From IMG/VR virus record IMGVR_UViG_3300044796_000662, positions 62,001 through 126,000 of that record: DNA of 64,000 bases; one strand, given 5' to 3'. The position numbers were made by a program, and so were the translations under genes. A model generated the notes under the pieces. It had not been told where the DNA came from and did not search any database. It worked only from the letters and a program-made list of their open reading frames with translations. How positions within the stretch are numbered: the first letter of the stretch is position 1; the number at the start of each line of letters is the position of its first letter. Shown in pieces: positions 1-64,000 of this stretch.

Positions 1-2
1 AG

Positions 3-647
3 ATCCTGCCCGACCCCGAGGTCAAGGCCAAGATCATGAACCGCAACGGCAAGTACGTCACCCGGCCCGACTCGGGCAATCCGGCCAGCATCCTGTGCGG
101 GATCCCGGGCTCGTACCGCAGCGACTACAACAAAACTCCCGCCGAGAAGGGCGTCATCGAGTTGCTGTGGGAGACCTTCGGCGGCACCGTGACTTCAACG
201 GGGCACCGCTTGCTCGACTCCCACGTGGGGGCCATCTACGGGGACTCGATCACCCGGGAGCGTGGACAGGAGATCACTAGCCGCCTCGATGAGCAGAGGT
301 TCGCTTCGGCCAACGTCGTCTACGGCATCGGCTCGTACACGTACCAGTACGTCACTCGCGATACCTACGGTTTCGCGATGAAGGCTACGTACGTCGAGAT
401 CAACGGCAAGGGCAAGGACATCTTCAAGAGCCCCAAGACCGACGACGGGGTGAAGCACTCCGCCCGCGGTCGCCTCGCTGTGCTCCGGGGCTCGGACGGC
501 GAGATGCACCTCGTCGAACAGGCGACGCCCGAGCAGGAGGCGATGTCCCTTCTGCGCCCCGTCTGGAAGGACGGCAAGCCGCTCCTGCACGAGACCTTCG
601 ACATGGTACGCGCAACCGCCAGGCTCGCCCTGGCAGAACCGGCCTGA
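3..647 (+). CDS. nadV: Nicotinamide phosphoribosyltransferase, C-terminal part (5' end outside window)
   Basis: Motifs GAIYGDSIT, NVVYGIGSYTYQYVTRDTYGFAMKAT and FKSPKTDDGVKHSARGRL are typical of NAMPT. The frame is open back to the window edge. Confidence 0.9.
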   Translation: MLPDPEVKAKIMNRNGKYVTRPDSGNPASILCGIPGSYRSDYNKTPAEKGVIELLWETFGGTVTSTGHRLLDSHVGAIYGDSITRERGQEITSRLDEQRFASANVVYGIGSYTYQYVTRDTYGFAMKATYVEINGKGKDIFKSPKTDDGVKHSARGRLAVLRGSDGEMHLVEQATPEQEAMSLLRPVWKDGKPLLHETFDMVRATARLALAEPA

Positions 648-648
648 C

Positions 649-1290
649 ATGCCCCACATTGTCCCTCACGAAGAGACGAACGAGCAGCGGTACAAGCGCC
701 AGAACAAAGAGCGCGAGGACCGCATCGCCGCCTGCCCCATCAAGGAGACCAACCTCCTGTCGATCAGCCGGGGCACGGACAAGTGCATCTCGTACGTCAC
801 CCTCGATTGGGGAGATAACGACGACCGCATCACCTGGCTCACGTTCGGTGAGGCGTCCCTTCGCACGAACGATCGCCGGGATGGTCGGTGGAACCTCGAA
901 GCCCGCATGGGCCTCGGCGCCACGGACCCTGAGCACGACACCGCGTTCGCACTTCGGTTGCCGCTCATCGGCGTCGAGTTCGAATGGGCTGATCACCACC
1001 AGTTCCGGTTCCACGGGTTCGTGGACCCTAGCGCTGGGGAAGGGCGCCACCCGACCTTTCACGTCCCGCTGCCCGGATACAACCCGACCAAGCATCCCAA
1101 GGCCGAGATGTGCGACGGGATCTACAACGAAAAGGCGGGGAAGTATTGCAAGTGGAACGACAAGAAGAAGCACGTCATCGTGCCGGAGGGCTTCTACGTC
1201 CCACCGTTCAACGCTGACCTGTTCAAGCTCGTGGCGGGCCTGCGGGTCTCGATCATCATGGGCAAGAACCACGACAAGGACGACGAGTAG
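649..1290 (+). CDS. Hypothetical protein
   Basis: 213 aa, starts 1 nt after the NAMPT stop, GC3-rich codons. Confidence 0.7.
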   Translation: MPHIVPHEETNEQRYKRQNKEREDRIAACPIKETNLLSISRGTDKCISYVTLDWGDNDDRITWLTFGEASLRTNDRRDGRWNLEARMGLGATDPEHDTAFALRLPLIGVEFEWADHHQFRFHGFVDPSAGEGRHPTFHVPLPGYNPTKHPKAEMCDGIYNEKAGKYCKWNDKKKHVIVPEGFYVPPFNADLFKLVAGLRVSIIMGKNHDKDDE

Positions 1291-1332
1291 GAAATTTGGC
1301 CCTCGAAACCTGAAGCCCGTACGCTCGGGGGC

Positions 1333-1572
1333 ATGAAGGTCACATTCGCTGTCGAACTAGACGTAGACGAAGAACTCCCGGCGTCCGAAGCCCACGACCG
1401 CATGACCGCCCTGCGTGTGCTCGTTCACGTGGCCGCCAAGTCTTGCTTCCAGGGCGTAACTGTGCGACCCATTCAAGCTCAACTGTCCGCTAGGGGAAAC
1501 CATGCTGAAGATCATCCGCGTCCTGCCTCTTGTCCTGTTCACCCTCCTCTTCTCCGGGCTCGGGCAGGCTGA
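1333..1572 (+). CDS. Small hypothetical protein
   Basis: 79 aa, preceded by GGGGG; the 3' end overlaps the next gene. Confidence 0.45.
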   Translation: MKVTFAVELDVDEELPASEAHDRMTALRVLVHVAAKSCFQGVTVRPIQAQLSARGNHAEDHPRPASCPVHPPLLRARAG

Positions 1573-1873
1573 CAACAGCTCCGCGATCCTCAAGGCCATC
1601 TCGGAGTGCTTCCACCCGCTCTCGGACTACGTGGACGGGTACATCGGGAGCCCCTACCCGGTGGGCGAGCACACGCGGGCCATGGACGGAAGCCTCCGCT
1701 ACCGTCAGCTCGACAACCACGTGAAGCGGATGCCCTTCCAGCTTCAAGTGCGTGACGTGGACGGAGAGCGCATGTGGCGCGTCGTGCCCGACGACGAGGG
1801 TGACAACGGCCAGTTCGGACCCAGCGCCTCATGCAACATGCGGCAGTGGCATAGCAGCGGATCGGGAAACTGA
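1502..1873 (+). CDS. Putative secreted/periplasmic protein
   Basis: Signal-peptide-like N-terminus MLKIIRVLPLVLFTLLFSGLGQA; GGGGA SD. Confidence 0.65.
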   Translation: MLKIIRVLPLVLFTLLFSGLGQADNSSAILKAISECFHPLSDYVDGYIGSPYPVGEHTRAMDGSLRYRQLDNHVKRMPFQLQVRDVDGERMWRVVPDDEGDNGQFGPSASCNMRQWHSSGSGN

Positions 1874-1885
1874 CTGACCTGCTCG

Positions 1886-2116
1886 ATGAACAACTACCTC
1901 GAACGCCGCGAGTTCCGCAGGTACGACCAGAGTACCGGGACTCTCAATCCGCCGCGCACCACAGCCCCGTGCTTCGTCGGACGGCATGACAGGTGTAAAG
2001 GGCGCTGCTTACCGCCTGTCGAATACTACCTCGCGAGTGAGATCGTTCCTGGCTCAGATGGGACCGTTGCGTGCGAATGTCCCTGCCATCCTGTGGTAGT
2101 GGTCCCGGAGGAGTGA
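1886..2116 (+). CDS. Small Cys-rich hypothetical protein
   Basis: 76 aa with CxxxxHxxC and CxCxCH; fills the gap before the next gene. Confidence 0.5.
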   Translation: MNNYLERREFRRYDQSTGTLNPPRTTAPCFVGRHDRCKGRCLPPVEYYLASEIVPGSDGTVACECPCHPVVVVPEE

Positions 2117-2117
2117 C

Positions 2118-2768
2118 ATGATCCGCGCCATCGGCTTTGAAGGTGTCCCTGGTCCGCAGCGTCAACCCGCACGTCTCGCGGGCATCTTCGTGGACGAGGA
2201 CAACTGCCGTGTGACCTGGAAGGGCAACGGTTTTCGTCGCATGTCCAACCGGACCGTAACTCATCTCCCGGCCAGCTCCACAACCCGCATCGAGCCGCCC
2301 ATCGAGGCGATCGTGGACTCCGCCTTCCTCGTGCTCGATAGCCGTGACCTGGAAGTGTGGCAGGCTGCCGCTTTCCAGAACGAGCCCCCGAACGCTCTGC
2401 CCGGCCCCGAGAAAGTCCGCGACCAAATGCGGGCCATCGGTGGGATGTGCCATGCGTGGCTCTGCACGCCACCGGCCGCCCTGCGTGTGCTTGGCGTGCT
2501 CCGCGACGCCGCCATTTGGGACCTATCCGCAGCGCTGGCGAAGAGCGACGACATCCGGGTCTACGAGCTGGCTTGGCGCGTCCACCGCTGCGCTGTCAAC
2601 GACGACGACATCTTCATCGTCGCCGCTGCCCTGGAGCAGTCCATCCACCCTGACCGCGCTACCGACTTGCTCAAGGGGCACTTCTACGAGATGCCGCCCA
2701 CTGCTCAGGAGTCCGCACTCAGCCTCGCCAGGACACGGCTTGACGCGCTCAAGAGCCTAGTCCCCTAG
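2118..2768 (+). CDS. Hypothetical protein
   Basis: 216 aa, GGAGGAG SD upstream. Confidence 0.7.
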   Translation: MIRAIGFEGVPGPQRQPARLAGIFVDEDNCRVTWKGNGFRRMSNRTVTHLPASSTTRIEPPIEAIVDSAFLVLDSRDLEVWQAAAFQNEPPNALPGPEKVRDQMRAIGGMCHAWLCTPPAALRVLGVLRDAAIWDLSAALAKSDDIRVYELAWRVHRCAVNDDDIFIVAAALEQSIHPDRATDLLKGHFYEMPPTAQESALSLARTRLDALKSLVP

Positions 2769-3098
2769 ATCATCTTCCTCAGGTCCGCGGTCTTCCAGGA
2801 CGATGTAACCCGGATGAAGACCATCATGAACCTCGCGATGGCATCGACAACAGAGCAGGACGCACTTGTCCAGCTCGCGTTGAACGCGAACCCATGAGGA
2901 CACGCCGGACGAGATTTCGAAGTCCTTCTCCTGCGGGTCGAGATGGTGGAAGTCGAAGGCGGCCGGCGACTTGTCGTAGCCGCAGATCGCACAGCGACCA
3001 CCCTTGTAAGCGACCGCTCGATCTCGTAGGTCCCGGCGACGACTAGCGGCCTTCTGTCGCCGCTGCCAGCGCTCCTCATCCGATTTCACCGAGGCCAT
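2757..3098 (-). CDS. HNH endonuclease
   Basis: YKGGRCAICGY, FDFHHLDPQEKDF and CVLLCCRCHREVH. Start moved to ATG 3098 because the upstream extension is the antisense of the next gene. Confidence 0.85.
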   Translation of the reverse strand: MASVKSDEERWQRRQKAASRRRDLRDRAVAYKGGRCAICGYDKSPAAFDFHHLDPQEKDFEISSGVSSWVRVQRELDKCVLLCCRCHREVHDGLHPGYIVLEDRGPEEDDLGD

Positions 3099-3128
3099 CG
3101 CCTGCCCCGGTGTACAAGTAGGAAGACG

Positions 3129-3746
3129 ATGTTCTTTCGAGACGAAGACGACGATCTGCGCCGCACACCGCCTCGCAACCTCGGCATCGAGGCAGGCTTG
3201 AACGATCGTGAACGAGCGCAGGCGGCGTACGACCGGATGATGCGGAGCCACCCCGGCCAGATGATGGACTCCGGGGTCACCGTGGACGATGTGCTGAAGA
3301 AGCCGTTGCCAACCCCGCCACCTCGTCCTGCCAAGCCTGAAGAACCCACGGGTGCGATGGCCCGCTACACCGCTCGCATCGAGAAGTTCGAGAAAGACGG
3401 GCGTCCCATGCCCCGTCTTCGGCATCATGCCCTCTGGCTCCTGCACAACTGCGTGGCGCACCCACTTCTGGCCGTGACAGGCAAGAACGTTCAGCCGCTC
3501 GCCGTCGAGTTCCACGAGTTGACGAGCCAGTGGCTCAATCACAAGAGGGCCGCCAATGTTCCAGGTGGCCCCGTGGAACGCCGTGACCGCTTCCTCCAGA
3601 TCATGATGCCCCAGGTCGAGAACGAAGGCTCCTGGTTCATCCACAATGTCCTCGCCCACGTGGCCATCGGCCTCGTGCCCTGCAAGACCACCTTCGACCT
3701 GCACGACTGGAGCGCCGAAGTGATGGGCGTTCCTGGATGGGTCTGA
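3129..3746 (+). CDS. Hypothetical protein with tandem WxxHNxxAH...H(D/E) repeats
   Basis: Two internal repeats (WLLHNCVAHP, WFIHNVLAHV); CGGTGTA motif and AGGA SD upstream. Confidence 0.7.
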   Translation: MFFRDEDDDLRRTPPRNLGIEAGLNDRERAQAAYDRMMRSHPGQMMDSGVTVDDVLKKPLPTPPPRPAKPEEPTGAMARYTARIEKFEKDGRPMPRLRHHALWLLHNCVAHPLLAVTGKNVQPLAVEFHELTSQWLNHKRAANVPGGPVERRDRFLQIMMPQVENEGSWFIHNVLAHVAIGLVPCKTTFDLHDWSAEVMGVPGWV

Positions 3747-4432
3747 GCGAGAAGGTCGCCGCTGCCATCGAGGCCGCCGACTTCGTGGTGGGGTCGGACG
3801 AGTGCGGATACGGTGCCTGGGCCGGTCCCCTGGTCGTCTGCGCGGCCGTTCTGCCCAAGGCGTGGCCCTACGTCCACCTGGTCCGAGACTCGAAGCAGGT
3901 GCGGACTGAGGAGCAGCGCGAGGCCATTGCCAGGCAGATCCTCCCGCACCTCACCTACGAGATCCTGAGCGTCCCTCCCGAGGACATCGACCGCATCGGC
4001 GTGTCCAAGGTGCTGCCTTGGGCGCACGGCAAGGTGCTCGACCTGGTCATCGCGAAGCACGAGGCGTCGGGTGCCAGGGGCCAGCGTATCGTCATCGTAG
4101 ACGGCTCGCTGAGCATCCTCTACGGCGAAGGCCAGAAGGCGATCTCGGTCGTCAAGGGCGACTCCCTCGTCACAGCGGTGTCCGCGGCCAGCATCCTCGG
4201 CAAGGTCGCCAGAGACACGACCATGATCGCCTTGGCGGCCAAGTTCCCCGGCTACGGCTTCGAGAGCCATAAGGGCTACGGTGGCGGAGACGACCACGCG
4301 CACACCCTCGCGCTAGAGAAGCTCGGCCCCTGCGAGATCCACCGCAAGAGCTACAGCCCGGTCCGGAACCGGATGCAAGGCCCGAGCACGAGCCTCTTCG
4401 ATCTGGCGATGAGCGGAGAGCTGGACGACTAA
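3737..4432 (+). CDS. rnhB: Ribonuclease HII
   Basis: GSDECGYGAWAGP, DSKQ, IVDG, GDSLVTAVSAASILGKVARD, HKGYG, HRKSY. Confidence 0.92.
   Translation: MGLSEKVAAAIEAADFVVGSDECGYGAWAGPLVVCAAVLPKAWPYVHLVRDSKQVRTEEQREAIARQILPHLTYEILSVPPEDIDRIGVSKVLPWAHGKVLDLVIAKHEASGARGQRIVIVDGSLSILYGEGQKAISVVKGDSLVTAVSAASILGKVARDTTMIALAAKFPGYGFESHKGYGGGDDHAHTLALEKLGPCEIHRKSYSPVRNRMQGPSTSLFDLAMSGELDD
4388..4429 (+). repeat. Coding repeat TSLFDLAMSGELDD, copy 1 (copy 2 at 5309..5350)
   Basis: 14 identical codon meanings; every nucleotide difference is synonymous. Confidence 0.9.
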
Positions 4433-4434
4433 CG

Positions 4435-4441
4435 CGGTGTA
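4435..4441 (+). promoter_or_regulatory. Class-2 motif CGGTGTA (dam)
   Basis: 9 nt before GTG; the same motif occurs at 3108 before the gene at 3129. Confidence 0.65.
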
Positions 4442-4450
4442 GGGGGTCGC

Positions 4451-5362
4451 GTGAAACACGCGCACCCGTTCATCAAGTGGGTTGGCGGCAAGACGCAGCT
4501 ATTGCCCAAGCTCCTGGGACTGATCCCGAAAGAGATCAAGACCTACTACGAGCCGTTCCTGGGAGGGGGTGCTGTCTTCTGGGCCCTCGCCAAAGAGGGG
4601 CGCTTCGAGCAGGCCATACTCAACGACTGGAACGAGGAGCTGACCAACACATACAAGGTCGTCCGCGACAAGCCGGAGTCCCTCATCGAGCAGCTCACTA
4701 TCTTCGCGGACGAGTACAAGGCCAACCCAGAGGAGACATTCAGTACCATCCGCGCGTACGACCGCGAGGACATCACGAAGTACAACCCCGTGGTCCGCGC
4801 AGCACGGATGATCTTCCTCAACAAGACCTGCTACAACGGCCTGTACCGGGTGAACAAGGCGGGCCAGTTCAACAGCCCGTTCGGCGAGTTCAAGACTCCG
4901 CCAACCGTCTGTGATGCGCAGAATATCCGGGACTGCTCTGCGGTACTCGAAAAGGTACCAACCATCCACACGGGGGACTTCGCCCTGATCGCAGAGATGG
5001 CGACCGAAGGGGATGTGGTCTACTTCGATCCCCCGTACGAGCCCGTCTCGGACACGGCCGACTTCACCTCATACACGGAGGTTGGCTTCGGACGAGAAGA
5101 CCAGCTCCGGCTGGCCTCCCTGTTCAAGAAGCTCGCCGAGCGTGGCGTCCGGGTGCTCATGTCCAACCACGACACGCCGAGCATCCGCGAGATGTACGCG
5201 GGCTTCGAGGTCATCCAAGTTCCGGCCCGACGCAACATCAACAGCAAGGGCTCGAAGCGCGGGCACGTCATGGAGGTTGTTGTTGTGAGCCACCCGGTGC
5301 CGAAGGACACCAGCTTGTTCGACCTCGCGATGAGCGGGGAGCTGGATGATGCAGCACCATGA
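4451..5362 (+). CDS. dam: Dam-family (D12 class) N6-adenine DNA methyltransferase
   Basis: PFIKWVGGK, YYEPFLGGGAV, YNGLYRVNKAGQFNSPFG, YFDPPY; GTG start. Confidence 0.92.
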   Translation: MKHAHPFIKWVGGKTQLLPKLLGLIPKEIKTYYEPFLGGGAVFWALAKEGRFEQAILNDWNEELTNTYKVVRDKPESLIEQLTIFADEYKANPEETFSTIRAYDREDITKYNPVVRAARMIFLNKTCYNGLYRVNKAGQFNSPFGEFKTPPTVCDAQNIRDCSAVLEKVPTIHTGDFALIAEMATEGDVVYFDPPYEPVSDTADFTSYTEVGFGREDQLRLASLFKKLAERGVRVLMSNHDTPSIREMYAGFEVIQVPARRNINSKGSKRGHVMEVVVVSHPVPKDTSLFDLAMSGELDDAAP

Positions 5363-5715
5363 GGCGGTTCTATCTACGGCGTGACGAAGATCTGAGCGGG
5401 GTCTCAGGGAGCGGAGTCGTCGCCGAGGGTGTGGTGTTCTGGAACGGCAAGTGCGTGCTCAACTGGCGCACGAAGTTCACGAGCACGGCGCACTACGACG
5501 ACCTGGAGACGCTCTTGAACGTGCACGGGCACGGCGGCAAGACCCGGCTCATCTGGTTCGACGACAAGCCTTCGGAGCCGAAGGCCAGCATGGGCGAAGC
5601 CGCTCAACCGGCTTGCTCATTCTGTAGCAAGCTCGCGAACGAGGTGAAGCTCCTCACCTCCGGGTTGCCTTCGTCGCACGCGTACATCTGCGACGAGTGC
5701 AAGGCCAAGCCTTAG
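5359..5715 (+). CDS. Phage hypothetical domain fused to a ClpX-type C4 zinc finger
   Basis: C-terminal CSFC...YICDEC matches the ClpX zinc-binding pattern; ATGA overlap with dam. Confidence 0.72.
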   Translation: MRRFYLRRDEDLSGVSGSGVVAEGVVFWNGKCVLNWRTKFTSTAHYDDLETLLNVHGHGGKTRLIWFDDKPSEPKASMGEAAQPACSFCSKLANEVKLLTSGLPSSHAYICDECKAKP

Positions 5716-6080
5716 CCGAGCTTCGGCGGCTTGGGGAAGTGCAGCCACTTGTTGCGGGCGAGCAGGTCGTAGAGCACCGGCTCCAAGAAGGACACGACCA
5801 TCTCCTCGCGGGCGATCCGGGAGTCCCGAGTTCGGCCGCCGAGGACCTTCTCCTTCATGTCCCCGCTGTGCGCGTGGAAGCACACGTGAAGAAGCTCGTG
5901 GAGGAGCTTCATCTTGAGGAACGCCTCGTCGGGACACCACGAGATCTCGATGGTGCTGGTTTCCTCGTCGTAGTACGCGTCGCAGGGGATCCCATCGAGG
6001 ATGATGGGCTTCTTCGTCAGGTAGACGCGAACCTCACTCCCGTGAGCTGCAACCTTGCACCAGAGGCGACGCCCCTTCAT
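5712..6080 (-). CDS. Small HExxH (zincin-like) protein
   Basis: LLHELLHVCFH plus a downstream REE; GAGAGG SD. Confidence 0.62.
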   Translation of the reverse strand: MKGRRLWCKVAAHGSEVRVYLTKKPIILDGIPCDAYYDEETSTIEISWCPDEAFLKMKLLHELLHVCFHAHSGDMKEKVLGGRTRDSRIAREEMVVSFLEPVLYDLLARNKWLHFPKPPKLG

Positions 6081-6089
6081 CGCGGCCTC

Positions 6090-7382
6090 TCACTTCCCAC
6101 CCCGAGAGACGGGGATCTCCTCCCGGTAGGCCGTGTCGTCCTCGATGATCTGCGGCTTCTCCATCTCGAAGTACGCGCGGTACTCGTGGATGAAGGACCG
6201 CAAGGTCCCGTGTGACGTCAGGTCCCAGGAAAGGATCATCCCTCCGATCGCCGGCGCGCCGCCAAGCGACTTGGAGAAGGCGCTACCGCCACCTTGGAAC
6301 GTCGGACACGCCACCGCGTGGACTCCGCGCTCGTAGACGTGGCAGTACACGTGCCAGTGACCTGCCAGGAGGATGTTCGGCTTCTCGCCCGAAGCGTACT
6401 TCTCGACGTGCTTCTGGAGGGCGTACGAGCGGGCGTACGACACACCCGAACGCGGGTGCCAAAGGTGGACGATGGCGCCCTTGACCTTGAGGAAGGCCCC
6501 GCGGTTGCCGTAGAAGTGCAGGTCGTTGCGGCCGCGCTTGCGGAAGTAGCCGGTCAGGAAGTGGCCGACGTCCACGCCCGAGTTCTCGGTGAACGTGAAG
6601 TCGTGGTTGCCGGTGATGGCCCGGTAGTTGAGCCCCGGCAGTTGCGGTAGGGTCTCGAAGAGATCCCGCGCTTGGTCGTCCAGACCCACGTGCGATACCT
6701 CGAAGACGCCGTGCCTGTACATACCGTCGAGAACGTCGCCCGGGTGCAGGATCTCCCTCACACCTTGCTCGTAGGCGTAGTGGACGAACTCCTTGAGCTG
6801 CTCCCGCATGCAGTATTTGGAGCCGAGGTGCGTGTCCGAGATGACACCGACCTTCTGGCGCTCTCCGATGACCGGAGCGATGCCCACCTGGCGCACGCGC
6901 TCTTCAGGCTGCGCGGAGCGGATACCGACGTGGTTGTTCTCCACGTGCAGCCGGATCCCCATCTCCTTCGCTTGCTCGATGAGCCCGCGCGTCTTGGACG
7001 GAGACAGGTCCAGCTTGTCGCACAGGTCGGCGAAGACCACTGGACCACGCCGGGAGACCTGCACGAGCTTGTGTAGGGGACTTCCTGGGTCGAACCCGTT
7101 GTCGTCCTCGCCCTCGTCGTCATCCTCTTCGTCAGCGGCATTGTTGGGGCCGCTAGCGTTGGGGGACATTCTGTCCTGTTCATCGGACTCATCGTCCTCT
7201 GCACAGTACGTAGAGGGAGGTCCCAGCTCGTGTCTCAGGAACACTGACCTGAGCGCGTGTGCTGTTACATCACGGCCGATGACTCGTTGAATCTCTTCAA
7301 CTGCATCGCGAAAGCGCCCGACTGAGTATTTACGCAGGATCTCTTTGGCTCGCCTGAGATCCGCCCCCGTCCATACAACCAT
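6090..7382 (-). CDS. Calcineurin-like metallophosphoesterase with N-terminal HTH-like region
   Basis: ISDTHLGS, GDVLDG, GNHD, HP and AGHWH motifs. Confidence 0.88.
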   Translation of the reverse strand: MVVWTGADLRRAKEILRKYSVGRFRDAVEEIQRVIGRDVTAHALRSVFLRHELGPPSTYCAEDDESDEQDRMSPNASGPNNAADEEDDDEGEDDNGFDPGSPLHKLVQVSRRGPVVFADLCDKLDLSPSKTRGLIEQAKEMGIRLHVENNHVGIRSAQPEERVRQVGIAPVIGERQKVGVISDTHLGSKYCMREQLKEFVHYAYEQGVREILHPGDVLDGMYRHGVFEVSHVGLDDQARDLFETLPQLPGLNYRAITGNHDFTFTENSGVDVGHFLTGYFRKRGRNDLHFYGNRGAFLKVKGAIVHLWHPRSGVSYARSYALQKHVEKYASGEKPNILLAGHWHVYCHVYERGVHAVACPTFQGGGSAFSKSLGGAPAIGGMILSWDLTSHGTLRSFIHEYRAYFEMEKPQIIEDDTAYREEIPVSRGGK

Positions 7383-7486
7383 CGGAGTCTCCGGTTGGGT
7401 AGCGCCGTCGAGATCCGGATGCGGATTCGATCTAGCAAGGCCCTGGATTTACCGAGCCTTGCTAGATGAACCCTATAGAGAGAACC

Positions 7487-8578
7487 TTACGTGGGGTTCG
7501 AGTTCAGATACCCAATCCACTCGCAGACCCCCATTTTGATGTAGCGTTCGAGGTGGTGCAGTCCCTCTTCCGCTCCATGTGTGTCCCACAAGAGATGGGA
7601 GCCCACGCGAGAGATCTCCTCGGCGGAGTCGGGGTTCGCGTGCCACGAGCTGGGGGTCCATTCGATGGCCGGTCCGACAACGCTCGGAACACCTTCCGTA
7701 GCAGCGTCGGCGGTCACGATGTTGAACGTTTCCGTGAACGAGACCTGGAGGCAGAGGTCCATGTGCCCTACCGTGTGGCGGAACGAGGACCACTCCTCCC
7801 ACGGAACCTCAACGATCTTCGCCCAGCGCAGGCCGGAGAACATGTTGCGGACCGTGTGCAGAACGCTGCCGCCCTGCGAGTTCTCCTTGCGGCCGACGTT
7901 CATGTAGAACTCCAGATCGGAGCCCCGACGTTCGGCCATCATGAGAGCGGCCGCCGCAGCGGTCGAGTGGTTCTTCAAGAGGCGCAGCGCGCCGAAGCTG
8001 CCGATGCGCAGATTGCGGTGGCTGTGGCTCTCATCGCGCTTGCGGTTCACCCGCTCGACGTCGTAGAGGTTCGGCAGGTAGAGGCAGCGCGACGAGTACG
8101 TCTTCTGGAGGAACTCCTGGAGACGGCGCGTGTTGCAGGCAACGCTCAGATTGAGCTGCACATCCTGCAACTGGAGCATCTCGCGCAGAAGCTTCACTGC
8201 CCCCGGCTCCACCTGAAGGAACCCGATCTGGGAGTGCGACCGCACGATGAAGTGAACGTGGGGGAACTCCGTGAGAAGCTCCGCCATCTCGTTCGTCTTG
8301 ACCCAGAACGCCTCGATGAGGAGGTGTGAGGGCGCGTACTGTTGAAGAACCTTGCGCAGACCATCGACGTCCCAGACCGGGGCGATGTCGCAGCGAATGT
8401 GGTGCTTACGGAGCACCTTCGCCGTCTGCAACGCGTTGATACCGAGGCCGCGGTGACAGAAGTAACCGCCTCCCTCGCTGCCGTAGTCGTCGCCGTAATC
8501 CCCATACGACTTGAAGTCGCGGTAGCAGATGACGACGTGTGCTCGCTCTTTCTTGTGATCCAGATAGTGCATGTTCAT
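7487..8578 (-). CDS. GT-B fold (GT4-like) glycosyltransferase
   Basis: GSFGALRLLKN and DLCLQVSFTETFNIVTADAATEGVPSV (E-x7-D signature). By SD spacing the start may be ATG 8572. Confidence 0.75.
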   Translation of the reverse strand: MNMHYLDHKKERAHVVICYRDFKSYGDYGDDYGSEGGGYFCHRGLGINALQTAKVLRKHHIRCDIAPVWDVDGLRKVLQQYAPSHLLIEAFWVKTNEMAELLTEFPHVHFIVRSHSQIGFLQVEPGAVKLLREMLQLQDVQLNLSVACNTRRLQEFLQKTYSSRCLYLPNLYDVERVNRKRDESHSHRNLRIGSFGALRLLKNHSTAAAAALMMAERRGSDLEFYMNVGRKENSQGGSVLHTVRNMFSGLRWAKIVEVPWEEWSSFRHTVGHMDLCLQVSFTETFNIVTADAATEGVPSVVGPAIEWTPSSWHANPDSAEEISRVGSHLLWDTHGAEEGLHHLERYIKMGVCEWIGYLNSNPT

Positions 8579-8656
8579 CCTGCCGCCGGCCTTTGCCCTT
8601 AGGTCCCAGCGGCAACCTCGCTAAGGCGGTGGCAAAAGGTGAACTATCGCCAACAG

Positions 8657-9388
8657 TCAGGTGAGGAAACGAGCAGCGACACGCTCGGCGAGCCCAAGCG
8701 AAGCCGTTTTCGTTACGGCAGTTGACCCCTCGGTCGTGTAGGTGGATTCGAGCCCAGGATCGAGATAGTTGAAGCGAATCAAGTCCGCTTCCAGACCGAC
8801 CTCATCGGCCACCTTGTCGAGAGTCTTGAGGAACTCAGCGCGAAGCACCTTGGTACGAGCCCGGCGCTGCGTGGGAAGCGATTGCCCGGCCGACCGTGTT
8901 TCGTTCAGAGCCGAATGCATCCTGACGTTGGCGTTGTAGCCTCGGATGTCCTTCATCGAGAGCTTGTGCCGGCTCAAATAATCCCCGACCATCTCGGCCG
9001 TGACCCTGCCTGTGTCGTGGGCGAACAGCTCGTCGTTGTCGTCTTCTGTGGTCTCGAACGCCGTCTGAAGAGCCTGGATGATGGTCCGGTTCGCTATCGG
9101 CCGACGCTTGCCAGCGCTTCGGTAGGTCGCGGACCACTCTTCCTCCCCCAACTCGACGTTCTTCTTACGCCAACCCACGGGGTCCTCGTTGGTCTCCACC
9201 ATGAGGCCAACCGCCAAAGCCGTGAGGAACCTGTTCGGGTCTCCAGAACTCAAGTCGCGGCGGATGCGTCCCTGCATCGACTCGACCGCCGAACGAATGC
9301 GGCTCAAGCGTCGCGAGGTCGAGCGTGCCTTGCGCTCCTCGCTCATCATACCCTTGGCTTTCGCGCGTGCGAGAACGTTGAAGTTCAC
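8657..9388 (-). CDS. Degenerate type IB topoisomerase-like protein with C-terminal RVAARF tag
   Basis: MKDIRGYNA and VADEVG...NYLDP resemble TopIB KDFRT and VAxxLGxTxxxxxxSY(I/L)DP; GTG 9388 with GGAGG SD and GTGA overlap. Confidence 0.65.
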   Translation of the reverse strand: MNFNVLARAKAKGMMSEERKARSTSRRLSRIRSAVESMQGRIRRDLSSGDPNRFLTALAVGLMVETNEDPVGWRKKNVELGEEEWSATYRSAGKRRPIANRTIIQALQTAFETTEDDNDELFAHDTGRVTAEMVGDYLSRHKLSMKDIRGYNANVRMHSALNETRSAGQSLPTQRRARTKVLRAEFLKTLDKVADEVGLEADLIRFNYLDPGLESTYTTEGSTAVTKTASLGLAERVAARFLT

Positions 9389-11637
9389 GCTGTGGCCTCC
9401 TCGTCGGCGGGCGGCAAGCCCTCGGGAGCCTTGCCGGTCTTGATGACACTCAGGAGCCACTTCGAGGGCTCTTCCTTGAGGTGGCCAAGCACGAACGTTG
9501 TCAGCAACTCGGCGAACCATTCCATGTGGTTCTTGCGCGAGTAGGTCGTGGGGACCCAATCGTGGAGCTGCACTTCGTAGCGGTCGTCGGGCTTGCTGAT
9601 CTCTCCCTTCAGAGTCTCATAGACCTCGTGCCGTTCCTTCTCGACCTCTTTCAGCTCCCGCTCCTTCGCCTCGTCCTTCCCCACGTAAGTCAACGTGGAG
9701 GCAGACTCCGGCACGACAAGCGGGCCTGGCCCACGACGATACATCGAGCTGCGGAGGAGGTACTTCTCCGGCGCTTCGATGATCTCGATGAGGACGTCCC
9801 GGCCCTTCTTGCCGACGATCTTCCCCTTGATGTGGTACTGAACACCGTTTGACCAGGTGTCGTACTCGACCACGGTTCCCTTGCGTGGGAGCGGCCGGTG
9901 GATGTACTGCGTCTCTTCCAGTTCCTTGTAGCGCTTGTTGAGTACGTCGAGGCGCCGCTTCAGCACGTCTCGCGATCCCCCAGCTTGCGTGCGCTTCTGG
10001 CGCATGGCCCACATGAAGCGGGTCATGACCTCGACGTTGTTCTGGCCGCCCGGCACCACCTTGTCGTGGTAGTAGTGCGCCAGCTCGTGGATCAACGTGT
10101 GGAGGAAGCTTGCGTCCTCGTACGCCTTGGGTGCCACCTGGATCGCGGGTGGGCTCGAACCCATGTGGTACACGGCGGCTGCGTGCGAGCCGATGCCGCC
10201 ACCGTAGAGCGCCACAAGGATGTTGTCCTGAAGCGGCACCCCGGCGGCCTGGTACTTCTGCTCGGACTCCAGGAGTAGCTTGCCAACTTCTTCGAGGTGC
10301 TCGGCGTGCTGCTTGATGTAGCGCACCTTGAACCGACCGAACTGCTCCTCGTTGAACTGCACTGCCGCGTGCCGGTTCTTGAGGGCGTCGCGAAGGCTCT
10401 GGTCCGGGCCGATGCCGAGGTTGTTCCGAAGCGTGTTCGCCATCGAGTGGGCCTCGTTGTACGAGATCCCCATCTCCTGCATGATCTGACGGTCGCTCAT
10501 CCCTGACATGAACAGGTGGGCGAAGTCGTGGAGCTTCTTGTCGAAGGCCCCGCCACCCGTGCACTTGCAGCCGCCAGCGGTCTTGCCGGCCGCCTCGGCT
10601 TCCGCCTGTGCCTTGAGCGCGTTCTCCTTCACGTCTGCACGCCAGACCTTGTAGAGCCCGAAGACCTTGTTCTGCTTGCGGCCCTTGGGAATCGGCTCGA
10701 CTTCGATCGTGGGGTTGCCCCACTTGTCCGTACTGAAACCAACGATCTTGCCGCGCTTGTTCTTGTACTTGCCGTACAGAACGATGTCGCCCGGCTTGAA
10801 GTAGTTCGCGTACTTGAGTGCGACGCTGGCGGCGAGTCGGTCCATTCCCCCTTGCTCGTCGAAAAGTAGCTTAGCCTGCTCCATCCGGTCGTAGACGCCC
10901 TTGAGGATGGTCGCCTTGTTCTTCGGCGTCAGATGGTCCTCGATGACCTTCCACGTCGTGGACAGAAGCAGCGCGTAGTGCAGGAGTTTCTGATTGGGGT
11001 GGGGGTCCTTCTCGGCGCGCTCCCGTAGCATCACATGCATCTGGTCGCTCTTGCCGACGTTGTGGATCACCTCGTCGGCGATCTGCTGCATGAAGGCCCG
11101 GACCTCCGAGGGATCGTTGATGTATGGACCCCAGGCCGCCTCCCCCTTCTCCATGACTTCCTTGGGGGAGTAGGTCAGCCCTTTCATGTGATCCATCTCG
11201 GCGGCGTGCGTCGCCTCGTGGATCAGGAGTGAGTACAGGCCGTAGTTCAGGCACGTCTCAGCCCGGCACGAGTGAATGGGCTGGATGCGAAGAGGAGCCG
11301 TGAGGGACCCTTCTGTGTTCAGGTACTCGGCCGGAGTGAGCGCCCCGTTGATCTCCAGCTCGATCACCCCGGGACGTGTCCGGCCTCCGAGCACGGCAGC
11401 GTACTTGCCCTTAGCCTCACGAGCCGACACGTAAACGTCGTACCGAAGAGGGTAGCCTTTGACGGACTCGATCCGAAGCGGCTCTCCGCGGACGATCCCG
11501 TCCACATGCCCGATCGGCTCGTCTTGCTTCTGCCGGCGCAACCAGCGCACGATCTCCGGCACAAGCTGGCCTTCGACGAACTGCGCAATCGCGCCCTTGT
11601 CGAGCCAGATCGGTCGGGTAGCAGAGCGGTCCATCAT
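9385..11637 (-). CDS. Multidomain (polyvalent) protein: zincin, SH3-like, HTH, second zincin
   Basis: LIHEATHAAE and LIHELAHYYH...EWFAE motifs; the N-terminal module is paralogous to 26026..26754. Confidence 0.8.
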   Translation of the reverse strand: MMDRSATRPIWLDKGAIAQFVEGQLVPEIVRWLRRQKQDEPIGHVDGIVRGEPLRIESVKGYPLRYDVYVSAREAKGKYAAVLGGRTRPGVIELEINGALTPAEYLNTEGSLTAPLRIQPIHSCRAETCLNYGLYSLLIHEATHAAEMDHMKGLTYSPKEVMEKGEAAWGPYINDPSEVRAFMQQIADEVIHNVGKSDQMHVMLRERAEKDPHPNQKLLHYALLLSTTWKVIEDHLTPKNKATILKGVYDRMEQAKLLFDEQGGMDRLAASVALKYANYFKPGDIVLYGKYKNKRGKIVGFSTDKWGNPTIEVEPIPKGRKQNKVFGLYKVWRADVKENALKAQAEAEAAGKTAGGCKCTGGGAFDKKLHDFAHLFMSGMSDRQIMQEMGISYNEAHSMANTLRNNLGIGPDQSLRDALKNRHAAVQFNEEQFGRFKVRYIKQHAEHLEEVGKLLLESEQKYQAAGVPLQDNILVALYGGGIGSHAAAVYHMGSSPPAIQVAPKAYEDASFLHTLIHELAHYYHDKVVPGGQNNVEVMTRFMWAMRQKRTQAGGSRDVLKRRLDVLNKRYKELEETQYIHRPLPRKGTVVEYDTWSNGVQYHIKGKIVGKKGRDVLIEIIEAPEKYLLRSSMYRRGPGPLVVPESASTLTYVGKDEAKERELKEVEKERHEVYETLKGEISKPDDRYEVQLHDWVPTTYSRKNHMEWFAELLTTFVLGHLKEEPSKWLLSVIKTGKAPEGLPPADEEATA

Positions 11638-12743
11638 CGTCTCCTGACCAGGATGCGGTCGCCCTGGCTGTTCATAAGGGCGATCTGATCGTCTGACAGA
11701 CGGTTGGGGTGCGTCGCGTAGAGCGTCACGGGTCCCTTTCGAAAGACGATCTTCACGCGAACCTCGCGGCCGCCCTTGTCCTGCCAGACATCGGCGACCG
11801 TGCCCTTCTCGCGCGCCCCGATGTCCAGGTCCCGGGAGCCTTTGAGCACTTCGATCGTGTCACGAGGCTTGAGTGCGAACTCGCCTCGGATCTTGTTCGG
11901 ATCGTCCTGGACCTCGAAGAGCTTCTCGTGCTTGCGCTTCTGTTGGAGGATCTGGAACGAGGTCGGGATGGGATTCGAGGGCCGAAGGTGGATCCCGATG
12001 CGTGCCGTCTCGATCGCATCGTCCTTGCTCGGAGCATCATCAACGATGACCTTACCGTCGTTCGTGAGCACCTTCCAGACGTTACCCTCCTCCGTGACCC
12101 GCACGTCCACGCCGAGGATAGAGCCCTGGAAGAGCTTGGGGTGCACCTCGCGCAAATCAATGTCCTTGACCGGACGTTTGGCGACGTACTCCTTGGCGTC
12201 CTCGATCGACATGGGCACCATCTTGTGATCCGGGTGCACCACAAAGAGGTCCACGTCATGTACCCCCACGGTCATCGAGCACCCAAGCCCGAAGTTGCAG
12301 ATGTTGGCGTCGATCACCGCAGGCTGCTTCTCGGGGCCGTTCGGGTCGAACTCCACCTTGGGGTCGAGATGGTGAAACGTGGTGCCGATCGCGTCGTACT
12401 TCGCGAGGAAGAGGTCGTCCCCGTAGCGGCCGCCCCGCAGCCGGTTGCCGACCTCGATGACCTCCGTAACGTTCTCGGCCCACGATGCTCCGTGAGCACG
12501 TTCAGCGGGAGTCGAGTAGGTGCCGCCCGTGATCTGGCCAGTCTTGAGGATGCGGACCAGCTCCTCCCCGTCGAAGATGCGGTAGAGGGTGAAGCTGGAA
12601 TCGAACTCGGCGACGATCTGGTTCGGCAGAGACGTGAACCGCTGGCGGATCTTGTTCGTCGCGTCACGGTCGATGAGGATGCGGACCGTGCGCGCGTAAC
12701 GCACTCGAAAGCGCGTCAGAACACGGGTAGTCAGCGCGTCCAT
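11634..12743 (-). CDS. Hypothetical protein with RV-x-x-R-F leader, possibly ADP-ribosyltransferase-like
   Basis: 369 aa; MDALTTRVLTRFRVRYA leader; LYR...E...I..TG...GASW pattern. The ORF is solid, the function is tentative. Confidence 0.6.
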   Translation of the reverse strand: MDALTTRVLTRFRVRYARTVRILIDRDATNKIRQRFTSLPNQIVAEFDSSFTLYRIFDGEELVRILKTGQITGGTYSTPAERAHGASWAENVTEVIEVGNRLRGGRYGDDLFLAKYDAIGTTFHHLDPKVEFDPNGPEKQPAVIDANICNFGLGCSMTVGVHDVDLFVVHPDHKMVPMSIEDAKEYVAKRPVKDIDLREVHPKLFQGSILGVDVRVTEEGNVWKVLTNDGKVIVDDAPSKDDAIETARIGIHLRPSNPIPTSFQILQQKRKHEKLFEVQDDPNKIRGEFALKPRDTIEVLKGSRDLDIGAREKGTVADVWQDKGGREVRVKIVFRKGPVTLYATHPNRLSDDQIALMNSQGDRILVRRR

Positions 12744-12746
12744 GCC

Positions 12747-13592
12747 CTACCGCCGGCATCGAAACAGAACCGCCCCAGGAGGGACGATGAGCTGTTCGAG
12801 CCAGCCGTAGAACCCGTTGATGTCCGCGAATTGAGGGAAGAATCTGGACGCGCCGCCGGCGTCGCCAGGGTCGGTCCCCCCGTCAGGCCCCACCCCCCAC
12901 CCCGTGATCCCGTCGCTCTGACGCCTCTTTGTAGGGGTCACGTTGCCCCGAGCCCGTAGTTCCCCGCTGAGGGCGTCCAGAGCGAGCCTGGGGCACCCTG
13001 GGACGCACGACCAGTCGTTGACGGTCTCCAACCCGTCCGCGTCGGCATAGCCCTCCCAGGCGCCTGTGCGGGTCGTCCGCGTGCCCTTCTGCGAGAACTG
13101 CGTCGAGCTACCCCCAGGACCGTTGGGGTAGCCCTTGTGGCCGGGGATGCGGGACTGTCCGGGGGTGCATTCGGGCGTGTGAACGATGGCTAGGTTGGTC
13201 GGCCATCGTCCTCCTGTATGGCTCTCCGTGTAATTCAAGTGCCCGTTTCCCCAAGCATCGTCACTATGGGGAAACGTTCCGCGAGGTCGCCCACGGTCCT
13301 CTGTGGTGGCAACTCGGCAGACGTCGATGTGGAGTCCCCCTGTACCCGTCGAGAGCACTTGCTCCGCCACCGTGGGAGCCTCCAGGGGCTTGCGAAAGAG
13401 CAACACAGGCTCAGCCCGCGGCCCAGGCAAGAGCACGAGCAGCGTGTCCCTCAGGTGCAGCCCCGCCTGCCTGGCATCCAGGGAGGCCATGGGGTTGTCA
13501 CCGAAGACGGCAACGAAGGCCCCAGGGGACAGCTCGTCGATGACCCCGAAAGCCGAGTCCCCGAAGAAGAGGAACGCAGCCCCGAAGGTCAC
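12747..13592 (-). CDS. Degenerate N4/N6 DNA methyltransferase-like protein
   Basis: EPVLLFRKPL...GTGGLHIDVCRV, GRWPTN and GASRFF match the phage MTase core; no DPPY or FxGxG visible. Confidence 0.62.
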   Translation of the reverse strand: MTFGAAFLFFGDSAFGVIDELSPGAFVAVFGDNPMASLDARQAGLHLRDTLLVLLPGPRAEPVLLFRKPLEAPTVAEQVLSTGTGGLHIDVCRVATTEDRGRPRGTFPHSDDAWGNGHLNYTESHTGGRWPTNLAIVHTPECTPGQSRIPGHKGYPNGPGGSSTQFSQKGTRTTRTGAWEGYADADGLETVNDWSCVPGCPRLALDALSGELRARGNVTPTKRRQSDGITGWGVGPDGGTDPGDAGGASRFFPQFADINGFYGWLEQLIVPPGAVLFRCRR

Positions 13593-14596
13593 TGCGCCGA
13601 CTCGTACCAGAGCACGAGCTGCTCGACCATCTTGTATGGGTTGAGGTCGTGCGGAACGACCGCACGATTGAACCCCGCGGCCCTCGTGTGGCCCCCACCA
13701 CCGTTGCTCTTCGCGAACGCGAGGCAGTCGAAGTCCGTGTGGCTGCGCGTCGAGAGGAGCATCTTGGGCGTGCCGTTCTCGACGATGTACGAGAAGCCGA
13801 TGATGAGGTCCGCCTCAGTGCCGAGCGCCTCAGCCGCGTCGCTCGTTGTCTTGAGGCCGTCGAACGTGACGACCTTCGTACCCTTGGCGCTCGTAAACCT
13901 GTAGGCGGACTCGATCGTCTTCTGGACCGACTTCTCCATGCGCTCGATGAGGAGTCGGCCGATAGCCCTGCGTTCCTCCCAGATGGGGACCATCGCCGAC
14001 GAGAAGGGGCTTCCGATGCTCAGCCAGTGCTCGACGGGGTAGAAGCGGAGCATCTCGGCCTGCGCACAGGCATCCCTCCACCACGGGTGTGTATTGAGCC
14101 AGGTGTCACGCACGCCCGCGAGGGTGGCAAACTCCTCGGCCCTCTTCTGCTCTTCGATGGCCACCGTGTCCGTGGCGTCCTCCACCGGATTTACCAGGCG
14201 CCACACGTGACGGAATGCGAGGACGGCGCCGCAGACACCCGGCTCGGTCTTCTCGTTGCCGAAGTGCCCTCGCTTGGGGCCGAAGGCTTCCACGACGTCC
14301 TGCACGCCCTTGTGGTGGTCGAGCACGAGGGTGCCGGCATCGATCCACGGCTTGAGGGCGTCGAGATCGTTCTTCAACACCCCATCGACGGTCTTGGTCG
14401 GCACGTACGGCACGAAGTCGCAGAAGAGGTAGCCGGGCTCTGGCACGAGAGCCTTGAGCGCGTCCGTGTTGTGCTGCATGAACCGGATCTCTGCCTGGGG
14501 CAGAGAGTCATGGAGCAGGATCGCGCTGGCCACCCCGTCCGGACAGTTGTCGTGGACAACGATGGTCTTGACCTGTGCAAGCTCGTGAACGTACAT
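13589..14596 (-). CDS. DHH/DHHA1 phosphoesterase (NrnB-like)
   Basis: HDNCPDG, LDHHK, GGGGHTRAAG. Confidence 0.87.
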   Translation of the reverse strand: MYVHELAQVKTIVVHDNCPDGVASAILLHDSLPQAEIRFMQHNTDALKALVPEPGYLFCDFVPYVPTKTVDGVLKNDLDALKPWIDAGTLVLDHHKGVQDVVEAFGPKRGHFGNEKTEPGVCGAVLAFRHVWRLVNPVEDATDTVAIEEQKRAEEFATLAGVRDTWLNTHPWWRDACAQAEMLRFYPVEHWLSIGSPFSSAMVPIWEERRAIGRLLIERMEKSVQKTIESAYRFTSAKGTKVVTFDGLKTTSDAAEALGTEADLIIGFSYIVENGTPKMLLSTRSHTDFDCLAFAKSNGGGGHTRAAGFNRAVVPHDLNPYKMVEQLVLWYESAQ

Positions 14597-14632
14597 GCCG
14601 CACCCCTACACCGGGGCGCTATGCATGAGTCG

Positions 14633-15010
14633 CTAGAAGAGGTGCCGGTTCGTCCCAGCCTTCTTGTTGGCGGCGATGAGGAGGTCGCAGAGGGTCTTGG
14701 CGATTTGCGAGTCGGCGGTGTGGACCGGCACGACCTTGTCCTCGTACTCGTCCTTCTCGCGGTGGATCGCGATAGCGCCGAGCGAGATCGTCCCGTCGCC
14801 ACCCACACTGACCGTGCACATGCAGTAGTCACTGGACGGTACGTCCTTGAACGAGAGATTCATCTGCGCTTCGAGGCGGTCGTCCCCGACGTCCTCCATG
14901 TTCCAATCCTTGACGTTGGGGAACGCCTGCTTGACGTGCGTGAAGGTGCCCTCGAAGAGCGACGAGGCCCATGTGTCGAACGCGGCGTGAAGGGAATTTG
15001 CCTTGGCCAT
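14633..15010 (-). CDS. Hypothetical protein
   Basis: MAKANSLH... 125 aa; start approximate. Confidence 0.6.
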   Translation of the reverse strand: MAKANSLHAAFDTWASSLFEGTFTHVKQAFPNVKDWNMEDVGDDRLEAQMNLSFKDVPSSDYCMCTVSVGGDGTISLGAIAIHREKDEYEDKVVPVHTADSQIAKTLCDLLIAANKKAGTNRHLF

Positions 15011-15015
15011 GTGGG

Positions 15016-15237
15016 TCACCCTGTAGCGAGGAGTCGAAGTCGGTTCGGGCAGGAATCGTGGTCGTGTGCCCGCATGGGGGAGCCGAAGCACGAGCAGGAC
15101 GCGTCCACGGTGGTGCCGCCGTTCCTGTGGTGCGTGACGATGACCCGTACGCCGTTGCGGCTCTGGTCTTCCTTCCACACGCCCGGGAGCTTGTGGCCGC
15201 ACTCCCTGCAATGCACGGCCTGCTTCTTGATCTTCAC
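15016..15237 (-). CDS. Small zinc-finger-like protein
   Basis: CRECG...CSC..H; GTGA overlap with the upstream gene. Confidence 0.55.
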   Translation of the reverse strand: MKIKKQAVHCRECGHKLPGVWKEDQSRNGVRVIVTHHRNGGTTVDASCSCFGSPMRAHDHDSCPNRLRLLATG

Positions 15238-16475
15238 TGTGCCTCCTGGGCGGCCTTCTTGGCGCGCGGCTTCGAGGTCTTGGGGGTCGGGGGCTCAGTT
15301 GAGAACTTGCAGCGCGTGAGGTTGGTCTGCGCCTCGCCCCTCCATTCCCCGTGCTTCGTGACGGTGCCCGTCACGTAGTAGGACGTTCCGGCTTTCAAGT
15401 CCTGTGCCCCCGAATTCCAGATGGCCTTGTTGCCCGTGACGTCCACGAACTGGTGGATGAACCGTGTACCGAAATCGTTGGTGTACGCGTTCGAGCCCGT
15501 GTACGTGAGCACGAAGGTCTCGCGCTTGTCGATCGTCCCGAAGTGCTGCGAGCGACCCCGGATGGCTGCCCGCGTCAGCTCGCGCCCATGGGCGGATGGG
15601 ATGGAGGCCGCAAGCCCGAGGGTGCGTCGGTCCACGAGACCGGAACACGCGATGGCCCGGATGTTGTGCAGGTAGTCATTGATGCCGGCCTGCTCCTCGG
15701 TAAGTCCTTCGGCCCATTCAAGAGCCGAGGCTGCGGTGACGAGATCGGCAGGACTCGGGTGCTCTTTCTTGAGGTCACGGTCGAGCAGACGTTCGAGAGC
15801 CCGATCAGCGGTCGCACGGCCGCCGATGTCGCGCACGGCACTCCGAGGGACCCAACCGTTGCGACGAACCTCCAGGGTGACGTAGCCGAGGTACTCCGCA
15901 AGGAGGATGGAGGACGCGCCGCCGCCCTTGTAGCCGCCGATGTCCTCGGCCGACTCCGCGAGGGCGCACGCGCTGGCGATGAGGCTCGCAGCCTGAGCGA
16001 CACGGACCACTTTGTCGCTGCCGACGAAGTCTTCCAGGCAGGTGGACCCGACCTGCGTGTGACGCCCGTCCTCGTGCTGAAGGATGTACGTGTCGTTGCG
16101 CTGGCGCTTGTGCTTGCAGTGATCGCAGACGGGGCCGCGAGACCAGTAGACCTTGGGGATGTCGATGGTCGAGACCTTGCGTACGATGGTCTCGTCGTCG
16201 ATGTGTTGAAGCGAGCCGATGAAGGCCCACCCGTTGAGGCGCGGGGTCTCGCCCAAGACGGTCAGCGGCACGCGCGTGACCATCGCGTAGAACTCGACCT
16301 GGTCACCGTACTCCGGATGCGGGACGCGTTCCTTCTTCTGGTACGCCTTGCCCCACTCCCAAGAGATGGGAGCGACGCCGAGCTTCTTGGCGCGCTTGAC
16401 CAGAGCGGCGAAGCCCTGCTCGACGGTTTCGCGGCGATCCGCGAGGATGCCGAAGACTCGGATGGCGGAGTTCAT
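15234..16475 (-). CDS. Phage protein with zinc ribbon and C-terminal OB-fold-like domain
   Basis: CDHCKHKRQRNDTY...VGSTCL; C-terminal beta-rich VTGTVTKHGEWRGEAQTNLTRC. Confidence 0.75.
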   Translation of the reverse strand: MNSAIRVFGILADRRETVEQGFAALVKRAKKLGVAPISWEWGKAYQKKERVPHPEYGDQVEFYAMVTRVPLTVLGETPRLNGWAFIGSLQHIDDETIVRKVSTIDIPKVYWSRGPVCDHCKHKRQRNDTYILQHEDGRHTQVGSTCLEDFVGSDKVVRVAQAASLIASACALAESAEDIGGYKGGGASSILLAEYLGYVTLEVRRNGWVPRSAVRDIGGRATADRALERLLDRDLKKEHPSPADLVTAASALEWAEGLTEEQAGINDYLHNIRAIACSGLVDRRTLGLAASIPSAHGRELTRAAIRGRSQHFGTIDKRETFVLTYTGSNAYTNDFGTRFIHQFVDVTGNKAIWNSGAQDLKAGTSYYVTGTVTKHGEWRGEAQTNLTRCKFSTEPPTPKTSKPRAKKAAQEAQ

Positions 16476-16705
16476 GACGGCACCTTCGGGGGGCGGATCA
16501 GGCCGTGCATCTGCGCAACTTCCAGAGCCAGGCGGGGGTTCTCACGAACATCGCGGAGCGCCTTGATGGCCTCGCGACGGAAAGTCTTCCTGTCCAGCGC
16601 ATCGAGCGTGCCGTAGATGGACCTCATGAAGCCCTCGACGAGCGGCGCCTCCTCGGGCTCGCACTTGGAAAGTTCGATGATGATGCGCTCGTACAGGGAA
16701 GCCAT
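16472..16705 (-). CDS. Small hypothetical (early) protein
   Basis: GGAGG SD 6 nt before ATG 16705; downstream of a class-1 promoter. Confidence 0.65.
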   Translation of the reverse strand: MASLYERIIIELSKCEPEEAPLVEGFMRSIYGTLDALDRKTFRREAIKALRDVRENPRLALEVAQMHGLIRPPKVPS

Positions 16706-16723
16706 GTGCATCCTCCAAACGGA

Positions 16724-16751
16724 ACTACAACCCCAAGCGAGCGGGAATCAA
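16724..16751 (-). promoter_or_regulatory. Class-1 promoter TTGATTC-N11-GGGTTGTAGT
   Basis: Exact copy, one of five. Confidence 0.8.
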
Positions 16752-16897
16752 CTCGACGCGAGGAAATCCAGAAGACCCCCGAACAACCACATGAGGAGCG
16801 GCACGACGACCTTGAAGAGCACCACCAGTTCCAGGCACAGCCTGAGGAAGTGCACCACCTTGTCGATAGCCGCGTCACTGACCAGTTCTCTTCCCAT
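16748..16897 (-). CDS. 49-aa putative membrane protein (not in ORF track)
   Basis: MGRELVSDAAIDKVVHFLRLCLELVVLFKVVVPLLMWLFGGLLDFLASS; GAGGGA SD; its stop overlaps the next -35 box. Confidence 0.5.
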   Translation of the reverse strand: MGRELVSDAAIDKVVHFLRLCLELVVLFKVVVPLLMWLFGGLLDFLASS

Positions 16898-16905
16898 GGC
16901 GTCCC

Positions 16906-17196
16906 TCATCCGTCCGAGTGGAAGTCCTCACGGTCGCTGTCGAAGTGCCCGTGCTGCACGTCTCCGTAGTCGAAGTATTCGTCCGAGGCGTCGTTCACCT
17001 CGAAGCCTTCCGTCGCCTTGTCATGGCACGACGTGCAGAGCCAGTTCGTCGAGGTGTCATGGACCTGCTTGCCCGTCAGGTTCTCGCCGCACTCCTCGCA
17101 TTCGGGAGTGGCGTCGTGCCCCGATTCCGCCCACTTCACGAGCAGGTGGTTGTACTCGGGGTTGAGGGTCGGGCCGCTCGGGAGGGGGCTAGACAT
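16906..17196 (-). CDS. Small zinc-ribbon protein with acidic tail
   Basis: CEECG...LCTSCH; start ATG 17196 overlaps the upstream gene end. Confidence 0.6.
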   Translation of the reverse strand: MSSPLPSGPTLNPEYNHLLVKWAESGHDATPECEECGENLTGKQVHDTSTNWLCTSCHDKATEGFEVNDASDEYFDYGDVQHGHFDSDREDFHSDG

Positions 17197-17431
17197 AGGA
17201 GACCTCGATCCAGCGCAGGGTGTTGGTGTCCGTCTCCCGGATGACCCGCGCCTTCTTGAGCAGGGCCACCGCGCGCTGGAAGGCATCACGGCTCATGCCG
17301 CCCTTCGCCGCGAACCCGAACAGTTGCTCGCTCGGGATCTCGCCCTCCGAGCGCACGATGTCCGCCAGCACCTTGAGGAAGTCGAGCGCCTGCCCGATCT
17401 GCTCACGCGTGAATCCGTGGGGATTGCTCAT
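17189..17431 (-). CDS. Small winged-helix-like protein, probably leaderless
   Basis: 80 aa helical pattern; ATG 6 nt after a class-1 -10 box. Confidence 0.62.
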   Translation of the reverse strand: MSNPHGFTREQIGQALDFLKVLADIVRSEGEIPSEQLFGFAAKGGMSRDAFQRAVALLKKARVIRETDTNTLRWIEVSYV

Positions 17432-17437
17432 GTAGCT

Positions 17438-17465
17438 ACTACAACCCAACCACGGGCAGAATCAA
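17438..17465 (-). promoter_or_regulatory. Class-1 promoter TTGATTC-N11-GGGTTGTAGT
   Basis: Exact copy; back-to-back with 17477. Confidence 0.8.
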
Positions 17466-17476
17466 CCGGACCAGGG

Positions 17477-17504
17477 TTGATTCCTGCGGCGCTCGGGTTG
17501 TAGT
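17477..17504 (+). promoter_or_regulatory. Class-1 promoter TTGATTC-N11-GGGTTGTAGT
   Basis: Exact copy; ATG 6 nt downstream. Confidence 0.8.
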
Positions 17505-17510
17505 ACCTTC

Positions 17511-18074
17511 ATGGCGACCCCCAAATACTGGATGCCCACACGGCCCTACAGTGTCATCGACGCCGTCAACAGGATGGCTGCGGCCACGGGCTCGACCGCC
17601 TACGCGATGCGGGCGGCCCACGCGGACTACAACGGCCACGCCGTGAGGGTTTACTGGAACGACTACCGCGGCTACTGGCTCGCCGAGTACCAGTGGGGCG
17701 AACGGGTCGTGCTGGCCCGAGGACAGCTCGCAGAGGCTCTGTACGCCGCTTGCCGGGAGTACAAGCGGGGCGCTCTGGGGGCGTCCGTACGGGCCGCCTA
17801 TCCGGAATCAGTCCGGGAAGGAAACGTGCCCAGCGAATCGATCCCCTACTTCGAGCAGATGTGCGTCGAGCACGGCCTCACGAGCGAGGCGGTGCTCTCC
17901 GAGGAGGCCCACCGTGACACGTGGTGGACTCCCCTGCACGCCAAGGTCAACGAGGCGCTGGACTACGAGCGGCGCGGCTTCGCGCCCGCTGTGGGCTTCC
18001 TGTGCAACTCTGCCACTCTGGACGAGTACGAGGCCAAGCTGAACGCACACTTTGCCGCAAGGCGTCGAGGTTGA
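17511..18074 (+). CDS. Hypothetical early protein, probably leaderless
   Basis: 187 aa; ATG 6 nt after GGGTTGTAGT. Confidence 0.72.
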   Translation: MATPKYWMPTRPYSVIDAVNRMAAATGSTAYAMRAAHADYNGHAVRVYWNDYRGYWLAEYQWGERVVLARGQLAEALYAACREYKRGALGASVRAAYPESVREGNVPSESIPYFEQMCVEHGLTSEAVLSEEAHRDTWWTPLHAKVNEALDYERRGFAPAVGFLCNSATLDEYEAKLNAHFAARRRG

Positions 18075-18098
18075 TTCCGGGCGGGCTTGGGTTGTAGT
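18071..18098 (+). promoter_or_regulatory. Class-1 promoter TTGATTC-N11-GGGTTGTAGT
   Basis: Exact copy; ATG 6 nt downstream. Confidence 0.8.
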
Positions 18099-18104
18099 CC
18101 AGGT

Positions 18105-18269
18105 ATGGACACGAACCTCTACAGCGCGATCGAGACGGGCCGCCTTTCGCTGGTCCTCTCGCTCGCAGCTAACCCGCCCGAGACCTACGAGAGCCACGAG
18201 AGCCAACCGGGGCCAGAGGCGGAGACTGTACGTCCCGCCTCCCGTTCCACGGAGGATGTGGCGGCCTAG
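18105..18269 (+). CDS. Small early protein, probably leaderless
   Basis: 54 aa; ATG 6 nt after GGGTTGTAGT. Confidence 0.5.
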   Translation: MDTNLYSAIETGRLSLVLSLAANPPETYESHESQPGPEAETVRPASRSTEDVAA

Positions 18270-18478
18270 TTGTCGAACGGGCGCCAGGCCAGGTGCGGCG
18301 CCTGTGCGAGGATGCTCGACCGAACGAGGTGCTCCTCGCGCTCTGCCAGCGTGCGATCGATCTCGATCTTCACCAGCGCCAGTTCTTGGAGAAGAGGGCG
18401 ATCCTGGACACGGACGAACGGGTGCGCGTCCTGCTCCTCGGTGATCTCTTGGACCTCAGGGTTGTCGCGGTAGTACAT
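18266..18478 (-). CDS. Small hypothetical protein
   Basis: 70 aa; GGAGG SD. Confidence 0.6.
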   Translation of the reverse strand: MYYRDNPEVQEITEEQDAHPFVRVQDRPLLQELALVKIEIDRTLAEREEHLVRSSILAQAPHLAWRPFDN

Positions 18479-18511
18479 GCCACCCTCCCCCTAAGGGGTC
18501 CGATAGAAGGA

Positions 18512-19006
18512 CTAGCCTCCGACGACCTTGATCTTGTGGACCTGGAGTCCGTCCTTCTCCGCCATGCGCACGGTCTTACCCGTGCCGGTCTTGTAGTTGT
18601 CGTTGAAGAACGCCACGAGGTACGTCGCCACGTCCACGAGGTAACGGTCCCGGATCGTGAAGGACTGGAAGTAGTCGGCCTTGGTGATCTCGTTGCGCAG
18701 CTCGATGACCTCGTCAGCCTTGCGCGTCCAAAAGTGTGTCTCCACCGGCTGCTTCTCGACGCGGTCAGGCACGACTACCGTGAGCCATGGCCGCTGCCCC
18801 TGCCGGAAGTAGAGCGCCGCCTGTAGCGCGATCGTGTCTCCCCCACGAGCGCCACCGAAGTAGATCGCGTCCACGCTCGGGTGCGCCACGAGGGTCTGCA
18901 TGGCGCCCTGGATGACCGCAGCATCCGAGGGCGCCAAGTCTCTGTGGGCCGTGATGCTCGCGATCTCCCAATCGAGGCGATCGGCAGGTCGCGGCCCCGT
19001 GCTCAT
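18512..19006 (-). CDS. SLOG/YspA (DprA-like) nucleotide-binding protein
   Basis: ITAHRD, FGGARGGDTIA, RDRYLVD...LVAF..GTGKTVRMA. Confidence 0.75.
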   Translation of the reverse strand: MSTGPRPADRLDWEIASITAHRDLAPSDAAVIQGAMQTLVAHPSVDAIYFGGARGGDTIALQAALYFRQGQRPWLTVVVPDRVEKQPVETHFWTRKADEVIELRNEITKADYFQSFTIRDRYLVDVATYLVAFFNDNYKTGTGKTVRMAEKDGLQVHKIKVVGG

Positions 19007-19692
19007 GCGTCAGCGGTGGGTGTGGTGAAAGACGCCTTCTTCGCCCGGATCGCGTCGAAGAGCGGGTTGCGGTAGTGGGCGCTCACCACCTGGTCGATGC
19101 GACCTCGGTTGGCGATGTACCACTGCTCGAACTGCTCGGAGGTCGTGATCATGATCAGCTCCGTGAGCAGTCCCTTCTGGACATCGTACTCCTGGAACTG
19201 CAACGGCGGCTGCTTGTAGTCCTCGGCAGCCTTGCTCGTCGCGGCCTCGGGGACCTCGCTGAGCTTCTCGGAAAGTTCGGTCACCTTGCTCGCGGCATCG
19301 AGCGCCTGATTGAGCGCCTCTCGCGCCTTGTCGGCCGCTTCCTTCTGGTTGAGGAAGGTCGAGTTCAGGAAGAGGCGCAGCGCATCGAAAGCCGTCATGA
19401 AGAGGTTGAACTGCGCCTGCGTCTGGATGCCCGGCATCTGCTGGCGCAGCGCCTCGACCATCATCTGGTCAGGGGGCAGACCGCCTGTCTTGGGAAGCGC
19501 GGGCTCTTTGTCGAGTGCCTCGAAGTCCACGATGTCCTTGAGCACCTCTCGTGCGACCTTCTCCATCTCGCCGCCTTGGCGAATGAGGAGCTTCGCGGCC
19601 TGGTTGGCGGCCTTCTGATAGGCCGTCTCCCCGTAGCGCTCCTTGATGGTGGAGAGCTGCGTCAACATCTGTTCGATCGCCGGGTGTGTCAT
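19003..19692 (-). CDS. Helical hypothetical protein
   Basis: GAGGAAG SD before MTHPAIEQ. Confidence 0.7.
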   Translation of the reverse strand: MTHPAIEQMLTQLSTIKERYGETAYQKAANQAAKLLIRQGGEMEKVAREVLKDIVDFEALDKEPALPKTGGLPPDQMMVEALRQQMPGIQTQAQFNLFMTAFDALRLFLNSTFLNQKEAADKAREALNQALDAASKVTELSEKLSEVPEAATSKAAEDYKQPPLQFQEYDVQKGLLTELIMITTSEQFEQWYIANRGRIDQVVSAHYRNPLFDAIRAKKASFTTPTADA

Positions 19693-19699
19693 CGCTTCC

Positions 19700-19993
19700 T
19701 CACGATACGGGCTTGTTCGATGCCTTCTGGAGCATCCGCTGGCGGATCTTCTCGGCCAGCGCTTCACTACCCCGTACACCGCCGCGGGCGAACTGTAGCT
19801 GGAGAAGTCCCTTCATGAGCTGCGGCCCCTGTGCCTTGTCCACGGACAGCTCCCAGCAAGCCTTGCAGTACACGTACTTGTCGAGGGGTTCCTTGCCCGT
19901 GAGCTGCGTGACGGCCTCTCGTTCACTCCCGCTGAGGACGACTTCCTTGAAGACCTCGCGGTCCCGTTTGCAGACGCAACACATGCTGCTCAT
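19700..19993 (-). CDS. Zinc-ribbon protein
   Basis: CCVC...CKACW; ATGA overlap. Confidence 0.62.
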   Translation of the reverse strand: MSSMCCVCKRDREVFKEVVLSGSEREAVTQLTGKEPLDKYVYCKACWELSVDKAQGPQLMKGLLQLQFARGGVRGSEALAEKIRQRMLQKASNKPVS

Positions 19994-20628
19994 AGGCTGC
20001 TCCCGAAGTATTGCTTGAGGACTTCGACATCGGCAGCCTCGATGTCGATCTCACCCGTGACGATCTTCTCGCCGATGAGCAAAGCAACGCTCAAGGGCAT
20101 GATGATCATGGTGATGCCGTGACGCTTGATGCTAGCGCGCACCCGTGCATGGAAGGTCTCGACTGGCTCCCGTTTGCTCACAAGCCCCGAGTCCGTGATC
20201 CGGTGGGGGTGACAGTTGTAGGGGTCTCCCGTCGAGAACGTCGTGCGACAGACCAAGGGGCGGGCATCGTAGGCCGTGCACATGGCCGTCTTCTCGTCGA
20301 GAAGGGGGCAAGGCATCATGCTGAGCAGCCAAAGCTCGTAGGGCAGATCGTAGGTGCGCGCCGCGTGCACCCTGATCGTCTCCTGGAAGGACGGTGTCCA
20401 GCGACCCCTCGCCACGAGCTGGCGGTACAGAACCGCGCCTTCCAAGGCCGTGATGTGGATCGGGTGGTAGCAACAGTGAGCGCAGCCGGACTCGCAGGAG
20501 ACAGGCTTGCCGGTCTTGGATGCCTCGTCTCGGAGCTTGCGCTCGAAGTCCGTGGAAACCTCGACTCGGGCCGAAACCACTGTGGCCAGGCTGTGCTCGA
20601 CGAGGAGGGGGAGCTTACGTCGGGCCAT
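19990..20628 (-). CDS. YkgJ-family CxxxCxxCC (Fe-S/Zn) protein
   Basis: CESGCAHCC...CPLL...CTAYDARPLVCR. Confidence 0.82.
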   Translation of the reverse strand: MARRKLPLLVEHSLATVVSARVEVSTDFERKLRDEASKTGKPVSCESGCAHCCYHPIHITALEGAVLYRQLVARGRWTPSFQETIRVHAARTYDLPYELWLLSMMPCPLLDEKTAMCTAYDARPLVCRTTFSTGDPYNCHPHRITDSGLVSKREPVETFHARVRASIKRHGITMIIMPLSVALLIGEKIVTGEIDIEAADVEVLKQYFGSSL

Positions 20629-20652
20629 GGGTGGGAGCTTTGCGTACGATCT

Positions 20653-21189
20653 TCATTCGTCTTCTCCCAGAGTATCGCCCAGAAGATGATCATACGCTGT
20701 CAGGTGCTTGGGTTCCCGTTTCACCCGACTGAACTGAGCGTCCGTCCCCTTACGGGCGATGGTGGTGAAGCGCTTCGGGATGACAACGCTGGTCTGACCC
20801 TTCTCGAACTTCACGACCACCCTTTGCGGGTGCACGAGCCTCAGCGAAGGCCGCAAGAGCAGTGCGCCCCCTGCACGCAGAGGCTCTCCCACCACCCAGC
20901 TCTGGAACTGTCGTAGCCAGAACAGGTCCCCCACTCTGTTGGGGAGCGCCACGCCCGTGACTCGGCCCGGGTTTCTAGTGCCTGGGGTCCGCACCGGCAA
21001 AAGAACGTGCGGCCAGTCCCGATACGGGTTGCACCGGACCTTGCAGTTGTCGGGGTCCGTCGTGTTGAGTGTGTCCGAGACACGACGAGTCGTGCCCTCG
21101 GCTGTTGCGACGTACGCGTTCCCGGCCTCATCCAGCCGGACCACGAGCCAGACCTTGCCCTGCATGTCAATGAGATCGCCCAGGTCCAT
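20653..21189 (-). CDS. Hypothetical protein
   Basis: 178 aa; CGGTGTTA variant motif 10 nt upstream. Confidence 0.65.
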   Translation of the reverse strand: MDLGDLIDMQGKVWLVVRLDEAGNAYVATAEGTTRRVSDTLNTTDPDNCKVRCNPYRDWPHVLLPVRTPGTRNPGRVTGVALPNRVGDLFWLRQFQSWVVGEPLRAGGALLLRPSLRLVHPQRVVVKFEKGQTSVVIPKRFTTIARKGTDAQFSRVKREPKHLTAYDHLLGDTLGEDE

Positions 21190-21211
21190 GCAGGCCCCCT
21201 AACACCGAAAG

Positions 21212-21247
21212 CAAAAGGGCTGAAGCGTTTCCGCCTCAGCCCTTTTG
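21212..21247 (-). terminator. Intrinsic terminator (possibly bidirectional)
   Basis: 12-bp inverted repeat CAAAAGGGCTGA/TCAGCCCTTTTG; on the minus strand a GAAA tetraloop and U tract; directly after the histone-like gene. Confidence 0.85.
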
Positions 21248-21260
21248 ACCTACCGTCCGC

Positions 21261-22004
21261 TCAGTTGGCGGGCGATGCTGAGGGGATCACTCCAGCTTCC
21301 TTGAGGACGTCGTCCACGTCGTCGGCCGTCGTGGTCGTGGTGACCTCGGTGGCGGCTGTCGTGGTCGTCGTCTCGGCCTTGGCCGCCTTCTTCTCGGTCT
21401 TCGCGGTGGTCGTCGCCACGTCGCGCTGGCGGTAGTAGCCCCGGCCCTTGCCCTCGACCCGCTCGAAGCTCTCCTTGAGCGACGAGAACAGGTACGAGAT
21501 GTACGCGCGGGGATCGGACGAGTCGGGCAGCCAGTTCTTGGCCTTGAGCGCCTCGTACATCTCGGAGGCGTTCATCGTCTTCTTGCCCATGACCTCGATC
21601 ATGGCCTTCTTGATCGGTGGACGGAGCCCCTGCGCGACCGCCCGGCGGCCCTGCGTTGCCCGGTTGTTGCCCTTGACCTTCGTGGCCTTGGTCGTCGTCT
21701 TGGCCGCTGCCTTCACCTTGACGGCCTTCGGCTTCGGACCCGGCTTGCGCCGTGTGGTGGTCTTGATGCCGTCCGTCTTCGCCGTGACCGTGGTCTTCGG
21801 CTTCGGACCCGGCTTGCGACGGGTCTTGGTCGGCACGCCGCCGACTGCGAAGACCTCGTCGAACTTGGCGATCCGCGCCCGGAGGGTCGCGATCTCTGCC
21901 GTGAGCTGCTTCTCGGCGCTCTGAAGCTTCGCCAGTCCGGCGGTCTTCTCGTTGAGCTGCTTCGTGAACTGTGATCTGAGTTGGTTTTCGACGCTGTCTG
22001 CCAT
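21261..22004 (-). CDS. Basic histone-like/nucleoid protein: coiled coil, K/T/A-rich linker, winged helix
   Basis: Two TRRKPGPKPK repeats and a HARE-HTH-like C-terminal domain; GAGGAG SD before ATG 22004. Confidence 0.75.
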   Translation of the reverse strand: MADSVENQLRSQFTKQLNEKTAGLAKLQSAEKQLTAEIATLRARIAKFDEVFAVGGVPTKTRRKPGPKPKTTVTAKTDGIKTTTRRKPGPKPKAVKVKAAAKTTTKATKVKGNNRATQGRRAVAQGLRPPIKKAMIEVMGKKTMNASEMYEALKAKNWLPDSSDPRAYISYLFSSLKESFERVEGKGRGYYRQRDVATTTAKTEKKAAKAETTTTTAATEVTTTTTADDVDDVLKEAGVIPSASPAN

Positions 22005-22102
22005 GACGTGTGTCTCCTCTACATCCGTTTCGGGCCGGGCCTCTGCTTCTCGATGAACACCCTTCTGGCGTCCATCAAGGCTTCGTAGGTTGGCTATCCC
22101 CC

Positions 22103-22129
22103 ACTCTACTCTTCTGGTATGGGTGTCAA
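22103..22129 (-). promoter_or_regulatory. Candidate sigma70-like promoter of the histone-like gene
   Basis: TTGACA-N15-TAGAGT in the intergenic gap; the spacer is short. Confidence 0.45.
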
Positions 22130-22430
22130 GGCTTTTCGTTGGGCCCAACGAGGTTTTGGAGAACCCTCAGATGCCTGGGGTTCTGATTCTCCTCCTTGAC
22201 GTTCGAGTAATTGCAGACGTGCACTTGAAAGCACGTGGCAATCACTCCGGGCCCAGCTTTCAGACCATCGCAGTTGTTGCAGATGTCCGTGCCGAAGTTG
22301 ACTTGGAAGCGCAGCTTGGCGGCCTCGTACTGCACGCGTTCGAACGCGCGCACCATGACGCGAGCGGCTTCATAGACCTTCTTCGGATCTCCGGTCTCGA
22401 AAGAGCCCAGAAGCTCGGCCGCGGGGTCTA
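22126..22430 (-). CDS. Cys-containing reading frame lacking an obvious start; possible frameshift continuation of 22428..22661
   Basis: Coding-like from VDPAAELL to PNEKP, with no start codon at SD distance. Confidence 0.5.
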
Positions 22431-22661
22431 CCCCTCCTGGAATTCCCTCTGGATGTCGGCGAGACAGATGATGTGGTGCTTGCGCAGGAACGCCTCTGCC
22501 TGCCCCGCCGACGCCGCCGCCTGCATTCCCTTGATGCGCGGGTCCTGGACCTTCATGGCCTTTTCCAGGGCCTTGATCATGAGGGAGTGCCACTCGTCGT
22601 GGCTCTTCGGAACCTTGACGCTGGACTTCGGGGGCTTGTTGAGTCGGCGGGCGGCTGCCAT
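22428..22661 (-). CDS. Small basic hypothetical protein
   Basis: 77 aa, starts directly after the stop of the upstream gene; GGAGGA SD. Confidence 0.6.
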   Translation of the reverse strand: MAAARRLNKPPKSSVKVPKSHDEWHSLMIKALEKAMKVQDPRIKGMQAAASAGQAEAFLRKHHIICLADIQREFQEG

Positions 22662-23090
22662 TCACGTTTCCTCCGGTTGCTTTGGCTCATCCTTCGAGAC
22701 GAAAGCGGAGACCAGTGCGAAGACGGCGTCGTACTCCCCACGGAGCTGGTCCTCGTACTCCAACATCGCTTGCATGAACTCTTCGTCCGATGCCTTGATC
22801 CGCTCCCCGTCACCTTCAATCCAGGCGACAGGAGCGCGACCGTTGCCGGCGTCGATCTGCATGCGCAGAGAGACCGCCCTCTGACGGCGCTGTTCGAAGT
22901 CGAGCACGTCCAGCTCACCGAGAACCTGGACGACCGCCTTCTGGGCATCTTCCAGGTTCTTGTGGAGATCCTTGATCAGGCTGAGCGCCTGCGGAAGAGT
23001 CTCGACCTGCTTCGCCAGCGCCTTCGTGTCGTGCTCTTTGGCCAGTCGCAGCGCTTGCTTCCTGGCGATCTTCCTACCGAACCCGCTCAT
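22662..23090 (-). CDS. Coiled-coil hypothetical protein
   Basis: 142 aa; GGAGA SD. Confidence 0.68.
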   Translation of the reverse strand: MSGFGRKIARKQALRLAKEHDTKALAKQVETLPQALSLIKDLHKNLEDAQKAVVQVLGELDVLDFEQRRQRAVSLRMQIDAGNGRAPVAWIEGDGERIKASDEEFMQAMLEYEDQLRGEYDAVFALVSAFVSKDEPKQPEET

Positions 23091-23111
23091 TTGTCTGCAT
23101 CTCCATCTGAT

Positions 23112-23558
23112 TCATTCGTCGTCTACGTTGTCGTTGAGGCCGTGCGGCTGCGCTGTTGGGGGCTGACCCGCGAACAAGTCGTAGAACGGGTACGTCCCAG
23201 GCTTGCCCTCCTGGTTCTGCGCATCCTGCTCCATGTCCACCAGCTCTTCGGTAGGCAGAAGAGTCACGTTGGTGGCGAGGTAGCGCAGATACGGATCGCT
23301 TGTGATGGCGAGGAGCTGCCGAGCCGCCATGGGATTGTGCTCCAGTGTGTATACGATCTGCGACGGCTTCATCGTGTCGAGGAGACAGATCCCAGGGCGC
23401 AGCTCATCCCCGGGGTTCGGCCCACGCTCCAACCACATGTTGTTCGTCCGGTCGAGGTCGCACATCGTGCACCACACCGGAGGGTCGCAACCGCACGGCT
23501 TCGGGTTCTCGCATCCGCATCGACGGCGGTACTTGAGGTCTCGGATGTCGTCGGGCAT
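23112..23558 (-). CDS. Cys-rich hypothetical protein
   Basis: CGCENPKPCGC...CTMC; ATG 1 nt after the upstream stop. Confidence 0.62.
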   Translation of the reverse strand: MPDDIRDLKYRRRCGCENPKPCGCDPPVWCTMCDLDRTNNMWLERGPNPGDELRPGICLLDTMKPSQIVYTLEHNPMAARQLLAITSDPYLRYLATNVTLLPTEELVDMEQDAQNQEGKPGTYPFYDLFAGQPPTAQPHGLNDNVDDE

Positions 23559-23559
23559 G

Positions 23560-23844
23560 TCAGTTCTTCTTGCCGAGCCAGTCGATCTGGAAGGTCTTCC
23601 TCCACGTGTGCCCATTCGCGCAGGTCAAGTCGGTCCGTGAGAAGACGTGCGGCTTGCGGCGCTTGAGCGAGGAGTGGAACTTCGTGGCTGGGCCTCCACA
23701 TGACCCACAGGACAAGTGGATCAAGGCGTCATGCAGCTTGTCCCGGAAGTCGGGAGGATTGAGGGTCTCCGTAGCGCCCGCGATCTCCTCGTCCGTGAGG
23801 TCCAGGGAGTTCTCTTCGGGGTATGTCTTGTAATCGAGCGGCAT
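23560..23844 (-). CDS. Small zinc-ribbon protein
   Basis: CGSCGG...TCANGH; GAGG SD. Confidence 0.62.
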   Translation of the reverse strand: MPLDYKTYPEENSLDLTDEEIAGATETLNPPDFRDKLHDALIHLSCGSCGGPATKFHSSLKRRKPHVFSRTDLTCANGHTWRKTFQIDWLGKKN

Positions 23845-23847
23845 GTA

Positions 23848-24669
23848 CTACCTCACCACCGGCAAACCCTTGGTAGAATTGCGCTTCTTGTCGGCCAGGG
23901 TCTTGTCGGCCGCGTAGCAGTAGGTGCAGCCCATCGTGCAGGTCTCGTTGATCGTGAACGGGTCCACCATGATCGCGCACCCGCACTTCTCGGCAGCCGG
24001 CTTCGGGTCCCCCTCGCATGGGACACAGACACCCTTCGTGATGCTGTGAGCCTTCAAGTCGAACCAGTTCAAGGCTGAGTCGTCGTTGCAGAGTCGGACC
24101 AGCAACCCGCTGTCGTTGCCGATCTCAGTCAACAGTCCAGCAAGGCAAGCGCGGTCCGTGGTGCTCCGAGTCTCCGGCACCATGTCGTTCGGCTGGAGGA
24201 ACGACAGGAAGACGGTCTTGATCTTGGCGGCACCGGCCACGAGGGCGATGCGAGAGAACCGCTCGACGACGTTCTCCACGACTGGAACAGGAGAGAATCG
24301 CCAAGTCACGTTCTCGGCTCCGAAGACCATCACCGCGTCTTCGAGCATCCAGAGGGCGTCCTTGAGCAGCGGTGCCCCCTTCTCGACCTCTTCCCAGCCC
24401 GTGATGGTCATGTGAACCTTGACCTGGTAGGGCTTGAGCAGGTGGCGATCGAGAAGCAGGTTGCGGGGGTCCTTGGTCCAGAAGACAAGCGAGTGGGTGT
24501 CCTCCGGCTTCAGCGACCAACGCTCGGGAACCGCCGTCCGGGGGTCGAACGCTTCCATCTGGCCCGCGTTGAGGGACGCCTTGAACCACTCCCATTTGGC
24601 CGCGGGCAGGTCTGTCCAGCGCGACAGACTGTAAGGTACCGCTTCCAAACGTCCGGATCGAATGAGCAT
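23848..24669 (-). CDS. DUF1848-like (spore photoproduct lyase-related radical SAM) protein
   Basis: SLSRWTDLP, VFWTKDP, WRFSP, C-terminal CTMGCTYCYA. Confidence 0.8.
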   Translation of the reverse strand: MLIRSGRLEAVPYSLSRWTDLPAAKWEWFKASLNAGQMEAFDPRTAVPERWSLKPEDTHSLVFWTKDPRNLLLDRHLLKPYQVKVHMTITGWEEVEKGAPLLKDALWMLEDAVMVFGAENVTWRFSPVPVVENVVERFSRIALVAGAAKIKTVFLSFLQPNDMVPETRSTTDRACLAGLLTEIGNDSGLLVRLCNDDSALNWFDLKAHSITKGVCVPCEGDPKPAAEKCGCAIMVDPFTINETCTMGCTYCYAADKTLADKKRNSTKGLPVVR

Positions 24670-24698
24670 CCTGGCGACCCCTTACACCGGGTCGGGGG

Positions 24699-25607
24699 TC
24701 ATTCAGCCTCGGCAGCGGCCTCCAAAGCCTCCTGGACCGTCTCGGGCTCCAGTTCCTTCAGCTCCTTGGCGACAGCGGCCGCGATCAACATCTGGAAGAC
24801 CTCATCCGGATCCACGTGATCCGACTTCTGGTCCTGCGTCGCGATTCGCTCCATCAGCTCGGAGAACAGCTCAATCGAGTGGTGCCCGATGTGAGCGATC
24901 TCCTCGAACGTCGGTAGGTGCTCCAGACGCTTGACCACGGCTTTGATGGCGATCTTCTTGGCCGTGCTCGAAATGAACGAGCCCATGACGCCCTTGGCCA
25001 GGAGACCCGCTCCGGCGCCGATCCCCGCCCCGAGCGCCCCTGCGGCCGTAGCGATGGCAACGTGAGTCGCCACCTTGCGGAACGCCGCCTTCTGGTGCTT
25101 GGACATCGGCTTGCCCTTCATCCAAGCGCTGACACCCTGCCCGGCCTCCTTGAACTCGTGGACCTCTTCCTTGGCGGCGTCCCAGGCGTTCTTGACGAAC
25201 TTGGTGGGCGCTTCCGTGATGGACTTGTGCGCCGACATGAGGGTCTTGAAGCGGAACTCCTCGTCGTGGACGAACTTCTGGACCTTCTCGGGGGCCGACG
25301 CCAAGAAGGACTTGGCCTTCGAGGACAGGCCCTTCATGACGTCCTTCCAAGACGACTTGGGCTTCTTGTCCTTGTGCTCGTCCTTGTGCTCGTGCTCGTG
25401 CTCGTGCTCGTCCTTGGCCTCACCCTCCGGCTTCTTCTCGTGCTCGCCCGGCTTCTTGACCGTGTGCTTGCTCTTGTCCGCGTCGGGGTGGTCGTGGAGG
25501 TACTTCTTCAGCGCCTCAGGCGAAGAGAACTCGAACGCTCGCTGGTATCGCGCGGCCACCCGCAGCGACAACCCCAGCTCGATTGCCCAACGCCCCGACG
25601 CGTTCAT
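24699..25607 (-). CDS. Putative virion/ejected protein with RVAARY leader, His/Glu tract and hydrophobic segment
   Basis: LSLRVAARYQRA, KDEHEHEHEHKD, AVAIATAAGALGAGIGAG; ATGA overlap. Confidence 0.7.
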   Translation of the reverse strand: MNASGRWAIELGLSLRVAARYQRAFEFSSPEALKKYLHDHPDADKSKHTVKKPGEHEKKPEGEAKDEHEHEHEHKDEHKDKKPKSSWKDVMKGLSSKAKSFLASAPEKVQKFVHDEEFRFKTLMSAHKSITEAPTKFVKNAWDAAKEEVHEFKEAGQGVSAWMKGKPMSKHQKAAFRKVATHVAIATAAGALGAGIGAGAGLLAKGVMGSFISSTAKKIAIKAVVKRLEHLPTFEEIAHIGHHSIELFSELMERIATQDQKSDHVDPDEVFQMLIAAAVAKELKELEPETVQEALEAAAEAE

Positions 25608-25996
25608 CGGCGGTAGGTCTTGGCGAAGTGGCTGGACATCGGCTTCCCGTTCTCTTCCGCCGGCATGGGCGTGTCCGTGGGGATGATGTTGTCCATTCCT
25701 TCCTTCTTGCCGCCGGGCGTGTCGCCCTTGTTCTTCATGGACCAGGCCAGAGCCCAAGGGTTGTCGATCTCGTCATGCTTCTTCATCTTCTTGACGGTGT
25801 TCTCCCAACCGGGGGGCGCCACCGCGACCTGATCCATCTCGCCAGCCATGGGGGTCGGCCGAGAGATCGAAGCCTCTTCGTCGGCCTCCATCTCGGCATC
25901 GACGTACTCCGCCAGGTGCTCTTCGAGCAGGGGATTCTGCGCCTTCTTTTCCAGGAAACGCGCTGCTACACGTGCCGAAAGGGCCAGCTTGCTCAT
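25604..25996 (-). CDS. Putative virion protein with RVAARF leader
   Basis: MSKLALSARVAARFLEKKA; NPWALAWSM motif. Confidence 0.7.
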   Translation of the reverse strand: MSKLALSARVAARFLEKKAQNPLLEEHLAEYVDAEMEADEEASISRPTPMAGEMDQVAVAPPGWENTVKKMKKHDEIDNPWALAWSMKNKGDTPGGKKEGMDNIIPTDTPMPAEENGKPMSSHFAKTYRR

Positions 25997-26025
25997 GGGG
26001 CTACCACTCCTCGGGCATAGAAGGA

Positions 26026-26754
26026 CTAGACAAGCCCGTCCTCATCCAGCGCGCGGTAAACGGCCTTGAGGATGAGTGCCTTGTTCTGGGGCGTCAGGTG
26101 GTCCCGGATCTGGCGCCACTTGGGGAGCATGTCCAACACCTTGTTGACGAACTCCTGGGGAGAGGCGTGCGGCATCACGCGCTTGCGGTAGCCGGGGGCG
26201 ATGTTCCGCAGGTTGTCCACGATTTGCTGCATGTACGCGCGGACCTCGTGGGGCGAGTTGTAGTACCTGTCCGCGCTCTCCGGATCGGAGAGCACTGCAC
26301 TCTCCTGGACCAGGTCCTTGTGCGAGTGGTACCACCACTCGGCAGCATGCGTGAGTTCGTGGATCAGGTCGTTGAAGATGAGGTTCGACAGCGTGTGCGT
26401 GTCCACGTAATCGCCGTAGGTCTTGCTTCCGTTCAGACGGATCACAAGGTGTAGGTCCCCATCTTCGAGCAGGTCTGCCCTACGGATGTACGCGCCCGTG
26501 ATGAGCTGGTCGCTTTGGGAAGGCTCCGACGAGAAGGCGCCGTCGATGCGCATATCGTCCCCCCGCACGGACTTGATCTTCCAGGACCATGCGAGAACCT
26601 GAGAGTCGTGCCCAAGCTGCATGTCCTGCGGCTGGCGGCGGCAGTGGTCCTCAACCTTCTTGCCCAGCTCCTCGGCGAGCTGACGGATCTCACCCTTGTC
26701 CAGGGGGATCGGCCGGGTCGCGTACCGTGCGGCTACACGTAGGGTGAGCGTCAC
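26026..26754 (-). CDS. HExxH metallopeptidase-like protein with RVAARY leader
   Basis: LIHELTHAAE...YYNSPHEVRAY; paralog of the N-terminal module of 9385..11637. Confidence 0.75.
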   Translation of the reverse strand: MTLTLRVAARYATRPIPLDKGEIRQLAEELGKKVEDHCRRQPQDMQLGHDSQVLAWSWKIKSVRGDDMRIDGAFSSEPSQSDQLITGAYIRRADLLEDGDLHLVIRLNGSKTYGDYVDTHTLSNLIFNDLIHELTHAAEWWYHSHKDLVQESAVLSDPESADRYYNSPHEVRAYMQQIVDNLRNIAPGYRKRVMPHASPQEFVNKVLDMLPKWRQIRDHLTPQNKALILKAVYRALDEDGLV

Positions 26755-26777
26755 AAGGAAGAGGCGAGATAGGAAGA

Positions 26778-28061
26778 CTACGCGCGGGCCTTCAGAGTCC
26801 GACGCCCATCGACGATGATCGGCACTCCCTTACCCGTGATCACGTCGGCCGTGATGCGGATGCTCGCGATGTCCATGCTTGGACCATCGTAGGCGTAGGG
26901 TGCGAGAGTCTCCTCCAGGATCGAACGGAGCCCACGCGCTCCCGTGGGTCGGCGCTTCGCCTCCTGGCCGATGGCCAGGAGAGCATCCGTGTCGAACTGC
27001 AAGTCGATGTCGTCCATGGCGAAGAGCGCCTGGTACTGCTTCACGAGGGCGTTCTTCGGCTCCGTGAGCACCTTGACCATGTCCTCGTCAGACAGCTCCA
27101 GCGTGCTCGTAACGATGGGCAGACGGCCGAGCATCTCGGGGATGATCCCGAACTCCAAGATGTCCTCGCCCTTGACCTCCGTGTAGACCTCGTTGAGCGT
27201 GAGCTTGCGCCGCTTCGTGTCCTCCGAGCCGAAGCCGAGCCGCGAGGACTTGTTCACCCGCTGCTCTACCACCTCGTCGATGCCCGCGAAGCTGCCCGCA
27301 GCAACGAACAGGATGTTGGTCGTATCGAGCACGTCCACGTTCGAGCGCACCTCGCCGTTGGGGCCTACAGACGTCACGGACACGTTCTTGCCCATCCCAC
27401 GCGTGACGGGCACAGAGCAGCCTTCCAAGGTCCGCAGCATGCCTTGCTGGACGCCTTCGCCCGTGATGTCGCGGTAACCGGAGGCGGAACGTCCGCTCTT
27501 GCGGGCGATCTTGTCGAATTCGTCGAGCAAGATGATGCCCCACTCGGCGCGCTGGATGTCCCCGCCGGCGTTCTGGACGAGCCCGCGAAGCATGTCGTCC
27601 GCGTCGTCGCCCACGTAGCCTTGCTGCGTCAGCCGGGTGCAGTCCTGCGTGTAGAACGGGACCTTCAGAAGCTCGCTGATCGCCCTGAACGTCTCGGTCT
27701 TGCCCGAGCCAGTGGGGCCGAGGATCAGCATGTTGGACTTCTGGACCTTGATCGAGCCCGCCTTCTTGGCCCGAGCCGCGTCCCTACGCTTGAAGTGGTG
27801 GTAGACCGCGGTGGAGACCGCCCTCTTCAGCCTTTCCTGCGCGATGATGTGCTCGTCGAGGTACGCCTTGATCTGATGGGGCGTCCCAAGGACGGGCTCC
27901 CGCTTCTTGTCGCCCTTGGGGGCCGACTGCTCGATGAGGTTCGAGGCTCCTTCCACGCACGTCTCGCAGATGTAGACGCCGTTGCCCTTGATCAGGCGGT
28001 TGTTGGGGACCTCGTTCTTCTCGGACCCACAGAAAGAGCACACCTCGTGGTCGGTCGGCAT
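26778..28061 (-). CDS. clpX: ATP-dependent Clp protease ATPase subunit ClpX
   Basis: CSFC..C..C zinc domain, GPTGSGKT, GYVG pore loop, DEFDK, GEGVQQ, LGF loop, TGARGLR. Confidence 0.93.
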   Translation of the reverse strand: MPTDHEVCSFCGSEKNEVPNNRLIKGNGVYICETCVEGASNLIEQSAPKGDKKREPVLGTPHQIKAYLDEHIIAQERLKRAVSTAVYHHFKRRDAARAKKAGSIKVQKSNMLILGPTGSGKTETFRAISELLKVPFYTQDCTRLTQQGYVGDDADDMLRGLVQNAGGDIQRAEWGIILLDEFDKIARKSGRSASGYRDITGEGVQQGMLRTLEGCSVPVTRGMGKNVSVTSVGPNGEVRSNVDVLDTTNILFVAAGSFAGIDEVVEQRVNKSSRLGFGSEDTKRRKLTLNEVYTEVKGEDILEFGIIPEMLGRLPIVTSTLELSDEDMVKVLTEPKNALVKQYQALFAMDDIDLQFDTDALLAIGQEAKRRPTGARGLRSILEETLAPYAYDGPSMDIASIRITADVITGKGVPIIVDGRRTLKARA

Positions 28062-28071
28062 CAGCCGCCCT

Positions 28072-28078
28072 TACACCG
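28072..28078 (-). promoter_or_regulatory. Class-2 motif CGGTGTA (clpX)
   Basis: 10 nt before ATG; equivalent copies at 14607, 24683, 33602, 36991, 37699, 44699 and 46504. Confidence 0.65.
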
Positions 28079-28080
28079 GG

Positions 28081-28665
28081 CTAGCAGTCTACCAGCACCC
28101 CATCCGTCAGAAACGCGTGGTAGCCGGGGTACTTACCGCGAGCGGGGATGAGGATGCTCGGCCGTACGGTGATCTTGGGGATCGTGCCGGTACGCGTCCA
28201 AGGCGTGCCATCCGAGGAGGACAGGTCCGGCATCCACTGACCGCCTGGGGTCATGATGCATAGGCACTTGCCATCCGGACCTCGATGGTCCATCGGGAAC
28301 CAAGGACAGTCCCACATTGCGCCCACGGGAGCGTCACGCAAGGTGATCTCCTCTTCGACGCCAGGGCGGTGATAGAGCACTTCCGGGAAGACCTGCCAGT
28401 GGTCCTCTTCCACGAAGACGTAGTCGCAGTCGTCGCACTTCTGCGGCCAGCGCGGATCGTCATGGGCGGGCATGGCATCTTCAGGGAACGGGGCCAAGGT
28501 ACCGTGCTCCGAGAAGACTGCTTGAACGGTGCCAAAGGGCGCATGTCCGTTGTGGTAGCCGAATCGACCGGGGCACTTGTCCTTGTCGTCAGAGCCTCTG
28601 TATCGCCGAAGCTGCTCACGGACGAAGCCCGTTTGCTCGATGAGAAAGCACTCGATCTGACTCAC
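28081..28665 (-). CDS. Cys/His-rich protein with DUF6527-like C-terminus
   Basis: WTRTG...ITVRPSIL...YHAFLTDG pattern. Confidence 0.6.
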   Translation of the reverse strand: MSQIECFLIEQTGFVREQLRRYRGSDDKDKCPGRFGYHNGHAPFGTVQAVFSEHGTLAPFPEDAMPAHDDPRWPQKCDDCDYVFVEEDHWQVFPEVLYHRPGVEEEITLRDAPVGAMWDCPWFPMDHRGPDGKCLCIMTPGGQWMPDLSSSDGTPWTRTGTIPKITVRPSILIPARGKYPGYHAFLTDGVLVDC

Positions 28666-28961
28666 GACTCTTCTCCCCCCTCAGGGACCATCCCACGAAC
28701 CTTGATCTCGGCGGCGAGTTGCTTCTTCACCGCTTCGACCTGCTCGGGAACCATCACCGTCTTCGCGAGGTGACGTGCCCTGTAGTCTTCGCCGTCAGCA
28801 AGCGCACGAAAGTACGCCTTGGCGATGATGCTCTCGAAGGAGTTGTCAGGGAGCTTCGCTACGAGCCTTGCCGCCGCATCGCGCACCTCTGGCCCGCTCA
28901 AGATGACGAGCTTCTCGGCGATCCTGTTGAGGACGCGCTCTGCGGTGCTGGACGTCTTCAC
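28662..28961 (-). CDS. Small helical hypothetical protein
   Basis: GTGA overlaps on both sides. Confidence 0.6.
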   Translation of the reverse strand: MKTSSTAERVLNRIAEKLVILSGPEVRDAAARLVAKLPDNSFESIIAKAYFRALADGEDYRARHLAKTVMVPEQVEAVKKQLAAEIKVRGMVPEGGEES

Positions 28962-29779
28962 GACTCGCTCTTGCCCTTCGTGATCTCGCCGTAGACGATG
29001 CAGTCCTCGTTCCAGACGACACCCTGGCAGTGGACCTTGCCGCCCGGCTCGACGATGCAGATGCCGCCCTCACCGAAGTCGTTGCAGGTCTCCTTGCCGT
29101 AGCGGTTGGAGACTACCAGCGTGGCCCTGTTGTCCTTAGCGAACTCCATCCAGGACACGGCCGGAAAGCCACCGTCACCCCAGTTCGCGCTGAAGCAGAC
29201 CACGTCTGCGTCCCCTGGCTCGTAGAAGGACTTCCACTCAGAGTCTTTCTTGTCCCGGATGTCCCGGCAGATGAGGAGCCCGATCTTCCACTCTTCGCCG
29301 CCGATGGTCGTTCGCACGACCGGGGGGTTACTCTGCCCTCCGGTCGCCCAGATGAAGTCGTTACCCCACAGGTTGATCTTGCGTACGGTCTCGTAGTAGA
29401 TGCCCGCGATGCTGGGGTCTTCGGGGTTCTGCTCTATGAACATCTGCGAGTTGTAGAGCTTGCCCGTACCCTCGTCCTTCTCGACGAACCCCCAAACGAT
29501 CTTGACCCCCAGGCGCATCGCCATCTGCGCCATGAAGCCGATTGACCAGCCACGCTGCGCGAGTGCCATGGGCTCTTCTTGCTTCAAGAGCGAGGGCACC
29601 TCCGCAAAGGGCTCGGCCTCTTCGGTGCTCATGAACGAGTAGCCGGTCGTGACCAGCTCGGGCAGCACAATGAGCTGCGCGCCGTTCTCGGCCGCTTCGA
29701 TGATGAGGCGTCCAACCCGCTGGAGATTCTCCTTGGGCTTCTTGAACGCAGGGGCGAACTGTACCGCAGCTACCTTCAC
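28958..29779 (-). CDS. Carbon-nitrogen hydrolase (nitrilase superfamily)
   Basis: VAAVQF, LPEL (E), RKINL (K), LICRD (C): complete E-K-C triad. Confidence 0.88.
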   Translation of the reverse strand: MKVAAVQFAPAFKKPKENLQRVGRLIIEAAENGAQLIVLPELVTTGYSFMSTEEAEPFAEVPSLLKQEEPMALAQRGWSIGFMAQMAMRLGVKIVWGFVEKDEGTGKLYNSQMFIEQNPEDPSIAGIYYETVRKINLWGNDFIWATGGQSNPPVVRTTIGGEEWKIGLLICRDIRDKKDSEWKSFYEPGDADVVCFSANWGDGGFPAVSWMEFAKDNRATLVVSNRYGKETCNDFGEGGICIVEPGGKVHCQGVVWNEDCIVYGEITKGKSES

Positions 29780-29809
29780 GTAGTCTGCGAACTATCGAAG
29801 GAAATGTAG

Positions 29810-30202
29810 CTAAGCCGCCTCGAACTGTGCCGCCCACGACTCCGTGCGAGTGCCCCGATACTCGCGGAAATGCCCGGGTATTGGGGTGAGGTGCATCGGC
29901 GTCCCAGGCACCCTTCCACCCCGGTTGATGCTCGGCTGCCAGAGCAGGTACGACCCCAGGCCAGGCCCTACAACTCGACGACCAGCACGGAGCAAACGGT
30001 TCAGGATCGGGAAGGGATTGATCAGGTCAGCCCGGAACCTCACGTAGTCCCGACCGCCGACGTCGATGATGTCAAGGGTGTCGAGTCTGCGGAACAGAAC
30101 CCTCGCCTCAGAAGCGGTTCTGAGTACCTCAGCAGCTAGCTGATGTGGCGTCTCATGCCGTCGAAGTTGGACGGCGAAGAACGATTCTGTATGCGGCTCC
30201 AT
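29810..30202 (-). CDS. Hypothetical protein
   Basis: 130 aa filling the intergenic space on the dominant strand. Confidence 0.5.
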   Translation of the reverse strand: MEPHTESFFAVQLRRHETPHQLAAEVLRTASEARVLFRRLDTLDIIDVGGRDYVRFRADLINPFPILNRLLRAGRRVVGPGLGSYLLWQPSINRGGRVPGTPMHLTPIPGHFREYRGTRTESWAAQFEAA

Positions 30203-30284
30203 GGCTCACGAGACTCGGCGTCTCCCTTTGCGTGTATCGTAACTGGGTTCACCAACGTGGGCCATGAAGAAGACTAGCGAGCTG

Positions 30285-30536
30285 TCACTTTGGTGTTCTG
30301 TTTCTACACGGCGCAGCAGGACCCATGATGTTGCGGAAACAGGAGCAGCAGACGTAGGCGGTCAGGTTGTGTCGCGGAAACGGCGTAGGGTCGTCGTACG
30401 GGATCTCCTCGCCGACCTTGTGCGTAGCATCTCGCAAGGTGCCAGAAGCTATCGCGCACACGTTGCACTTCTCCCCTCGGCACGAAGCCGAAACGAAGTG
30501 ATCGCACGAGCACGGGGGCACGAGGTGGTGCGTCAT
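30285..30536 (-). CDS. Small zinc-finger protein
   Basis: CSCDH, CNVC, CCSCF. Confidence 0.6.
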   Translation of the reverse strand: MTHHLVPPCSCDHFVSASCRGEKCNVCAIASGTLRDATHKVGEEIPYDDPTPFPRHNLTAYVCCSCFRNIMGPAAPCRNRTPK

Positions 30537-30538
30537 AG

Positions 30539-31897
30539 TCAGCCCTTGGCGGTGATGGTCTGGTCTCCGCGCCGCACCGTCCAGTCGTCTGGATCGGTGT
30601 CAACGTGAAGAGAGACGACGGGAAACATCTCGCGGAACGGTCGAATGAAGCTCTCATGCACCGCTCGCCGAAGCGTCGGGTGCACGGTCTTGCCGGACCT
30701 CAGCTCCATGACGTAGACCGCCGCAGACAACCCATAGGTCACGTGACAGGGGACGCGGAAGCCGAGCGGCGTGTAATACTGGCGCACCACCGGGTCATCG
30801 GAGAGGCCAGCGATTTGAACCGAAAGCTCCACGATGAGGTCTTTCGCAGCATGCGCGAGATCATCATCGAGCTGGTCTAGGTACCAGGGCTCGAAGCCGT
30901 GGGTAGTTGAGAGCAGTGGCATCCGGCAGACACCGTTGCGGTGACGCTGAAGGTCCCGGAAGGATCCGAAGTCGAGCAAGAACGAGAAGCTGAACTGCCC
31001 CAGGTCGTTCAAGAAGTGCGGAAGCACACAGCCACGAGGCCGTGTCTTGAGCACGTCCCGATACTGGAGTAGGTCGAACCGATTGATGCTCGCGTCGAAC
31101 TTCGAGCCGGACATGATGTCCGTGAAGTACGTGTACCTGTCGGCGACGAGCTGTTCCCACGAGGCCCGTGCTTCTCGCGCCTCGTCACCCCCTGTCGTGC
31201 CGACGCCGCTCACGGAGGCTAGCCCAAGACCCACACCGCTTGAGCGGTAGGTGTCTTGTAGCAAGCCCTGAAGACCAGTACCGATTCGCCGAATCTCCTC
31301 GGACGGGTGCTTCGAGAGCAGTAGCAGGTGATCTCCTGCCTGGCGAAGGTTCGTGTGCCAGGAGAGCTGAGTGCAGATGCCAGCGGGCAGGAAGCCGCGC
31401 AAGATGTCGAAGGCCCGTGCCTTGACCGCACGTTCGTAGGAGTCTTCCTTCTCCCCATCGCGCCGCGGGTAACGTTGACGAACCGTGTTCGCGACTCGGT
31501 CCATGTTGGACGTGTAGAAGGCCATCCAGCGCCGGAGCACCTCCTTGGACTTGTCAGTCCCCACGGGATCCTCGATGCGCTGCTTGCTCATGTCGATGTA
31601 GCGCGTGCTCGTCTCCTGCCCGCTGTAGAGAGGCCAGTCCTGAATGGCCTTTGCCGCGAGGGTGCTCACGCCTTCGATGAAAAGGGTCGTGGACCCGCAG
31701 TCCGCGATCGACTTGTGGCCGTAGCCGACATAGTAGCTCGACATGAACTTGCCCGAGCCGGACTTGGCGACCTTCTCCAAGTGCACCTCGGCACTCTCCG
31801 CACTGCGCGAGTAGAGAGCCTGCACCATCGCGATGTCCTCGGGCGAGAGGTCATCGACCACGATCAGCTTGACACCTTCGGTCTGTTGAACCTTCAT
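30539..31897 (-). CDS. thyX: Flavin-dependent thymidylate synthase (two Thy1-type domains)
   Basis: YYVGYGHKSIAD, GQETSTRY, FRDLQRHR; ATGA overlap sets the start at 31897. Confidence 0.88.
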   Translation of the reverse strand: MKVQQTEGVKLIVVDDLSPEDIAMVQALYSRSAESAEVHLEKVAKSGSGKFMSSYYVGYGHKSIADCGSTTLFIEGVSTLAAKAIQDWPLYSGQETSTRYIDMSKQRIEDPVGTDKSKEVLRRWMAFYTSNMDRVANTVRQRYPRRDGEKEDSYERAVKARAFDILRGFLPAGICTQLSWHTNLRQAGDHLLLLSKHPSEEIRRIGTGLQGLLQDTYRSSGVGLGLASVSGVGTTGGDEAREARASWEQLVADRYTYFTDIMSGSKFDASINRFDLLQYRDVLKTRPRGCVLPHFLNDLGQFSFSFLLDFGSFRDLQRHRNGVCRMPLLSTTHGFEPWYLDQLDDDLAHAAKDLIVELSVQIAGLSDDPVVRQYYTPLGFRVPCHVTYGLSAAVYVMELRSGKTVHPTLRRAVHESFIRPFREMFPVVSLHVDTDPDDWTVRRGDQTITAKG

Positions 31898-32631
31898 GCC
31901 CGACTCCGGTAGTTCTTGAGAATCTCGTGCAGCCGGCAATCCGGCTTGTGCTTGGGGATCTTGGCGCCGCTTTCCTCAGCACTGCACACGCGGCAGTAGT
32001 TGCCCTCGTGGCTGTACGACCACGAGTCCCACTCGGCCTCGTCGAGCAACTCGATTGCGCTGGCCTTGCGTTGGAAGTGGATCACACGGTCGATGACGTC
32101 GGGCCAGTCCTTCACACGCCACTTGTCCATGGGCATGTTGCGCACGTTGGCGATGGGCCAGAGCATGGCGAGGCCGTCCGGATGCTCTGCCTGCCACGCC
32201 AGCACGTGGTCCGGCTTGTCATCCAGGCAGATGTCTGCCGAAATGAGGTACTTCGCCGCCGTGTGCACGATCTCGGACTTCGCGAAGTTGAAGTGCTCCA
32301 TGAGCCACCTGTCCCGCTCGTAGACCCACGTCATCGAGTGGAAATGCGAGGTCACGGCGAAGAGCTTGACGTGCTTGCGCAGCTCCCCGACAGCATGCTG
32401 AGCACCGGGCAGCGGCTTGAGCCCCGCGCACCACCCAGGCTTTTCGCATTCGGCGAGGAGTACCTTGGTCTCCTCGTTAGTGAAGATCGTGAACAGGTCC
32501 CAGACGGTGCCGTCAAAGGATTGAGGGCTCACATCCTTGCCAAACAGTCGCTTGGCGGCCTCGAAGACTGGGCCCTGGAAGTCGGCCAAGACCTCGTCCA
32601 CGTCGATCCACATACGCTTTTGGGTCGGCAT
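31894..32631 (-). CDS. HAD-family 5'(3')-deoxyribonucleotidase with C-terminal Cys/His extension
   Basis: IDVDEVLADF, PLPGA, VTS, R..WL..HF, CLDDK. Confidence 0.85.
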   Translation of the reverse strand: MPTQKRMWIDVDEVLADFQGPVFEAAKRLFGKDVSPQSFDGTVWDLFTIFTNEETKVLLAECEKPGWCAGLKPLPGAQHAVGELRKHVKLFAVTSHFHSMTWVYERDRWLMEHFNFAKSEIVHTAAKYLISADICLDDKPDHVLAWQAEHPDGLAMLWPIANVRNMPMDKWRVKDWPDVIDRVIHFQRKASAIELLDEAEWDSWSYSHEGNYCRVCSAEESGAKIPKHKPDCRLHEILKNYRSRA

Positions 32632-32641
32632 GAGGCGCCCC

Positions 32642-32659
32642 TACACCACAAGCGGTGTA
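32642..32659. promoter_or_regulatory. Divergent pair of GGTGTA class-2 motifs
   Basis: TACACC-N6-GGTGTA, each copy 9-10 nt before the start of divergent genes (32631 minus, 32669 plus). Confidence 0.7.
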
Positions 32660-32668
32660 GAAACAGGC

Positions 32669-33085
32669 ATGCGCCGCACGTTCACCTCTTCGATCTACGT
32701 CCGCCACAACGACACTGTCCTGCTCGTGCTCCACAAGCGCTTCAACATGTGGGTGCCCGTTGGGGGCGAGCTACTGGACAACGAACGTCCCCTCGACGGG
32801 GCAATGCGCGAACTGTTCGAGGAGACGAAGATCAAGGACGCGATCTTCCCTCACATCGACAGCTCCATCCTGCCGAACACGCCTTGGGGCCTCATGGCCT
32901 ACGAAGAGCACGATGCCGGAAGCAAGGGCTGGCACATGAATTTCGCCTTTCTCGCAAAGGTCGGCAGCCCGGACATCACCCCGAACAACGAGTTCACGGA
33001 GCACCGATGGTGGACCCGTGGAACCCTGCCCGCCATGATGCCGTCCAACGTTCGGCGGCTCGCGGAGATGGCGCTCTCGATCTAG
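32669..33085 (+). CDS. Nudix hydrolase
   Basis: GGELLDNERPLDGAMRELFEETKI Nudix box. Confidence 0.88.
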   Translation: MRRTFTSSIYVRHNDTVLLVLHKRFNMWVPVGGELLDNERPLDGAMRELFEETKIKDAIFPHIDSSILPNTPWGLMAYEEHDAGSKGWHMNFAFLAKVGSPDITPNNEFTEHRWWTRGTLPAMMPSNVRRLAEMALSI

Positions 33086-33591
33086 TAGTCCGTGTCGCCC
33101 TGAACGAGGAACCCACGGCAGGCGCGCCGGGCCAAGAGCTTCTTGGTCCCGGTCTCGTCCATGAACTTCATGAAGCGGGAGAGGCCGTCCGCGAACTCCG
33201 CGTCCGAATGCACGAGACCGTGCGGTTCCTCCCGATAGTCCTCCAACTGGAAGAGGGCGTGGTCCCCCTCTTGTGGCACGACTTCGAGAGCGAGCCCAAG
33301 GGGGTGCAGCACCCGCCTGTTCAACTCGAACAAGAGCCCGGTATCGACCAAGTAGCCCGCCGGATCGTCCACGAACGGTGGGGGCGGGGGCGGACGGGTC
33401 GAGGGGTCCCGTGTGAAGCTGAACTCCAAGTCCTCGGGAGGCTCGGCACGCAGCTCCTCTGACACATGCTGGATACCCTCGGAGGCGTCCGTGGGAATGC
33501 GCAGAGGGTAGAGGTCTACCTCGCCATGACCCTCAAGATTGAATCGGGGGTCTGTCTTTGACTCGACGCGCCATCGGCCGCTCTTCGGCAT
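33082..33591 (-). CDS. Hypothetical protein
   Basis: LLFELNRRVLHPLGLAL phage motif; CGGTGTA 10 nt upstream of ATG 33591. Confidence 0.68.
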   Translation of the reverse strand: MPKSGRWRVESKTDPRFNLEGHGEVDLYPLRIPTDASEGIQHVSEELRAEPPEDLEFSFTRDPSTRPPPPPPFVDDPAGYLVDTGLLFELNRRVLHPLGLALEVVPQEGDHALFQLEDYREEPHGLVHSDAEFADGLSRFMKFMDETGTKKLLARRACRGFLVQGDTDY

Positions 33592-33628
33592 ACTTGATCT
33601 GTACACCGACTACACGCCGGAGTGAACC

Positions 33629-33940
33629 CTAGACCAACCCCTCGGGGATCGAGTCCACATCCCCCATGGGGATGAGCGCTGGATTTGACAGGACGAACGC
33701 GAAGCCCTTGTGCGCCTTGAAGGTGCGCAGCTCCTCGTCCGTCAGCTCACGAACCAGCTCCCTCTCGACCAGCTCCTCCAGAAGCTTCTTCGTCTGCTTC
33801 AGGTTCAGCCCGATCCAGAGCGAGATCTCCCCGACCAGGAGCGGCCTGTTCTGGTTGCGCAAATAGGAGAGCACCCGCCTCTTGACGGTCCCCCAAAATT
33901 GTGCGGTCGATGTCTGCGGAGTGGACGAACGTGTCGCCAT
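33629..33940 (-). CDS. Small winged-helix protein
   Basis: RVLSYL...GEIS..I......KLLEELV; GGGGG SD. Confidence 0.6.
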   Translation of the reverse strand: MATRSSTPQTSTAQFWGTVKRRVLSYLRNQNRPLLVGEISLWIGLNLKQTKKLLEELVERELVRELTDEELRTFKAHKGFAFVLSNPALIPMGDVDSIPEGLV

Positions 33941-34196
33941 TACCCCCTGCGAGTTCATGAGTAGGAAGTTCACGCGTTTCCTCGGCTGAGAGTTGGGGGA
34001 GTGGCACCACTTCGTACTCGTCCAACCTGTACTGCGCGACGACACGTACACCGTTGGTCGTGAGCTTCGCTACAAACTCGCCCACGTCTTCGAGCACGAG
34101 GTTGAACGTGTTCGGGCCGCGTTCGAGCAGGAGACTGTGATCCGGAAGTGGGACCTCAGAGGTTGCGAAGACCGTGAAACTGTAAAAGCCCATCAC
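33747..34196 (-). CDS. Hypothetical protein (3' part overlaps the next gene)
   Basis: GTGA-coupled to the upstream gene; the first ~80 aa look coding. Confidence 0.5.
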   Translation of the reverse strand: MMGFYSFTVFATSEVPLPDHSLLLERGPNTFNLVLEDVGEFVAKLTTNGVRVVAQYRLDEYEVVPLPQLSAEETRELPTHELAGGNGDTFVHSADIDRTILGDRQEAGALLFAQPEQAAPGRGDLALDRAEPEADEEASGGAGREGAGS

Positions 34197-35374
34197 ACCA
34201 CCTCGGCCCGGTACTCGATGTCCGGCATGTCCGTGAGCTGGACAGCGTGCAACCGAGGCAGGTTGATGTCGAGGTCGTAGTCGATGGTCGCCACGACCTC
34301 CCAGCGGTCGTGGATCTCGCGCGATGCGATCTGCGTCTGCCCGCAGTGCAGGCGGCCGATGGGGAAGGCCAGGTCCCGAACGAGGATCGTAGGGCAGTCC
34401 TCGATGGGAATGCAGAACTCGTGAGCCACGTGCTGCTTGCGCAGCGCCATCGCTTCAGTCGGCGTGGTCAGCCAGAGGCCCCCGCTGTAGCGAAAGTCCA
34501 GAAGGGACACGATCGCGGGCGTCGTGTTCGCGTGCGCGAGCTTGCCGATCGTGAGAGCGATCTCCCGACCCCATTGCGTGGCGATGGTGGCCCGGTGCGA
34601 CGAGAGCACGTCGAAGAGCAGGTTCCGGGCCTTGTGGTCCATGAGCGGCATGGTCATCCGCGCGTACGCCTTGAACCCCCTGAAGCTCGTGAGCGCCTCG
34701 GGGCGTACCACAGGTTCACGACCCTCTTCGCGAACGCCATCCAGGAGTCGGATGAAGCGCCCGAGCGAGCCCCCGAGGGCGTCATGCAGCAAGGTGGGCA
34801 GAGCGTCCTTGAGATCCTGGACGATGACCTCGCGTCCACGCCTCGTGGTCGGCAGAAGGCGCCGGTCTTCGTCGCGGGTGATAGAGGGCACCTGCGGGAA
34901 GTTGAGCGCCAACTCATCAACGAGCTTTTCCTCGCGCTCCCGCTCGAACTCCCACCGGATGAGGAAGCCTTGCAGCTCTGGACGGATGCGCGCCGCCGGC
35001 AGCACCATGTCGCCACCGAACCGGGGCACCGCGTCTGGCTGCCACATGTCCTTGTCCGTGATGCGTGCGATGGCCTTGCCAGTCTGCCGCGAGATGATGA
35101 GCACCGCGTCGCCGACCTGGAGATACTCGTCCGCCAGGTATCGGCAGACCTCCTGAAGCGACTCGGGTGAGCAGGATAGGCGCTCCGAGAGCTGCCCGGA
35201 GATCTCGTCCGCAAGTTGCGCCGGCGCCTCGGCGTCCTTGCGCCCCTTGTACTTCTCGAAGGTCGCACGGACCTCGGCGTTGCGTTGCACCTCGAAGCGG
35301 GCGTCCAGGAGCGGGCGCCCGTCAGGCTTCGCCAGCGTGGTGACTTGAGGTACCCGAGCAAGATCGTCCGACAC
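34193..35374 (-). CDS. Hypothetical protein, possibly a divergent capsid (HK97-like) fold
   Basis: GGAGG SD and GTG 1 nt after the AAA stop; the fold call rests only on recalled resemblance. Confidence 0.65.
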   Translation of the reverse strand: MSDDLARVPQVTTLAKPDGRPLLDARFEVQRNAEVRATFEKYKGRKDAEAPAQLADEISGQLSERLSCSPESLQEVCRYLADEYLQVGDAVLIISRQTGKAIARITDKDMWQPDAVPRFGGDMVLPAARIRPELQGFLIRWEFEREREEKLVDELALNFPQVPSITRDEDRRLLPTTRRGREVIVQDLKDALPTLLHDALGGSLGRFIRLLDGVREEGREPVVRPEALTSFRGFKAYARMTMPLMDHKARNLLFDVLSSHRATIATQWGREIALTIGKLAHANTTPAIVSLLDFRYSGGLWLTTPTEAMALRKQHVAHEFCIPIEDCPTILVRDLAFPIGRLHCGQTQIASREIHDRWEVVATIDYDLDINLPRLHAVQLTDMPDIEYRAEVV

Positions 35375-35375
35375 G

Positions 35376-36977
35376 TCAGCCCTCCACGAGTGAGAGACCG
35401 CTTGCGTTCTTGCCGACAATCGGAGGCGCCGCGAAGCGCGCACGGATGCCGTCGTCGGACTCCTTGTCGTAGCCGACCCACTCTTTGAGCGACGCAACCT
35501 CGTCAACCATGGTCTTGAAGATGCGCGGCTTCTTGATGAGCTGCGTCTTGAGGATGTCGTAGTCGAGCGCGGGCTTCTTCGCATGGAAGCTGTCGGTCAG
35601 AGCGGCTTTGATCGCCTGCTCGATCTCGCGCCCCACCATGTTCTCCGCCCTGTCGGACAGCGCGTCGAGGTCGAACCGACGCCAGTCCTGCTTGATCTTC
35701 GACAGGTGGATCTTGAGGATGTCGATCCGGTCCTTCTTGGACGGCAGGTCGAAGAAGAACCGCTCGTCCATGCGGTTGATGAACTCGATCGGCATCGTAC
35801 CGAGGCTGTTGGCGGTGAGCGCCAGGCAGACCGGCGCATCGGTTTCCTGAAGCCAGGTGCTCAGGATGCCGATCATGCGGCTGGTCGTGCCGTTGTCCGT
35901 CTGCGCGCTCGACTGCCCACCAGAGAGGCTCTTCTCGGCCTCGTCGATCCAGACGATGCAGGGAGCGACTCGCTCGATGAGGTTGATGGCGGCGTAGACG
36001 TTGTTCTCGGAGGCGCCGGACAGGGACCCTCGCAGCTTGCCCATCTCCAAGCTCACGACAGGGAGCTTCCAGGTGCTCCCCATGGCCTTGACGCTGAGGG
36101 ACTTGCCGCAGCCCCAGATACCGACCGCGAGAACGCCCTTGGGCGGAACGAGACCGTACTCCCGGCCCTTCTCTGTCCAGGTGGCGGCTGTCTTGACGAC
36201 CCAATCCTTGAACCTGGAGGCACCGCCCACCTGGTCGAACGTGAACTTGCTCGTGTCCACGTACTGAATGAGATCGGTCTTCTTGAGCGCCCTACGTCGG
36301 TAAGCGGTGATGATCTCCGGGTCGATGCGGAACCTCTTGGCAGGGTCCGCATCCTTCTTCGTGACGGAGATGCTGTGGGCAATCGCCATCTCGATTTCCC
36401 AGCTCGTGAGCCCGCGGAAGATCTGCGCTGCGTCGGGGGGCGCTGAAACGACCATCTCCTCGTTGCTGAGCGAGGAGCACGTCGTCTCAACGAGGCCCTT
36501 GATCTGGTCATTGGAGAGCCCCTTGTCGTAGACGACCTCCATGTACCGCGAGAGCTTCTCGGGGATCGCACGGCGCGGCCCGACGAAGATCAAGATCTTG
36601 ATCGTCTTCACGTCGTTGTGGAGCGAGTGTATGATGTTCAGGATGCGACGGCAGACGTTCTCGTCCTTGAACACACGCTCGGGGTCCAGGATGACGTAGA
36701 AGTTCTGCTCGTTGCGCGGGTCGTCCGTGTAGATCTTCTGGAAGACCTTGTTGACCTCGAACTGTTCCTTGTTCTCCGGGTGCTTGTGTTGGGTCCAGTC
36801 GCCGATGACGTCCTGAATCGGCAGGAGCCCCATCGTATAGTTGAAGACCCACATCCGGTGCTTGTACTTCTTGACGCTCTCCGGCAGGTCAATGAGGAAG
36901 CGGTCTTCCTCGTCCGTCACGTAGTAGACGAGACGGTTCAAGGCACGCAGGTGTTGCATGAGTTCTTCGGGCAGCAT
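35376..36977 (-). CDS. Ycf46-like AAA+ ATPase
   Basis: Degenerate N-terminal AAA domain, then GIWGCGKS, VWIDEAEK, LTANS, RMDERFF. Confidence 0.88.
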   Translation of the reverse strand: MLPEELMQHLRALNRLVYYVTDEEDRFLIDLPESVKKYKHRMWVFNYTMGLLPIQDVIGDWTQHKHPENKEQFEVNKVFQKIYTDDPRNEQNFYVILDPERVFKDENVCRRILNIIHSLHNDVKTIKILIFVGPRRAIPEKLSRYMEVVYDKGLSNDQIKGLVETTCSSLSNEEMVVSAPPDAAQIFRGLTSWEIEMAIAHSISVTKKDADPAKRFRIDPEIITAYRRRALKKTDLIQYVDTSKFTFDQVGGASRFKDWVVKTAATWTEKGREYGLVPPKGVLAVGIWGCGKSLSVKAMGSTWKLPVVSLEMGKLRGSLSGASENNVYAAINLIERVAPCIVWIDEAEKSLSGGQSSAQTDNGTTSRMIGILSTWLQETDAPVCLALTANSLGTMPIEFINRMDERFFFDLPSKKDRIDILKIHLSKIKQDWRRFDLDALSDRAENMVGREIEQAIKAALTDSFHAKKPALDYDILKTQLIKKPRIFKTMVDEVASLKEWVGYDKESDDGIRARFAAPPIVGKNASGLSLVEG

Positions 36978-37079
36978 CTTGAGGGTCCCTTACACCGGAA
37001 ATGATTGAAGGCTTGTCCCCTTGTCGAGAACAAGCCTTCGAGGAGCCGAACGGAGGGCCGACGTTCGGCCCAGCGGAGA

Positions 37080-37403
37080 TCAGCCGGTCTGGTACGTGAG
37101 GATGATGTTGCCGTCGCGATCGACTTCGCGGCTGTGGATCGAAGCGCCGATGCGGCGCAGCTCCGTCATGTACTTCTGCTCGCCGTAGTGCTGCACGAGA
37201 TTCGTGAAGTCGTCCTTGCGGAAGCTCATGTCGTCGCCCTCGATCTGCCCAGTACGCAGGTCGAGCACGCCGTGTGAGTGGCCCGCGCGAACCTCGAAGG
37301 TGTCGCCGGTGATCTCGCGGAAGTTCGTGCCCGACGCCTTGAAGGCATCGAGAGCGATTGCGCGGTCCTTGATTTCGGTCTGAGTCGTTACCCTCTTCGA
37401 CAT
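37080..37403 (-). CDS. DUF1257 (Ycf35)-like protein
   Basis: MSKRVTTQTEIKD...AL...Y.......  G..I...E...G.I.L pattern; next to the Ycf46-like ATPase. Confidence 0.65.
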   Translation of the reverse strand: MSKRVTTQTEIKDRAIALDAFKASGTNFREITGDTFEVRAGHSHGVLDLRTGQIEGDDMSFRKDDFTNLVQHYGEQKYMTELRRIGASIHSREVDRDGNIILTYQTG

Positions 37404-37490
37404 GTGCGTATCCTCTCAGTCTCTCGTTGTCTCGGCGTACCGAGCAATAGCATTCTTGAAAAAACTGGCCTGGGGCGTTTGGAACCGCGG

Positions 37491-37676
37491 TCAGTTGCCG
37501 TCAACCGTGGTCTCGGTCTGCGGATCGCATTCCGGCCCGGTGTCCTCGTCGCTGACCTGGCGACCGACGCTGTTGGTGATGTTGTACACCGACGAGCAGA
37601 GGTGCTCCTGGCGGTCGATGACCTCGGTGACGATCTGCCCTGCGGGCTTCCTCATGATGGTGGCTTTGACGAGCAT
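37491..37676 (-). CDS. DUF2997-like small protein
   Basis: 61 aa: GQI..EV......C...T..+G; AAGGAGA SD. Confidence 0.62.
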   Translation of the reverse strand: MLVKATIMRKPAGQIVTEVIDRQEHLCSSVYNITNSVGRQVSDEDTGPECDPQTETTVDGN

Positions 37677-37695
37677 GGTCTATCTCCTTGCGTCC

Positions 37696-38298
37696 CTATA
37701 CACCGCTGCCGCTACCGCCCAGCTTCACCGTCGCACCTGCGGTGACAACCGTGTCTTTAGAGTCGGCAGGTTGCGCAGGCGAGGGATTGGGGGCTCCCCA
37801 CGGATCAGGTGCGGGAGCAGCTTTCGGCGGTGGCGCGCCCCCAAGCATCCTCGGACCACGGTTCGGCGTGTTCACGGGGGCCGTCATTACAGGACGGATC
37901 AGAGCCGAAGGCGCGATGATTCGAGGCTCAACCTCGACTGGAACTGGGGGTGCTGAAGCGGTCACGGGCGGGGTTGAGACTGAAGACGGCCCCTTCTCGG
38001 TCAGATCACGGGGATCCAACCATGACGACCGGATCTCGGGGGTTGGTCCCGCATCGATCGCGATGAACCCCTGCGCGGCGATCTTGCCGTACCTTGGGTC
38101 TGAAGGGTCGAGCCGAGGGACGTTCGCGTAGTAGTCGTCGTACCAGCGAGCGACGCGCTGCTCGAAGCTGGACTGACCGACCTTGCTCCGCGTGCATTCC
38201 GGCTGCATGCAACGATCGCAGAACATCGCCTTGAAGTCGTCCAAGGGGACCTTCTGGTCGTTGCACACAGAGAGCCAATCTTTGCGGGCGGGGTTCAT
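37696..38298 (-). CDS. Cys-motif protein with Pro-rich C-terminus
   Basis: VCN...FCDRCMQPECTR; start MNPARK after a GGAAAGG SD. Confidence 0.65.
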   Translation of the reverse strand: MNPARKDWLSVCNDQKVPLDDFKAMFCDRCMQPECTRSKVGQSSFEQRVARWYDDYYANVPRLDPSDPRYGKIAAQGFIAIDAGPTPEIRSSWLDPRDLTEKGPSSVSTPPVTASAPPVPVEVEPRIIAPSALIRPVMTAPVNTPNRGPRMLGGAPPPKAAPAPDPWGAPNPSPAQPADSKDTVVTAGATVKLGGSGSGV

Positions 38299-38330
38299 GC
38301 CTTTCCATAGGCTTTTGATAAGTGGAACCC

Positions 38331-41270
38331 TCAAGCGCGGGGGTACGGATAGATCGCCCCATCGCTCAGGTTGAGGTCCCTCAAGAGGCTTGCGAGCCGC
38401 TCTGGCATGACCTTCACCTGAAGACCCGGGTCGATGAGGATGTTGCCCACTGCATCCGTGAGGAAGAGGATCTTCCCCATGTCCGGGTCGCTCGCATCGG
38501 AGCACGCGGAGCGCACTTGCCTGACGGTCTGCCTCGTGAGCACGCTGACCTTCATCCAGACGATAGACGTGGAGGCCACGTCATCGCGTTTGATGGTCGT
38601 CTTGGGGGTCTCCATCCGGGGGGAGGGCGGCGGCCGCGGGGCCTCCGGAGTCGGCGCTACCTGAATCGAGACGTCCTCTACTGTGCTCACGGGGGCAGAG
38701 ACCGCGTGTCCAGCGGCCCCGTTCGTGTCCCCTCCGTTCTTGGGCGGTTCATGGCCGCCACCCTGCCATCCGGGGATGAAGAGCCCTTCAAGCCATGCGG
38801 GAACCCGGTGGTAGATCCGATCTCCCACCACAATCTCGATGTCCTTCGAGATGCCGCAGTCGCAGTTGGCCGCCCCCTCGCAGCCCTCGAAGTGCAGCCA
38901 GGCTCCTTCAGACCACTGCGTTGTCTTGTTCTCGTACTTCTTGTTCTTGCCGGCGTAGTTCTTCTTGCCCGAGTACGGCTTGCCGTGCATGAGCATCCCG
39001 TAGTCGTACTCACCGGCCCACGTCGTTCCGATGAGCGGCTCGACGATGAGGGGCACGCGCCAGACGGGCGAGTACGGGGGACGTGCCAAGCCTGACGGCG
39101 AGGCCATGACCCGGACGATGACCGCAAGGGCCTCCTGCACGCGAGCGTGCTTGATCTCGAACACGATTTCGTCGTGCACCGTGAGCAGCATGCGAACCGA
39201 GTCGTCTCCGCCGCCCTGCTTGAGCCAGCCGTGCTTGTAGAACTCCTTGCAGAGCAGCACGAGGCTGATCTTCATGATGTCCGCGCCGGTTCCCTGGATG
39301 GGGAAGTTCGTGCTCTTGCGCTCGCACGCCGCTTGGACGGCCTTATCCGGGTTGTCGATGTCCGGGATGGCCACCCAGCGCTGGAGAGCCGTGTACACGC
39401 CCTTGTCCTTGCGGACCTTGACGTGCTGACCCTTGATCCAGTTGGCGAAGGTCGGGACCGCCTTGTCGAACGCGCCTTTGCGGCGGGAGGCTTCCAGCTT
39501 GTCGCAGCCGGTCGCCCGCATGATCGCAGCCGGCCCGCCTCCGTACAAGAGCGCGAAGTTGGCGATCTTGCCCATCTTGCGCAGCTCCTTCTGCCGGTCC
39601 TTCGACTCCTTGTCGAACTCCGGGAAGAACGCGCGAGCCGTGATGGTGTGCAGGTCCCCGTCGCCTTCGAGGAACTCCTTGATCCAGACCATCTCGTTCG
39701 AGACGTTGGCTGCGATACGAAGCTCCTGACCGGCGTAGTCGGCCTTGAGCATCGTGTAGCCCTCGCGGGCCTCGAAGCACTTGCGCAGCTCCGAGGTCGA
39801 GGGGATGCCGTGGATGGGGATGCCCGACATCCCCTGATCTGCCTCTCCTGCGGGCGCAGAGAAGCGTCCCGTAGCGGCTCCAGTCTGCTTGAACTGGAAG
39901 CGCATCTCCGAGCGCTCGTCCACGTTGTTGTACATGTTCTGGAGGTACGTGGAGTCGAGCTTCTCGAACTCGCGCCACTTCACGATCCACTTGAGCACCT
40001 CGGGGACTCCCGGGTTCTCTTTGACGAGCGTCTCCAGCGTCTCGGCGTCCGTCTTGAACTGCTTGCTCGCCTCGTTGATGGGCGGCTTGGGGCTGATGTT
40101 GAGCCCCTTGTCCGAGAAGAGGAACTCGGAGAGCACCTTCGTACTGGCCGGGTCGAAGTTGAAGTAGCCCTTCGCTTCCGCAAGGTTCTTGATCTTGGCG
40201 AGGATCTCGTCGCGCTTCTTCGCGTTCTCGTCCATCGCGGCCTTGATGCGGTCGCGGTTGACCCGCACGCGAGGGCGTTCCATCCAACGGCCAGCGCACG
40301 CTGTCTGCTTCTCGACGCGATAGGTGAAGAGGTGCTTGTCGCGCACCTGCGCAAGCGTGAACGAACGCTTCTCATGTGAACGTGGCTGCGTGCAAAGCAG
40401 GTACGTGCAGATGGCATCCGAGCACGCGTACTTGAGGCAGCCGGGTTCATCCGGGGACAGGCGACCGAACTCGATCTTCGTCCCCTTGATGGGGAAGAGA
40501 TCTTTCAGCTCGATCATCTCGTACGGGTTGTTATCGGGGTCCCGCAGAAGCTCGAACGCCTTCCACTTGAGGCCAAGCTTCTTGTCGTCCGAGAAATGCG
40601 TGTAGTGGAAGAGGTTGCCGTCCTCAAAGCTCTCCGGATGCCACCAGTCGATGCCCGTGACCGGGTAGAGGAACTCGTGATCGAACTTGGCGTTCCAGAA
40701 GTACAGGAGCACCTTGGGGGGCTCCAACCACTCCTTGGCGGAGAGCGGGTCCTTCTCCATCGCCTCCGGCTTCATCACCGGCTGCGCGGCTCGACAGAGA
40801 CGTGTGATGGACGCCTCGGCACGCTCGACGGGCAGGTTCAAGCTCGGGCCGCCGTCATTCGGATTGTGACGCACGGGCGCGTAGAACCCGGACTTGCCGT
40901 CGTAGGAGAGGCAGAACCCCACGATCTTGTGCTTCGTGTATGGCTTGCCGCTCTCGTCGTAGAAGATGCGGTTGTCGAGACCCTCGGTTTCCAGGTCGAG
41001 AGCGCACTCCTTGGCGGCGATGGCCGCGTCCACGATCTGGTCAAGCTCGTCAGCCGTCCGGACGAGCTTGAACGTGTGGTGCTTCATCCAGGGCCGGGTG
41101 ATGTCCGGGACCGCACGCTCATTCTGGAGGCCCGCTGCCGCCATGAAGTCCTCCGGGGACTCCTCGGGCTCCGTCGAGATGATGGACGTAGCCGGCTTCA
41201 CCACCGGCCCTGGGCTCACTTCCGTAGAGAGCCCGAGCATCTCGTCAATGTCGTCGATCTCGTTGGGCAT
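38331..41270 (-). CDS. polA: Family A DNA polymerase with 3'-5' exonuclease
   Basis: LDLET, WNAKFD, YACSD; motif A ADYAGQELR, motif B RKMGKIANFALLYG, motif C TVHDEIV. Confidence 0.95.
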   Translation of the reverse strand: MPNEIDDIDEMLGLSTEVSPGPVVKPATSIISTEPEESPEDFMAAAGLQNERAVPDITRPWMKHHTFKLVRTADELDQIVDAAIAAKECALDLETEGLDNRIFYDESGKPYTKHKIVGFCLSYDGKSGFYAPVRHNPNDGGPSLNLPVERAEASITRLCRAAQPVMKPEAMEKDPLSAKEWLEPPKVLLYFWNAKFDHEFLYPVTGIDWWHPESFEDGNLFHYTHFSDDKKLGLKWKAFELLRDPDNNPYEMIELKDLFPIKGTKIEFGRLSPDEPGCLKYACSDAICTYLLCTQPRSHEKRSFTLAQVRDKHLFTYRVEKQTACAGRWMERPRVRVNRDRIKAAMDENAKKRDEILAKIKNLAEAKGYFNFDPASTKVLSEFLFSDKGLNISPKPPINEASKQFKTDAETLETLVKENPGVPEVLKWIVKWREFEKLDSTYLQNMYNNVDERSEMRFQFKQTGAATGRFSAPAGEADQGMSGIPIHGIPSTSELRKCFEAREGYTMLKADYAGQELRIAANVSNEMVWIKEFLEGDGDLHTITARAFFPEFDKESKDRQKELRKMGKIANFALLYGGGPAAIMRATGCDKLEASRRKGAFDKAVPTFANWIKGQHVKVRKDKGVYTALQRWVAIPDIDNPDKAVQAACERKSTNFPIQGTGADIMKISLVLLCKEFYKHGWLKQGGGDDSVRMLLTVHDEIVFEIKHARVQEALAVIVRVMASPSGLARPPYSPVWRVPLIVEPLIGTTWAGEYDYGMLMHGKPYSGKKNYAGKNKKYENKTTQWSEGAWLHFEGCEGAANCDCGISKDIEIVVGDRIYHRVPAWLEGLFIPGWQGGGHEPPKNGGDTNGAAGHAVSAPVSTVEDVSIQVAPTPEAPRPPPSPRMETPKTTIKRDDVASTSIVWMKVSVLTRQTVRQVRSACSDASDPDMGKILFLTDAVGNILIDPGLQVKVMPERLASLLRDLNLSDGAIYPYPRA

Positions 41271-41700
41271 CGTGCTCCTCCTGAACCAGGACCACGTACA
41301 CCCCTTCGCGCCAGCTCTTAACGATCTCTGACATCAATCGTCGCACTTCTGGGTCTTCCGACCCATCCGGCTCGTAGCACCACGGCATACGCTTGGCCGT
41401 TGGGAAACACCGGGCCTTATCGTAGAAAGGGCAGCGGTCGCGCAGTGTACATACACGCGCACTCTCAGGCAGCTTGATGAGGGCGCCCTGAGGTGGGAGC
41501 CCCAGCGACTTGACGAGTGGGCTCGTCCAACCGCGCAGAGCATGCTCGATCGTGTCCTTGGGAACGGTGGTGAGCAGGCTTGCGATCTCGTTACCCTGAA
41601 GAGGGCGCCAGTTCTGCTCCCAGACGCCCCCCTCATCGTAGATGAGGTACAGCTCCAGGAACCCCATCTCGGTTGTCGAGACCCTCAGTCGCCTGGACAC
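41245..41700 (-). CDS. Hypothetical protein with C-x5-C-x7-C-x9-C cluster
   Basis: Lies between the primase domain and polA and overlaps both; start uncertain. Confidence 0.62.
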   Translation of the reverse strand: MSRRLRVSTTEMGFLELYLIYDEGGVWEQNWRPLQGNEIASLLTTVPKDTIEHALRGWTSPLVKSLGLPPQGALIKLPESARVCTLRDRCPFYDKARCFPTAKRMPWCYEPDGSEDPEVRRLMSEIVKSWREGVYVVLVQEEHDAQRDRRH

Positions 41701-42329
41701 GACCGCACTACCTCGCCGATCTTGTCGAGCACCTGGCGAAGCACGACCTTCGCCTTCTCGTAGTCGATTTTGCGCTCATCGAGTCGATGACGTAGCCGGT
41801 CGAGAATGACCCCGAGCTTGAGGAATGGCACCATCTCGAAGTTGTGCTTCGCGCTCCGTAGCCGTTTCTCGCACGCCTCGAACAGAGTGGCGACTTCCAG
41901 AACGAGCGGGTCCTCCTCCGGCTCGTAGTCCCCGGACACGCCTTCCGGCATGGGAGGAGGCACGATGCCGTAGGCAGACTCGATGTCACGCAAGACCGCG
42001 GCGAACTTGAGGTCTTCGCGGCCATCGAACTTCTTCCAAAGTCCGATGGCGTCCCAGTTCTTCTGACAGACGAAGCACCAGACGTGACTCGGGCTGCGCG
42101 CCGATGCCTCGTAGACGCGAGCGGACGGCTTCGTGTCCCGACCATGGAAGGGGCAGGAGATCTGCTCCTCACGGCCGCCGTACTTGAGCCGGATGCCGTT
42201 GCGTGTGAGCACGTCGTGCGCCGTGACCGTCTGGTGGATGGTCGCCACCCGCTCGGCAATCCACTGACGCCAGACGTCATGACGCTCGTTACGCCGGATG
42301 TTCTGATCGAAGACGTTAGCCACGGTCAC
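41685..42329 (-). CDS. Stand-alone primase CHC2 zinc-binding domain protein
   Basis: SCPFHGRDTKPS...WCFVC...DAI; no TOPRIM domain. Confidence 0.82.
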   Translation of the reverse strand: MTVANVFDQNIRRNERHDVWRQWIAERVATIHQTVTAHDVLTRNGIRLKYGGREEQISCPFHGRDTKPSARVYEASARSPSHVWCFVCQKNWDAIGLWKKFDGREDLKFAAVLRDIESAYGIVPPPMPEGVSGDYEPEEDPLVLEVATLFEACEKRLRSAKHNFEMVPFLKLGVILDRLRHRLDERKIDYEKAKVVLRQVLDKIGEVVRSCPGD

Positions 42330-43798
42330 ACGTTGTTGAGAAGGTCGGTTTCGTCCTGCACGCCCATGCCCGGAGCCGAGTTGTAGAGGTCGAGGTTACG
42401 CATGCGCCGGCAGGTGAAGTCCACCTCGGCGAGGAACGGCTCGAAGAGCGGGTTGTCCCGGTTCTTGAGGCACGAGAACTTCGTCTGCCCCTGTGCACGC
42501 AGTTCCTGGCTGAGATAGGTAGCCGTGACCACGTCTGCGGAGCGCTCGGCCTCGTTCGAGTACGAGAGCGCTTGCAAGTTCTTGTAGATGCCGTCGTTCT
42601 TCTCCGCCTCGGTCTTGCCGGTACGGTTGATCTGGAAGAGCAGGAGCGTCGGCATCCCCTCGCCGTGGTTGAAGTGCAAGGCGAACTTCTTGGCGTCGCG
42701 GAGGATGGTGTTCAGCTCGATCGTGTAGTCCTTCTTGCTGCGGTTCTTCTTGCGGGCTTCCATGAGGCCACCGTGGTCCAGAACCGTGAACCCGATCTCG
42801 GATTGCTTGTGAAGCAGCTCCACTTCGATCCGCGCTTCGTCGAAGTCCACGTCGTGGTCGGGAGCCCACGTGTGGAACTCGCAGTAGTCCGGGTTGTGCG
42901 TGAAGTCGTCGATGACCTTCTGGTAGAAGATCTCTTCCTCGGGCGTGAGGTCCCCGTCGCGCACCTTGCGGTAATCGAGTGCCTTGTAGCCCTCCAACGC
43001 CCAACGAGGGTGCGAGGAGTGCATGACGTAGATGAGCCGGCGGATGTGCTCGTAGCCCATCTCGAACGTCGCATACATGACGTTCGTGCGGTAGCGAGTG
43101 ACCAGGTTGTAGCACCAGTTGGTTGCGAAGGTGCTCTTCAACTCCCCGGCGAACGCCGCGTGGATGTGCAGCTCCTTCTTCTTCAAGCCGTGACAGATGG
43201 TGTCGATCCGGTCGATGCCCGTGAAGCGGCCCCAGACCTTGTCCTTGTTCAGCTTCGCTGTCAGGTACTCGTCCCAGACCTCTTGACCATCCTTGCGGAT
43301 GTCACCCCTTTGGCGTGACCCGCCTTCGAGGACGATCAGGTCGTTGGCCTTGCTGACGAAGTGCATGATGCCGTCTTGCACTCCGCGGCGCTGGATCTCC
43401 TCCCGACCCTCCTTGATGGTCAGGCCCTTCGTGACAATCTGATGGGCCTCCTTGAGAAGCTCCGTCACCTTGCGCTGATTCTGCTGCTCGATGAGAGTCT
43501 TGAGCAGGTGCGCGAAGTTGGTACGGATGTAGAACTGCGCTGCCTCGATGTCCTTGAGGCGCTCGGTAACTTCCGTGTCCTTCTCGAAGTAGTCCCGGAC
43601 CGTCTCGATGGACGGCATCTCCATGTTCGGCTGGAAGTACGACCCGAGGAACTTGTAGATCGCCGTGTCCTCTGGCAGCTCCCACTCCAGGGGTGACTCC
43701 CGGATGCGCTGGAAGTTGAGCAGGAGGTTGTCCTGCGTGAGACCACGTTCTTGCGAGGTCGCGCCGAAGTCGATAACGGAGCGGAGCAGGCGCTTCAT
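42326..43798 (-). CDS. dnaB: DnaB-like (SF4) replicative helicase
   Basis: FTGIDRID, ELKST, FEM, VLDH, FQINR, AERSADVV, KNRD. Confidence 0.85.
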   Translation of the reverse strand: MKRLLRSVIDFGATSQERGLTQDNLLLNFQRIRESPLEWELPEDTAIYKFLGSYFQPNMEMPSIETVRDYFEKDTEVTERLKDIEAAQFYIRTNFAHLLKTLIEQQNQRKVTELLKEAHQIVTKGLTIKEGREEIQRRGVQDGIMHFVSKANDLIVLEGGSRQRGDIRKDGQEVWDEYLTAKLNKDKVWGRFTGIDRIDTICHGLKKKELHIHAAFAGELKSTFATNWCYNLVTRYRTNVMYATFEMGYEHIRRLIYVMHSSHPRWALEGYKALDYRKVRDGDLTPEEEIFYQKVIDDFTHNPDYCEFHTWAPDHDVDFDEARIEVELLHKQSEIGFTVLDHGGLMEARKKNRSKKDYTIELNTILRDAKKFALHFNHGEGMPTLLLFQINRTGKTEAEKNDGIYKNLQALSYSNEAERSADVVTATYLSQELRAQGQTKFSCLKNRDNPLFEPFLAEVDFTCRRMRNLDLYNSAPGMGVQDETDLLNNV

Positions 43799-44688
43799 CG
43801 TGAACCCCTCTTGCTCTTGAACTTGAACTTCTTGGGCGCTTTGGGCGCATCCAGGTCCGCGAGGTCAGGTCGGCCGAGGTCATCTCCCCCGGACGCTGGC
43901 TCCGGATCTGGATCGGACGATGGTTCCCACTCCTCGACGCTCAGAGCCGCATCCGGGGGTGCAGAGACAAGGACGTTCTGCGGTCCAGAGTAGACGTACG
44001 GCGCAGGCCGGTCATCTTGCTCCTCGGAGGGCGTCGAGGTGCTGGGCACATCGAGCACTTCGAAGTGCGAGAAGATGTAGTCGGCGACATCCTCGCTGTA
44101 CGAGTGATGGCCGACAACGAATGGGTAGTCTGCCTTGTCCACGATCCACGTCGCCTTGTGGGCGACTTCGCGAAGCATGAGTGCTTCCTTCAACGCGCCG
44201 GCCATCGCGACGTTCTTGTGGCCCAGATACCCGAGAAGAAGAATCACGAGGTCGTGGTCGCAGACCAGATCTGAGAGCGAGTTGTACGACTTGGTCGTCT
44301 CACGCTCTTCCTTCGGCTTGACCCGTGCCGACTCGTTGCCGACGAACACATTCTTGATCCTCTCGTCGGTGACGATGAGAAAGCGGAACATCAACCCCTT
44401 GCAGATGAGCGCGTAACGGAAGTGAGCGATCATGTCGCTCCACCGGCCGCGCAAGAAGAGGTTGTCCGCAGTCTTGTCATCGAGCGGCGGATCATCTGGG
44501 ACTGGCCCACGCACGAACAGCGGCGAGGACTGGATCTTCCTGGCGCGAGCGATCTCCGGCCCCAAGTGCTGCCGCATCATCCGGCGCCGTGCGCAACTGC
44601 ACAGGCGACTGTGCATGTCGTCCACACGGATCTTCCCTCGCCCGTTGCAAATCTCGCAGACTGTCTCTCGCTCGATAGGGGGCGCCAT
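43795..44688 (-). CDS. DnaC/helicase-loader-like protein with Zn finger and degenerate P-loop
   Basis: CEICNGRG...CSC, DLVIL, position next to the helicase; no GKT. Confidence 0.55.
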   Translation of the reverse strand: MAPPIERETVCEICNGRGKIRVDDMHSRLCSCARRRMMRQHLGPEIARARKIQSSPLFVRGPVPDDPPLDDKTADNLFLRGRWSDMIAHFRYALICKGLMFRFLIVTDERIKNVFVGNESARVKPKEERETTKSYNSLSDLVCDHDLVILLLGYLGHKNVAMAGALKEALMLREVAHKATWIVDKADYPFVVGHHSYSEDVADYIFSHFEVLDVPSTSTPSEEQDDRPAPYVYSGPQNVLVSAPPDAALSVEEWEPSSDPDPEPASGGDDLGRPDLADLDAPKAPKKFKFKSKRGSR

Positions 44689-44713
44689 CGGGAACCCCTA
44701 CACCGAACGGACG

Positions 44714-46492
44714 TCAGGTAGCGCGCATTCGGCCGAGCAAATCCTTCGCCGAAGACTTCTCCTTCTCGAACGAAAGTGCCCCCAGCGCGGCCTCTCCGAG
44801 CACTGTATCTACGAGGTTCTTCTTGCCATGGAGAAGCTCAAGCACATGGTGATCGATGGTCTTCTTCTCCTTGGCGGTCTTGCCGGGACGCACTGCCACG
44901 ATGTGGTAGACCATGACCGTCGAGTGGATTGACCCGATGCGTACGGGCCTGCCGAGAAGCTGCACATAGTTGCCGTAGGACCAGGGCGCGTCCATGAAGA
45001 CCATGGCGCTCGCTGCCTGAAGGTTGATCGCTTCCGAGCCGGCGTCCGTGATGAAGACCACCTTCGTGTCGGAGGCCAGGTCTTGAAAGCGCTTCTGCGC
45101 CTCCTGGCGGGCCTTGTCGTTCTCCTTGCCCGTGATTCGAACGCTCTTGATCTTCAGCTTGTTGAGTACCTCGACGAGCCGGGTCACGTACTTCTCGAAG
45201 CGCGTGTAGATGATGACCTTCTCGTCCTCCAGCTCCGTCGTCAGAAGCTCGACCAGGGCCTCTTCCTTGGCGCTCTGCTCGTTGACCTTGTCAGGGTTCT
45301 CGTCGAGAGCGAACTCGGACACCTCGTCGCCCGCCTTGAACTTGAGCAGGGCGAGCGAGTTGACGATCTCCTGGCAGTAGATGAGCGAGGCCATCGCCTT
45401 CGCCTCGGAGTAGTCCTTGACCTCCCCGTCGCCGAGCATGAGCACGCCCGAGAGAGCCTCACCGTACTTCGTGTCCTCCGCAGGAGACAGCTCGCAGACG
45501 ATCTCTTTCGTGATGAGCTTCGGCAGCTCGTTGGAGACCATGTGCTTGGCCCGGCCGATGAAGAACGGGTCGATCTTGTTCCGGAACTCCGCCAGGCGGC
45601 GATAGCCAACGACGATGGGGATCTTTCGACCCCCTGGGACGGACTGAAGCTTGACGACGCAGTATTCGTCCATGAACGCCGACTTCGTACCGAAGAGCGG
45701 CGGCTGGATGACCTTGAAGATGGAGAACCCCTCCATGAGGTTGTTCTTCAACAGCGTCGCGGTCAGGCCGTAACAACGACTCGCCCTGTCGGACAGGTAG
45801 CGGCACACCTGCCAGCGCTTGGTCCCCGTGTTCTTGAAAGCCGTGGCCTCGTCGTAAATGATGCAAAGACCCTTCATGTCCGCCGTGATGCGGTCGAAGA
45901 GCCCCGCCGCGACCGGGGCCTTGGGGTCCGGCTTGCCGTTCGGCAGCGTGGGCTTGAACGATCCGGAGTCCCAATCGCGCACGAGGATCGAGTAATTGAC
46001 GAGCAGGACCACCTTCTCGGCGTCCGGGCCAGTGGGAGCGTTGCGGAACTCCTCGTAGGCGCGGATCCTCTCCTCGGGCTTGCCGGCGGCAACGATGGGT
46101 CGGATGCCTGTCGTGAACCGCTTGATCTCCCCGGCCCACTGCCACAGGGCGCTCTTCGGGGTCACAACGATGACCTTGTTGTCCGGCTCCTTGGGCCAGA
46201 GGTAGGCCAGAGCCGCGAGCACCTGGATGGTCTTGCCGAGCCCAGTACCATCTCCCAGGATCAGCCGCTTCATCGCGAGCAGGTGGTAGATGCCGATGTA
46301 CTGGTAGTAGCGGAGCTTGAACGGGATGATGGCCCCGTCCTTCTCGATCTCCGTCCGCAGAAGCGGTGTAGGCTTCAACGTGAGGGTCGTGGACTTGCGG
46401 ACCTCAAGCAAGTGCTCATAGGTCTTCCGAAGCTTCTCCAGCCCCGCCCTCTCTTCGGCAGTCGGTTCCCGGGTCTTCTTCTTGGCTGCCAT
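44714..46492 (-). CDS. SNF2-family helicase/translocase
   Basis: LGDGTGLGKT, IYDEAT, LTATLLKNNL, GSEAINLQ, QLLGRPVRIG. Confidence 0.92.
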   Translation of the reverse strand: MAAKKKTREPTAEERAGLEKLRKTYEHLLEVRKSTTLTLKPTPLLRTEIEKDGAIIPFKLRYYQYIGIYHLLAMKRLILGDGTGLGKTIQVLAALAYLWPKEPDNKVIVVTPKSALWQWAGEIKRFTTGIRPIVAAGKPEERIRAYEEFRNAPTGPDAEKVVLLVNYSILVRDWDSGSFKPTLPNGKPDPKAPVAAGLFDRITADMKGLCIIYDEATAFKNTGTKRWQVCRYLSDRASRCYGLTATLLKNNLMEGFSIFKVIQPPLFGTKSAFMDEYCVVKLQSVPGGRKIPIVVGYRRLAEFRNKIDPFFIGRAKHMVSNELPKLITKEIVCELSPAEDTKYGEALSGVLMLGDGEVKDYSEAKAMASLIYCQEIVNSLALLKFKAGDEVSEFALDENPDKVNEQSAKEEALVELLTTELEDEKVIIYTRFEKYVTRLVEVLNKLKIKSVRITGKENDKARQEAQKRFQDLASDTKVVFITDAGSEAINLQAASAMVFMDAPWSYGNYVQLLGRPVRIGSIHSTVMVYHIVAVRPGKTAKEKKTIDHHVLELLHGKKNLVDTVLGEAALGALSFEKEKSSAKDLLGRMRAT

Positions 46493-46531
46493 CGCCCCGC
46501 CCCTACACCGGGCGCTGGGGCTCCTGGGCGC

Positions 46532-47890
46532 TTAGCTCAGGATGGGCAGAAGCAGATCTAGCTGTTCCTTCGGGAGCTTACCGATGGCGTAGAACGAGAC
46601 CATCTCGGCGAAGTTCTCGCCGGGGCCGCCCTTCTTGGCGTAGCCCGTGATGAAGTCCAGCGGGTCCACCTTCTGCTCAACACCGTTGAGCTTGAAGAAC
46701 ATGGCCGCCGGCATGACGATCGTCTCCCTGCGGGCGATGGGGAACTTGTGCTCCTCATCGGGCTCGTGCTCAGCCCGGCCCTTCTCTGCGCAGACGAAGC
46801 ACCGCAGAGGGTTGGCCGGGGCGAGCTTCACGGAGCGGCGACGGGTATCGCGCTCGATGACCTTCCAAGGCTCCCCCTTATAGGGGACTGACGCGCCAAA
46901 CGCGGGCAGCTCGGTTTCCGACATGAAGCCCGTGTGCGTGTTGATCGTGGAGTAGAGCTGCGAGATCTCGTGCTCTTTGCCTTGCAGGAACTTGTGCTCC
47001 AGCCGGTGCGTCAGCTCGTGACAGAGAACCCGGACGGTGTCCATGTTCACCTTCGAGTCGGCACGAATGAACATCTCGTCCTTGGCGACGACGTAGAACG
47101 CCGCCCAGTTGGGCCGCTCGATGCGGTTGGACAGGATGATGTCCCCGTAGTTGACCTTCCCCAAGCCGATGCCTGCCATCTTTTGAGCGGCCTCTTCGGC
47201 GAGCTTGGCGATGTTCTGCATCTGCTCCGTGCTGAAGCCGCCCGAGTTGACGAGCGTGAAAGGCCCGGCCTTGAACCGCGTTGCGCCCTCTCCCTCGCCT
47301 GCGTGCTGCTTGCCCTGGCTGATCGCGATCTCGAAGACCTTCTCCTGCTTGCGGAAGTCTTCGAGGAAGTCGAGGTAGATCTGGACAGCCTTGGCTCGCG
47401 CCTCTTCGTAGGTGCGGCCCCGTGTGCTGAAGCGCGGCGTACGGGCGTAGAACTTCGCGATAGCCTCAATCGCTTTGCGAGGCTTCGGCGGCAGCACAAG
47501 CTGTTGCAGGATGGCCCAGCACAGGTTCTGCGCGACGTCCTGGATCTTGCCCCATCCGTGCTGCATCGAGTGAGTGGTGATCTCGTACGACAGGTCGCGC
47601 TCTTTGCGACGCTTGCCGTCCTGGGACTCTTCGATGGTCTGGACCAGCGCGTTCTCACGGACGGCCTTGATCTTCTCGGCGGGGGCGCCTTCGGCCTGTA
47701 GCTTCGTGACCTCGGCGAATGCCTCCACGTACTTCTTGGCCATCGCCTCCTTCTCGGCGTACTTGGCCACGGCCCTCTTGAACTGCGCAAGCAGATCCCC
47801 GGGGTCGCCGAAAGAGTCGGCCCGCTTCGAACGTTCGGCGACCCGCGAGGCGAGGACGACGCGCTCTACAACTCGATCCAAGGACTTCAT
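46532..47890 (-). CDS. Zincin-like metallopeptidase protein with RVA-type leader
   Basis: LCHELTHRLEH...GENFAEMVSFY; leader SRVAERSKRA. Confidence 0.75.
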   Translation of the reverse strand: MKSLDRVVERVVLASRVAERSKRADSFGDPGDLLAQFKRAVAKYAEKEAMAKKYVEAFAEVTKLQAEGAPAEKIKAVRENALVQTIEESQDGKRRKERDLSYEITTHSMQHGWGKIQDVAQNLCWAILQQLVLPPKPRKAIEAIAKFYARTPRFSTRGRTYEEARAKAVQIYLDFLEDFRKQEKVFEIAISQGKQHAGEGEGATRFKAGPFTLVNSGGFSTEQMQNIAKLAEEAAQKMAGIGLGKVNYGDIILSNRIERPNWAAFYVVAKDEMFIRADSKVNMDTVRVLCHELTHRLEHKFLQGKEHEISQLYSTINTHTGFMSETELPAFGASVPYKGEPWKVIERDTRRRSVKLAPANPLRCFVCAEKGRAEHEPDEEHKFPIARRETIVMPAAMFFKLNGVEQKVDPLDFITGYAKKGGPGENFAEMVSFYAIGKLPKEQLDLLLPILS

Positions 47891-49146
47891 GGTGTGGCCT
47901 TACCACCCTTGATCTGCTCTGCGGCCTTCACGAGAACGGCCATCGCAGGCGCAGGCAGATCCTTGAAACGCTCCACGAACGCCTCCAGGATGAGCGCGGC
48001 CTTGGCCTTGGGCATCCGGGTGATGTTCTTCTTGGTCCCCGAGTAATAGCGGTCGCCGAAGATCGCGTCGATGAGCTTCTTGCCCCCGAGCTTGAGCCGA
48101 CAGAAGGTGTTCCAGTCGGTCTCCGACAGGTCGTGATCCTTACCGTTGAGCACGAGGCTGATCTTGTAGTAGTCGCCGTGGTACCCGCCATCCCAGTACA
48201 TGTGTGAAGGCGGTGGCACCGGGAAGTAGCCCGGCTTGCGCTCCTCCCCGCCGAAACGGTGGTCAAGGTCCACCTTCATCTCGACGACATGCTTGCGATT
48301 CGCCACGGAGGGATCGTCATCGGAGACCATCCCAAGTTCGACCATCATGTGCTTGGTGGACAGCGAGGGAGTGCCTGTTGCGGGCATCGTTTCGGTGAAC
48401 TGCTTGCCGCGGGCGTCGCGCACCTTGTGATTGAAGTGAACGGTGATGTCCATGCCCTGGAGGGCCTTGACGATGTTACCCACGAGCCAAGACGGCGTCA
48501 CGTTCGCGGGCTTGGGGTGCTCGTAGACGCGGATCTTGTAGATGTCCTCCCCGCGACCGCCACCGATGTAGTACGCCTTGTACGCCTGGTTCTCCACGCC
48601 AACGAAGACGTAGTTCGAGCCCGTCTGGCCCACGGCCACCCACCCGCGCTTGCGGCTGGTGGACTCGTCTCCGGAGTAGTCGCCCTCGCCCTTCTGCATC
48701 TCCGTGACGAAGAGCCACTCGACACCAGCAGGGACGCCCGCCTTGGCCTTGGCCTCGTCGAACGTAACCTTCAGGTCCGGTGGAGGAGGCTGAGGCGGCG
48801 TGTAGTCCCGAGGGGTGCTGTAGTTGTGCGGCGAGTGCGACGGTCCGGCGTCCCGATCAGCATCCATGCGGCCGCGCAGGATTTCCGCAGCAACGTTGAT
48901 CTCCGTTGCTTCCTTGGGGTCGGCTGCGCCGCCCAAGCCCTTGTAGTTGATCGCGATGAGCTTGTCGCGCTGACGCTTGCGTACTTCGTCTTCGCTCGGG
49001 GTTGCCCCGGACGGGAAGCCGAGCGTTTCGAGGGCCTGGCTCCAGCTCATCGCCTTCACGAGGCGTCCGTAGAACTTGCGGTAGTGCGCCGAGCCACGAC
49101 GGTCGTAATCGTAGCCCTGACCCTGTCTGTCTTGCAACGACCTCAT
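47887..49146 (-). CDS. J-domain-like protein lacking HPD, with YDYDRR leader
   Basis: ALETLG...SEDEVRK...GG....EINVAAEIL. Confidence 0.65.
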   Translation of the reverse strand: MRSLQDRQGQGYDYDRRGSAHYRKFYGRLVKAMSWSQALETLGFPSGATPSEDEVRKRQRDKLIAINYKGLGGAADPKEATEINVAAEILRGRMDADRDAGPSHSPHNYSTPRDYTPPQPPPPDLKVTFDEAKAKAGVPAGVEWLFVTEMQKGEGDYSGDESTSRKRGWVAVGQTGSNYVFVGVENQAYKAYYIGGGRGEDIYKIRVYEHPKPANVTPSWLVGNIVKALQGMDITVHFNHKVRDARGKQFTETMPATGTPSLSTKHMMVELGMVSDDDPSVANRKHVVEMKVDLDHRFGGEERKPGYFPVPPPSHMYWDGGYHGDYYKISLVLNGKDHDLSETDWNTFCRLKLGGKKLIDAIFGDRYYSGTKKNITRMPKAKAALILEAFVERFKDLPAPAMAVLVKAAEQIKGGKATP

Positions 49147-49150
49147 GATC

Positions 49151-49558
49151 TCACCTCAGGGTCGGCTTGAGCCGATTGAGCACCGTGATGTTCGCGTCCA
49201 GGACCCCGAGCTTGTGGCGCATGATGTCGAGCGCCTTCACGTGGTCGAACTCCTTGCACGAGAAGATGTCGAGGCTGAAGAAGCGCTGGAGCGGCCAGCA
49301 ATGCACGCTCAGATGGCTCGTCGAGATGATGCAGGTGCCGGTGATGCCGCCCTCATCCTCGAACTTGCCCGTCTCCTCGACGCGCTTGAGCACTTCGGGA
49401 TCCACGGGAACCTCGATGAAGTCGGGTCCCTTGAGGATCGCCATGTCGAGTGCCTTCACCACGTCGCGGAAGAGCCCCGTCAGGTTCTCCGCCGTGAAGA
49501 CCTTCGCGTCCTTGACGTACCCGTCCACCACCACGTGGCGGCCTGCCGATGCGTTCAT
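49151..49558 (-). CDS. speD: Pyruvoyl-dependent S-adenosylmethionine decarboxylase family protein
   Basis: GRHVVVDG, GGITG..IISTSHLSVHCWP, LDIFSC. Confidence 0.85.
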   Translation of the reverse strand: MNASAGRHVVVDGYVKDAKVFTAENLTGLFRDVVKALDMAILKGPDFIEVPVDPEVLKRVEETGKFEDEGGITGTCIISTSHLSVHCWPLQRFFSLDIFSCKEFDHVKALDIMRHKLGVLDANITVLNRLKPTLR

Positions 49559-49573
49559 CTCTCTTGGGGCCCT

Positions 49574-50032
49574 TCATGCACGCTTGGACGTTGGAATGAA
49601 CAGACTACCAGCCGAGCGCATCTCGACTTCGGGCCTTGCGGCCACCCCCTGATACTGCTCCAGTGCCGCGTTCACGATCTGCGTGATGAAGTGTCCAGGT
49701 GACGCCTTGGGCGACAGATCGAAGGCCAGCTCGTGCTTCCGACCACCGCCACCGTGCGCTCCCATAGACTGGTAGTCCAGGACGGCGATGACCTGCAAAC
49801 CCTCATCGAACGAGAGAGTCACGCGGAACTGGTGCATGAGGTCCCCCGCGCGTGCGAGCACCTCGACTTCGGCCCGCATGTGGCCCTCGTTGAACTTCGC
49901 ACCGGACACATGCGCGTGCGTGCCGCTCGCGATACCTGCCCCGATCTTCTCGGCGATCGAGGTGAGGTAGTTCGCGACCAGGCTTTCCAGCCCCGCATCC
50001 GCGACCTTGCGACGATCGTAGGTGTAGCTCAC
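49574..50032 (-). CDS. Hypothetical protein with YTYDRR leader
   Basis: GAGGAG SD, GTGA overlap. Confidence 0.65.
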   Translation of the reverse strand: MSYTYDRRKVADAGLESLVANYLTSIAEKIGAGIASGTHAHVSGAKFNEGHMRAEVEVLARAGDLMHQFRVTLSFDEGLQVIAVLDYQSMGAHGGGGRKHELAFDLSPKASPGHFITQIVNAALEQYQGVAARPEVEMRSAGSLFIPTSKRA

Positions 50033-50313
50033 GGCTCGCTCTCCTCGCGTCGTGTCTCTTGCCGCTCTTCGCGACGAAAACGATGACTGCCTCCGGGCTT
50101 GTGAGCCCAAACGCCAGCCTCAATGTACCCGATGTTGAACCTGGCCAAGATCGTCTCGATCTCGGCGGCAACGGGCAGCTCCGCAGGGTCTTCAACCCAA
50201 CCACGGCTACGCCCCTTGCGAACTACCTCACTGGCGATGAAGGCAGCATCCTCCAGCGCGCCGTCGTAGTGAAGGTTCGCCCGACGTTCGAAGGAAGAGC
50301 GACGGTCGTACAT
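50029..50313 (-). CDS. Small protein with MYDRR leader
   Basis: ATG 50313, 5 nt after the lipoprotein stop. Confidence 0.6.
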   Translation of the reverse strand: MYDRRSSFERRANLHYDGALEDAAFIASEVVRKGRSRGWVEDPAELPVAAEIETILARFNIGYIEAGVWAHKPGGSHRFRREERQETRREESEP

Positions 50314-50318
50314 CTCCG

Positions 50319-50645
50319 TCAGTTCTTGCACGCCCAGCCGCACGCGCGAATCGCTGCTTGCGACTTCGCTGCGGAGAGGCAAAGAGTGTTGGGGTGCGGC
50401 ATCCCGGGATCAGCCAGCATGTTGGAACATGTCGAGGCGCAATCCGCGAAGGCACCCTCAGGGCACCCGACTGCGGCCGCTGCTGCACACGCCGCAGCGC
50501 ACGGGCTCGAAGCCGGTGCGGGAGTGGGCACAGGAACGGGCACGGAAGAGTCCGTGGCGTCGGGGGGAGGCGTGACGTTCGACGGCGTGCAACCTGGCAT
50601 CGCCATGAAAGCCGACAGGCATGCGAGAAAAGCGAGGGTCTTCAT
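50319..50645 (-). CDS. Cys-rich Pro-linker lipoprotein
   Basis: Signal peptide MKTLAFLACLSAFMAMPGC, PVPVPTP linker, 8 further Cys; ATGA overlap. Confidence 0.72.
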   Translation of the reverse strand: MKTLAFLACLSAFMAMPGCTPSNVTPPPDATDSSVPVPVPTPAPASSPCAAACAAAAAVGCPEGAFADCASTCSNMLADPGMPHPNTLCLSAAKSQAAIRACGWACKN

Positions 50646-51520
50646 GTGCTGCTCCTGACGGTCCATCCGTAGAGGTCCGTGGCGCTCTGGATCCAGGACT
50701 GTTGTGCCCAGAAGTGGCCAGCGTCACCGTAGCCGGCACCCCACGAGTTGCAGATCTCCCAATCGACCGTACCCGGATTCACGGTCGAGGGTCGGTAGCC
50801 CACGATGCAGATCCAGTGGCCGCCGCCGTTGGGGTCGCTCGTGTTCGGAGAGCCGACAGGAGCGCTCGTGGAGGTGAAGTTCATCACCTGGCTGTCCACG
50901 AAGATGCCGATGCCGACCGGAGCCTTCGCAACCGCGAGGCACTGTTGAACGAGAGACACGACATCCGAGGAGGACTCGTCGATGCGGTACTCGCCGACGA
51001 TGAGCTTCTGCCCGGCCTGTTCGAGGGACAGAAAGTCCACCTCGGAGTTGACGTTCGGCGCCGGCGCGTTGGGGATTCCAGCGACGTCCACTGCGGACCA
51101 GATGTCCGAGTTGCGTCCGTCTGGCGTGGGGCCTTGCATCGCACGGATGCCGTAACGCCCAACCGCGATCATGACGTCCGAGGGCATGGCGCCCGAGTCG
51201 GTCAGCGGCACGGTGTTGACCGCGCGCTCCATCGACCGGGTCACGCCGTAGGTCGTGAGGGGAGAGGGAACGAAGCTGAGAGGCACGCCTTGCAAGGCAC
51301 TGCCAATCACGATGCCTTGAGCCGTGCCGTGCCCCGTGCAGGAGCCGGTCTGACCCTGGTCCAGAATCGGAGCTTCGTTGGAACGGTAGCTCACTGCGCT
51401 GGGAAGGGCCGTAGAGCCCATCTTCGCGAGCAGAGCGCGAACGTCCTTCTGAGTCCGCTTCTCGGGAGCGTCGGGGGTGTAGCCGAAGAAACGGCCGCCG
51501 GATTGCTGAACGCCAGGCAT
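50642..51520 (-). CDS. Papain-like (C1) cysteine peptidase
   Basis: DQGQTGSCTGHG, GGHWICIVGY, CNSWG: Q/C/H/N catalytic set intact. Confidence 0.9.
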   Translation of the reverse strand: MPGVQQSGGRFFGYTPDAPEKRTQKDVRALLAKMGSTALPSAVSYRSNEAPILDQGQTGSCTGHGTAQGIVIGSALQGVPLSFVPSPLTTYGVTRSMERAVNTVPLTDSGAMPSDVMIAVGRYGIRAMQGPTPDGRNSDIWSAVDVAGIPNAPAPNVNSEVDFLSLEQAGQKLIVGEYRIDESSSDVVSLVQQCLAVAKAPVGIGIFVDSQVMNFTSTSAPVGSPNTSDPNGGGHWICIVGYRPSTVNPGTVDWEICNSWGAGYGDAGHFWAQQSWIQSATDLYGWTVRSST

Positions 51521-51537
51521 CGGAACCTCTGGGGGTG

Positions 51538-51574
51538 AAAAAGCCGACTGCGAGGGTCGTCCCCGCAGTCGGCT
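51538..51574 (-). terminator. Intrinsic terminator
   Basis: 11-bp stem AGCCGACTGCG/CGCAGTCGGCT followed by a U tract on the minus strand, just after the holin-like gene. Confidence 0.85.
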
Positions 51575-51580
51575 AGATCG

Positions 51581-51925
51581 TCACTTCGCGGCGGGAGGAG
51601 CCGGGACGGGCGCCGGGGCCGGCTTCGGCGGGGCGACGTTGCCGGTCAGAGACTCCAGGTGTAGCGATGCGGCACCGCCCGTGATCATGCCCATGAAGGC
51701 TTGAGCGATCGAGTAGCCGATGGTGTCTCCCTGCTGGAGACCTGCGACGAAACCGGCACCGAGACCGAGCACGAGGCCGAGGTACGGCGCTGCCTTCGGG
51801 GGAAGGCTCGGGATCGAATACGTGGCGAGCCACGCATTGAGGGTGTTGCTCTGGAGCGCTCCCAGAAGCACGTGGATTGCCGCTGCGATGCTAGCAAGCC
51901 AGATGGCGGTGGTCGTGAGGTTCAT
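51581..51925 (-). CDS. Holin-like small multi-pass membrane protein
   Basis: 114 aa, about 3 hydrophobic segments, Pro-rich C-tail; GAGGA SD. Confidence 0.62.
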   Translation of the reverse strand: MNLTTTAIWLASIAAAIHVLLGALQSNTLNAWLATYSIPSLPPKAAPYLGLVLGLGAGFVAGLQQGDTIGYSIAQAFMGMITGGAASLHLESLTGNVAPPKPAPAPVPAPPAAK

Positions 51926-52001
51926 AGGGGTTTCCTCTGTGGGTTCGAGCCACAAGCGCTCGACTTCTCACAGACGCCCGCTATGAGAGGAAAACCGCCG
52001 A

Positions 52002-52295
52002 CTACTTGCTGTGGTCGTGAACCTCAGCGTTGTCGCTGACTTCCACCACGTGATGTTCTGGGGTGCGCTCAGGCAACTGAGCCGGGACCTTGTGAGGAGC
52101 CGGATGAGCCGGGTGCTCCGGCATCTTGCCATGCTCCCAGAGGTCCAGATCTGCCAGCCTCTTGTTCACCATGGCAGCGCTCTCGGGCGTCATCACGGTG
52201 TTCGTAAGGACCGCCCGCAGTTGGGTCCTGGCCCGCTCAGCGGCCTGCGCACGCACGCGGGGATTGAGCTGCAAGTAGGAGATGTGCTTGATCAT
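52002..52295 (-). CDS. Hypothetical protein
   Basis: TGATG overlap with the large tail gene. Confidence 0.65.
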   Translation of the reverse strand: MIKHISYLQLNPRVRAQAAERARTQLRAVLTNTVMTPESAAMVNKRLADLDLWEHGKMPEHPAHPAPHKVPAQLPERTPEHHVVEVSDNAEVHDHSK

Positions 52296-55200
52296 CAGAC
52301 CGCCCTCTGAGAGAGCGTGATGGTCGCCGGGTTCGTGTCGAGACGAACGTTGTCGTTCGTGATTGGGTGTCCGTCGAGGCGGTACAGGTCCGCCGCGGAG
52401 TACCCTTCGAGGGACCCGTTGGTGCTGATCTGCACGATACCTGCATGGGGGTTCGAATCCGTGAGCCTCTGCACGGTCGTCACGACCAGCATCATCAGCT
52501 CGTTGCCCGCACTGACCTCTTGCGCGCCGACGCTCGTTGGCATGTTGCGCACGAGGTAAGCACGGCCTTGCAGAACGTTGGTCGTTCCCGAAGGCGAGAT
52601 CACCACGGGATGCAACGTCCCCACTTCGCCGCCCGGGTTGGGGCCGCTCACGGTGAAGGCCGACCCACCACGGTTGACACGGTAGTTGACGAGGAGGGAG
52701 TAGTTCGTAGGCTCACCGTCAACCTGAGCGATGACTGCGCCTGCGTTGCCGGTCGCGGACGTCGCGGTGTCCAAGACAGCAGCCGTCTGCTCGTAGACCG
52801 TGGACGACGTCAGGTTCGAGAAGAGAACACCCTCCCCGATGTCGGGGAAGACGTTGAGCGCCGACAGATTCGTGAGGGGCTCACCTCGGAAGTCCTTGTC
52901 CCGGAAGAGCGCGCCGAGCGGCAGCCGCTCCGTCGCCCCGAGGTAGTCGGTAGCGACTTCCGGCGGGCTGGGGATGAAGCCCGTCAGAACGTTCGGCCTC
53001 GGCTGCGTCGAGGACGTCGGCGGGTACTGCAAGAAGTTCTCGATGCCGACGTTGCGGAAGTCCATGGGCAGCGAGCCCGTCTGAAGCCGCTGGTTGGCAC
53101 CAATCGGGCTGTCACCTGCGTAGCGCCCCGTCCCAAGGGTCGTCGCAAAGCCGACCGAGGCGAGGACTTGAAGGGCCTTCTGGTTCGGCCGCGTGAGCGC
53201 ACTCTGCGTCAGCTCCGTCGAATCGAGCTGGTAGGCAGTCGCCGTCTGAAGAGGCCCGAGAGCCTGCTGGACGTCGATGTAGTTCGTCTGGCTGCCCCAC
53301 GGGTCACCCTGGTACGGCGTGCGGCTGTAGTTGACCAGCATCGAGTCCGTGGCCGTTGCCGGGCCAGGGAGAACGCTCGTCGGACCTGCGATGGGCAGGT
53401 TGATGTTCGCCGAGTTGTCCGAGCCTGCATTGATCGCCTGCGTACGGTTACGCGACAGAACGATGCGGCACTCTTGCGAGATGTCGAAGGCGCTGCGGTC
53501 GAACCCGAAGACGCTCGCTTCGATGATGTAGTTGCCCGCCGCGAAGTTCGCGATCGGGTTCACAGTCGAGCGGGTGATGTCGATCGAGTTCGCGTTCAAG
53601 ATGAACGTCGAGTCGCCGTCCTGGTCGATCTCGATCCAGAAGGTGGCGGTCGAGTTGTCCTGACGGAGCAGGTTGGTCGCCCCTGCGCCACGAGCCGTAC
53701 GGTCCGGACCGTTGTAGGCCGAGCCGTTGAGCTTGTAGTCGCCAGCCTCGTACACGGCGAAGAGCCGTGCGATGCCGTAGAAGGGCGGCAGTTGCAGACC
53801 TTGGCGTCCAAGGTTGCGCGTGTCCGAGAAGAACTGCATACCGGCGAACTCAAGGCCGCCGACGAGGTACTTCGTGTTGTACGTCGCCGGTCCAGGGGTC
53901 GGGGTTGCGTAGTTCGTCGTGCTGAACACAGCCCACGTCAGGCCACCCAGGGAGGCGTAGGAGACGTAGTTGCTGCTCCCGACAGGGGGCGTGGCGCCCT
54001 TGTTCGAGAGCAACATGAAGTTGATGCCCTCGTTGAAGGTCGAGTTGTCCCCGTGGAGGATGGGCACGTCCACCTCGCCCCAGTTCGGGACGAAGCTACG
54101 CGGCAGCGTGATGTACACGTTGCGCGTGTTGGGGTTGTCCGTGTTGCCCGAGAAGATCTGGAGCGGGTCGGTGGTGGTCCACTTGGGGGTCACACCGTCC
54201 TGCGCCTTCAGAGGCATGAGCCCTTGCGCGACGTTGACCGTGTAGATGAGACCCGAGCCTGTAGCGACAGGACGGTCAAGCGTGACGCTCGTAGAGCTGG
54301 AGTACGCCTTGATCGTGTAGCGTCCAGGCTGCGGCCCTGAGCCTAGCTGAAGAGCGTAGCCCACCATGCCGGACGTAAAAGGTGCCGACGAATCCGTGAA
54401 GGTCGTGCCGCCAGAGGTCGCACCTGTGGAGCTAGTCACCACAGCCGCCTGCGTGGACACGTTGGCTGCCGTGCCGTCGATCGTGGTCGCCGTTGCCGGC
54501 CAGATGATCTGGCGGAACGGTTGGATGACCACGGACTTGGAGCCAAGGTCCGCGTAGGTCGAGGTCGTGACCGGAAGATTCATCCGGTAGGGGGTGTTGC
54601 GGTACTTGCTCCAGAGCAGAACCCAGCTCGTGTTCACCGGAATGTTCGACGCAGGCGCGCCCACCGGGTTGAGCAGAAGCTCCGTGCTCGGAGTCGTGAA
54701 GGTGATGTTCTGAACCGACGTGGGACGACGAGCGAGGCCGCGTCCCGCACCGTACATCACGTTCAACGTGACGTAGATGTTGTTGGAGGTCGCCGGGAAC
54801 CCAGCCGCGAAAATAACCCAAAGGTCATCGTTGGGCGTCAGGTTCGGACCTTGGATGTAGCCGCCGCTCGTGTAGGCGCCCGAGAAGGACGAGCCGTTGA
54901 GCGTGAAGTGCGTGGGGTCGATGACCGTGACGGTCCAGATGGCGTTCGCAGCCGAGACGCCCACAACACCCGTGATCTTGACGATCTGGTTGGTCACCAG
55001 CCCGTGCGGGAACGAGGTGGTGATCTCGATCAGACCGCTGTTATTCGTGACGTTGGACACACCCGGAGAAGAGGGTGTCGCACCGCCCACCGAGCTGGAG
55101 CCGACCACCGTGTACAGCGTGTTCGGGATCGGTGCCGTCTGCCCGTCGATGCGAAGTGTGACCGCGGTGTGGAGGCTGTCGAAGACCCACCGGATCTGGT

Positions 55201-56857
55201 CCGCGTCACCGCCAGAAACGCCTGTCTTGAGGGACGAGACCGGGAAGACGATGATGTCGTTGGGACCGAAAGTGCTTGCGGTGTTGCCGACGCCACGGAA
55301 GGTCTGGTTCGCAGCAATCGTCAGCGAGTAGGTGGCATCTGCCACCGAGGCCGGCGGCGTAGCGCTGGTCGGGTCGATCACCATCTCGACCTTCTGCATC
55401 GTCGCAGCGTCCGAGAAGATCATCCGGATGTTGTCCGGAGCGTCCAGCTTGTTGATGCCGAGGGAGGCCGACGAAGACGAGATCTTGTCCTGGTAGTTGA
55501 CGAAGGGTCCCTGAGGTCCCGCGCCCGAGCGCTTCCAGGTCCCTTGCAGGTTGCCGCGAAGCAGCCTGTCGAGCCCCTGCGCCAGAACCGACTCGTAGTC
55601 GAACCCGTTGGGGTTCACGACGTGACGGAGATCGAGCAGGTCGGTCCGAGCGATCTGGTCCGAGAAGAGCCCATCCGGACGACCCGAGATGACCGTGATC
55701 GTGGAGTTGGCCACGTGCTGTTCCGCACGCGAACCGTTCACACCACGGGTCAGGCCGCCGAGCGTTGTGCCCGTGATGGCCGAGTACGTCATGTACTCGT
55801 CGCCGATCTTGATGAGGACAGGCGTCGAGGGCGTTGCCGGCAGCGGGATGTTCGTGGCCGAGACAAGCGTTGCGCTCGTAGACGTAGCCGAGAGGGTGCT
55901 CGCGATCTGCGGCACCGTGGAGAACGTCTTGAACCCCGTCGCATCGACCGCAAGCGGGTTGCGGTTGAAGCCGCCGTTGAGGTTCTGGGACGGATCTCCG
56001 TTCCAGGCGCTTGCGTTGCGACGGAAGACCGCAGAGAGCGGGATGGCGTACGTGTACCCATCCACCGTTGCGAGGGTGTTGGAAGTGTTCCCATCGCCCG
56101 CACGCCAGAGACCAGGGTCTCCGAGTGCCGAGCGCATGTTCGAGAACGTGTACGTGGTCGGAGAAGCCGAGGTGCCCTGACCGAAGACGGTCGTGGGGTC
56201 GAAGCCGTCAGGGTTCGTTGAAAGACCGACGATGCCCGGAACGACTCGAATGCGGTACTGGAGCTGAACACGCTCGGTCGTTTCGAATCCGATGGACGGA
56301 TCCTGGATGTCGTCCGCCAGGTAGCTCATGCCACCGAGGACGTTGCCGTACGTGTAGATGGCCGAAACCGAGGGCTTGTTCAGTGACGACGGGTTCGGTG
56401 GGACGCGCGCAAGCCACGCTTCGAGGAAGACGAAGTCGATGCGCGTGTCGCCCGCGTTGTTCGGCGGCGGGTTCATCGCGACGACGTTGTACGTGTCCAC
56501 GTTGTCCGGAGAGCCCGGAGGCGTGCCGGTGAGCGTGCCCGTGACAGGGATGAGCCAGCCGTTGACGACGGCCCACTCGACCGCCTGGGACTCACCCGTG
56601 CGCTGACGACCAAACCTCCACCAGTTCGACCACGTGGGGTTCGTGATGAGCGCAGCGGAGTTGTTGGTCTCGTTGCCGAGCCATCCCGAAGGCGTACCGC
56701 GAGAAACGAGGATCTGTTGCCAGTTGCTCGCGAGGTCCTGGAGGAGATTCAGCTCCGCATCGAGCGGGGGCTTGCCTTGCTGCCAGATGACATCAAGGAA
56801 CTGCCTCGCAATCGGGCTGAGAACCCTGCTGGTCCCGGGACCATAGTTGTTGCCCAT
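52295..56857 (-). CDS. Large baseplate/tail structural protein (1520 aa)
   Basis: N-terminal WQQGKPPLDAELN (DUF6519-like); S/T/G/N-rich beta repeats. Confidence 0.8.
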   Translation of the reverse strand: MGNNYGPGTSRVLSPIARQFLDVIWQQGKPPLDAELNLLQDLASNWQQILVSRGTPSGWLGNETNNSAALITNPTWSNWWRFGRQRTGESQAVEWAVVNGWLIPVTGTLTGTPPGSPDNVDTYNVVAMNPPPNNAGDTRIDFVFLEAWLARVPPNPSSLNKPSVSAIYTYGNVLGGMSYLADDIQDPSIGFETTERVQLQYRIRVVPGIVGLSTNPDGFDPTTVFGQGTSASPTTYTFSNMRSALGDPGLWRAGDGNTSNTLATVDGYTYAIPLSAVFRRNASAWNGDPSQNLNGGFNRNPLAVDATGFKTFSTVPQIASTLSATSTSATLVSATNIPLPATPSTPVLIKIGDEYMTYSAITGTTLGGLTRGVNGSRAEQHVANSTITVISGRPDGLFSDQIARTDLLDLRHVVNPNGFDYESVLAQGLDRLLRGNLQGTWKRSGAGPQGPFVNYQDKISSSSASLGINKLDAPDNIRMIFSDAATMQKVEMVIDPTSATPPASVADATYSLTIAANQTFRGVGNTASTFGPNDIIVFPVSSLKTGVSGGDADQIRWVFDSLHTAVTLRIDGQTAPIPNTLYTVVGSSSVGGATPSSPGVSNVTNNSGLIEITTSFPHGLVTNQIVKITGVVGVSAANAIWTVTVIDPTHFTLNGSSFSGAYTSGGYIQGPNLTPNDDLWVIFAAGFPATSNNIYVTLNVMYGAGRGLARRPTSVQNITFTTPSTELLLNPVGAPASNIPVNTSWVLLWSKYRNTPYRMNLPVTTSTYADLGSKSVVIQPFRQIIWPATATTIDGTAANVSTQAAVVTSSTGATSGGTTFTDSSAPFTSGMVGYALQLGSGPQPGRYTIKAYSSSTSVTLDRPVATGSGLIYTVNVAQGLMPLKAQDGVTPKWTTTDPLQIFSGNTDNPNTRNVYITLPRSFVPNWGEVDVPILHGDNSTFNEGINFMLLSNKGATPPVGSSNYVSYASLGGLTWAVFSTTNYATPTPGPATYNTKYLVGGLEFAGMQFFSDTRNLGRQGLQLPPFYGIARLFAVYEAGDYKLNGSAYNGPDRTARGAGATNLLRQDNSTATFWIEIDQDGDSTFILNANSIDITRSTVNPIANFAAGNYIIEASVFGFDRSAFDISQECRIVLSRNRTQAINAGSDNSANINLPIAGPTSVLPGPATATDSMLVNYSRTPYQGDPWGSQTNYIDVQQALGPLQTATAYQLDSTELTQSALTRPNQKALQVLASVGFATTLGTGRYAGDSPIGANQRLQTGSLPMDFRNVGIENFLQYPPTSSTQPRPNVLTGFIPSPPEVATDYLGATERLPLGALFRDKDFRGEPLTNLSALNVFPDIGEGVLFSNLTSSTVYEQTAAVLDTATSATGNAGAVIAQVDGEPTNYSLLVNYRVNRGGSAFTVSGPNPGGEVGTLHPVVISPSGTTNVLQGRAYLVRNMPTSVGAQEVSAGNELMMLVVTTVQRLTDSNPHAGIVQISTNGSLEGYSAADLYRLDGHPITNDNVRLDTNPATITLSQRAV

Positions 56858-56910
56858 CTACATTCCCTCTCGCACTCGCCGTCTATCAGTAAGTTAGTGG
56901 GCGAAAACCC

Positions 56911-57564
56911 TTAGTACAGAAGCGCCCAGCTACCGACCCAGAGCGTGCTCGCACTCGCGTTCGTGATCTGAACGATGAGCTGATTGCTCTGATCGGGGGC
57001 AGGAACGTTCCCAGGGGCACTGTCCACCGCAGCCACGTAATTGGCGCCGTTGTTGAAGCTCACCTGAGCAGTCGTGTACGCGCCCGTCGTCGGCAGCTCG
57101 TTGTAGTTGCGCATGAAGCGGCTGTTACTGGGGTCCGTCGTCACGAAGTTGAAGACCTCCCAGGTGAAGAGGAAGGCCGAGGGCGTCGAAGCGAGGGTCT
57201 GCACGTTGCTCGTGAGCGTTGCCCCAGGCGCCAGAGAGATCGTGCTGCGCTGCCCGAACGTCCCCTTCGTGTTCGAGGCGCTCAGGTTGACACCGCTCGT
57301 ATCGAGCAGGTCGTCGTAGATGACGTGCGTGAAGCCCGCGTAGATCGAGAGAAGCCCCTCGTACTTCTTCGTGAGAAGGTCCCCACAGTTCGTCGGGATC
57401 GCTGGGTTGCCCGTTGATGGGTCGATCAGCGGGATGTTCTTGGGGAGCCGGACAACGAAACCGCCGTTGAGAAGCGTCTGGTTGTTCTCGGGCGTGTCCA
57501 CGCCGATGATCGGGGACGAGGCCACGGGGCTCGTGAAGGCATCGATCAGGTAGTGCTCGCTCAT
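56911..57564 (-). CDS. Virion structural protein (beta-rich)
   Basis: S/T/N-rich, within the tail cluster; GAGGA SD. Confidence 0.7.
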   Translation of the reverse strand: MSEHYLIDAFTSPVASSPIIGVDTPENNQTLLNGGFVVRLPKNIPLIDPSTGNPAIPTNCGDLLTKKYEGLLSIYAGFTHVIYDDLLDTSGVNLSASNTKGTFGQRSTISLAPGATLTSNVQTLASTPSAFLFTWEVFNFVTTDPSNSRFMRNYNELPTTGAYTTAQVSFNNGANYVAAVDSAPGNVPAPDQSNQLIVQITNASASTLWVGSWALLY

Positions 57565-57639
57565 CTACATCCTCGCGATCCCTCCCCTATCAGTGGAATC
57601 GTGATGTAGGATAGCTACCCACCCTAAAGAGGGGTCAGG

Positions 57640-57667
57640 TTGATTCGGGACCGTCTTGGGTTGTAGT
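57640..57667 (+). promoter_or_regulatory. Class-1 promoter TTGATTC-N11-GGGTTGTAGT
   Basis: Exact copy upstream of the lipoprotein gene. Confidence 0.8.
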
Positions 57668-57688
57668 TCCTGTGGAAGGAGCCCGATC

Positions 57689-59077
57689 ATGTGGTGCAAT
57701 TTTTTGGGGGTCTCGGCGGCGGTTGTTTTCTCGGCGGTTCTCGCGGGATGCGGAGGCGCACCGTTCACGGCGGGTGACGCTGTCGGTGACCCCCCGGACT
57801 CTGGCGCTGGCACGGTCGATTCCGGATGCTGCGGCGACGTTCTGAGCCCCGAGGCGGGCCAGGACTCGCAGCCGACCCCCGAGGCCGGACAGGACTCGAA
57901 CCCCGGCCAGGGCCAGGACAGCGGCTCCTGCGTGACCTGCCAGGACGCGGCTCCCGAAGCGGCTCCTCAAGACAGCGGTCACGTCGAGACGGACTCCGGC
58001 TCCTCGAACCATGACAGCGGAACGGACCAGGACTCTGGCACGCCGGATTCCGGCACCGTTCTCTCGGACTCGGGCACGACCTCGCAGGACTCGGGCACGA
58101 CGACCCTTGACAGTGGGACTGGATGCTCGACCGGCGAGACCCTCTGCAACGGTTCCTGCCAGCCTGGCGTCTGCGTCCTCGCGACCGGCACGGTGGGCTC
58201 CTACAACTCCGGGATCGCGGTGGCCTCCGGCTCTGTGTTCTGGTCTTCGTCAACGGCGGTCCTGGACGAGCCGACTTCGGGCGGTTCGCCTTCTACCTTC
58301 GTCCCGAGCGCCAGCGAGTACGTCGCTGTGGACGCCACGAACGTCTACTGGACGACCTCGGACTCCGTCCTCAAGTCTCCGCTGATTGGCGGAAGCGTCA
58401 CCACGCTCGCTACAGGGTTGAAGACTCCCATGGGCATCACCGTGGACGCCGCGAACGTCTACTGGACCAACCAGGGCACCCTGAACAATGACGGCACGGT
58501 GGTGAAGTGCGCGAAGAGCGGGTGCAATCTGCTTCCCACGGTGCTCGCGGCCGGACAGAGTGACCCTGAGGGTATCGCCGTAGACGCCACGAACGTCTAC
58601 TGGACCAACATCAACCCCTCGGATGCCACCAGCGGTTCTATTGCGAGCGTGTCGATTGGCGGCAGCATTCCGACCACGATCGCCACGAACCAGTTCAACC
58701 CTGTCGCTGTTGTCTCGGATGGAACGAACCTGTACTGGACCAACACCGGGGACAACTCCGCCGCCAACGGTCAGATTGTGGAGTGTGTGATCGGGTCTTG
58801 TGCCGGCACGCAGGTCGCTCTCGCAATCTCGCAGCATCGCCCGTACGGTCTCGTCGTGGATGCAACGAACGTGTATTGGACCAACGTCGGCACGACCACC
58901 GCGAACTCCGGCTCCGTCCTGAGCGTTCCGATCTCCGGCCAGGGTCAGGTGGCCCCCAAGGTTCTTGCTTCTGGTCAGGGTGAGCCCACGAGCCTCACCA
59001 TGGATGCATCGAACCTCTACTGGATCGACATCTACCAGAGCGCTGTCGGTCCCACGGTGAACAAGGTCGCGAAGTAG
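57689..59077 (+). CDS. Host-like lipoprotein: DSG-rich linker and 7-repeat beta-propeller
   Basis: GGAAGGAG SD, lipobox LAGC, more than 10 DSG repeats, seven (V/S/M)DA(T/A/S)N(V/L)YW-type repeats. Confidence 0.85.
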   Translation: MWCNFLGVSAAVVFSAVLAGCGGAPFTAGDAVGDPPDSGAGTVDSGCCGDVLSPEAGQDSQPTPEAGQDSNPGQGQDSGSCVTCQDAAPEAAPQDSGHVETDSGSSNHDSGTDQDSGTPDSGTVLSDSGTTSQDSGTTTLDSGTGCSTGETLCNGSCQPGVCVLATGTVGSYNSGIAVASGSVFWSSSTAVLDEPTSGGSPSTFVPSASEYVAVDATNVYWTTSDSVLKSPLIGGSVTTLATGLKTPMGITVDAANVYWTNQGTLNNDGTVVKCAKSGCNLLPTVLAAGQSDPEGIAVDATNVYWTNINPSDATSGSIASVSIGGSIPTTIATNQFNPVAVVSDGTNLYWTNTGDNSAANGQIVECVIGSCAGTQVALAISQHRPYGLVVDATNVYWTNVGTTTANSGSVLSVPISGQGQVAPKVLASGQGEPTSLTMDASNLYWIDIYQSAVGPTVNKVAK

Positions 59078-60166
59078 TTACTGCGTCCAATCGACGCGCA
59101 GGTACCCAGGCCCACCGACACCACCTGCGCGTCCAACTCGGCTTGCAGTCGCATCGTCTTGGATGCCACCACCGCCACCACCACCGCCACCGACAAGCCC
59201 GGGAGAACCGTTAGCCGAACTGGCGTACACGCCGCCCGCACCACCGTTGCCACCGGCCGTACCTGGAACGTTACCAGCCCCACCGCCACCACCGCCCATA
59301 GCAGTGCCGAAAGTGTAGCTCGTCGAACCGCCACTTCCGAAAGCAGTGCTACCACCGATGACCGCAGGCTGACCTGTGGTGCCTATCGCGAAGTTGGTAA
59401 GGTCGTTCGATCCGAGACCGCCGGCCGAGGCAACCGTTGGGAGGAAAGGCGGCACGGTGGTGTTGTATCCCGGTGCCCCGTTGGAAGTCGCGGGACTGCC
59501 ACCCGGCGAGTAGGCTGTACCGCTGTTGCTTCCGATCCCTCCCGAGCCTCCTTGGCCACCCGTTGCGAGAATGTTACCGCCCCAAGTGGTGCTGCCACCA
59601 TTACCCCCGCTCTGACCGTTACCGTCCGGAGCAGTGCCACCGTTGCCGCTCGTCCCACCAGCCCCAACGATGATGATGTACGAGGAACCGGGTGCGATGG
59701 CCGGGGTCGTGGTCGAGTCCAAGATCAGGCGGGTTGCCAAAGCTCCGGCCCCACCCCCACCACTTCCGCTCTTGTTGGTACCCGACAAGAGCGTTCCGCC
59801 CGACCCACCGCCGCCACCGCCGCCACCGCACGCTGTCACAACAACGCTCGTCACACCCGCAGGGACGTAGAATGCGAAGCGCCAGGTGATGGTGCCGGGG
59901 TCCTCGATCACCGCGCTCGGGTTGTAGACGATGGCCTCGTAGATGGACGAGACAGCGATGATGGGGAAGGTACCGTTGTTGACCGAGTTGGCTGCCCCCG
60001 AAAGAATGAGGGACTGTCCAATCATCGTGTTGTTCATGGTCCCAGAACCATCCGGGTTCTGAAGACCGCCAACGGCCATACCGATGCCGCCGAACTGGCC
60101 AACGGCCGGAACGTAGCCCGTAGAGGCAAAGCGAGAGGTGAAAATAGCGTAGTGCGAGCGTGCCAT
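59078..60166 (-). CDS. Glycine-rich tail fibre/virion protein
   Basis: ACGGGGGGG and GGGGGGAG repeats; start MARSHY after GAGG. Confidence 0.75.
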   Translation of the reverse strand: MARSHYAIFTSRFASTGYVPAVGQFGGIGMAVGGLQNPDGSGTMNNTMIGQSLILSGAANSVNNGTFPIIAVSSIYEAIVYNPSAVIEDPGTITWRFAFYVPAGVTSVVVTACGGGGGGGGSGGTLLSGTNKSGSGGGGAGALATRLILDSTTTPAIAPGSSYIIIVGAGGTSGNGGTAPDGNGQSGGNGGSTTWGGNILATGGQGGSGGIGSNSGTAYSPGGSPATSNGAPGYNTTVPPFLPTVASAGGLGSNDLTNFAIGTTGQPAVIGGSTAFGSGGSTSYTFGTAMGGGGGGAGNVPGTAGGNGGAGGVYASSANGSPGLVGGGGGGGGGIQDDATASRVGRAGGVGGPGYLRVDWTQ

Positions 60167-60173
60167 GTTTACC

Positions 60174-62759
60174 TCAGCTCGATGAAACGAACCAGTTGGT
60201 CCCATCCGACGTGAGCTGCCAGGTACCCCAGGCAGAATCCAACAGGTACGGACCCGTAGTACCGTTGATGGTCTGAGACCCCGTGGGCAGAAGCAAAAAC
60301 GGGTAAGTCCCAAGGTTGCCGGTCTGGTCGATGAAGGCCACGCGGCGACCGGCGTACTTCCCAGCGGTCAAATCTGGCAGAGTGAACGTGATCGCGGCAA
60401 CGCCCGTTTGCAGGAAGACAGTGGCGTCGTCGTACCCCGCAGAGTCCAACGAGTACGGGCCGGTGGACGGACCGCAAACACGTGTGTTGCTGTAGGGCGT
60501 CCGACCTTGAAGGACGTACCAAGAGGTTCCGTCGCACTCCAGGATGTACTGAGCGTTGGGGCTTGTGAGCGGGTAGGTAGTGTGACCCTGAATGAGTTCT
60601 GCGCTCTTCGCCGTGCCGCCGCTCACGTACGCGTTGACGAACGTGGTCCCGTCGAGCAGGAAAGTGAACGAGTCAATCACAGTGACGAAGAAGGTACCGT
60701 TCGCTTCTGTCGTGCCGGTGACCCCAGAGATGGTCACCTGTCCGTGCGTGACGAAGGTGTGCGAAGCCGTGAAGACTTCGATCTGACCACCTGCACCCGA
60801 GACGATGTTGCTGACTGCGACCGCACCGCCCGTACCGTTGAAAGGCTGCAACGTGACTGCGGAAGACGTGCTCACGGAGCTGTCCGTCATCAGGTAGATG
60901 CGCTGACCCGACCTCGTGTAGGGGTCCTGAAGATTGAAGTTGGAGCTACCTGATCCCGTGAGCGTGACCGTCGAGTCACCCTGCTGGAGGTTCGTGCCGC
61001 CAGAAGCCTTGCGGACAGCGAAACGGTCGTTGATGTACCCCAGGAGGAACGAGAGCTGCACGCCGAGCGCGTACTCGGGCAGGTTGTAGGGCGGGCTCAA
61101 GCCCGTGCCGCTGTTCGCAATCGCCCCCGAGCCGACACGATCGCTACCCGAAGTGGAGAAGTACGACGCCGTTGCCGACTGCGCCGTATACGAACCCGTG
61201 TAGGTCGAGCTGAAGAGCGTGTAGTGAGTCGAATCGATCCGCGTCGCTGCCCAACCGCCGTTGAGCACCATGCCGCCGGACGTCACCGCGCCCGAGATGA
61301 CGAGGTACAACACAGACGAGAAGGGGAACGCCGGCAAGAGAGGCTCTTGCGTGTGGATCTGGATGAGACCACCGTTGTTGGAGACGTCGAGGACAGTGGT
61401 CCCCACGAGGGTCCCGTACTGGAACGTGCCCCCGCCGATGTAGTTTTTGTTGAACGTCGAGCTTTGCAGGTCGTAGGTGTACGCGTTGATCTGCGTGACG
61501 ACCCACAACCCGTTGGCTTCCCCGGCACCAGAAACGTTCTGGATGATGACGTGACTACCCGTGGGGACGCTGACACTGGAGGCCAGCGTCACACGAATGA
61601 GCCCAGACCCATTGTTTGCAACGTTGACGATCTGAGCGTTACCACCCGTCTGGCTGCCCATCGCAGAGACGAAGCTCTCGATGAGGCTCTGCACCGAGCC
61701 CGCGGTCGGAGCCCCTGGACCCTGAGAAACGGTGGGTGTGGTGCCGTCTGCAAGAGTCGCGAGCGTCTGGCGAGCGCCGATACGGTCGCTACCCGTGGCC
61801 AATGCCCAGGAGATTTGCGGAAGGGAGCCCGTTGCGGTGAAGGTGGTCGGGCCAGGGAAGTTGGCCGTCAGCACGATAGCCGTACCCGTAACACTGAGCA
61901 CCGTGGCCGAGTAGTACGTGCCGCTGCAATCGAACAGGATGATGTCGCCCGGGATGATGACACCCGTCTGACTGGTGGTAGCCGTGACGTTCGGGCTCAA
62001 GCCCACGACACTGAACGTACCGGAGAGCGGGACACCGATGTCCGTGACAGCGCTGGCCCAAGACCCGCCCGGAACTGACGCGGAGAACTGGCTCGTTGGC
62101 GTCAACGGGAACGTCCCATTGTTGCCCGCGTGCACTGAATCGTAGACGGTGATGTTCCAGCCGTAGTAGTTCAGCCAGTTCGAACCGAGGTTGATGCCCT
62201 GGATCAGGACGTTCGGACCACCGGCCACGATGGACATGGCGGTGCCGCTCGTCTCCTGAGCCAGCATCCGGATCACCTGATCGAGCAGGTTTTGGAGCGT
62301 ACCGGCGCCCGTGTTCAAGCTCGGGGCGAGACCGTCCACGAACGCCACGTCGAGAGACGACGCACCGATCGCGCTCATGCCCTGTGTACCAGTCGGGGAA
62401 CCGAGCTGCGTGATCAAGTTCTCAAGCAGCGCTTGGAGTGTGCCACCCGTGACCGTGTTGCTGTTTGCGAGAGTTGCGGTCGTCGGGCTCGTACCGCTGA
62501 TCCTGTCCGCAGCGGAGTGCAGACGGGTCAGGTTGGTCAGGTCCGTGATGAACTTCGTGAGCTGCGCCCCGACGTTCGTTGCGGGGTTCGTGGTCCCGTC
62601 CAACCAAGGGCCGTCACCGACCCAAGAGACCTGGCTCGCAAGAGCAGCTCCACCACCGCCGCCGCTGGGGGCGAGGAGTGCCGAAGCCGGAACCGTGCCG
62701 ACCGAGAGCTTGCCCGGCCCCGGGTTGACCGAGGAAAGGGGGTCAGAAGTGGACGGCAT
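60174..62759 (-). CDS. Tail fibre/receptor-binding-like protein with repeated beta modules
   Basis: Repeated I....G...NG.(W/F).VT.I...(Y/F).L modules; C-terminal pair of ~60-aa repeats. Confidence 0.78.
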   Translation of the reverse strand: MPSTSDPLSSVNPGPGKLSVGTVPASALLAPSGGGGGAALASQVSWVGDGPWLDGTTNPATNVGAQLTKFITDLTNLTRLHSAADRISGTSPTTATLANSNTVTGGTLQALLENLITQLGSPTGTQGMSAIGASSLDVAFVDGLAPSLNTGAGTLQNLLDQVIRMLAQETSGTAMSIVAGGPNVLIQGINLGSNWLNYYGWNITVYDSVHAGNNGTFPLTPTSQFSASVPGGSWASAVTDIGVPLSGTFSVVGLSPNVTATTSQTGVIIPGDIILFDCSGTYYSATVLSVTGTAIVLTANFPGPTTFTATGSLPQISWALATGSDRIGARQTLATLADGTTPTVSQGPGAPTAGSVQSLIESFVSAMGSQTGGNAQIVNVANNGSGLIRVTLASSVSVPTGSHVIIQNVSGAGEANGLWVVTQINAYTYDLQSSTFNKNYIGGGTFQYGTLVGTTVLDVSNNGGLIQIHTQEPLLPAFPFSSVLYLVISGAVTSGGMVLNGGWAATRIDSTHYTLFSSTYTGSYTAQSATASYFSTSGSDRVGSGAIANSGTGLSPPYNLPEYALGVQLSFLLGYINDRFAVRKASGGTNLQQGDSTVTLTGSGSSNFNLQDPYTRSGQRIYLMTDSSVSTSSAVTLQPFNGTGGAVAVSNIVSGAGGQIEVFTASHTFVTHGQVTISGVTGTTEANGTFFVTVIDSFTFLLDGTTFVNAYVSGGTAKSAELIQGHTTYPLTSPNAQYILECDGTSWYVLQGRTPYSNTRVCGPSTGPYSLDSAGYDDATVFLQTGVAAITFTLPDLTAGKYAGRRVAFIDQTGNLGTYPFLLLPTGSQTINGTTGPYLLDSAWGTWQLTSDGTNWFVSSS

Positions 62760-64000
62760 TACGTATTCCTCTTGGTGAGCAAGTTGCCCTTGATTCGGAA
62801 GATGCTCGCGGTAGTCGTGTTCAAGGCAAGGTTGCTCTCGAAGTAGACCCCGTTGTCCTCGTCGAACACAGCCCAGCGGATGAGAAGAATCAGCACGAGC
62901 TGACCCTTGTGTCCGTACGCCGATGCCGTGGGCAGCTCAGCGAGGATCGGCTGGATGACCTTGTGCTTGATCGGGTCCGACAGATCTTGAGCGAAGGCGT
63001 TCGGAACGTACCCAGATGGCACGCTCTTGAAGAACGTGCGCCCCTCTGCGTCGATGTCCGAGCCAGACGCGCGGTTGAACGTGACCGCTTCAGGGTCAGG
63101 CGTGAAGGGGACGAACACGGGCAGCCTGAGCATGCCGGTCGTCGCGTTGAAGTCCGCGATCGAGATAGCCGACCTGGAGTTCAACTCGTGCTCGCCCGTG
63201 TACGAGCCGCCCGAGGTGTTGTAGATGCCGCCCGTTTGCACGTAGGCCGTGGGGAACGGGTAGCCCACATCTTCCGAGGCAGGTCCCTGCGTCAGCGTGT
63301 AGAGCGACGGAGAGATGTACCGGGGAATGACCGTCTGCGTCGTCCCGATGATCGAATCGCGCCCTGTCTGCGGAGCCCGGGTCTCGTACCAGACGATCAG
63401 CTCGACTGCGGTAGGCGCAGCCGGTACCGGGCGAAGCGCCGAGTAGGAGTAGCTGAGGGTGTCCCCCGAAACCGTCCAGTCAGCCGTGTTCGTGAAGGTG
63501 GCGATGCGCCCCGTGGCGTCGAGCGTCACGGAACCTGCGATGGGCGTACCGTTCTTCTGGATCGACGTAGGAATGGCCGAAGCGCGTTCCGGGATACGGA
63601 AGGAGATCCCGTTCATCGTCCAGGAGATCGATCCGCTGTTCGCGTCAGGGAAGACGCCTCCAGAGTTCGTGATCTGAACCGACGTAGGCGACAACCATGC
63701 CGCGATCGGGAAGGAGCCGTTGTTGCCACCGTTCGCTGCCCCCGAGAAGAGAATGCGCTGGCCCACCATCTCGGGCACCATCGCCGTCAGACCTGTGATG
63801 GTCACGAGGGGCGAAGAGAACGCTGAGATCGTGGCCGCAGCGCCAGAACCCGTCAGGGCGTTCTGCGTCGCAATCGCGATCGAAGAGGTCGTGTACTGGA
63901 TCTGCGCTTCACGGTGCGTGTTGTCGATCGACTCGTTCGCGTAGGCGCTGAAGTTGTACGGCGTCCCCGAGGGGATCGCCTGCACGACCTGGAAGCTCGA
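62759..64000 (-). CDS. Baseplate/tail structural protein, C-terminal part (5' end outside window)
   Basis: Frame open to the window edge; TAATG overlap with the next gene; shares the SGAAN..NNG.FPI module. Confidence 0.75.
   Translation of the reverse strand, partial: SSFQVVQAIPSGTPYNFSAYANESIDNTHREAQIQYTTSSIAIATQNALTGSGAAATISAFSSPLVTITGLTAMVPEMVGQRILFSGAANGGNNGSFPIAAWLSPTSVQITNSGGVFPDANSGSISWTMNGISFRIPERASAIPTSIQKNGTPIAGSVTLDATGRIATFTNTADWTVSGDTLSYSYSALRPVPAAPTAVELIVWYETRAPQTGRDSIIGTTQTVIPRYISPSLYTLTQGPASEDVGYPFPTAYVQTGGIYNTSGGSYTGEHELNSRSAISIADFNATTGMLRLPVFVPFTPDPEAVTFNRASGSDIDAEGRTFFKSVPSGYVPNAFAQDLSDPIKHKVIQPILAELPTASAYGHKGQLVLILLIRWAVFDEDNGVYFESNLALNTTTASIFRIKGNLLTKRNT

What the first reader, a model, noticed from the sequence alone, without database searches (positions are those of the whole stretch)
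50319..51925. Possible non-canonical lysis cassette: holin-like gene, papain-family protease, Cys-rich lipoprotein
Seen: directly after the tail genes come a 3-TM small protein, an intact C1 peptidase without a signal peptide, and a translationally coupled lipoprotein with a Pro-rich linker. This mirrors the holin/endolysin/spanin order, and no classical endolysin is visible in the window. A terminator after the holin-like gene would lower downstream expression. Inference: the C1 protease acts as the lysin (on peptide cross-links or envelope proteins), or the lipoprotein is its inhibitor or anchor.
Basis: inference. Interest (0 to 1): 0.6.

Follow-up and report, generated by a model that had tools for sequence, protein, structure and literature searches.

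The report
Phage lysis-region protease with lipoprotein partner
A huge soil/peat phage carries a papain-type protease gene that is always followed by a small cysteine-rich lipoprotein predicted to dock onto it; related phages keep this pair inside their cell-bursting gene clusters, next to ordinary wall-cutting enzymes, so it is probably an undescribed helper for lysis and not a replacement lysin.

Summary
On the minus strand lie a 114-aa protein with three hydrophobic segments (51581-51925), a strong hairpin with a T-run, a leaderless 292-aa C1A peptidase with all catalytic residues (50642-51520), and a lipoprotein whose ATG overlaps the peptidase stop (50319-50645).

The window is part of a 363-kb huge-phage record. 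The peptidase is xylellain-type (model pLDDT 93; best solved match 3OIS).

The new point is the pairing. In 24 of 25 related loci, down to about 33% identity, the same Cys-rich lipoprotein domain is encoded 99-320 nt downstream on the same strand. A co-fold supports binding (ipSAE 0.82, best control 0.01). The predicted interface is variable and lies away from the catalytic residues, which fits an anchor better than an inhibitor.

In smaller relatives the pair sits inside lysis cassettes, directly beside GH25 or Amidase_2 endolysins and small holin-like genes. All four complete relatives have a canonical wall hydrolase. No canonical endolysin was found in this record among 15 families, but the record is only about 76% complete. 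The substrate is unknown.

The parts
51581..51925 (-). Small membrane protein, 114 aa, three hydrophobic segments and a Pro-rich C-terminal tail. It is a holin candidate only.
   Evidence: ORF and sequence. Codon-position bias against L019. Homologous N-terminal domain in L019, L024 and L004. No Pfam, PHROG or NCBIfam hit. Weak look-alikes among Hol118/Hol44-type holins: feature score 0.84, TM 0.64.
51537..51574 (-). Intrinsic-terminator-like hairpin (14-bp stem) plus T-run, between the membrane-protein gene and the peptidase gene.
   Evidence: Fold -31.4 kcal/mol, z -3.5. Stem conserved with a compensatory change in L019, T-run not conserved.
50642..51520 (-). Leaderless xylellain-type papain-family (C1A) cysteine peptidase, 292 aa. 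Catalytic residues Q55, C61, H235, N258.
   Evidence: Pfam PF00112. PDB sequence match 3OIS, E 4e-12, full length. AlphaFold pLDDT 93.2. Foldseek 3OIS E 1e-15. Invariant catalytic residues in 36 homologues.
50319..50645 (-). Lipoprotein, 108 aa: signal peptide with lipobox, Pro-rich linker of about 28 aa, and a 60-aa all-helical Cys-rich domain. Its ATG overlaps the peptidase stop (ATGA). It is the predicted docking partner of the peptidase.
   Evidence: Sequence. Conserved domain with 4 invariant Cys. Encoded just downstream of the peptidase in 24 of 25 loci. Model with domain pLDDT 81-90 and no solved look-alike, best Z 2.5. Co-fold ipSAE 0.82 against control 0.01. 848 cluster representatives in the big search, almost all small lipoproteins.

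Best explanation
The peptidase and lipoprotein genes form a conserved two-gene accessory lysis module.

The lipoprotein is exported by Sec, lipidated and, because it lacks Asp at position +2, probably sorted to the outer membrane. It hangs into the periplasm on a Pro-rich tether. The peptidase has no signal peptide, so it stays in the cytoplasm until a holin permeabilises the inner membrane, as a classical endolysin does. It then docks through its helical (L) domain onto the Cys-rich head of the lipoprotein and cuts peptide bonds in the envelope. The targets would be peptidoglycan stem or cross-link peptides, or proteins that tie the outer membrane to the wall. In this way it helps the muramidase or amidase endolysin finish lysis.

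Shown: the gene structure, the intact catalytic set, the near-obligate gene pairing, and the position inside lysis cassettes of relatives.
Predicted: the binding and the interface.
Inferred: the compartments, the timing and the substrate.

The upstream three-segment membrane protein may be the holin or another membrane partner. That is not settled.
For: - Catalytic residues are invariant and the fold is papain-like.
- There is no signal peptide in any of the 36 aligned family members.
- The lipoprotein domain lies 99-320 nt downstream on the same strand in 24 of 25 loci, with start/stop overlap in at least 7.
- The co-fold gives ipSAE 0.82 against a best control of 0.01. Runs agree in at least 95% of contacts and partner pLDDT is 91. 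This mark was reached by 58 of 80 solved complexes and 2 of 110 mismatched pairs.
- The interface (residues 93-104, 122-123, 160-167) excludes Q55, C61, H235 and N258. It is more variable than the protein average (entropy 2.21 against 1.80), as expected for a co-evolving docking surface.
- Lysis-cassette context in relatives:
  - L026: peptidase, lipoprotein, GH25, SLT-like.
  - G017: peptidase, lipoprotein, 54-aa two-TM protein, 82-aa protein, Amidase_2.
  - G019 and G004: GH25 0.7-1.1 kb downstream.
  - Distant L013: VanY-like, small TM protein, GH24, C1 peptidase, lipoprotein.
- Phage proteins with this fold carry source names that point to wall targeting ('Peptidoglycan binding-like', 484 aa; 'N acetylmuramidase'), so they may be fusions with wall-binding domains.
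- The +2 residue is Pro, Ala or Thr in nearly all relatives; Asp occurs in 1 of 119.
Against: - There is no biochemical evidence, and the substrate is unknown.
- A terminator-like hairpin separates the membrane-protein gene from the peptidase gene.
- In L021/L022 no membrane protein lies upstream.
- In G012, G014 and G015 the canonical hydrolase lies 17-25 kb away.
- In several temperate relatives the pair lies a few kb from the integrase, which is also where lysogenic-conversion genes sit.
- The co-fold used my own alignments, so its calibration holds only roughly.
- No transcription data: the RNA library holds the phage as a 34-kb contig, which proves nothing.
Confidence: 0.55

Rival explanations
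1. The C1 peptidase is this phage's only endolysin. It degrades peptidoglycan cross-links by itself, with the three-segment membrane protein as holin and the lipoprotein as a spanin-like third component.
For: - None of 15 wall-hydrolase or wall-binding Pfam families is found in the 363-kb record.
- No homologue of relatives' GH25, SLT-like, GH24, M15 or PG-binding proteins is found by tblastn.
- The gene order mimics holin, endolysin, spanin.
- BFVD look-alikes named 'Peptidoglycan binding-like' and 'N acetylmuramidase' suggest that C1-fold domains can be wall-directed.
Against: - The record is 76% complete by CheckV, and the identical protein also occurs on a 570-kb contig, so a quarter to a third of the genome was not searched.
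- The 240-kb huge relative has Amidase_2 and a PG_binding_1 protein.
- All four complete relatives have GH24, GH25 or Amidase_2.
- No i-spanin-type partner is present.
Confidence: 0.15
2. The lipoprotein is an inhibitor or immunity protein that neutralises peptidase reaching the periplasm too early. This would parallel protease-inhibitor gene pairs such as the staphopain/staphostatin pair or the Bacteroides C10 protease with its lipoprotein inhibitor.
For: - Tight translational coupling would give fixed stoichiometry.
- Binding is predicted.
- There is precedent for cysteine-protease genes followed by lipoprotein inhibitor genes on mobile elements (PMC2873492), and for a membrane-anchored chagasin-like inhibitor (bioRxiv 10.64898/2026.06.02.729523).
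Against: - The predicted interface does not touch the catalytic Cys, His or Asn or the DSG loop next to the cleft.
- The domain is all-helical, not the beta fold of staphostatins or chagasins.
- The enzyme and the lipoprotein are made in different compartments.
Confidence: 0.12
3. The pair is not a lysis function. It would be a lysogenic-conversion or envelope-remodelling module, for example one that trims surface or periplasmic host proteins for superinfection exclusion.
For: - It lies near the integrase in several temperate relatives.
- The pair persists in a contig flanked by bacterial two-component and sigma-54 regulator genes (L022).
- A hairpin precedes the peptidase gene.
Against: - A leaderless enzyme cannot reach the envelope of a living lysogen without membrane damage.
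- The pair is interleaved with holin-like and endolysin genes in G017, L026, G019 and G004.
- It is co-directional with and embedded in a long gene array in the huge phage.
Confidence: 0.1

Closest known systems
Xylellain (Xylella fastidiosa C1A cysteine peptidase, PDB 3OIS) and other short bacterial C1A peptidases
   Same: Same fold and catalytic residues, similar length, and a conserved N-terminal G-Y-x-P-D segment. It is the best sequence and structure match. Acquisition of xylellain-type C1A genes by tailed phages has been noted (PMC10380794).
   Different: Only about 23% identity. This subfamily is always paired with a Cys-rich lipoprotein gene and sits in phage lysis regions. No such partner or role is described for xylellain. 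The phage also has a second, more typical xylellain-like copy without a partner.
Cysteine-peptidase endolysin domains of clan CA (CHAP, NlpC/P60, mycobacteriophage LysA N4/N5 domains)
   Same: A papain-like Cys-His enzyme, encoded in lysis cassettes, leaderless, acting together with glycosidase or amidase activities (PMC3314691).
   Different: It belongs to family C1, not C51, C40 or C39-like. It is a separate polypeptide and not a domain of a modular lysin. Targeting seems to be supplied in trans by a lipoprotein. No wall activity has been shown.
Two-component endolysins and lipoprotein adaptors of wall hydrolases (my own knowledge, not tested here: PlyC with PlyCA/PlyCB; NlpI-MepS; LpoA/B-PBPs)
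   Same: A catalytic subunit plus a separately encoded targeting or docking subunit. The outer-membrane lipoproteins reach the wall on long flexible linkers.
   Different: No sequence or fold relation. Here the adaptor is phage-encoded, lipidated and Cys-rich, and the enzyme is a C1 peptidase.
Spanins (Rz/Rz1) and mycobacteriophage LysB as third-step lysis factors
   Same: A small Pro-rich, Cys-containing lipoprotein in a lysis cassette. Like LysB, it may be an enzyme that attacks what is left after the wall is cut.
   Different: The window has no i-spanin with an N-terminal TM segment. No Rz-family hit was found in 10 records. The lipoprotein has a folded 60-aa head and binds an enzyme.
Cysteine protease with lipoprotein inhibitor pairs (Bacteroides fragilis Bfp/Bfi, staphopain/staphostatin)
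   Same: A protease gene followed by a small lipoprotein gene on mobile elements (PMC2873492).
   Different: The protease family differs (C10/C47) and those proteases are secreted. Their inhibitors are beta-barrels that occupy the cleft. Here the partner is helical and is predicted to bind away from the cleft.

Membership tests
Peptidase family C1 (papain family, subfamily C1A) | Papain fold with L and R domains | tested here: met
   Model pLDDT 93.2. Foldseek finds xylellain at E 1e-15, then procathepsins.
Peptidase family C1 (papain family, subfamily C1A) | Catalytic Cys and His, with Asn and the oxyanion Gln, in the canonical order | tested here: met
   Q55, C61, H235, N258 and W260 are invariant in 36 homologues.
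Peptidase family C1 (papain family, subfamily C1A) | Profile match above the curated cut-off | tested here: met
   PF00112 scores 28.6 bits against 20.7, but only over residues 196-274. Full-length match to 3OIS at E 4e-12.
Peptidase family C1 (papain family, subfamily C1A) | Proteolytic activity | not testable with these tools
   Needs enzyme assays.
Canonical phage endolysin | Catalytic domain of a known muralytic family | tested here: not met
   Only Peptidase_C1 is found.
Canonical phage endolysin | Encoded in a lysis cassette beside a holin | tested here: inconclusive
   True in relatives G017, L026, G019 and G004. In the window the neighbour is only a holin candidate.
Canonical phage endolysin | Degrades host peptidoglycan | not testable with these tools
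   Needs zymography or muropeptide analysis.
Holin | Small protein with at least one TM segment | tested here: met
   114 aa with three hydrophobic segments.
Holin | Highly charged hydrophilic C-terminus | tested here: not met
   The tail is Pro/Ala-rich with two Lys.
Holin | Match to a described holin family | tested here: not met
   No Pfam, PHROG or NCBIfam hit. Only sub-threshold look-alikes.
Holin | Forms lethal membrane lesions that release the endolysin | not testable with these tools
   Needs expression or complementation tests.
o-spanin (Rz1-like) | Small lipoprotein with lipobox, Pro-rich | tested here: met
   Lipobox A-M-P-G-C and a Pro-rich linker.
o-spanin (Rz1-like) | Paired with, or embedded in, an i-spanin gene (N-terminal TM segment plus coiled coil) | tested here: not met
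   The flanking ORFs lack such a protein. No PF03245 hit in 10 records.
Staphostatin/chagasin-type cysteine-protease inhibitor | Beta-barrel or Ig-like fold that occupies the active-site cleft | tested here: not met
   All-helical model. No solved look-alike. The predicted interface avoids the catalytic residues.

The most novel reading that the evidence does not exclude
The module is a new kind of third-step lysis device, a protease-armed substitute for spanins. An outer-membrane lipoprotein captures a holin-released C1 peptidase at the inner face of the outer membrane, where it cuts the protein tethers or outer-membrane proteins that hold the envelope together after the wall is degraded. In many relatives a membrane- or lipid-anchored Cys-containing periplasmic domain is encoded just upstream or nearby and could take part. 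No Rz-type spanin was detected in ten related phage records, and the hosts appear to be diderm soil bacteria (Syntrophobacteraceae-like, and possibly Myxococcota).
Probability: 0.2. Interest if true: 0.8.

Novelty: new variant of a known kind. Interest (0 to 1): 0.6.

Why it matters
Phage lysis of diderm bacteria is described as three steps: holin, endolysin, then spanin or disruptin. A widespread, unannotated module that pairs a papain-family peptidase with its own lipoprotein docking subunit would add a component to that scheme.

The scale is not small. The peptidase has at least 187 relatives, and the lipoprotein domain has 848 cluster representatives.

It would also give a first functional context to the xylellain-type C1A peptidases that tailed phages acquired repeatedly, and define a new small disulfide-rich lipoprotein domain with no family assignment.

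In practice, gene callers miss the lipoprotein gene in high-GC phages. Huge-phage annotations that report no endolysin should therefore be read with care.

Tried and rejected
- DNA similarity to 50,697 phage records: no match. By protein, a single hit in a 595-kb uncultured phage.
- Genome-contig scan with the peptidase profile: nothing confirmed. The family seems rare or absent in species-representative genomes.
- PHROG, Pfam and NCBIfam for the membrane protein and the lipoprotein: nothing.
- Solved-structure search for the lipoprotein head: best Z 2.5, so no known fold can be named. The Atlas shape search gave only weak Myxococcota lipoprotein clusters, TM about 0.4.
- The consensus terminator scan missed the hairpin. 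Direct folding found it.
- Whole-genome Pfam tally of the complete relative G017 through alignments A5-A7 suggested no wall hydrolase. This was an artefact of my crude gene caller, which took the wrong strand at the amidase gene. The six-frame family search found Amidase_2 there. I reject the tally as evidence.
- Read laying: the runs are kept as contigs only. The RNA library holds the locus within a 34-kb contig, so neither transcription nor terminator use can be judged.
- No alternative genetic code was needed or used.
- Virion or prohead protease role: rejected, because the obligate partner is an exported lipoprotein.

Full report
**Setting.** The window is bases 62001-126000 of a 362,937-bp IMG/VR virus record with uniform 62.6% GC, estimated 76% complete. 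The identical peptidase also occurs on a 569,965-bp contig, so this is a huge phage, found in peat and soil metagenomes. Nearly all genes in the window run on the minus strand. Downstream of the finding lie an S-adenosylmethionine decarboxylase, an SNF2 helicase, DnaB, primase and a family A DNA polymerase. Upstream lie very large proteins of 1520 and 861 aa with no family assignment beyond weak hints. 'After the tail genes' is therefore plausible but unverified.

**Observation.**
- The membrane protein is best read as 114 aa (51581-51925), starting at an ATG behind a good ribosome-binding site. It has three hydrophobic segments and a Pro-rich tail.
- Sixty bases separate it from the peptidase gene. 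They hold a 14-bp GC-rich hairpin followed by five T (-31.4 kcal/mol, z -3.5). The stem is kept in the 82% relative L019 through a compensatory change, but the T-run is not.
- The peptidase (50642-51520, 292 aa) has no hydrophobic N-terminus.
- The lipoprotein (50319-50645, 108 aa) starts at an ATG that overlaps the peptidase stop (ATGA). It carries a lipobox, a Pro-rich linker of about 28 residues and eight further cysteines.
- For all three genes, differences from L019 pile up at third codon positions, so all three frames are under purifying selection.
- Public gene calls for this phage missed the lipoprotein gene and called antisense ORFs instead.

**The peptidase.** Pfam Peptidase_C1 matches only the C-terminal third. 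The whole protein aligns to xylellain, PDB 3OIS (E 4e-12). The AlphaFold model (pLDDT 93.2) matches xylellain, procathepsins and Legionella Lpg2622. In an alignment of 36 homologues the papain oxyanion Gln, the catalytic Cys, His and Asn, and the following Trp are invariant (Q55, C61, H235, N258, W260). It is an intact C1A peptidase. The word search found 187 relatives, all unnamed, many on long viral contigs. A review of the papain family already notes that xylellain-type C1A genes entered tailed phages (PMC10380794), but it gives no function. The phage has a second, more typical xylellain-like gene at genome position 350854-351636, with no lipoprotein next to it.

**The pairing.**
- I built HMMs of the peptidase and of the lipoprotein's Cys-rich head and scanned 25 loci fetched from viral and metagenomic contigs. 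In 24 the head is encoded on the same strand, 99-320 nt after the end of the peptidase frame. The exception is the most distant locus, at 30% identity.
- In at least seven loci the lipoprotein start overlaps the peptidase stop.
- The head has four invariant cysteines, models as a small helical bundle and has no solved look-alike (best Z 2.5).
- A profile search of 1.8 billion representatives found 848 clusters. Almost all are 70-170-aa proteins with a lipobox and a Pro-rich linker, and Asp at +2 occurs in 1 of 119. This is a large unannotated lipoprotein family.

**Binding.** The co-fold of the peptidase with residues 44-108 of the lipoprotein scored ipSAE 0.82, against 0.01 for the best of three controls. 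The runs agree in at least 95% of contacts and partner pLDDT is 91. This mark was reached by 58 of 80 solved complexes and 2 of 110 mismatched pairs, and those counts hold only roughly because my own alignments were used. The peptidase residues involved (93-104, 122-123, 160-167) lie in the helical L domain and do not include the catalytic residues. They are more variable than the protein average. This fits a partner-specific docking surface and argues against a cleft-plugging inhibitor.

**Genomic context in relatives.**
- Huge-phage relatives (L019, L024, L004) keep the same order: giant protein, membrane protein, peptidase, lipoprotein, SNF2 helicase.
- Smaller temperate phages place the pair at the end of the late region, often a few kb from the integrase.
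- Several show an unmistakable lysis cassette:
  - L026: peptidase, lipoprotein, GH25, SLT-like, plus small lipoproteins and TM proteins.
  - G017: peptidase, lipoprotein, a 54-aa two-TM protein, an 82-aa protein, Amidase_2.
  - G019 and G004: GH25 0.7-1.1 kb downstream.
  - L114: an Rv2525c-like glycosidase, a weak match.
- A distant C1 peptidase in a low-GC phage (L013) sits between a GH24 lysozyme and a lipoprotein.
- Elsewhere the canonical hydrolase is further away: 5.7-6.3 kb in L116 and G003, about 17 kb in G014 and G015, and 25 kb in G012.
- All four complete genomes have a canonical hydrolase, and so does the 240-kb relative G002 (Amidase_2 and a PG_binding_1 protein).

**Own genome.** Fifteen wall-hydrolase or wall-binding families gave no hit in the 363-kb record: SLT, GH24, GH25, Amidase_2, Amidase_3, M23, NlpC/P60, GH19, M15_4, PG_binding_1, CHAP, Rv2525c-like, VanY, Muramidase and GH108. 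For three of these the control genomes were also silent. tblastn with relatives' enzymes gave nothing either. With a quarter to a third of the genome missing, this cannot show that the peptidase is the only lysin.

**The membrane protein.** Homologues of its three-segment domain occur in the huge-phage clade. In L024 the domain is fused to a further TM or lipobox-like segment and a Cys-containing helical domain. That second part is a separate gene in L004, L008 and L117, and part of 200-290-aa membrane proteins in L023, L006, L114, L116 and L129. The window lacks this second domain. Feature and shape look-alikes point weakly to Hol118/Hol44-type holins. G017 has a separate small two-TM holin-like gene, so the upstream membrane protein need not be the holin. 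I treat it as a holin candidate only.

**Host.** The same gene pair occurs in a contig flanked by bacterial regulators whose best relatives are Syntrophobacteraceae (89%). Look-alike clusters of the lipoprotein are Myxococcota, which is weak evidence. A diderm host is likely.

**Interpretation.** The most economical reading has four steps.
1. The lipoprotein waits in the periplasm.
2. The leaderless peptidase arrives when the inner membrane is breached.
3. It docks onto the lipoprotein head.
4. It cleaves envelope peptides, supplementing the canonical endolysin.

Two BFVD look-alikes whose source names point to the cell wall ('Peptidoglycan binding-like', 'N acetylmuramidase') suggest that this fold is used against the wall in other phages. 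That favours peptidoglycan peptides as substrate, but protein tethers of the outer membrane remain possible. No Rz-type spanin was detected in ten records, which is weak evidence.

I found no paper describing a C1 peptidase with a lipoprotein partner in phage lysis. The nearest analogies are cysteine-peptidase domains of mycobacteriophage LysA (PMC3314691) and the C10 protease with lipoprotein inhibitor pairs of Bacteroides (PMC2873492).

**Limits.** Everything about activity, compartment, timing and substrate is inference. The co-fold is a prediction. The read data cannot show transcription. My first whole-genome Pfam tally of G017 was wrong because of a strand error in my gene caller, and the six-frame search corrected it.

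Noticed in passing
outside the window: G000:C1:350854-351636 (+), locus L002: A second, more typical xylellain-like C1 peptidase (260 aa, about 27-31% identity to the first). It has no lipoprotein gene beside it and lies among auxiliary genes that I read by eye as CoaD-like, CYTH-like and phosphatase-like.
   Followed up: partly
window 49151-49558 (-): A phage-encoded S-adenosylmethionine decarboxylase (PF02675, E 1.5e-16; phrog_3125), three genes downstream of the lipoprotein.
   Followed up: no
window 26778-28061 (-) and 30539-31939 (-): A ClpX-like AAA+ ATPase with the ClpX zinc finger, and a ThyX-type thymidylate synthase, both in the phage.
   Followed up: no
window 46532-47890 (-): A 452-aa protein with an H-E-x-x-H motif (HELTH) and no family hit. 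It is conserved next to a 419-aa protein in the 82% relative and may be a metallopeptidase.
   Followed up: no
window 50029-50313 (-) and 49574-50110 (-): Two small genes just after the lipoprotein gene begin with a similar Y-D-R-R motif and are conserved in L019/L020. Function unknown.
   Followed up: no
window 50059-50658 (+); loci L030-L032: Public gene calls for this phage annotate antisense ORFs (129-191 aa) over the lipoprotein gene. The real gene is missed in high-GC DNA.
   Followed up: yes
L004:5476-5898, L008:7253-7537, L117:5696-6004, C-terminal parts of L024:7228-8001, L114:5393-6001, L116:5192-6004: A further conserved component in relatives: a TM- or lipid-anchored helical periplasmic domain with 2-4 Cys. 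It is fused to the multi-TM protein or encoded separately, and it is absent from the window's phage.
   Followed up: partly
L033:601-1710 (G002, 240-kb relative): A 369-aa protein with a C-terminal PG_binding_1 domain and a 300-aa N-terminal domain without any Pfam match. It may be a novel wall hydrolase. No homologue was found in the window's record.
   Followed up: partly
L022 (23.7-kb contig) against L021 (98.8-kb contig): The identical peptidase-lipoprotein pair, with three neighbouring genes, occurs both in a phage-like contig and in a contig flanked by bacterial two-component and sigma-54 regulator genes (Syntrophobacteraceae-like). This could be a prophage remnant or a domesticated module.
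   Followed up: partly
BFVD entries A0A6J5MXS7, A0A8S5PQA2, A0A8S5SPG9: Phage proteins of 370-480 aa in which this C1-like fold covers only part of the chain. Their source names are 'Peptidoglycan binding-like', 'N acetylmuramidase' and 'Copper amine oxidase', which hints at fusions with wall-binding or wall-cutting domains. I did not examine their domain architecture.
   Followed up: no

What the first reader, a model, noticed from the sequence alone, without database searches (positions are those of the whole stretch)
57640..59077. Myxobacteria-style surface lipoprotein inserted antisense in the tail cluster under an early-type promoter
Seen: lipobox LAGC, a Ser/Thr/Asp linker with more than 10 DSG repeats, a Cys-rich hinge and seven VDATNVYWT-like repeats. 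It is the only plus-strand gene in the tail block, has its own class-1 promoter, and its stop abuts the stop of the convergent tail gene with 0 nt gap. Recalled: such DxG linkers and DATxVYWT propellers are typical of Polyangiales lipoproteins. Inference: a host-derived moron, possibly masking the receptor (superinfection exclusion) or altering cell-cell recognition in a social bacterium. It is also the best clue to the host.
Basis: partly seen in the sequence, partly recalled or inferred. Interest (0 to 1): 0.62.

Follow-up and report, generated by a model that had tools for sequence, protein, structure and literature searches.

The report
Phage lipoprotein beside variable tail fibre
A giant peat-soil phage carries, back-to-back with its most variable tail-fibre gene and under its own promoter, a 462-residue membrane-anchored propeller protein of a type otherwise found mainly in Polyangiaceae myxobacteria; this points to the host, and the protein probably blocks the phage's own receptor on infected cells.

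Summary
The gene runs ATG 57689 to TAG 59077 on the + strand (462 aa). It has a lipobox (LAGC, Cys21), a disordered spacer with 11 DSG, a four-Cys knot and seven YW repeats. These fold with high confidence into a propeller like the YWTD propellers of LDLR/LRP6.

Its promoter, GTTGATTC-N11-GGGTTGTAGT, occurs 16 times in the 363-kb record. Fifteen copies lie in the two non-structural arms. The only copy inside the minus-strand structural block drives this gene. Its stop abuts the stop of a convergent tail-fibre gene.

New findings:
- The gene is not a recent insert. Four related phage contigs carry a lipoprotein-propeller in the same antisense slot. Two of them have the same promoter and ribosome-binding site, and a third has a diverged version of the promoter.
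- The propeller is only 34-42% identical between these phages, while backbone proteins are 64-92% identical. It appears to travel with the neighbouring fibre genes as a cassette.
- Close cellular relatives are concentrated in Polyangiaceae: 26/151 genomes, against 0/301 Acidobacteriota and 0/301 Pseudomonadota.

The best reading is a lipoprotein that blocks the phage's receptor or excludes superinfection, comparable to T5 Llp or Ltp but of a new type. This function is inferred, not shown, and expression timing is untested.

The parts
57565..57638 (.). Divergent intergenic region between the 217-aa tail gene (-) and the lipoprotein promoter. It is well conserved in L019; of the CCCACCC..AGAGG element just upstream of the -35, only the CCCACCC core also persists in L021.
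   Evidence: Alignment of three phage contigs. These motifs are unique in the record.
57639..57667 (+). Promoter of the recurrent phage class GTTGATTC-N11-GGGTTGTAGT. It has sigma-70-like geometry: TTGATT, 16 nt, TGTAGT.
   Evidence: 16 copies in the record and 0 in the reversed control. 15 copies lie in the two mixed-strand arms, and this is the only one inside the structural block. The same motif stands upstream of the lipoprotein in L019 and L108, and a diverged form in L021.
57674..57681 (+). Shine-Dalgarno sequence GGAAGGAG, 7 nt before the ATG.
   Evidence: Read from the sequence. Conserved in L019 and L108.
57689..57751 (+). Signal peptide with lipobox LAGC. Cys21 is the predicted lipidated first residue of the mature protein, followed by Gly-Gly.
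   Evidence: Translation. The hydrophobic region, L-x-G-C and GG are invariant in the four aligned phage homologues.
57752..58123 (+). Disordered Asp/Ser/Thr/Gly/Pro spacer of about 125 aa with 11 DSG and two Cys pairs (47/48, 81/84).
   Evidence: Motif counts. pLDDT is below 50. A 21-nt tandem unit repeated 2.6 times lies at 58044-58098. Spacer length varies among homologues.
58124..58174 (+). Four-Cys knot (C146, C153, C157, C162) joining the spacer to the propeller.
   Evidence: 88-96% identical among own, L019 and L021, although their propellers are about 37-41% identical. L108 and L115 have expanded versions.
58175..59077 (+). Seven-repeat YWTD-like beta-propeller (residues about 163-462) with two intra-blade CxxxxC pairs, followed by stop TAG 59075-59077.
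   Evidence: AlphaFold2 gives pLDDT above 90 and 28 strands. Foldseek matches LRP2, LRP6, LDLR and nidogen propellers at E 1e-11 to 1e-13. More than 2,471 homologues were found.
59078..60313 (-). Convergent tail-fibre gene (fibre A) with a C-terminal Gly_rich_2 domain. Its stop abuts the lipoprotein stop. The true start is probably at residue 37 (about 60205).
   Evidence: Pfam PF21722 at E 1.6e-7. Atlas neighbours are tail-fibre clusters carrying Phage_fiber_2, Phage_tail_fib and Gly_rich_2. Only the N-terminal part (residues about 50-160/200) is conserved in L019 and L021; L108 gives no blast match.
60174..62759 (-). Fibre B (861 aa) with E1_FCCH-like domains. The N- and C-termini are conserved and the centre is swapped among relatives.
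   Evidence: Fibre B is missing together with fibre A and the lipoprotein in L110.
56911..57564 (-). Conserved 217-aa tail-block protein, divergently oriented from the lipoprotein gene. I used it as the backbone marker for relatives.
   Evidence: 64-70% identical in L108 and L019, 42% in L021. 44 homologues were found, on contigs up to 570 kb.

Best explanation
The gene encodes an exported phage lipoprotein built in three parts: an N-terminal lipid anchor (Cys21), a disordered acidic Ser/Thr/Gly spacer of about 125 residues ending in a disulfide knot, and a seven-bladed YWTD-type propeller that acts as a protein-binding head.

It is transcribed on its own, from a sigma-70-like phage promoter class that otherwise serves only the non-structural arms. 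Its expression is therefore uncoupled from the tail operon in which it sits antisense, and is probably earlier.

Inferred mechanism: after Sec export and lipidation, the protein is tethered in the envelope of the infected cell, most likely a Polyangiaceae myxobacterium. There the propeller binds the envelope component recognised by the adjacent fibre tip. This makes infected cells and their debris refractory to phages of the same receptor specificity, as in the lytic conversion and superinfection exclusion of T5 Llp. Because lock and key must match, the lipoprotein and the fibre genes diversify and are exchanged together as a cassette.

Shown: gene anatomy, fold, promoter class, conserved position, hypervariability, and taxonomic affinity.

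Inferred: export and lipidation, timing, ligand, and the exclusion phenotype.
For: Anatomy:
- Lipobox, spacer, knot and repeats are present.
- The propeller model is confident and YWTD-like.
- After removing the signal-peptide Cys3 and the lipid-acceptor Cys21, 12 Cys remain in local pairs. This fits an oxidising, extracytoplasmic location.
- The signal peptide, lipobox and GG are invariant in four phage homologues; a fifth (L115) has a related signal peptide with an atypical lipobox.

Own transcription unit:
- The promoter has 16 copies, and this is the only one inside the structural block.
- Promoter and ribosome-binding site are conserved in L019 and L108.

Link to the fibres:
- The gene is convergent and abuts the fibre whose C-terminal tip is a Gly_rich_2 domain.
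- Backbone neighbours are 64-92% identical in relatives, but the propeller is only 34-42%. The fibre A tip and the fibre B centre are not conserved.
- In L110 the lipoprotein, fibre A and fibre B are missing together.
- L019 and L021 share 68-69% identical fibres although their backbone is 42% identical, and their lipoproteins pair in the tree (91/91). Own and L108 both have Gly_rich_2 tips, and their lipoproteins pair as well (94/93).

Precedent:
- T5 Llp is a lipoprotein gene adjacent to the receptor-binding-protein gene. It is expressed early and blocks the receptor (PMC9586334).
- Ltp is a lipid anchor plus a serine-rich spacer plus a repeat domain (PMC3952083).

Host.
Against: - No experiment or expression data bear on function. 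The only RNA library holding the region does so as a 34-kb contig, which cannot separate RNA from carried-over DNA, or the two strands.
- There is no sequence or fold relation to Llp, Cor or Ltp.
- The cassette argument rests on four or five genomes. Forcing the backbone-congruent grouping is only borderline worse (p-AU 0.051), and I named the grouping after seeing a first tree.
- 'Early' is inferred only from where the other 15 promoters lie. Their genes have no known function.
- This copy's signal peptide has no basic residue in its n-region, although homologues do.
- Beta-propellers are also common in virion proteins.
- The receptor is unknown.
Confidence: 0.45

Rival explanations
1. Decoy or receptor mimic. 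The host's own surface propeller lipoproteins are the phage receptor, and the phage copy binds the fibre tip itself. It would hold incoming phages away from the membrane on its long spacer, or compete with the true receptor.
For: The phage protein belongs to a paralogue family hugely expanded in Polyangiaceae: 42 matches in one 8.6-Mb MAG. About 35 of 81 cellular homologues have a lipobox-like N-terminus. The phage propellers are as close to cellular ones (up to 45-46%) as to each other. The gene co-varies with the fibre tip.
Against: A surface decoy would also trap progeny after lysis. Co-folding of the propeller with the fibre tip gave no answer (score 0.12), which is not evidence either way. 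No receptor is known.
Confidence: 0.1
2. Host-behaviour modifier unrelated to the receptor. The lipoprotein would alter adhesion, outer-membrane exchange, kin recognition or signalling in a social myxobacterium (lysogenic or lytic conversion of another kind).
For: The family is myxobacterial. It has a weak relation to the Myxococcus signal-integration protein model SinM (E 1e-10, far below cut-off). It has an independent promoter.
Against: This does not explain the conserved position against the fibre tip, the joint loss with the fibre pair, or the grouping by fibre type. No literature on SinM was retrievable.
Confidence: 0.12
3. Virion or assembly protein: a propeller adhesin or receptor-binding component of the tail, or a fibre-assembly factor, whose hydrophobic N-terminus is not a functional signal peptide.
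For: Propeller folds are common among phage structural proteins. There is a very weak Pfam hit to a phage receptor-binding propeller platform (E 0.09-1.3). The gene is located in the fibre block.
Against: - The gene lies on the opposite strand with its own promoter class, which is not used by any other structural gene.
- The lipobox Cys and hydrophobic region are strictly conserved.
- It has a disordered spacer of about 125 aa.
- Its 12 paired Cys would not form disulfides in the cytoplasm, where tails assemble.
Confidence: 0.07
4. Passenger gene: a captured host lipoprotein with no role for the phage.
For: The family is of cellular type.
Against: - The reading frame is intact in five diverged phage contigs; the lipobox in four (atypical in L115), and the promoter in three.
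- Its composition has drifted to match the phage's.
- The slot is conserved down to 42-45% backbone identity.
Confidence: 0.03

Closest known systems
Phage T5 Llp (lytic conversion lipoprotein) and the related Cor lipoproteins of T1/phi80-type phages
   Same: A phage-encoded lipoprotein whose gene lies next to the receptor-binding or tail-fibre gene. It is expressed separately from the late genes. It blocks the phage's own receptor, so that infected cells and debris no longer adsorb phage (PMC9586334). The gene position beside the fibre tip and the independent promoter are seen here.
   Different: Llp and Cor are small single-domain proteins acting at the periplasmic face of FhuA. This protein has 462 aa, a spacer of about 125 aa and a seven-bladed propeller. 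No sequence or fold similarity was found. The host is presumably a myxobacterium, and function and timing are untested.
Ltp of Streptococcus thermophilus phage TP-J34 (superinfection-exclusion lipoprotein)
   Same: The same three-part design: lipid anchor, serine-rich spacer and a repeat domain that does the excluding. Ltp is surface-tethered (PMC3952083).
   Different: Ltp sits in the lysogeny module of a temperate Gram-positive phage. It has a different repeat domain, and its reported target is the incoming phage's tape-measure protein. Here the head is a beta-propeller and the gene sits in the fibre block of a giant phage.
YWTD (LDL-receptor class B) beta-propellers of LDLR, LRP2, LRP6 and nidogen
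   Same: Repeats of about 43 aa with a YWT[NDT] motif, and top structural matches at E 1e-11 to 1e-13. These domains are protein-binding platforms.
   Different: The model has seven repeats and 28 strands, against six blades in the solved animal propellers. The Pfam Ldl_recept_b score is below the gathering cut-off (16.4 against 21 bits). The protein is bacterial or phage, and lipid-anchored.
Unnamed family of propeller (lipo)proteins expanded in Polyangiaceae (partly annotated DUF5050, Ldl_recept_b or Vgb_lyase)
   Same: 35-47% identity over the propeller, the same seven-repeat unit, often a lipobox, and sometimes D[ST]G spacers and Cys knots.
   Different: The cellular copies are not next to phage tail genes, and their loci have higher GC (median 0.671 against 0.624). 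The phage copies share a conserved anchor, spacer and knot of their own.
Myxococcus SinM (NCBIfam NF037948)
   Same: The only curated family with a significant hit (E 1e-10, five repeat stretches). It is a myxobacterial repeat protein.
   Different: The score of 41.5 bits is far below the 250-bit cut-off, so this is repeat-level similarity only and not membership.

Membership tests
Bacterial lipoprotein (signal peptidase II substrate) | N-terminal signal peptide with a hydrophobic core, followed by lipobox [LVI][ASTVI][GAS]C | tested here: met
   MWCNFLGVSAAVVFSAVLAGC. L-x-G-C-G-G is invariant in four phage homologues. L115 has an atypical lipobox, QTGC. This copy's n-region lacks a basic residue.
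Bacterial lipoprotein (signal peptidase II substrate) | Actual lipid modification and cleavage | not testable with these tools
   Needs globomycin sensitivity or lipid labelling.
YWTD / LDL-receptor class B propeller (PF00058) | Score above the Pfam gathering threshold | tested here: not met
   16.4 bits against a 21-bit cut-off, E 0.013, on the propeller alone. No hit on the full protein at E<=0.01.
YWTD / LDL-receptor class B propeller (PF00058) | YWTD-type repeat motif and propeller fold | tested here: met
   Five YWT, one YWI and one FWS repeat. Foldseek top hits are LRP2, LRP6, LDLR and nidogen at probability 1.00.
YWTD / LDL-receptor class B propeller (PF00058) | Six blades | tested here: not met
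   Seven sequence repeats and 28 strands in the model. Alignments to six-bladed targets cover about 245-265 of about 300 residues. I could not inspect the coordinates directly.
SinM (NF037948) | Score above the curated cut-off of 250 bits | tested here: not met
   41.5 bits.
Llp/Cor-type receptor-blocking lipoproteins | Phage lipoprotein gene adjacent to the receptor-binding or fibre gene | tested here: met
   The stop abuts the stop of the Gly_rich_2 fibre gene. The same arrangement occurs in L019, L021 and L108; in L115 a 143-aa antisense gene lies between.
Llp/Cor-type receptor-blocking lipoproteins | Sequence or fold homology to Llp or Cor | tested here: not met
   No such family appears in the Pfam or PHROGs scans, even at E<=10. 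The fold is a propeller.
Llp/Cor-type receptor-blocking lipoproteins | Early expression and blocking of the phage's receptor | not testable with these tools
   The promoter class suggests separate timing. The RNA library was uninformative.
Ltp-type exclusion lipoproteins | Lipid anchor, Ser-rich spacer and repeat domain | tested here: met
   Architecture, compared with PMC3952083. This is an analogy of design only.
Ltp-type exclusion lipoproteins | Homology of the repeat domain | tested here: not met
   No Ltp-like family hit. The fold is different.
Moron (independent accessory transcription unit in a phage operon) | Own promoter | tested here: met
Moron (independent accessory transcription unit in a phage operon) | Own terminator | tested here: not met
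   No terminator-like site at the convergent junction. The stops abut.
Moron (independent accessory transcription unit in a phage operon) | Present in some relatives and absent in others | tested here: met
   Present in own, L019, L021, L108 and L115. Absent in L109, L110 and L111.
Moron (independent accessory transcription unit in a phage operon) | Composition deviating from the phage (recent acquisition) | tested here: not met
   Propeller GC is 0.624 against 0.626 for the genome. Only the spacer is higher, at 0.70.

The most novel reading that the evidence does not exclude
The fibre tip and the lipoprotein form a portable 'key and lock-cover' cassette. The phage's receptor would be one of the host's own hypervariable surface propeller lipoproteins. 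The phage-encoded homologue would replace, cap or out-compete that receptor. In a social myxobacterium that shares outer-membrane lipoproteins between kin, it could spread to neighbouring cells, so that exclusion acts on the whole swarm rather than on the single infected cell.
Probability: 0.08. Interest if true: 0.85.

Novelty: new variant of a known kind. Interest (0 to 1): 0.57.

Why it matters
- It gives a testable host assignment (Polyangiaceae, the bacteria with the largest known genomes) for a clade of peat and soil phages. This clade's contigs reach 447-570 kb and it has no cultured member.
- If the function holds, it extends receptor-blocking phage lipoproteins from small single-domain proteins to a large, modular, tethered propeller. 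That propeller is swapped together with fibre tips.
- Such a gene pair would be a useful marker for reading receptor specificity from sequence. It would also be a handle for finding the unknown receptor by pull-down.
- The recurrent promoter, which often sits exactly one leaderless distance from the ATG, is a ready-made map of one temporal gene class in an uncultured giant phage.

Tried and rejected
- Pfam, NCBIfam and PHROGs on the lipoprotein gave no family above cut-off.
- The GenBank phage collection gave no match by DNA or by protein.
- Sequence search of fibres A, B and the 1,520-aa protein against PDB chains found nothing.
- IMG/VR and JGI metagenome scans with the 217-aa neighbour returned only the same phage and the already known relative. 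The word-index protein search was needed to find more.
- The 61-sequence alignment was too diverse for the genome scan, so I used the three-phage alignment instead.
- Cluster look-ups gave almost no organism names.
- Literature searches for SinM/SinK, for myxophage lipoproteins and for Polyangiaceae phages in peat found nothing usable.
- Co-folding the propeller with the fibre tip gave no verdict (score 0.12 against a mark of 0.34). It is not evidence for or against binding.
- Reads: the RNA run holds the region only as a long contig, so it shows no start, strand or expression level.
- L023, an IMG/VR contig with a homologue, has 71% GC and no related tail genes. I treated it as host-like DNA and did not pursue it.
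- L021's bacterial-looking flank matches Polyangiaceae genomes at 64-73% nucleotide identity. These are conserved genes and I ran no out-group comparison, so this is not decisive.
- The BFVD fold search gave only generic propellers.
- Genes behind the other class-1 promoters have no Pfam family, so 'early' could not be backed by function.
Full report
**Where the window lies.** The window is bases 62,001-126,000 of a 362,937-bp IMG/VR record labelled 'provirus', with CheckV completeness 76%. Both ends of the record look phage-like rather than bacterial. Few proteins there have Pfam families. Those that do include an Acb1-like 2H phosphoesterase, an LPD1 domain and a 1,294-aa DUF6094 methyltransferase. 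The middle is one long minus-strand block. It includes a baseplate-wedge homologue (phrog_6, E 1e-23) and a helicase. The same proteins occur on a 569,965-bp contig, and relatives occur on contigs of 447-536 kb. The record carries 54 tRNA and tmRNA genes. It is therefore part of a very large phage. Public runs holding it are peat metagenomes.

**The observation.** The plus-strand ORF opens at 57656. The convincing start is ATG 57689, 7 nt after GGAAGGAG. The 462-aa product has:
- a signal peptide ending in lipobox LAGC (Cys21);
- 11 DSG triplets in an Asp/Ser/Thr/Gly/Pro stretch;
- a four-Cys hinge (146, 153, 157, 162);
- seven aromatic-Trp repeats.

Its TAG stop (59075-59077) is followed at once by the reverse-strand stop of gene 59078-60313. 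Within the fibre block it is the only convincing plus-strand gene. The one adjustment is that 57640 marks the promoter, not the coding start.

**Fold.** With an alignment of 60 homologues, AlphaFold2 models residues about 170-462 at pLDDT above 90. The model has 28 strands, that is seven four-stranded sheets. Residues 1-150 are disordered. Foldseek against the PDB returns YWTD propellers: LRP2, LRP6, LDLR, ApoER2 and nidogen, plus the designed Pizza6 propeller, at E 1e-11 to 1e-13. Pfam's Ldl_recept_b model scores below its cut-off. The only curated hit is the Myxococcus SinM model, at 41.5 bits against a 250-bit cut-off. The domain is YWTD-like but is not a member of any curated family, and it appears to have seven blades rather than six. 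After the signal-peptide Cys and the lipid-acceptor Cys, twelve Cys remain in local pairs, which suits a protein that folds outside the cytoplasm.

**Promoter.** The sequence just upstream, GTTGATTC-N11-GGGTTGTAGT, occurs 16 times in the record and never in the reversed control. Each copy stands directly before an ORF. Fifteen copies lie in the two mixed-strand arms (2-80 kb and 317-359 kb of the record). The sixteenth is the lipoprotein's, alone inside the structural block. The geometry is sigma-70-like (TTGATT, 16 nt, TGTAGT), although the generic consensus scan does not find it. In nine copies an ATG follows exactly 6 nt after TAGT, which implies leaderless mRNAs. The lipoprotein instead has a 21-nt leader with a strong ribosome-binding site. 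The genes behind the other copies have no known family. 'Early' therefore remains an inference from position and promoter type.

**Relatives.** A word-index search found more than 2,471 homologues of the propeller, the best at 43% identity. Two nearly full-length hits sit on contigs with the same gene order as the window. Searching with the conserved 217-aa neighbour found more members of the phage clade. A lipoprotein-propeller occupies the same antisense slot in L019/L020, L021, L108 and L115. A 299-aa antisense gene occupies the slot in another contig for which no DNA was available. The slot is empty in L109, L110 and L111. L019 and L108 keep the same promoter and ribosome-binding site, and L021 has a diverged version.

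**What varies and what does not.**
- Against L019 and L108, backbone proteins are 64-92% identical. The lipoprotein is 37-40% identical over its length.
- Fibre A keeps only an N-terminal part (residues about 50-160/200; L019, L021), and fibre B only its two ends.
- Within the lipoprotein, the knot is 88-96% identical among own, L019 and L021. The anchor and spacer are about 50% identical. The propeller is 34-42% identical.
- In L110 the lipoprotein, fibre A and fibre B are missing together.
- L019 and L021 have 68-69% identical fibres A and B although their backbone protein is only 42% identical. This shows that the fibre module moves between lineages.
- The propeller tree pairs L019 with L021 (91/91) and own with L108 (94/93). 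The second pair both carry Gly_rich_2 fibre tips.
- Forcing the backbone-congruent pair (own with L019) costs 11.9 log-likelihood units, p-AU 0.051. This is suggestive, not significant, and I chose the grouping after seeing a first tree.

Taken together, the lipoprotein behaves as part of a fast-evolving, exchangeable fibre cassette.

**Taxonomy and host.**
- A scan of one genome per prokaryotic species with two short motifs returned 164 confirmed loci. Of the best 80, nearly all are Myxococcales, Polyangia or Polyangiaceae MAGs, many from fen and peat. The exceptions are a few Nitrospirota, plus single Acidobacteriaceae, Anaerolineales, Gammaproteobacteria and Micrarchaeota records.
- That scan is biased by its seeds, so I also searched evenly drawn genome samples with the propeller at E<=1e-25. 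The results were 26 of 151 Polyangiaceae and 5 of 301 Myxococcota, all five of them members of that family sample. There were 0 of 301 Acidobacteriota and 0 of 301 Pseudomonadota.
- One Polyangiaceae MAG has 42 matching stretches, against 1-4 in the non-myxobacterial genomes.
- About 35 of 81 cellular homologues have a lipobox-like N-terminus. Roughly a tenth have four or more D[ST]G triplets. None has phage tail genes nearby.
- An independent phage gene, a transglycosylase conserved in this phage clade, has its few named cellular relatives in Sandaracinus (Polyangia) and a 'Deltaproteobacteria' MAG.
- The trees are star-like. No donor can be named, and monophyly of the phage copies is neither shown nor rejected (p-AU 0.375).
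- The propeller's GC equals the phage's and is lower than that of the cellular loci.

I conclude that the gene family is of Polyangiaceae type, that the host is probably in or near that family, and that the capture is old.

**Mechanism.** The design is a lipid anchor, a long flexible spacer and a protein-binding head. It is the design of the Ltp exclusion lipoprotein (PMC3952083). The position against the receptor-binding end of a fibre gene, under separate control, is that of T5 Llp, which blocks the phage's own receptor (PMC9586334). The joint variation and joint loss with the fibre genes is what a matched receptor-binder and receptor-blocker pair would show. I therefore favour receptor masking or superinfection exclusion, at a confidence of about 0.45.

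The junction has no terminator. Lipoprotein transcripts therefore probably run antisense into fibre A, and tail-operon transcripts probably run antisense through the lipoprotein gene. This could sharpen a temporal switch, but it is inference.

The rivals are a decoy that binds the fibre itself, a modifier of social behaviour, a virion component, and a passenger gene. The evidence against the virion reading is the opposite strand, the promoter class, the conserved lipobox, the spacer and the paired Cys.

**What I could not settle.** Timing, lipidation, localisation, ligand and phenotype all remain open. The one RNA library that holds the region holds it as a 34-kb contig identical to the DNA, which may be carried-over DNA. 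The co-fold of propeller and fibre tip gave no verdict.

**Verdict.** Its taxonomic reading is supported. 'Recently inserted moron' should be replaced by 'conserved accessory gene of a fibre cassette'. The proposed exclusion role gains circumstantial support but remains untested. If it holds, this is a new variant of a known kind of phage function.

Noticed in passing
Window 16724-16752(-), 17438-17466(-), 17476-17504(+), 18070-18098(+), 57639-57667(+), plus 11 more in the record outside the window: In 9 of the 16 copies of the promoter GTTGATTC-N11-GGGTTGTAGT, an ATG follows exactly 6 nt after TAGT. These genes would be made from leaderless mRNAs. The other copies, including the lipoprotein's, have leaders with strong ribosome-binding sites.
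   Followed up: partly
Whole record G000 (window = 62,001-126,000): The 'provirus' label looks doubtful, because both arms are phage-like. The same proteins occur on a 569,965-bp contig, and relatives sit on contigs of 447 and 536 kb. This is a clade of very large peat and soil phages.
   Followed up: partly
Record G000, about 269,000-300,000 and 21,351-21,503 (outside the window): ARAGORN finds 54 tRNA and tmRNA genes. They include a tmRNA (tag ANDNGVAQARAA) and a tRNA with anticodon CTA that would read TAG. Gene density under the standard code is about 90%, so general recoding seems unlikely. The lipoprotein gene itself ends in TAG.
   Followed up: no
L021:5002-7605(-), on a 13-kb contig at 1.1x coverage: One 867-aa ORF joins the N-terminal half of a biotin carboxylase to the C-terminal part of the phage's 1,015-aa fibre protein. 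Beside it lie phospholipase C, LexA and pyruvate:ferredoxin oxidoreductase genes. This is either an assembly chimera or a bacterial chromosome that has kept the fibre-plus-lipoprotein cassette.
   Followed up: partly
Window 52295-56857(-), 60174-62759(-); L019, L108: Domains scoring as ubiquitin-E1 FCCH (PF16190) recur in the large fibre proteins. The N-termini of the 1,520-aa and 1,015-aa proteins are paralogous (about 33-38% identity).
   Followed up: no
Record G000 40,405-41,904(-), 52,036-53,769(-), 353,620-357,504(-) (outside the window): The arms hold an Acb1-like 2H phosphoesterase (a possible anti-CBASS function), a peptidoglycan transglycosylase conserved across the phage clade, and a 1,294-aa DUF6094 methyltransferase-like protein that sits behind a class-1 promoter.
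   Followed up: partly
L115:555-986(-): In one distant relative, a second antisense gene (143 aa, no Pfam family) follows the lipoprotein gene in the same slot. The slot seems to collect antisense cargo.
   Followed up: no
Window 59165-59192 and 59805-59829: Many short metagenome contigs from several peat runs join or break at these two places inside the Gly-rich fibre gene. The inserted letters are GC-rich and Gly-coding. This suggests population-level variation or repeat-driven assembly breaks in the fibre tip.
   Followed up: no
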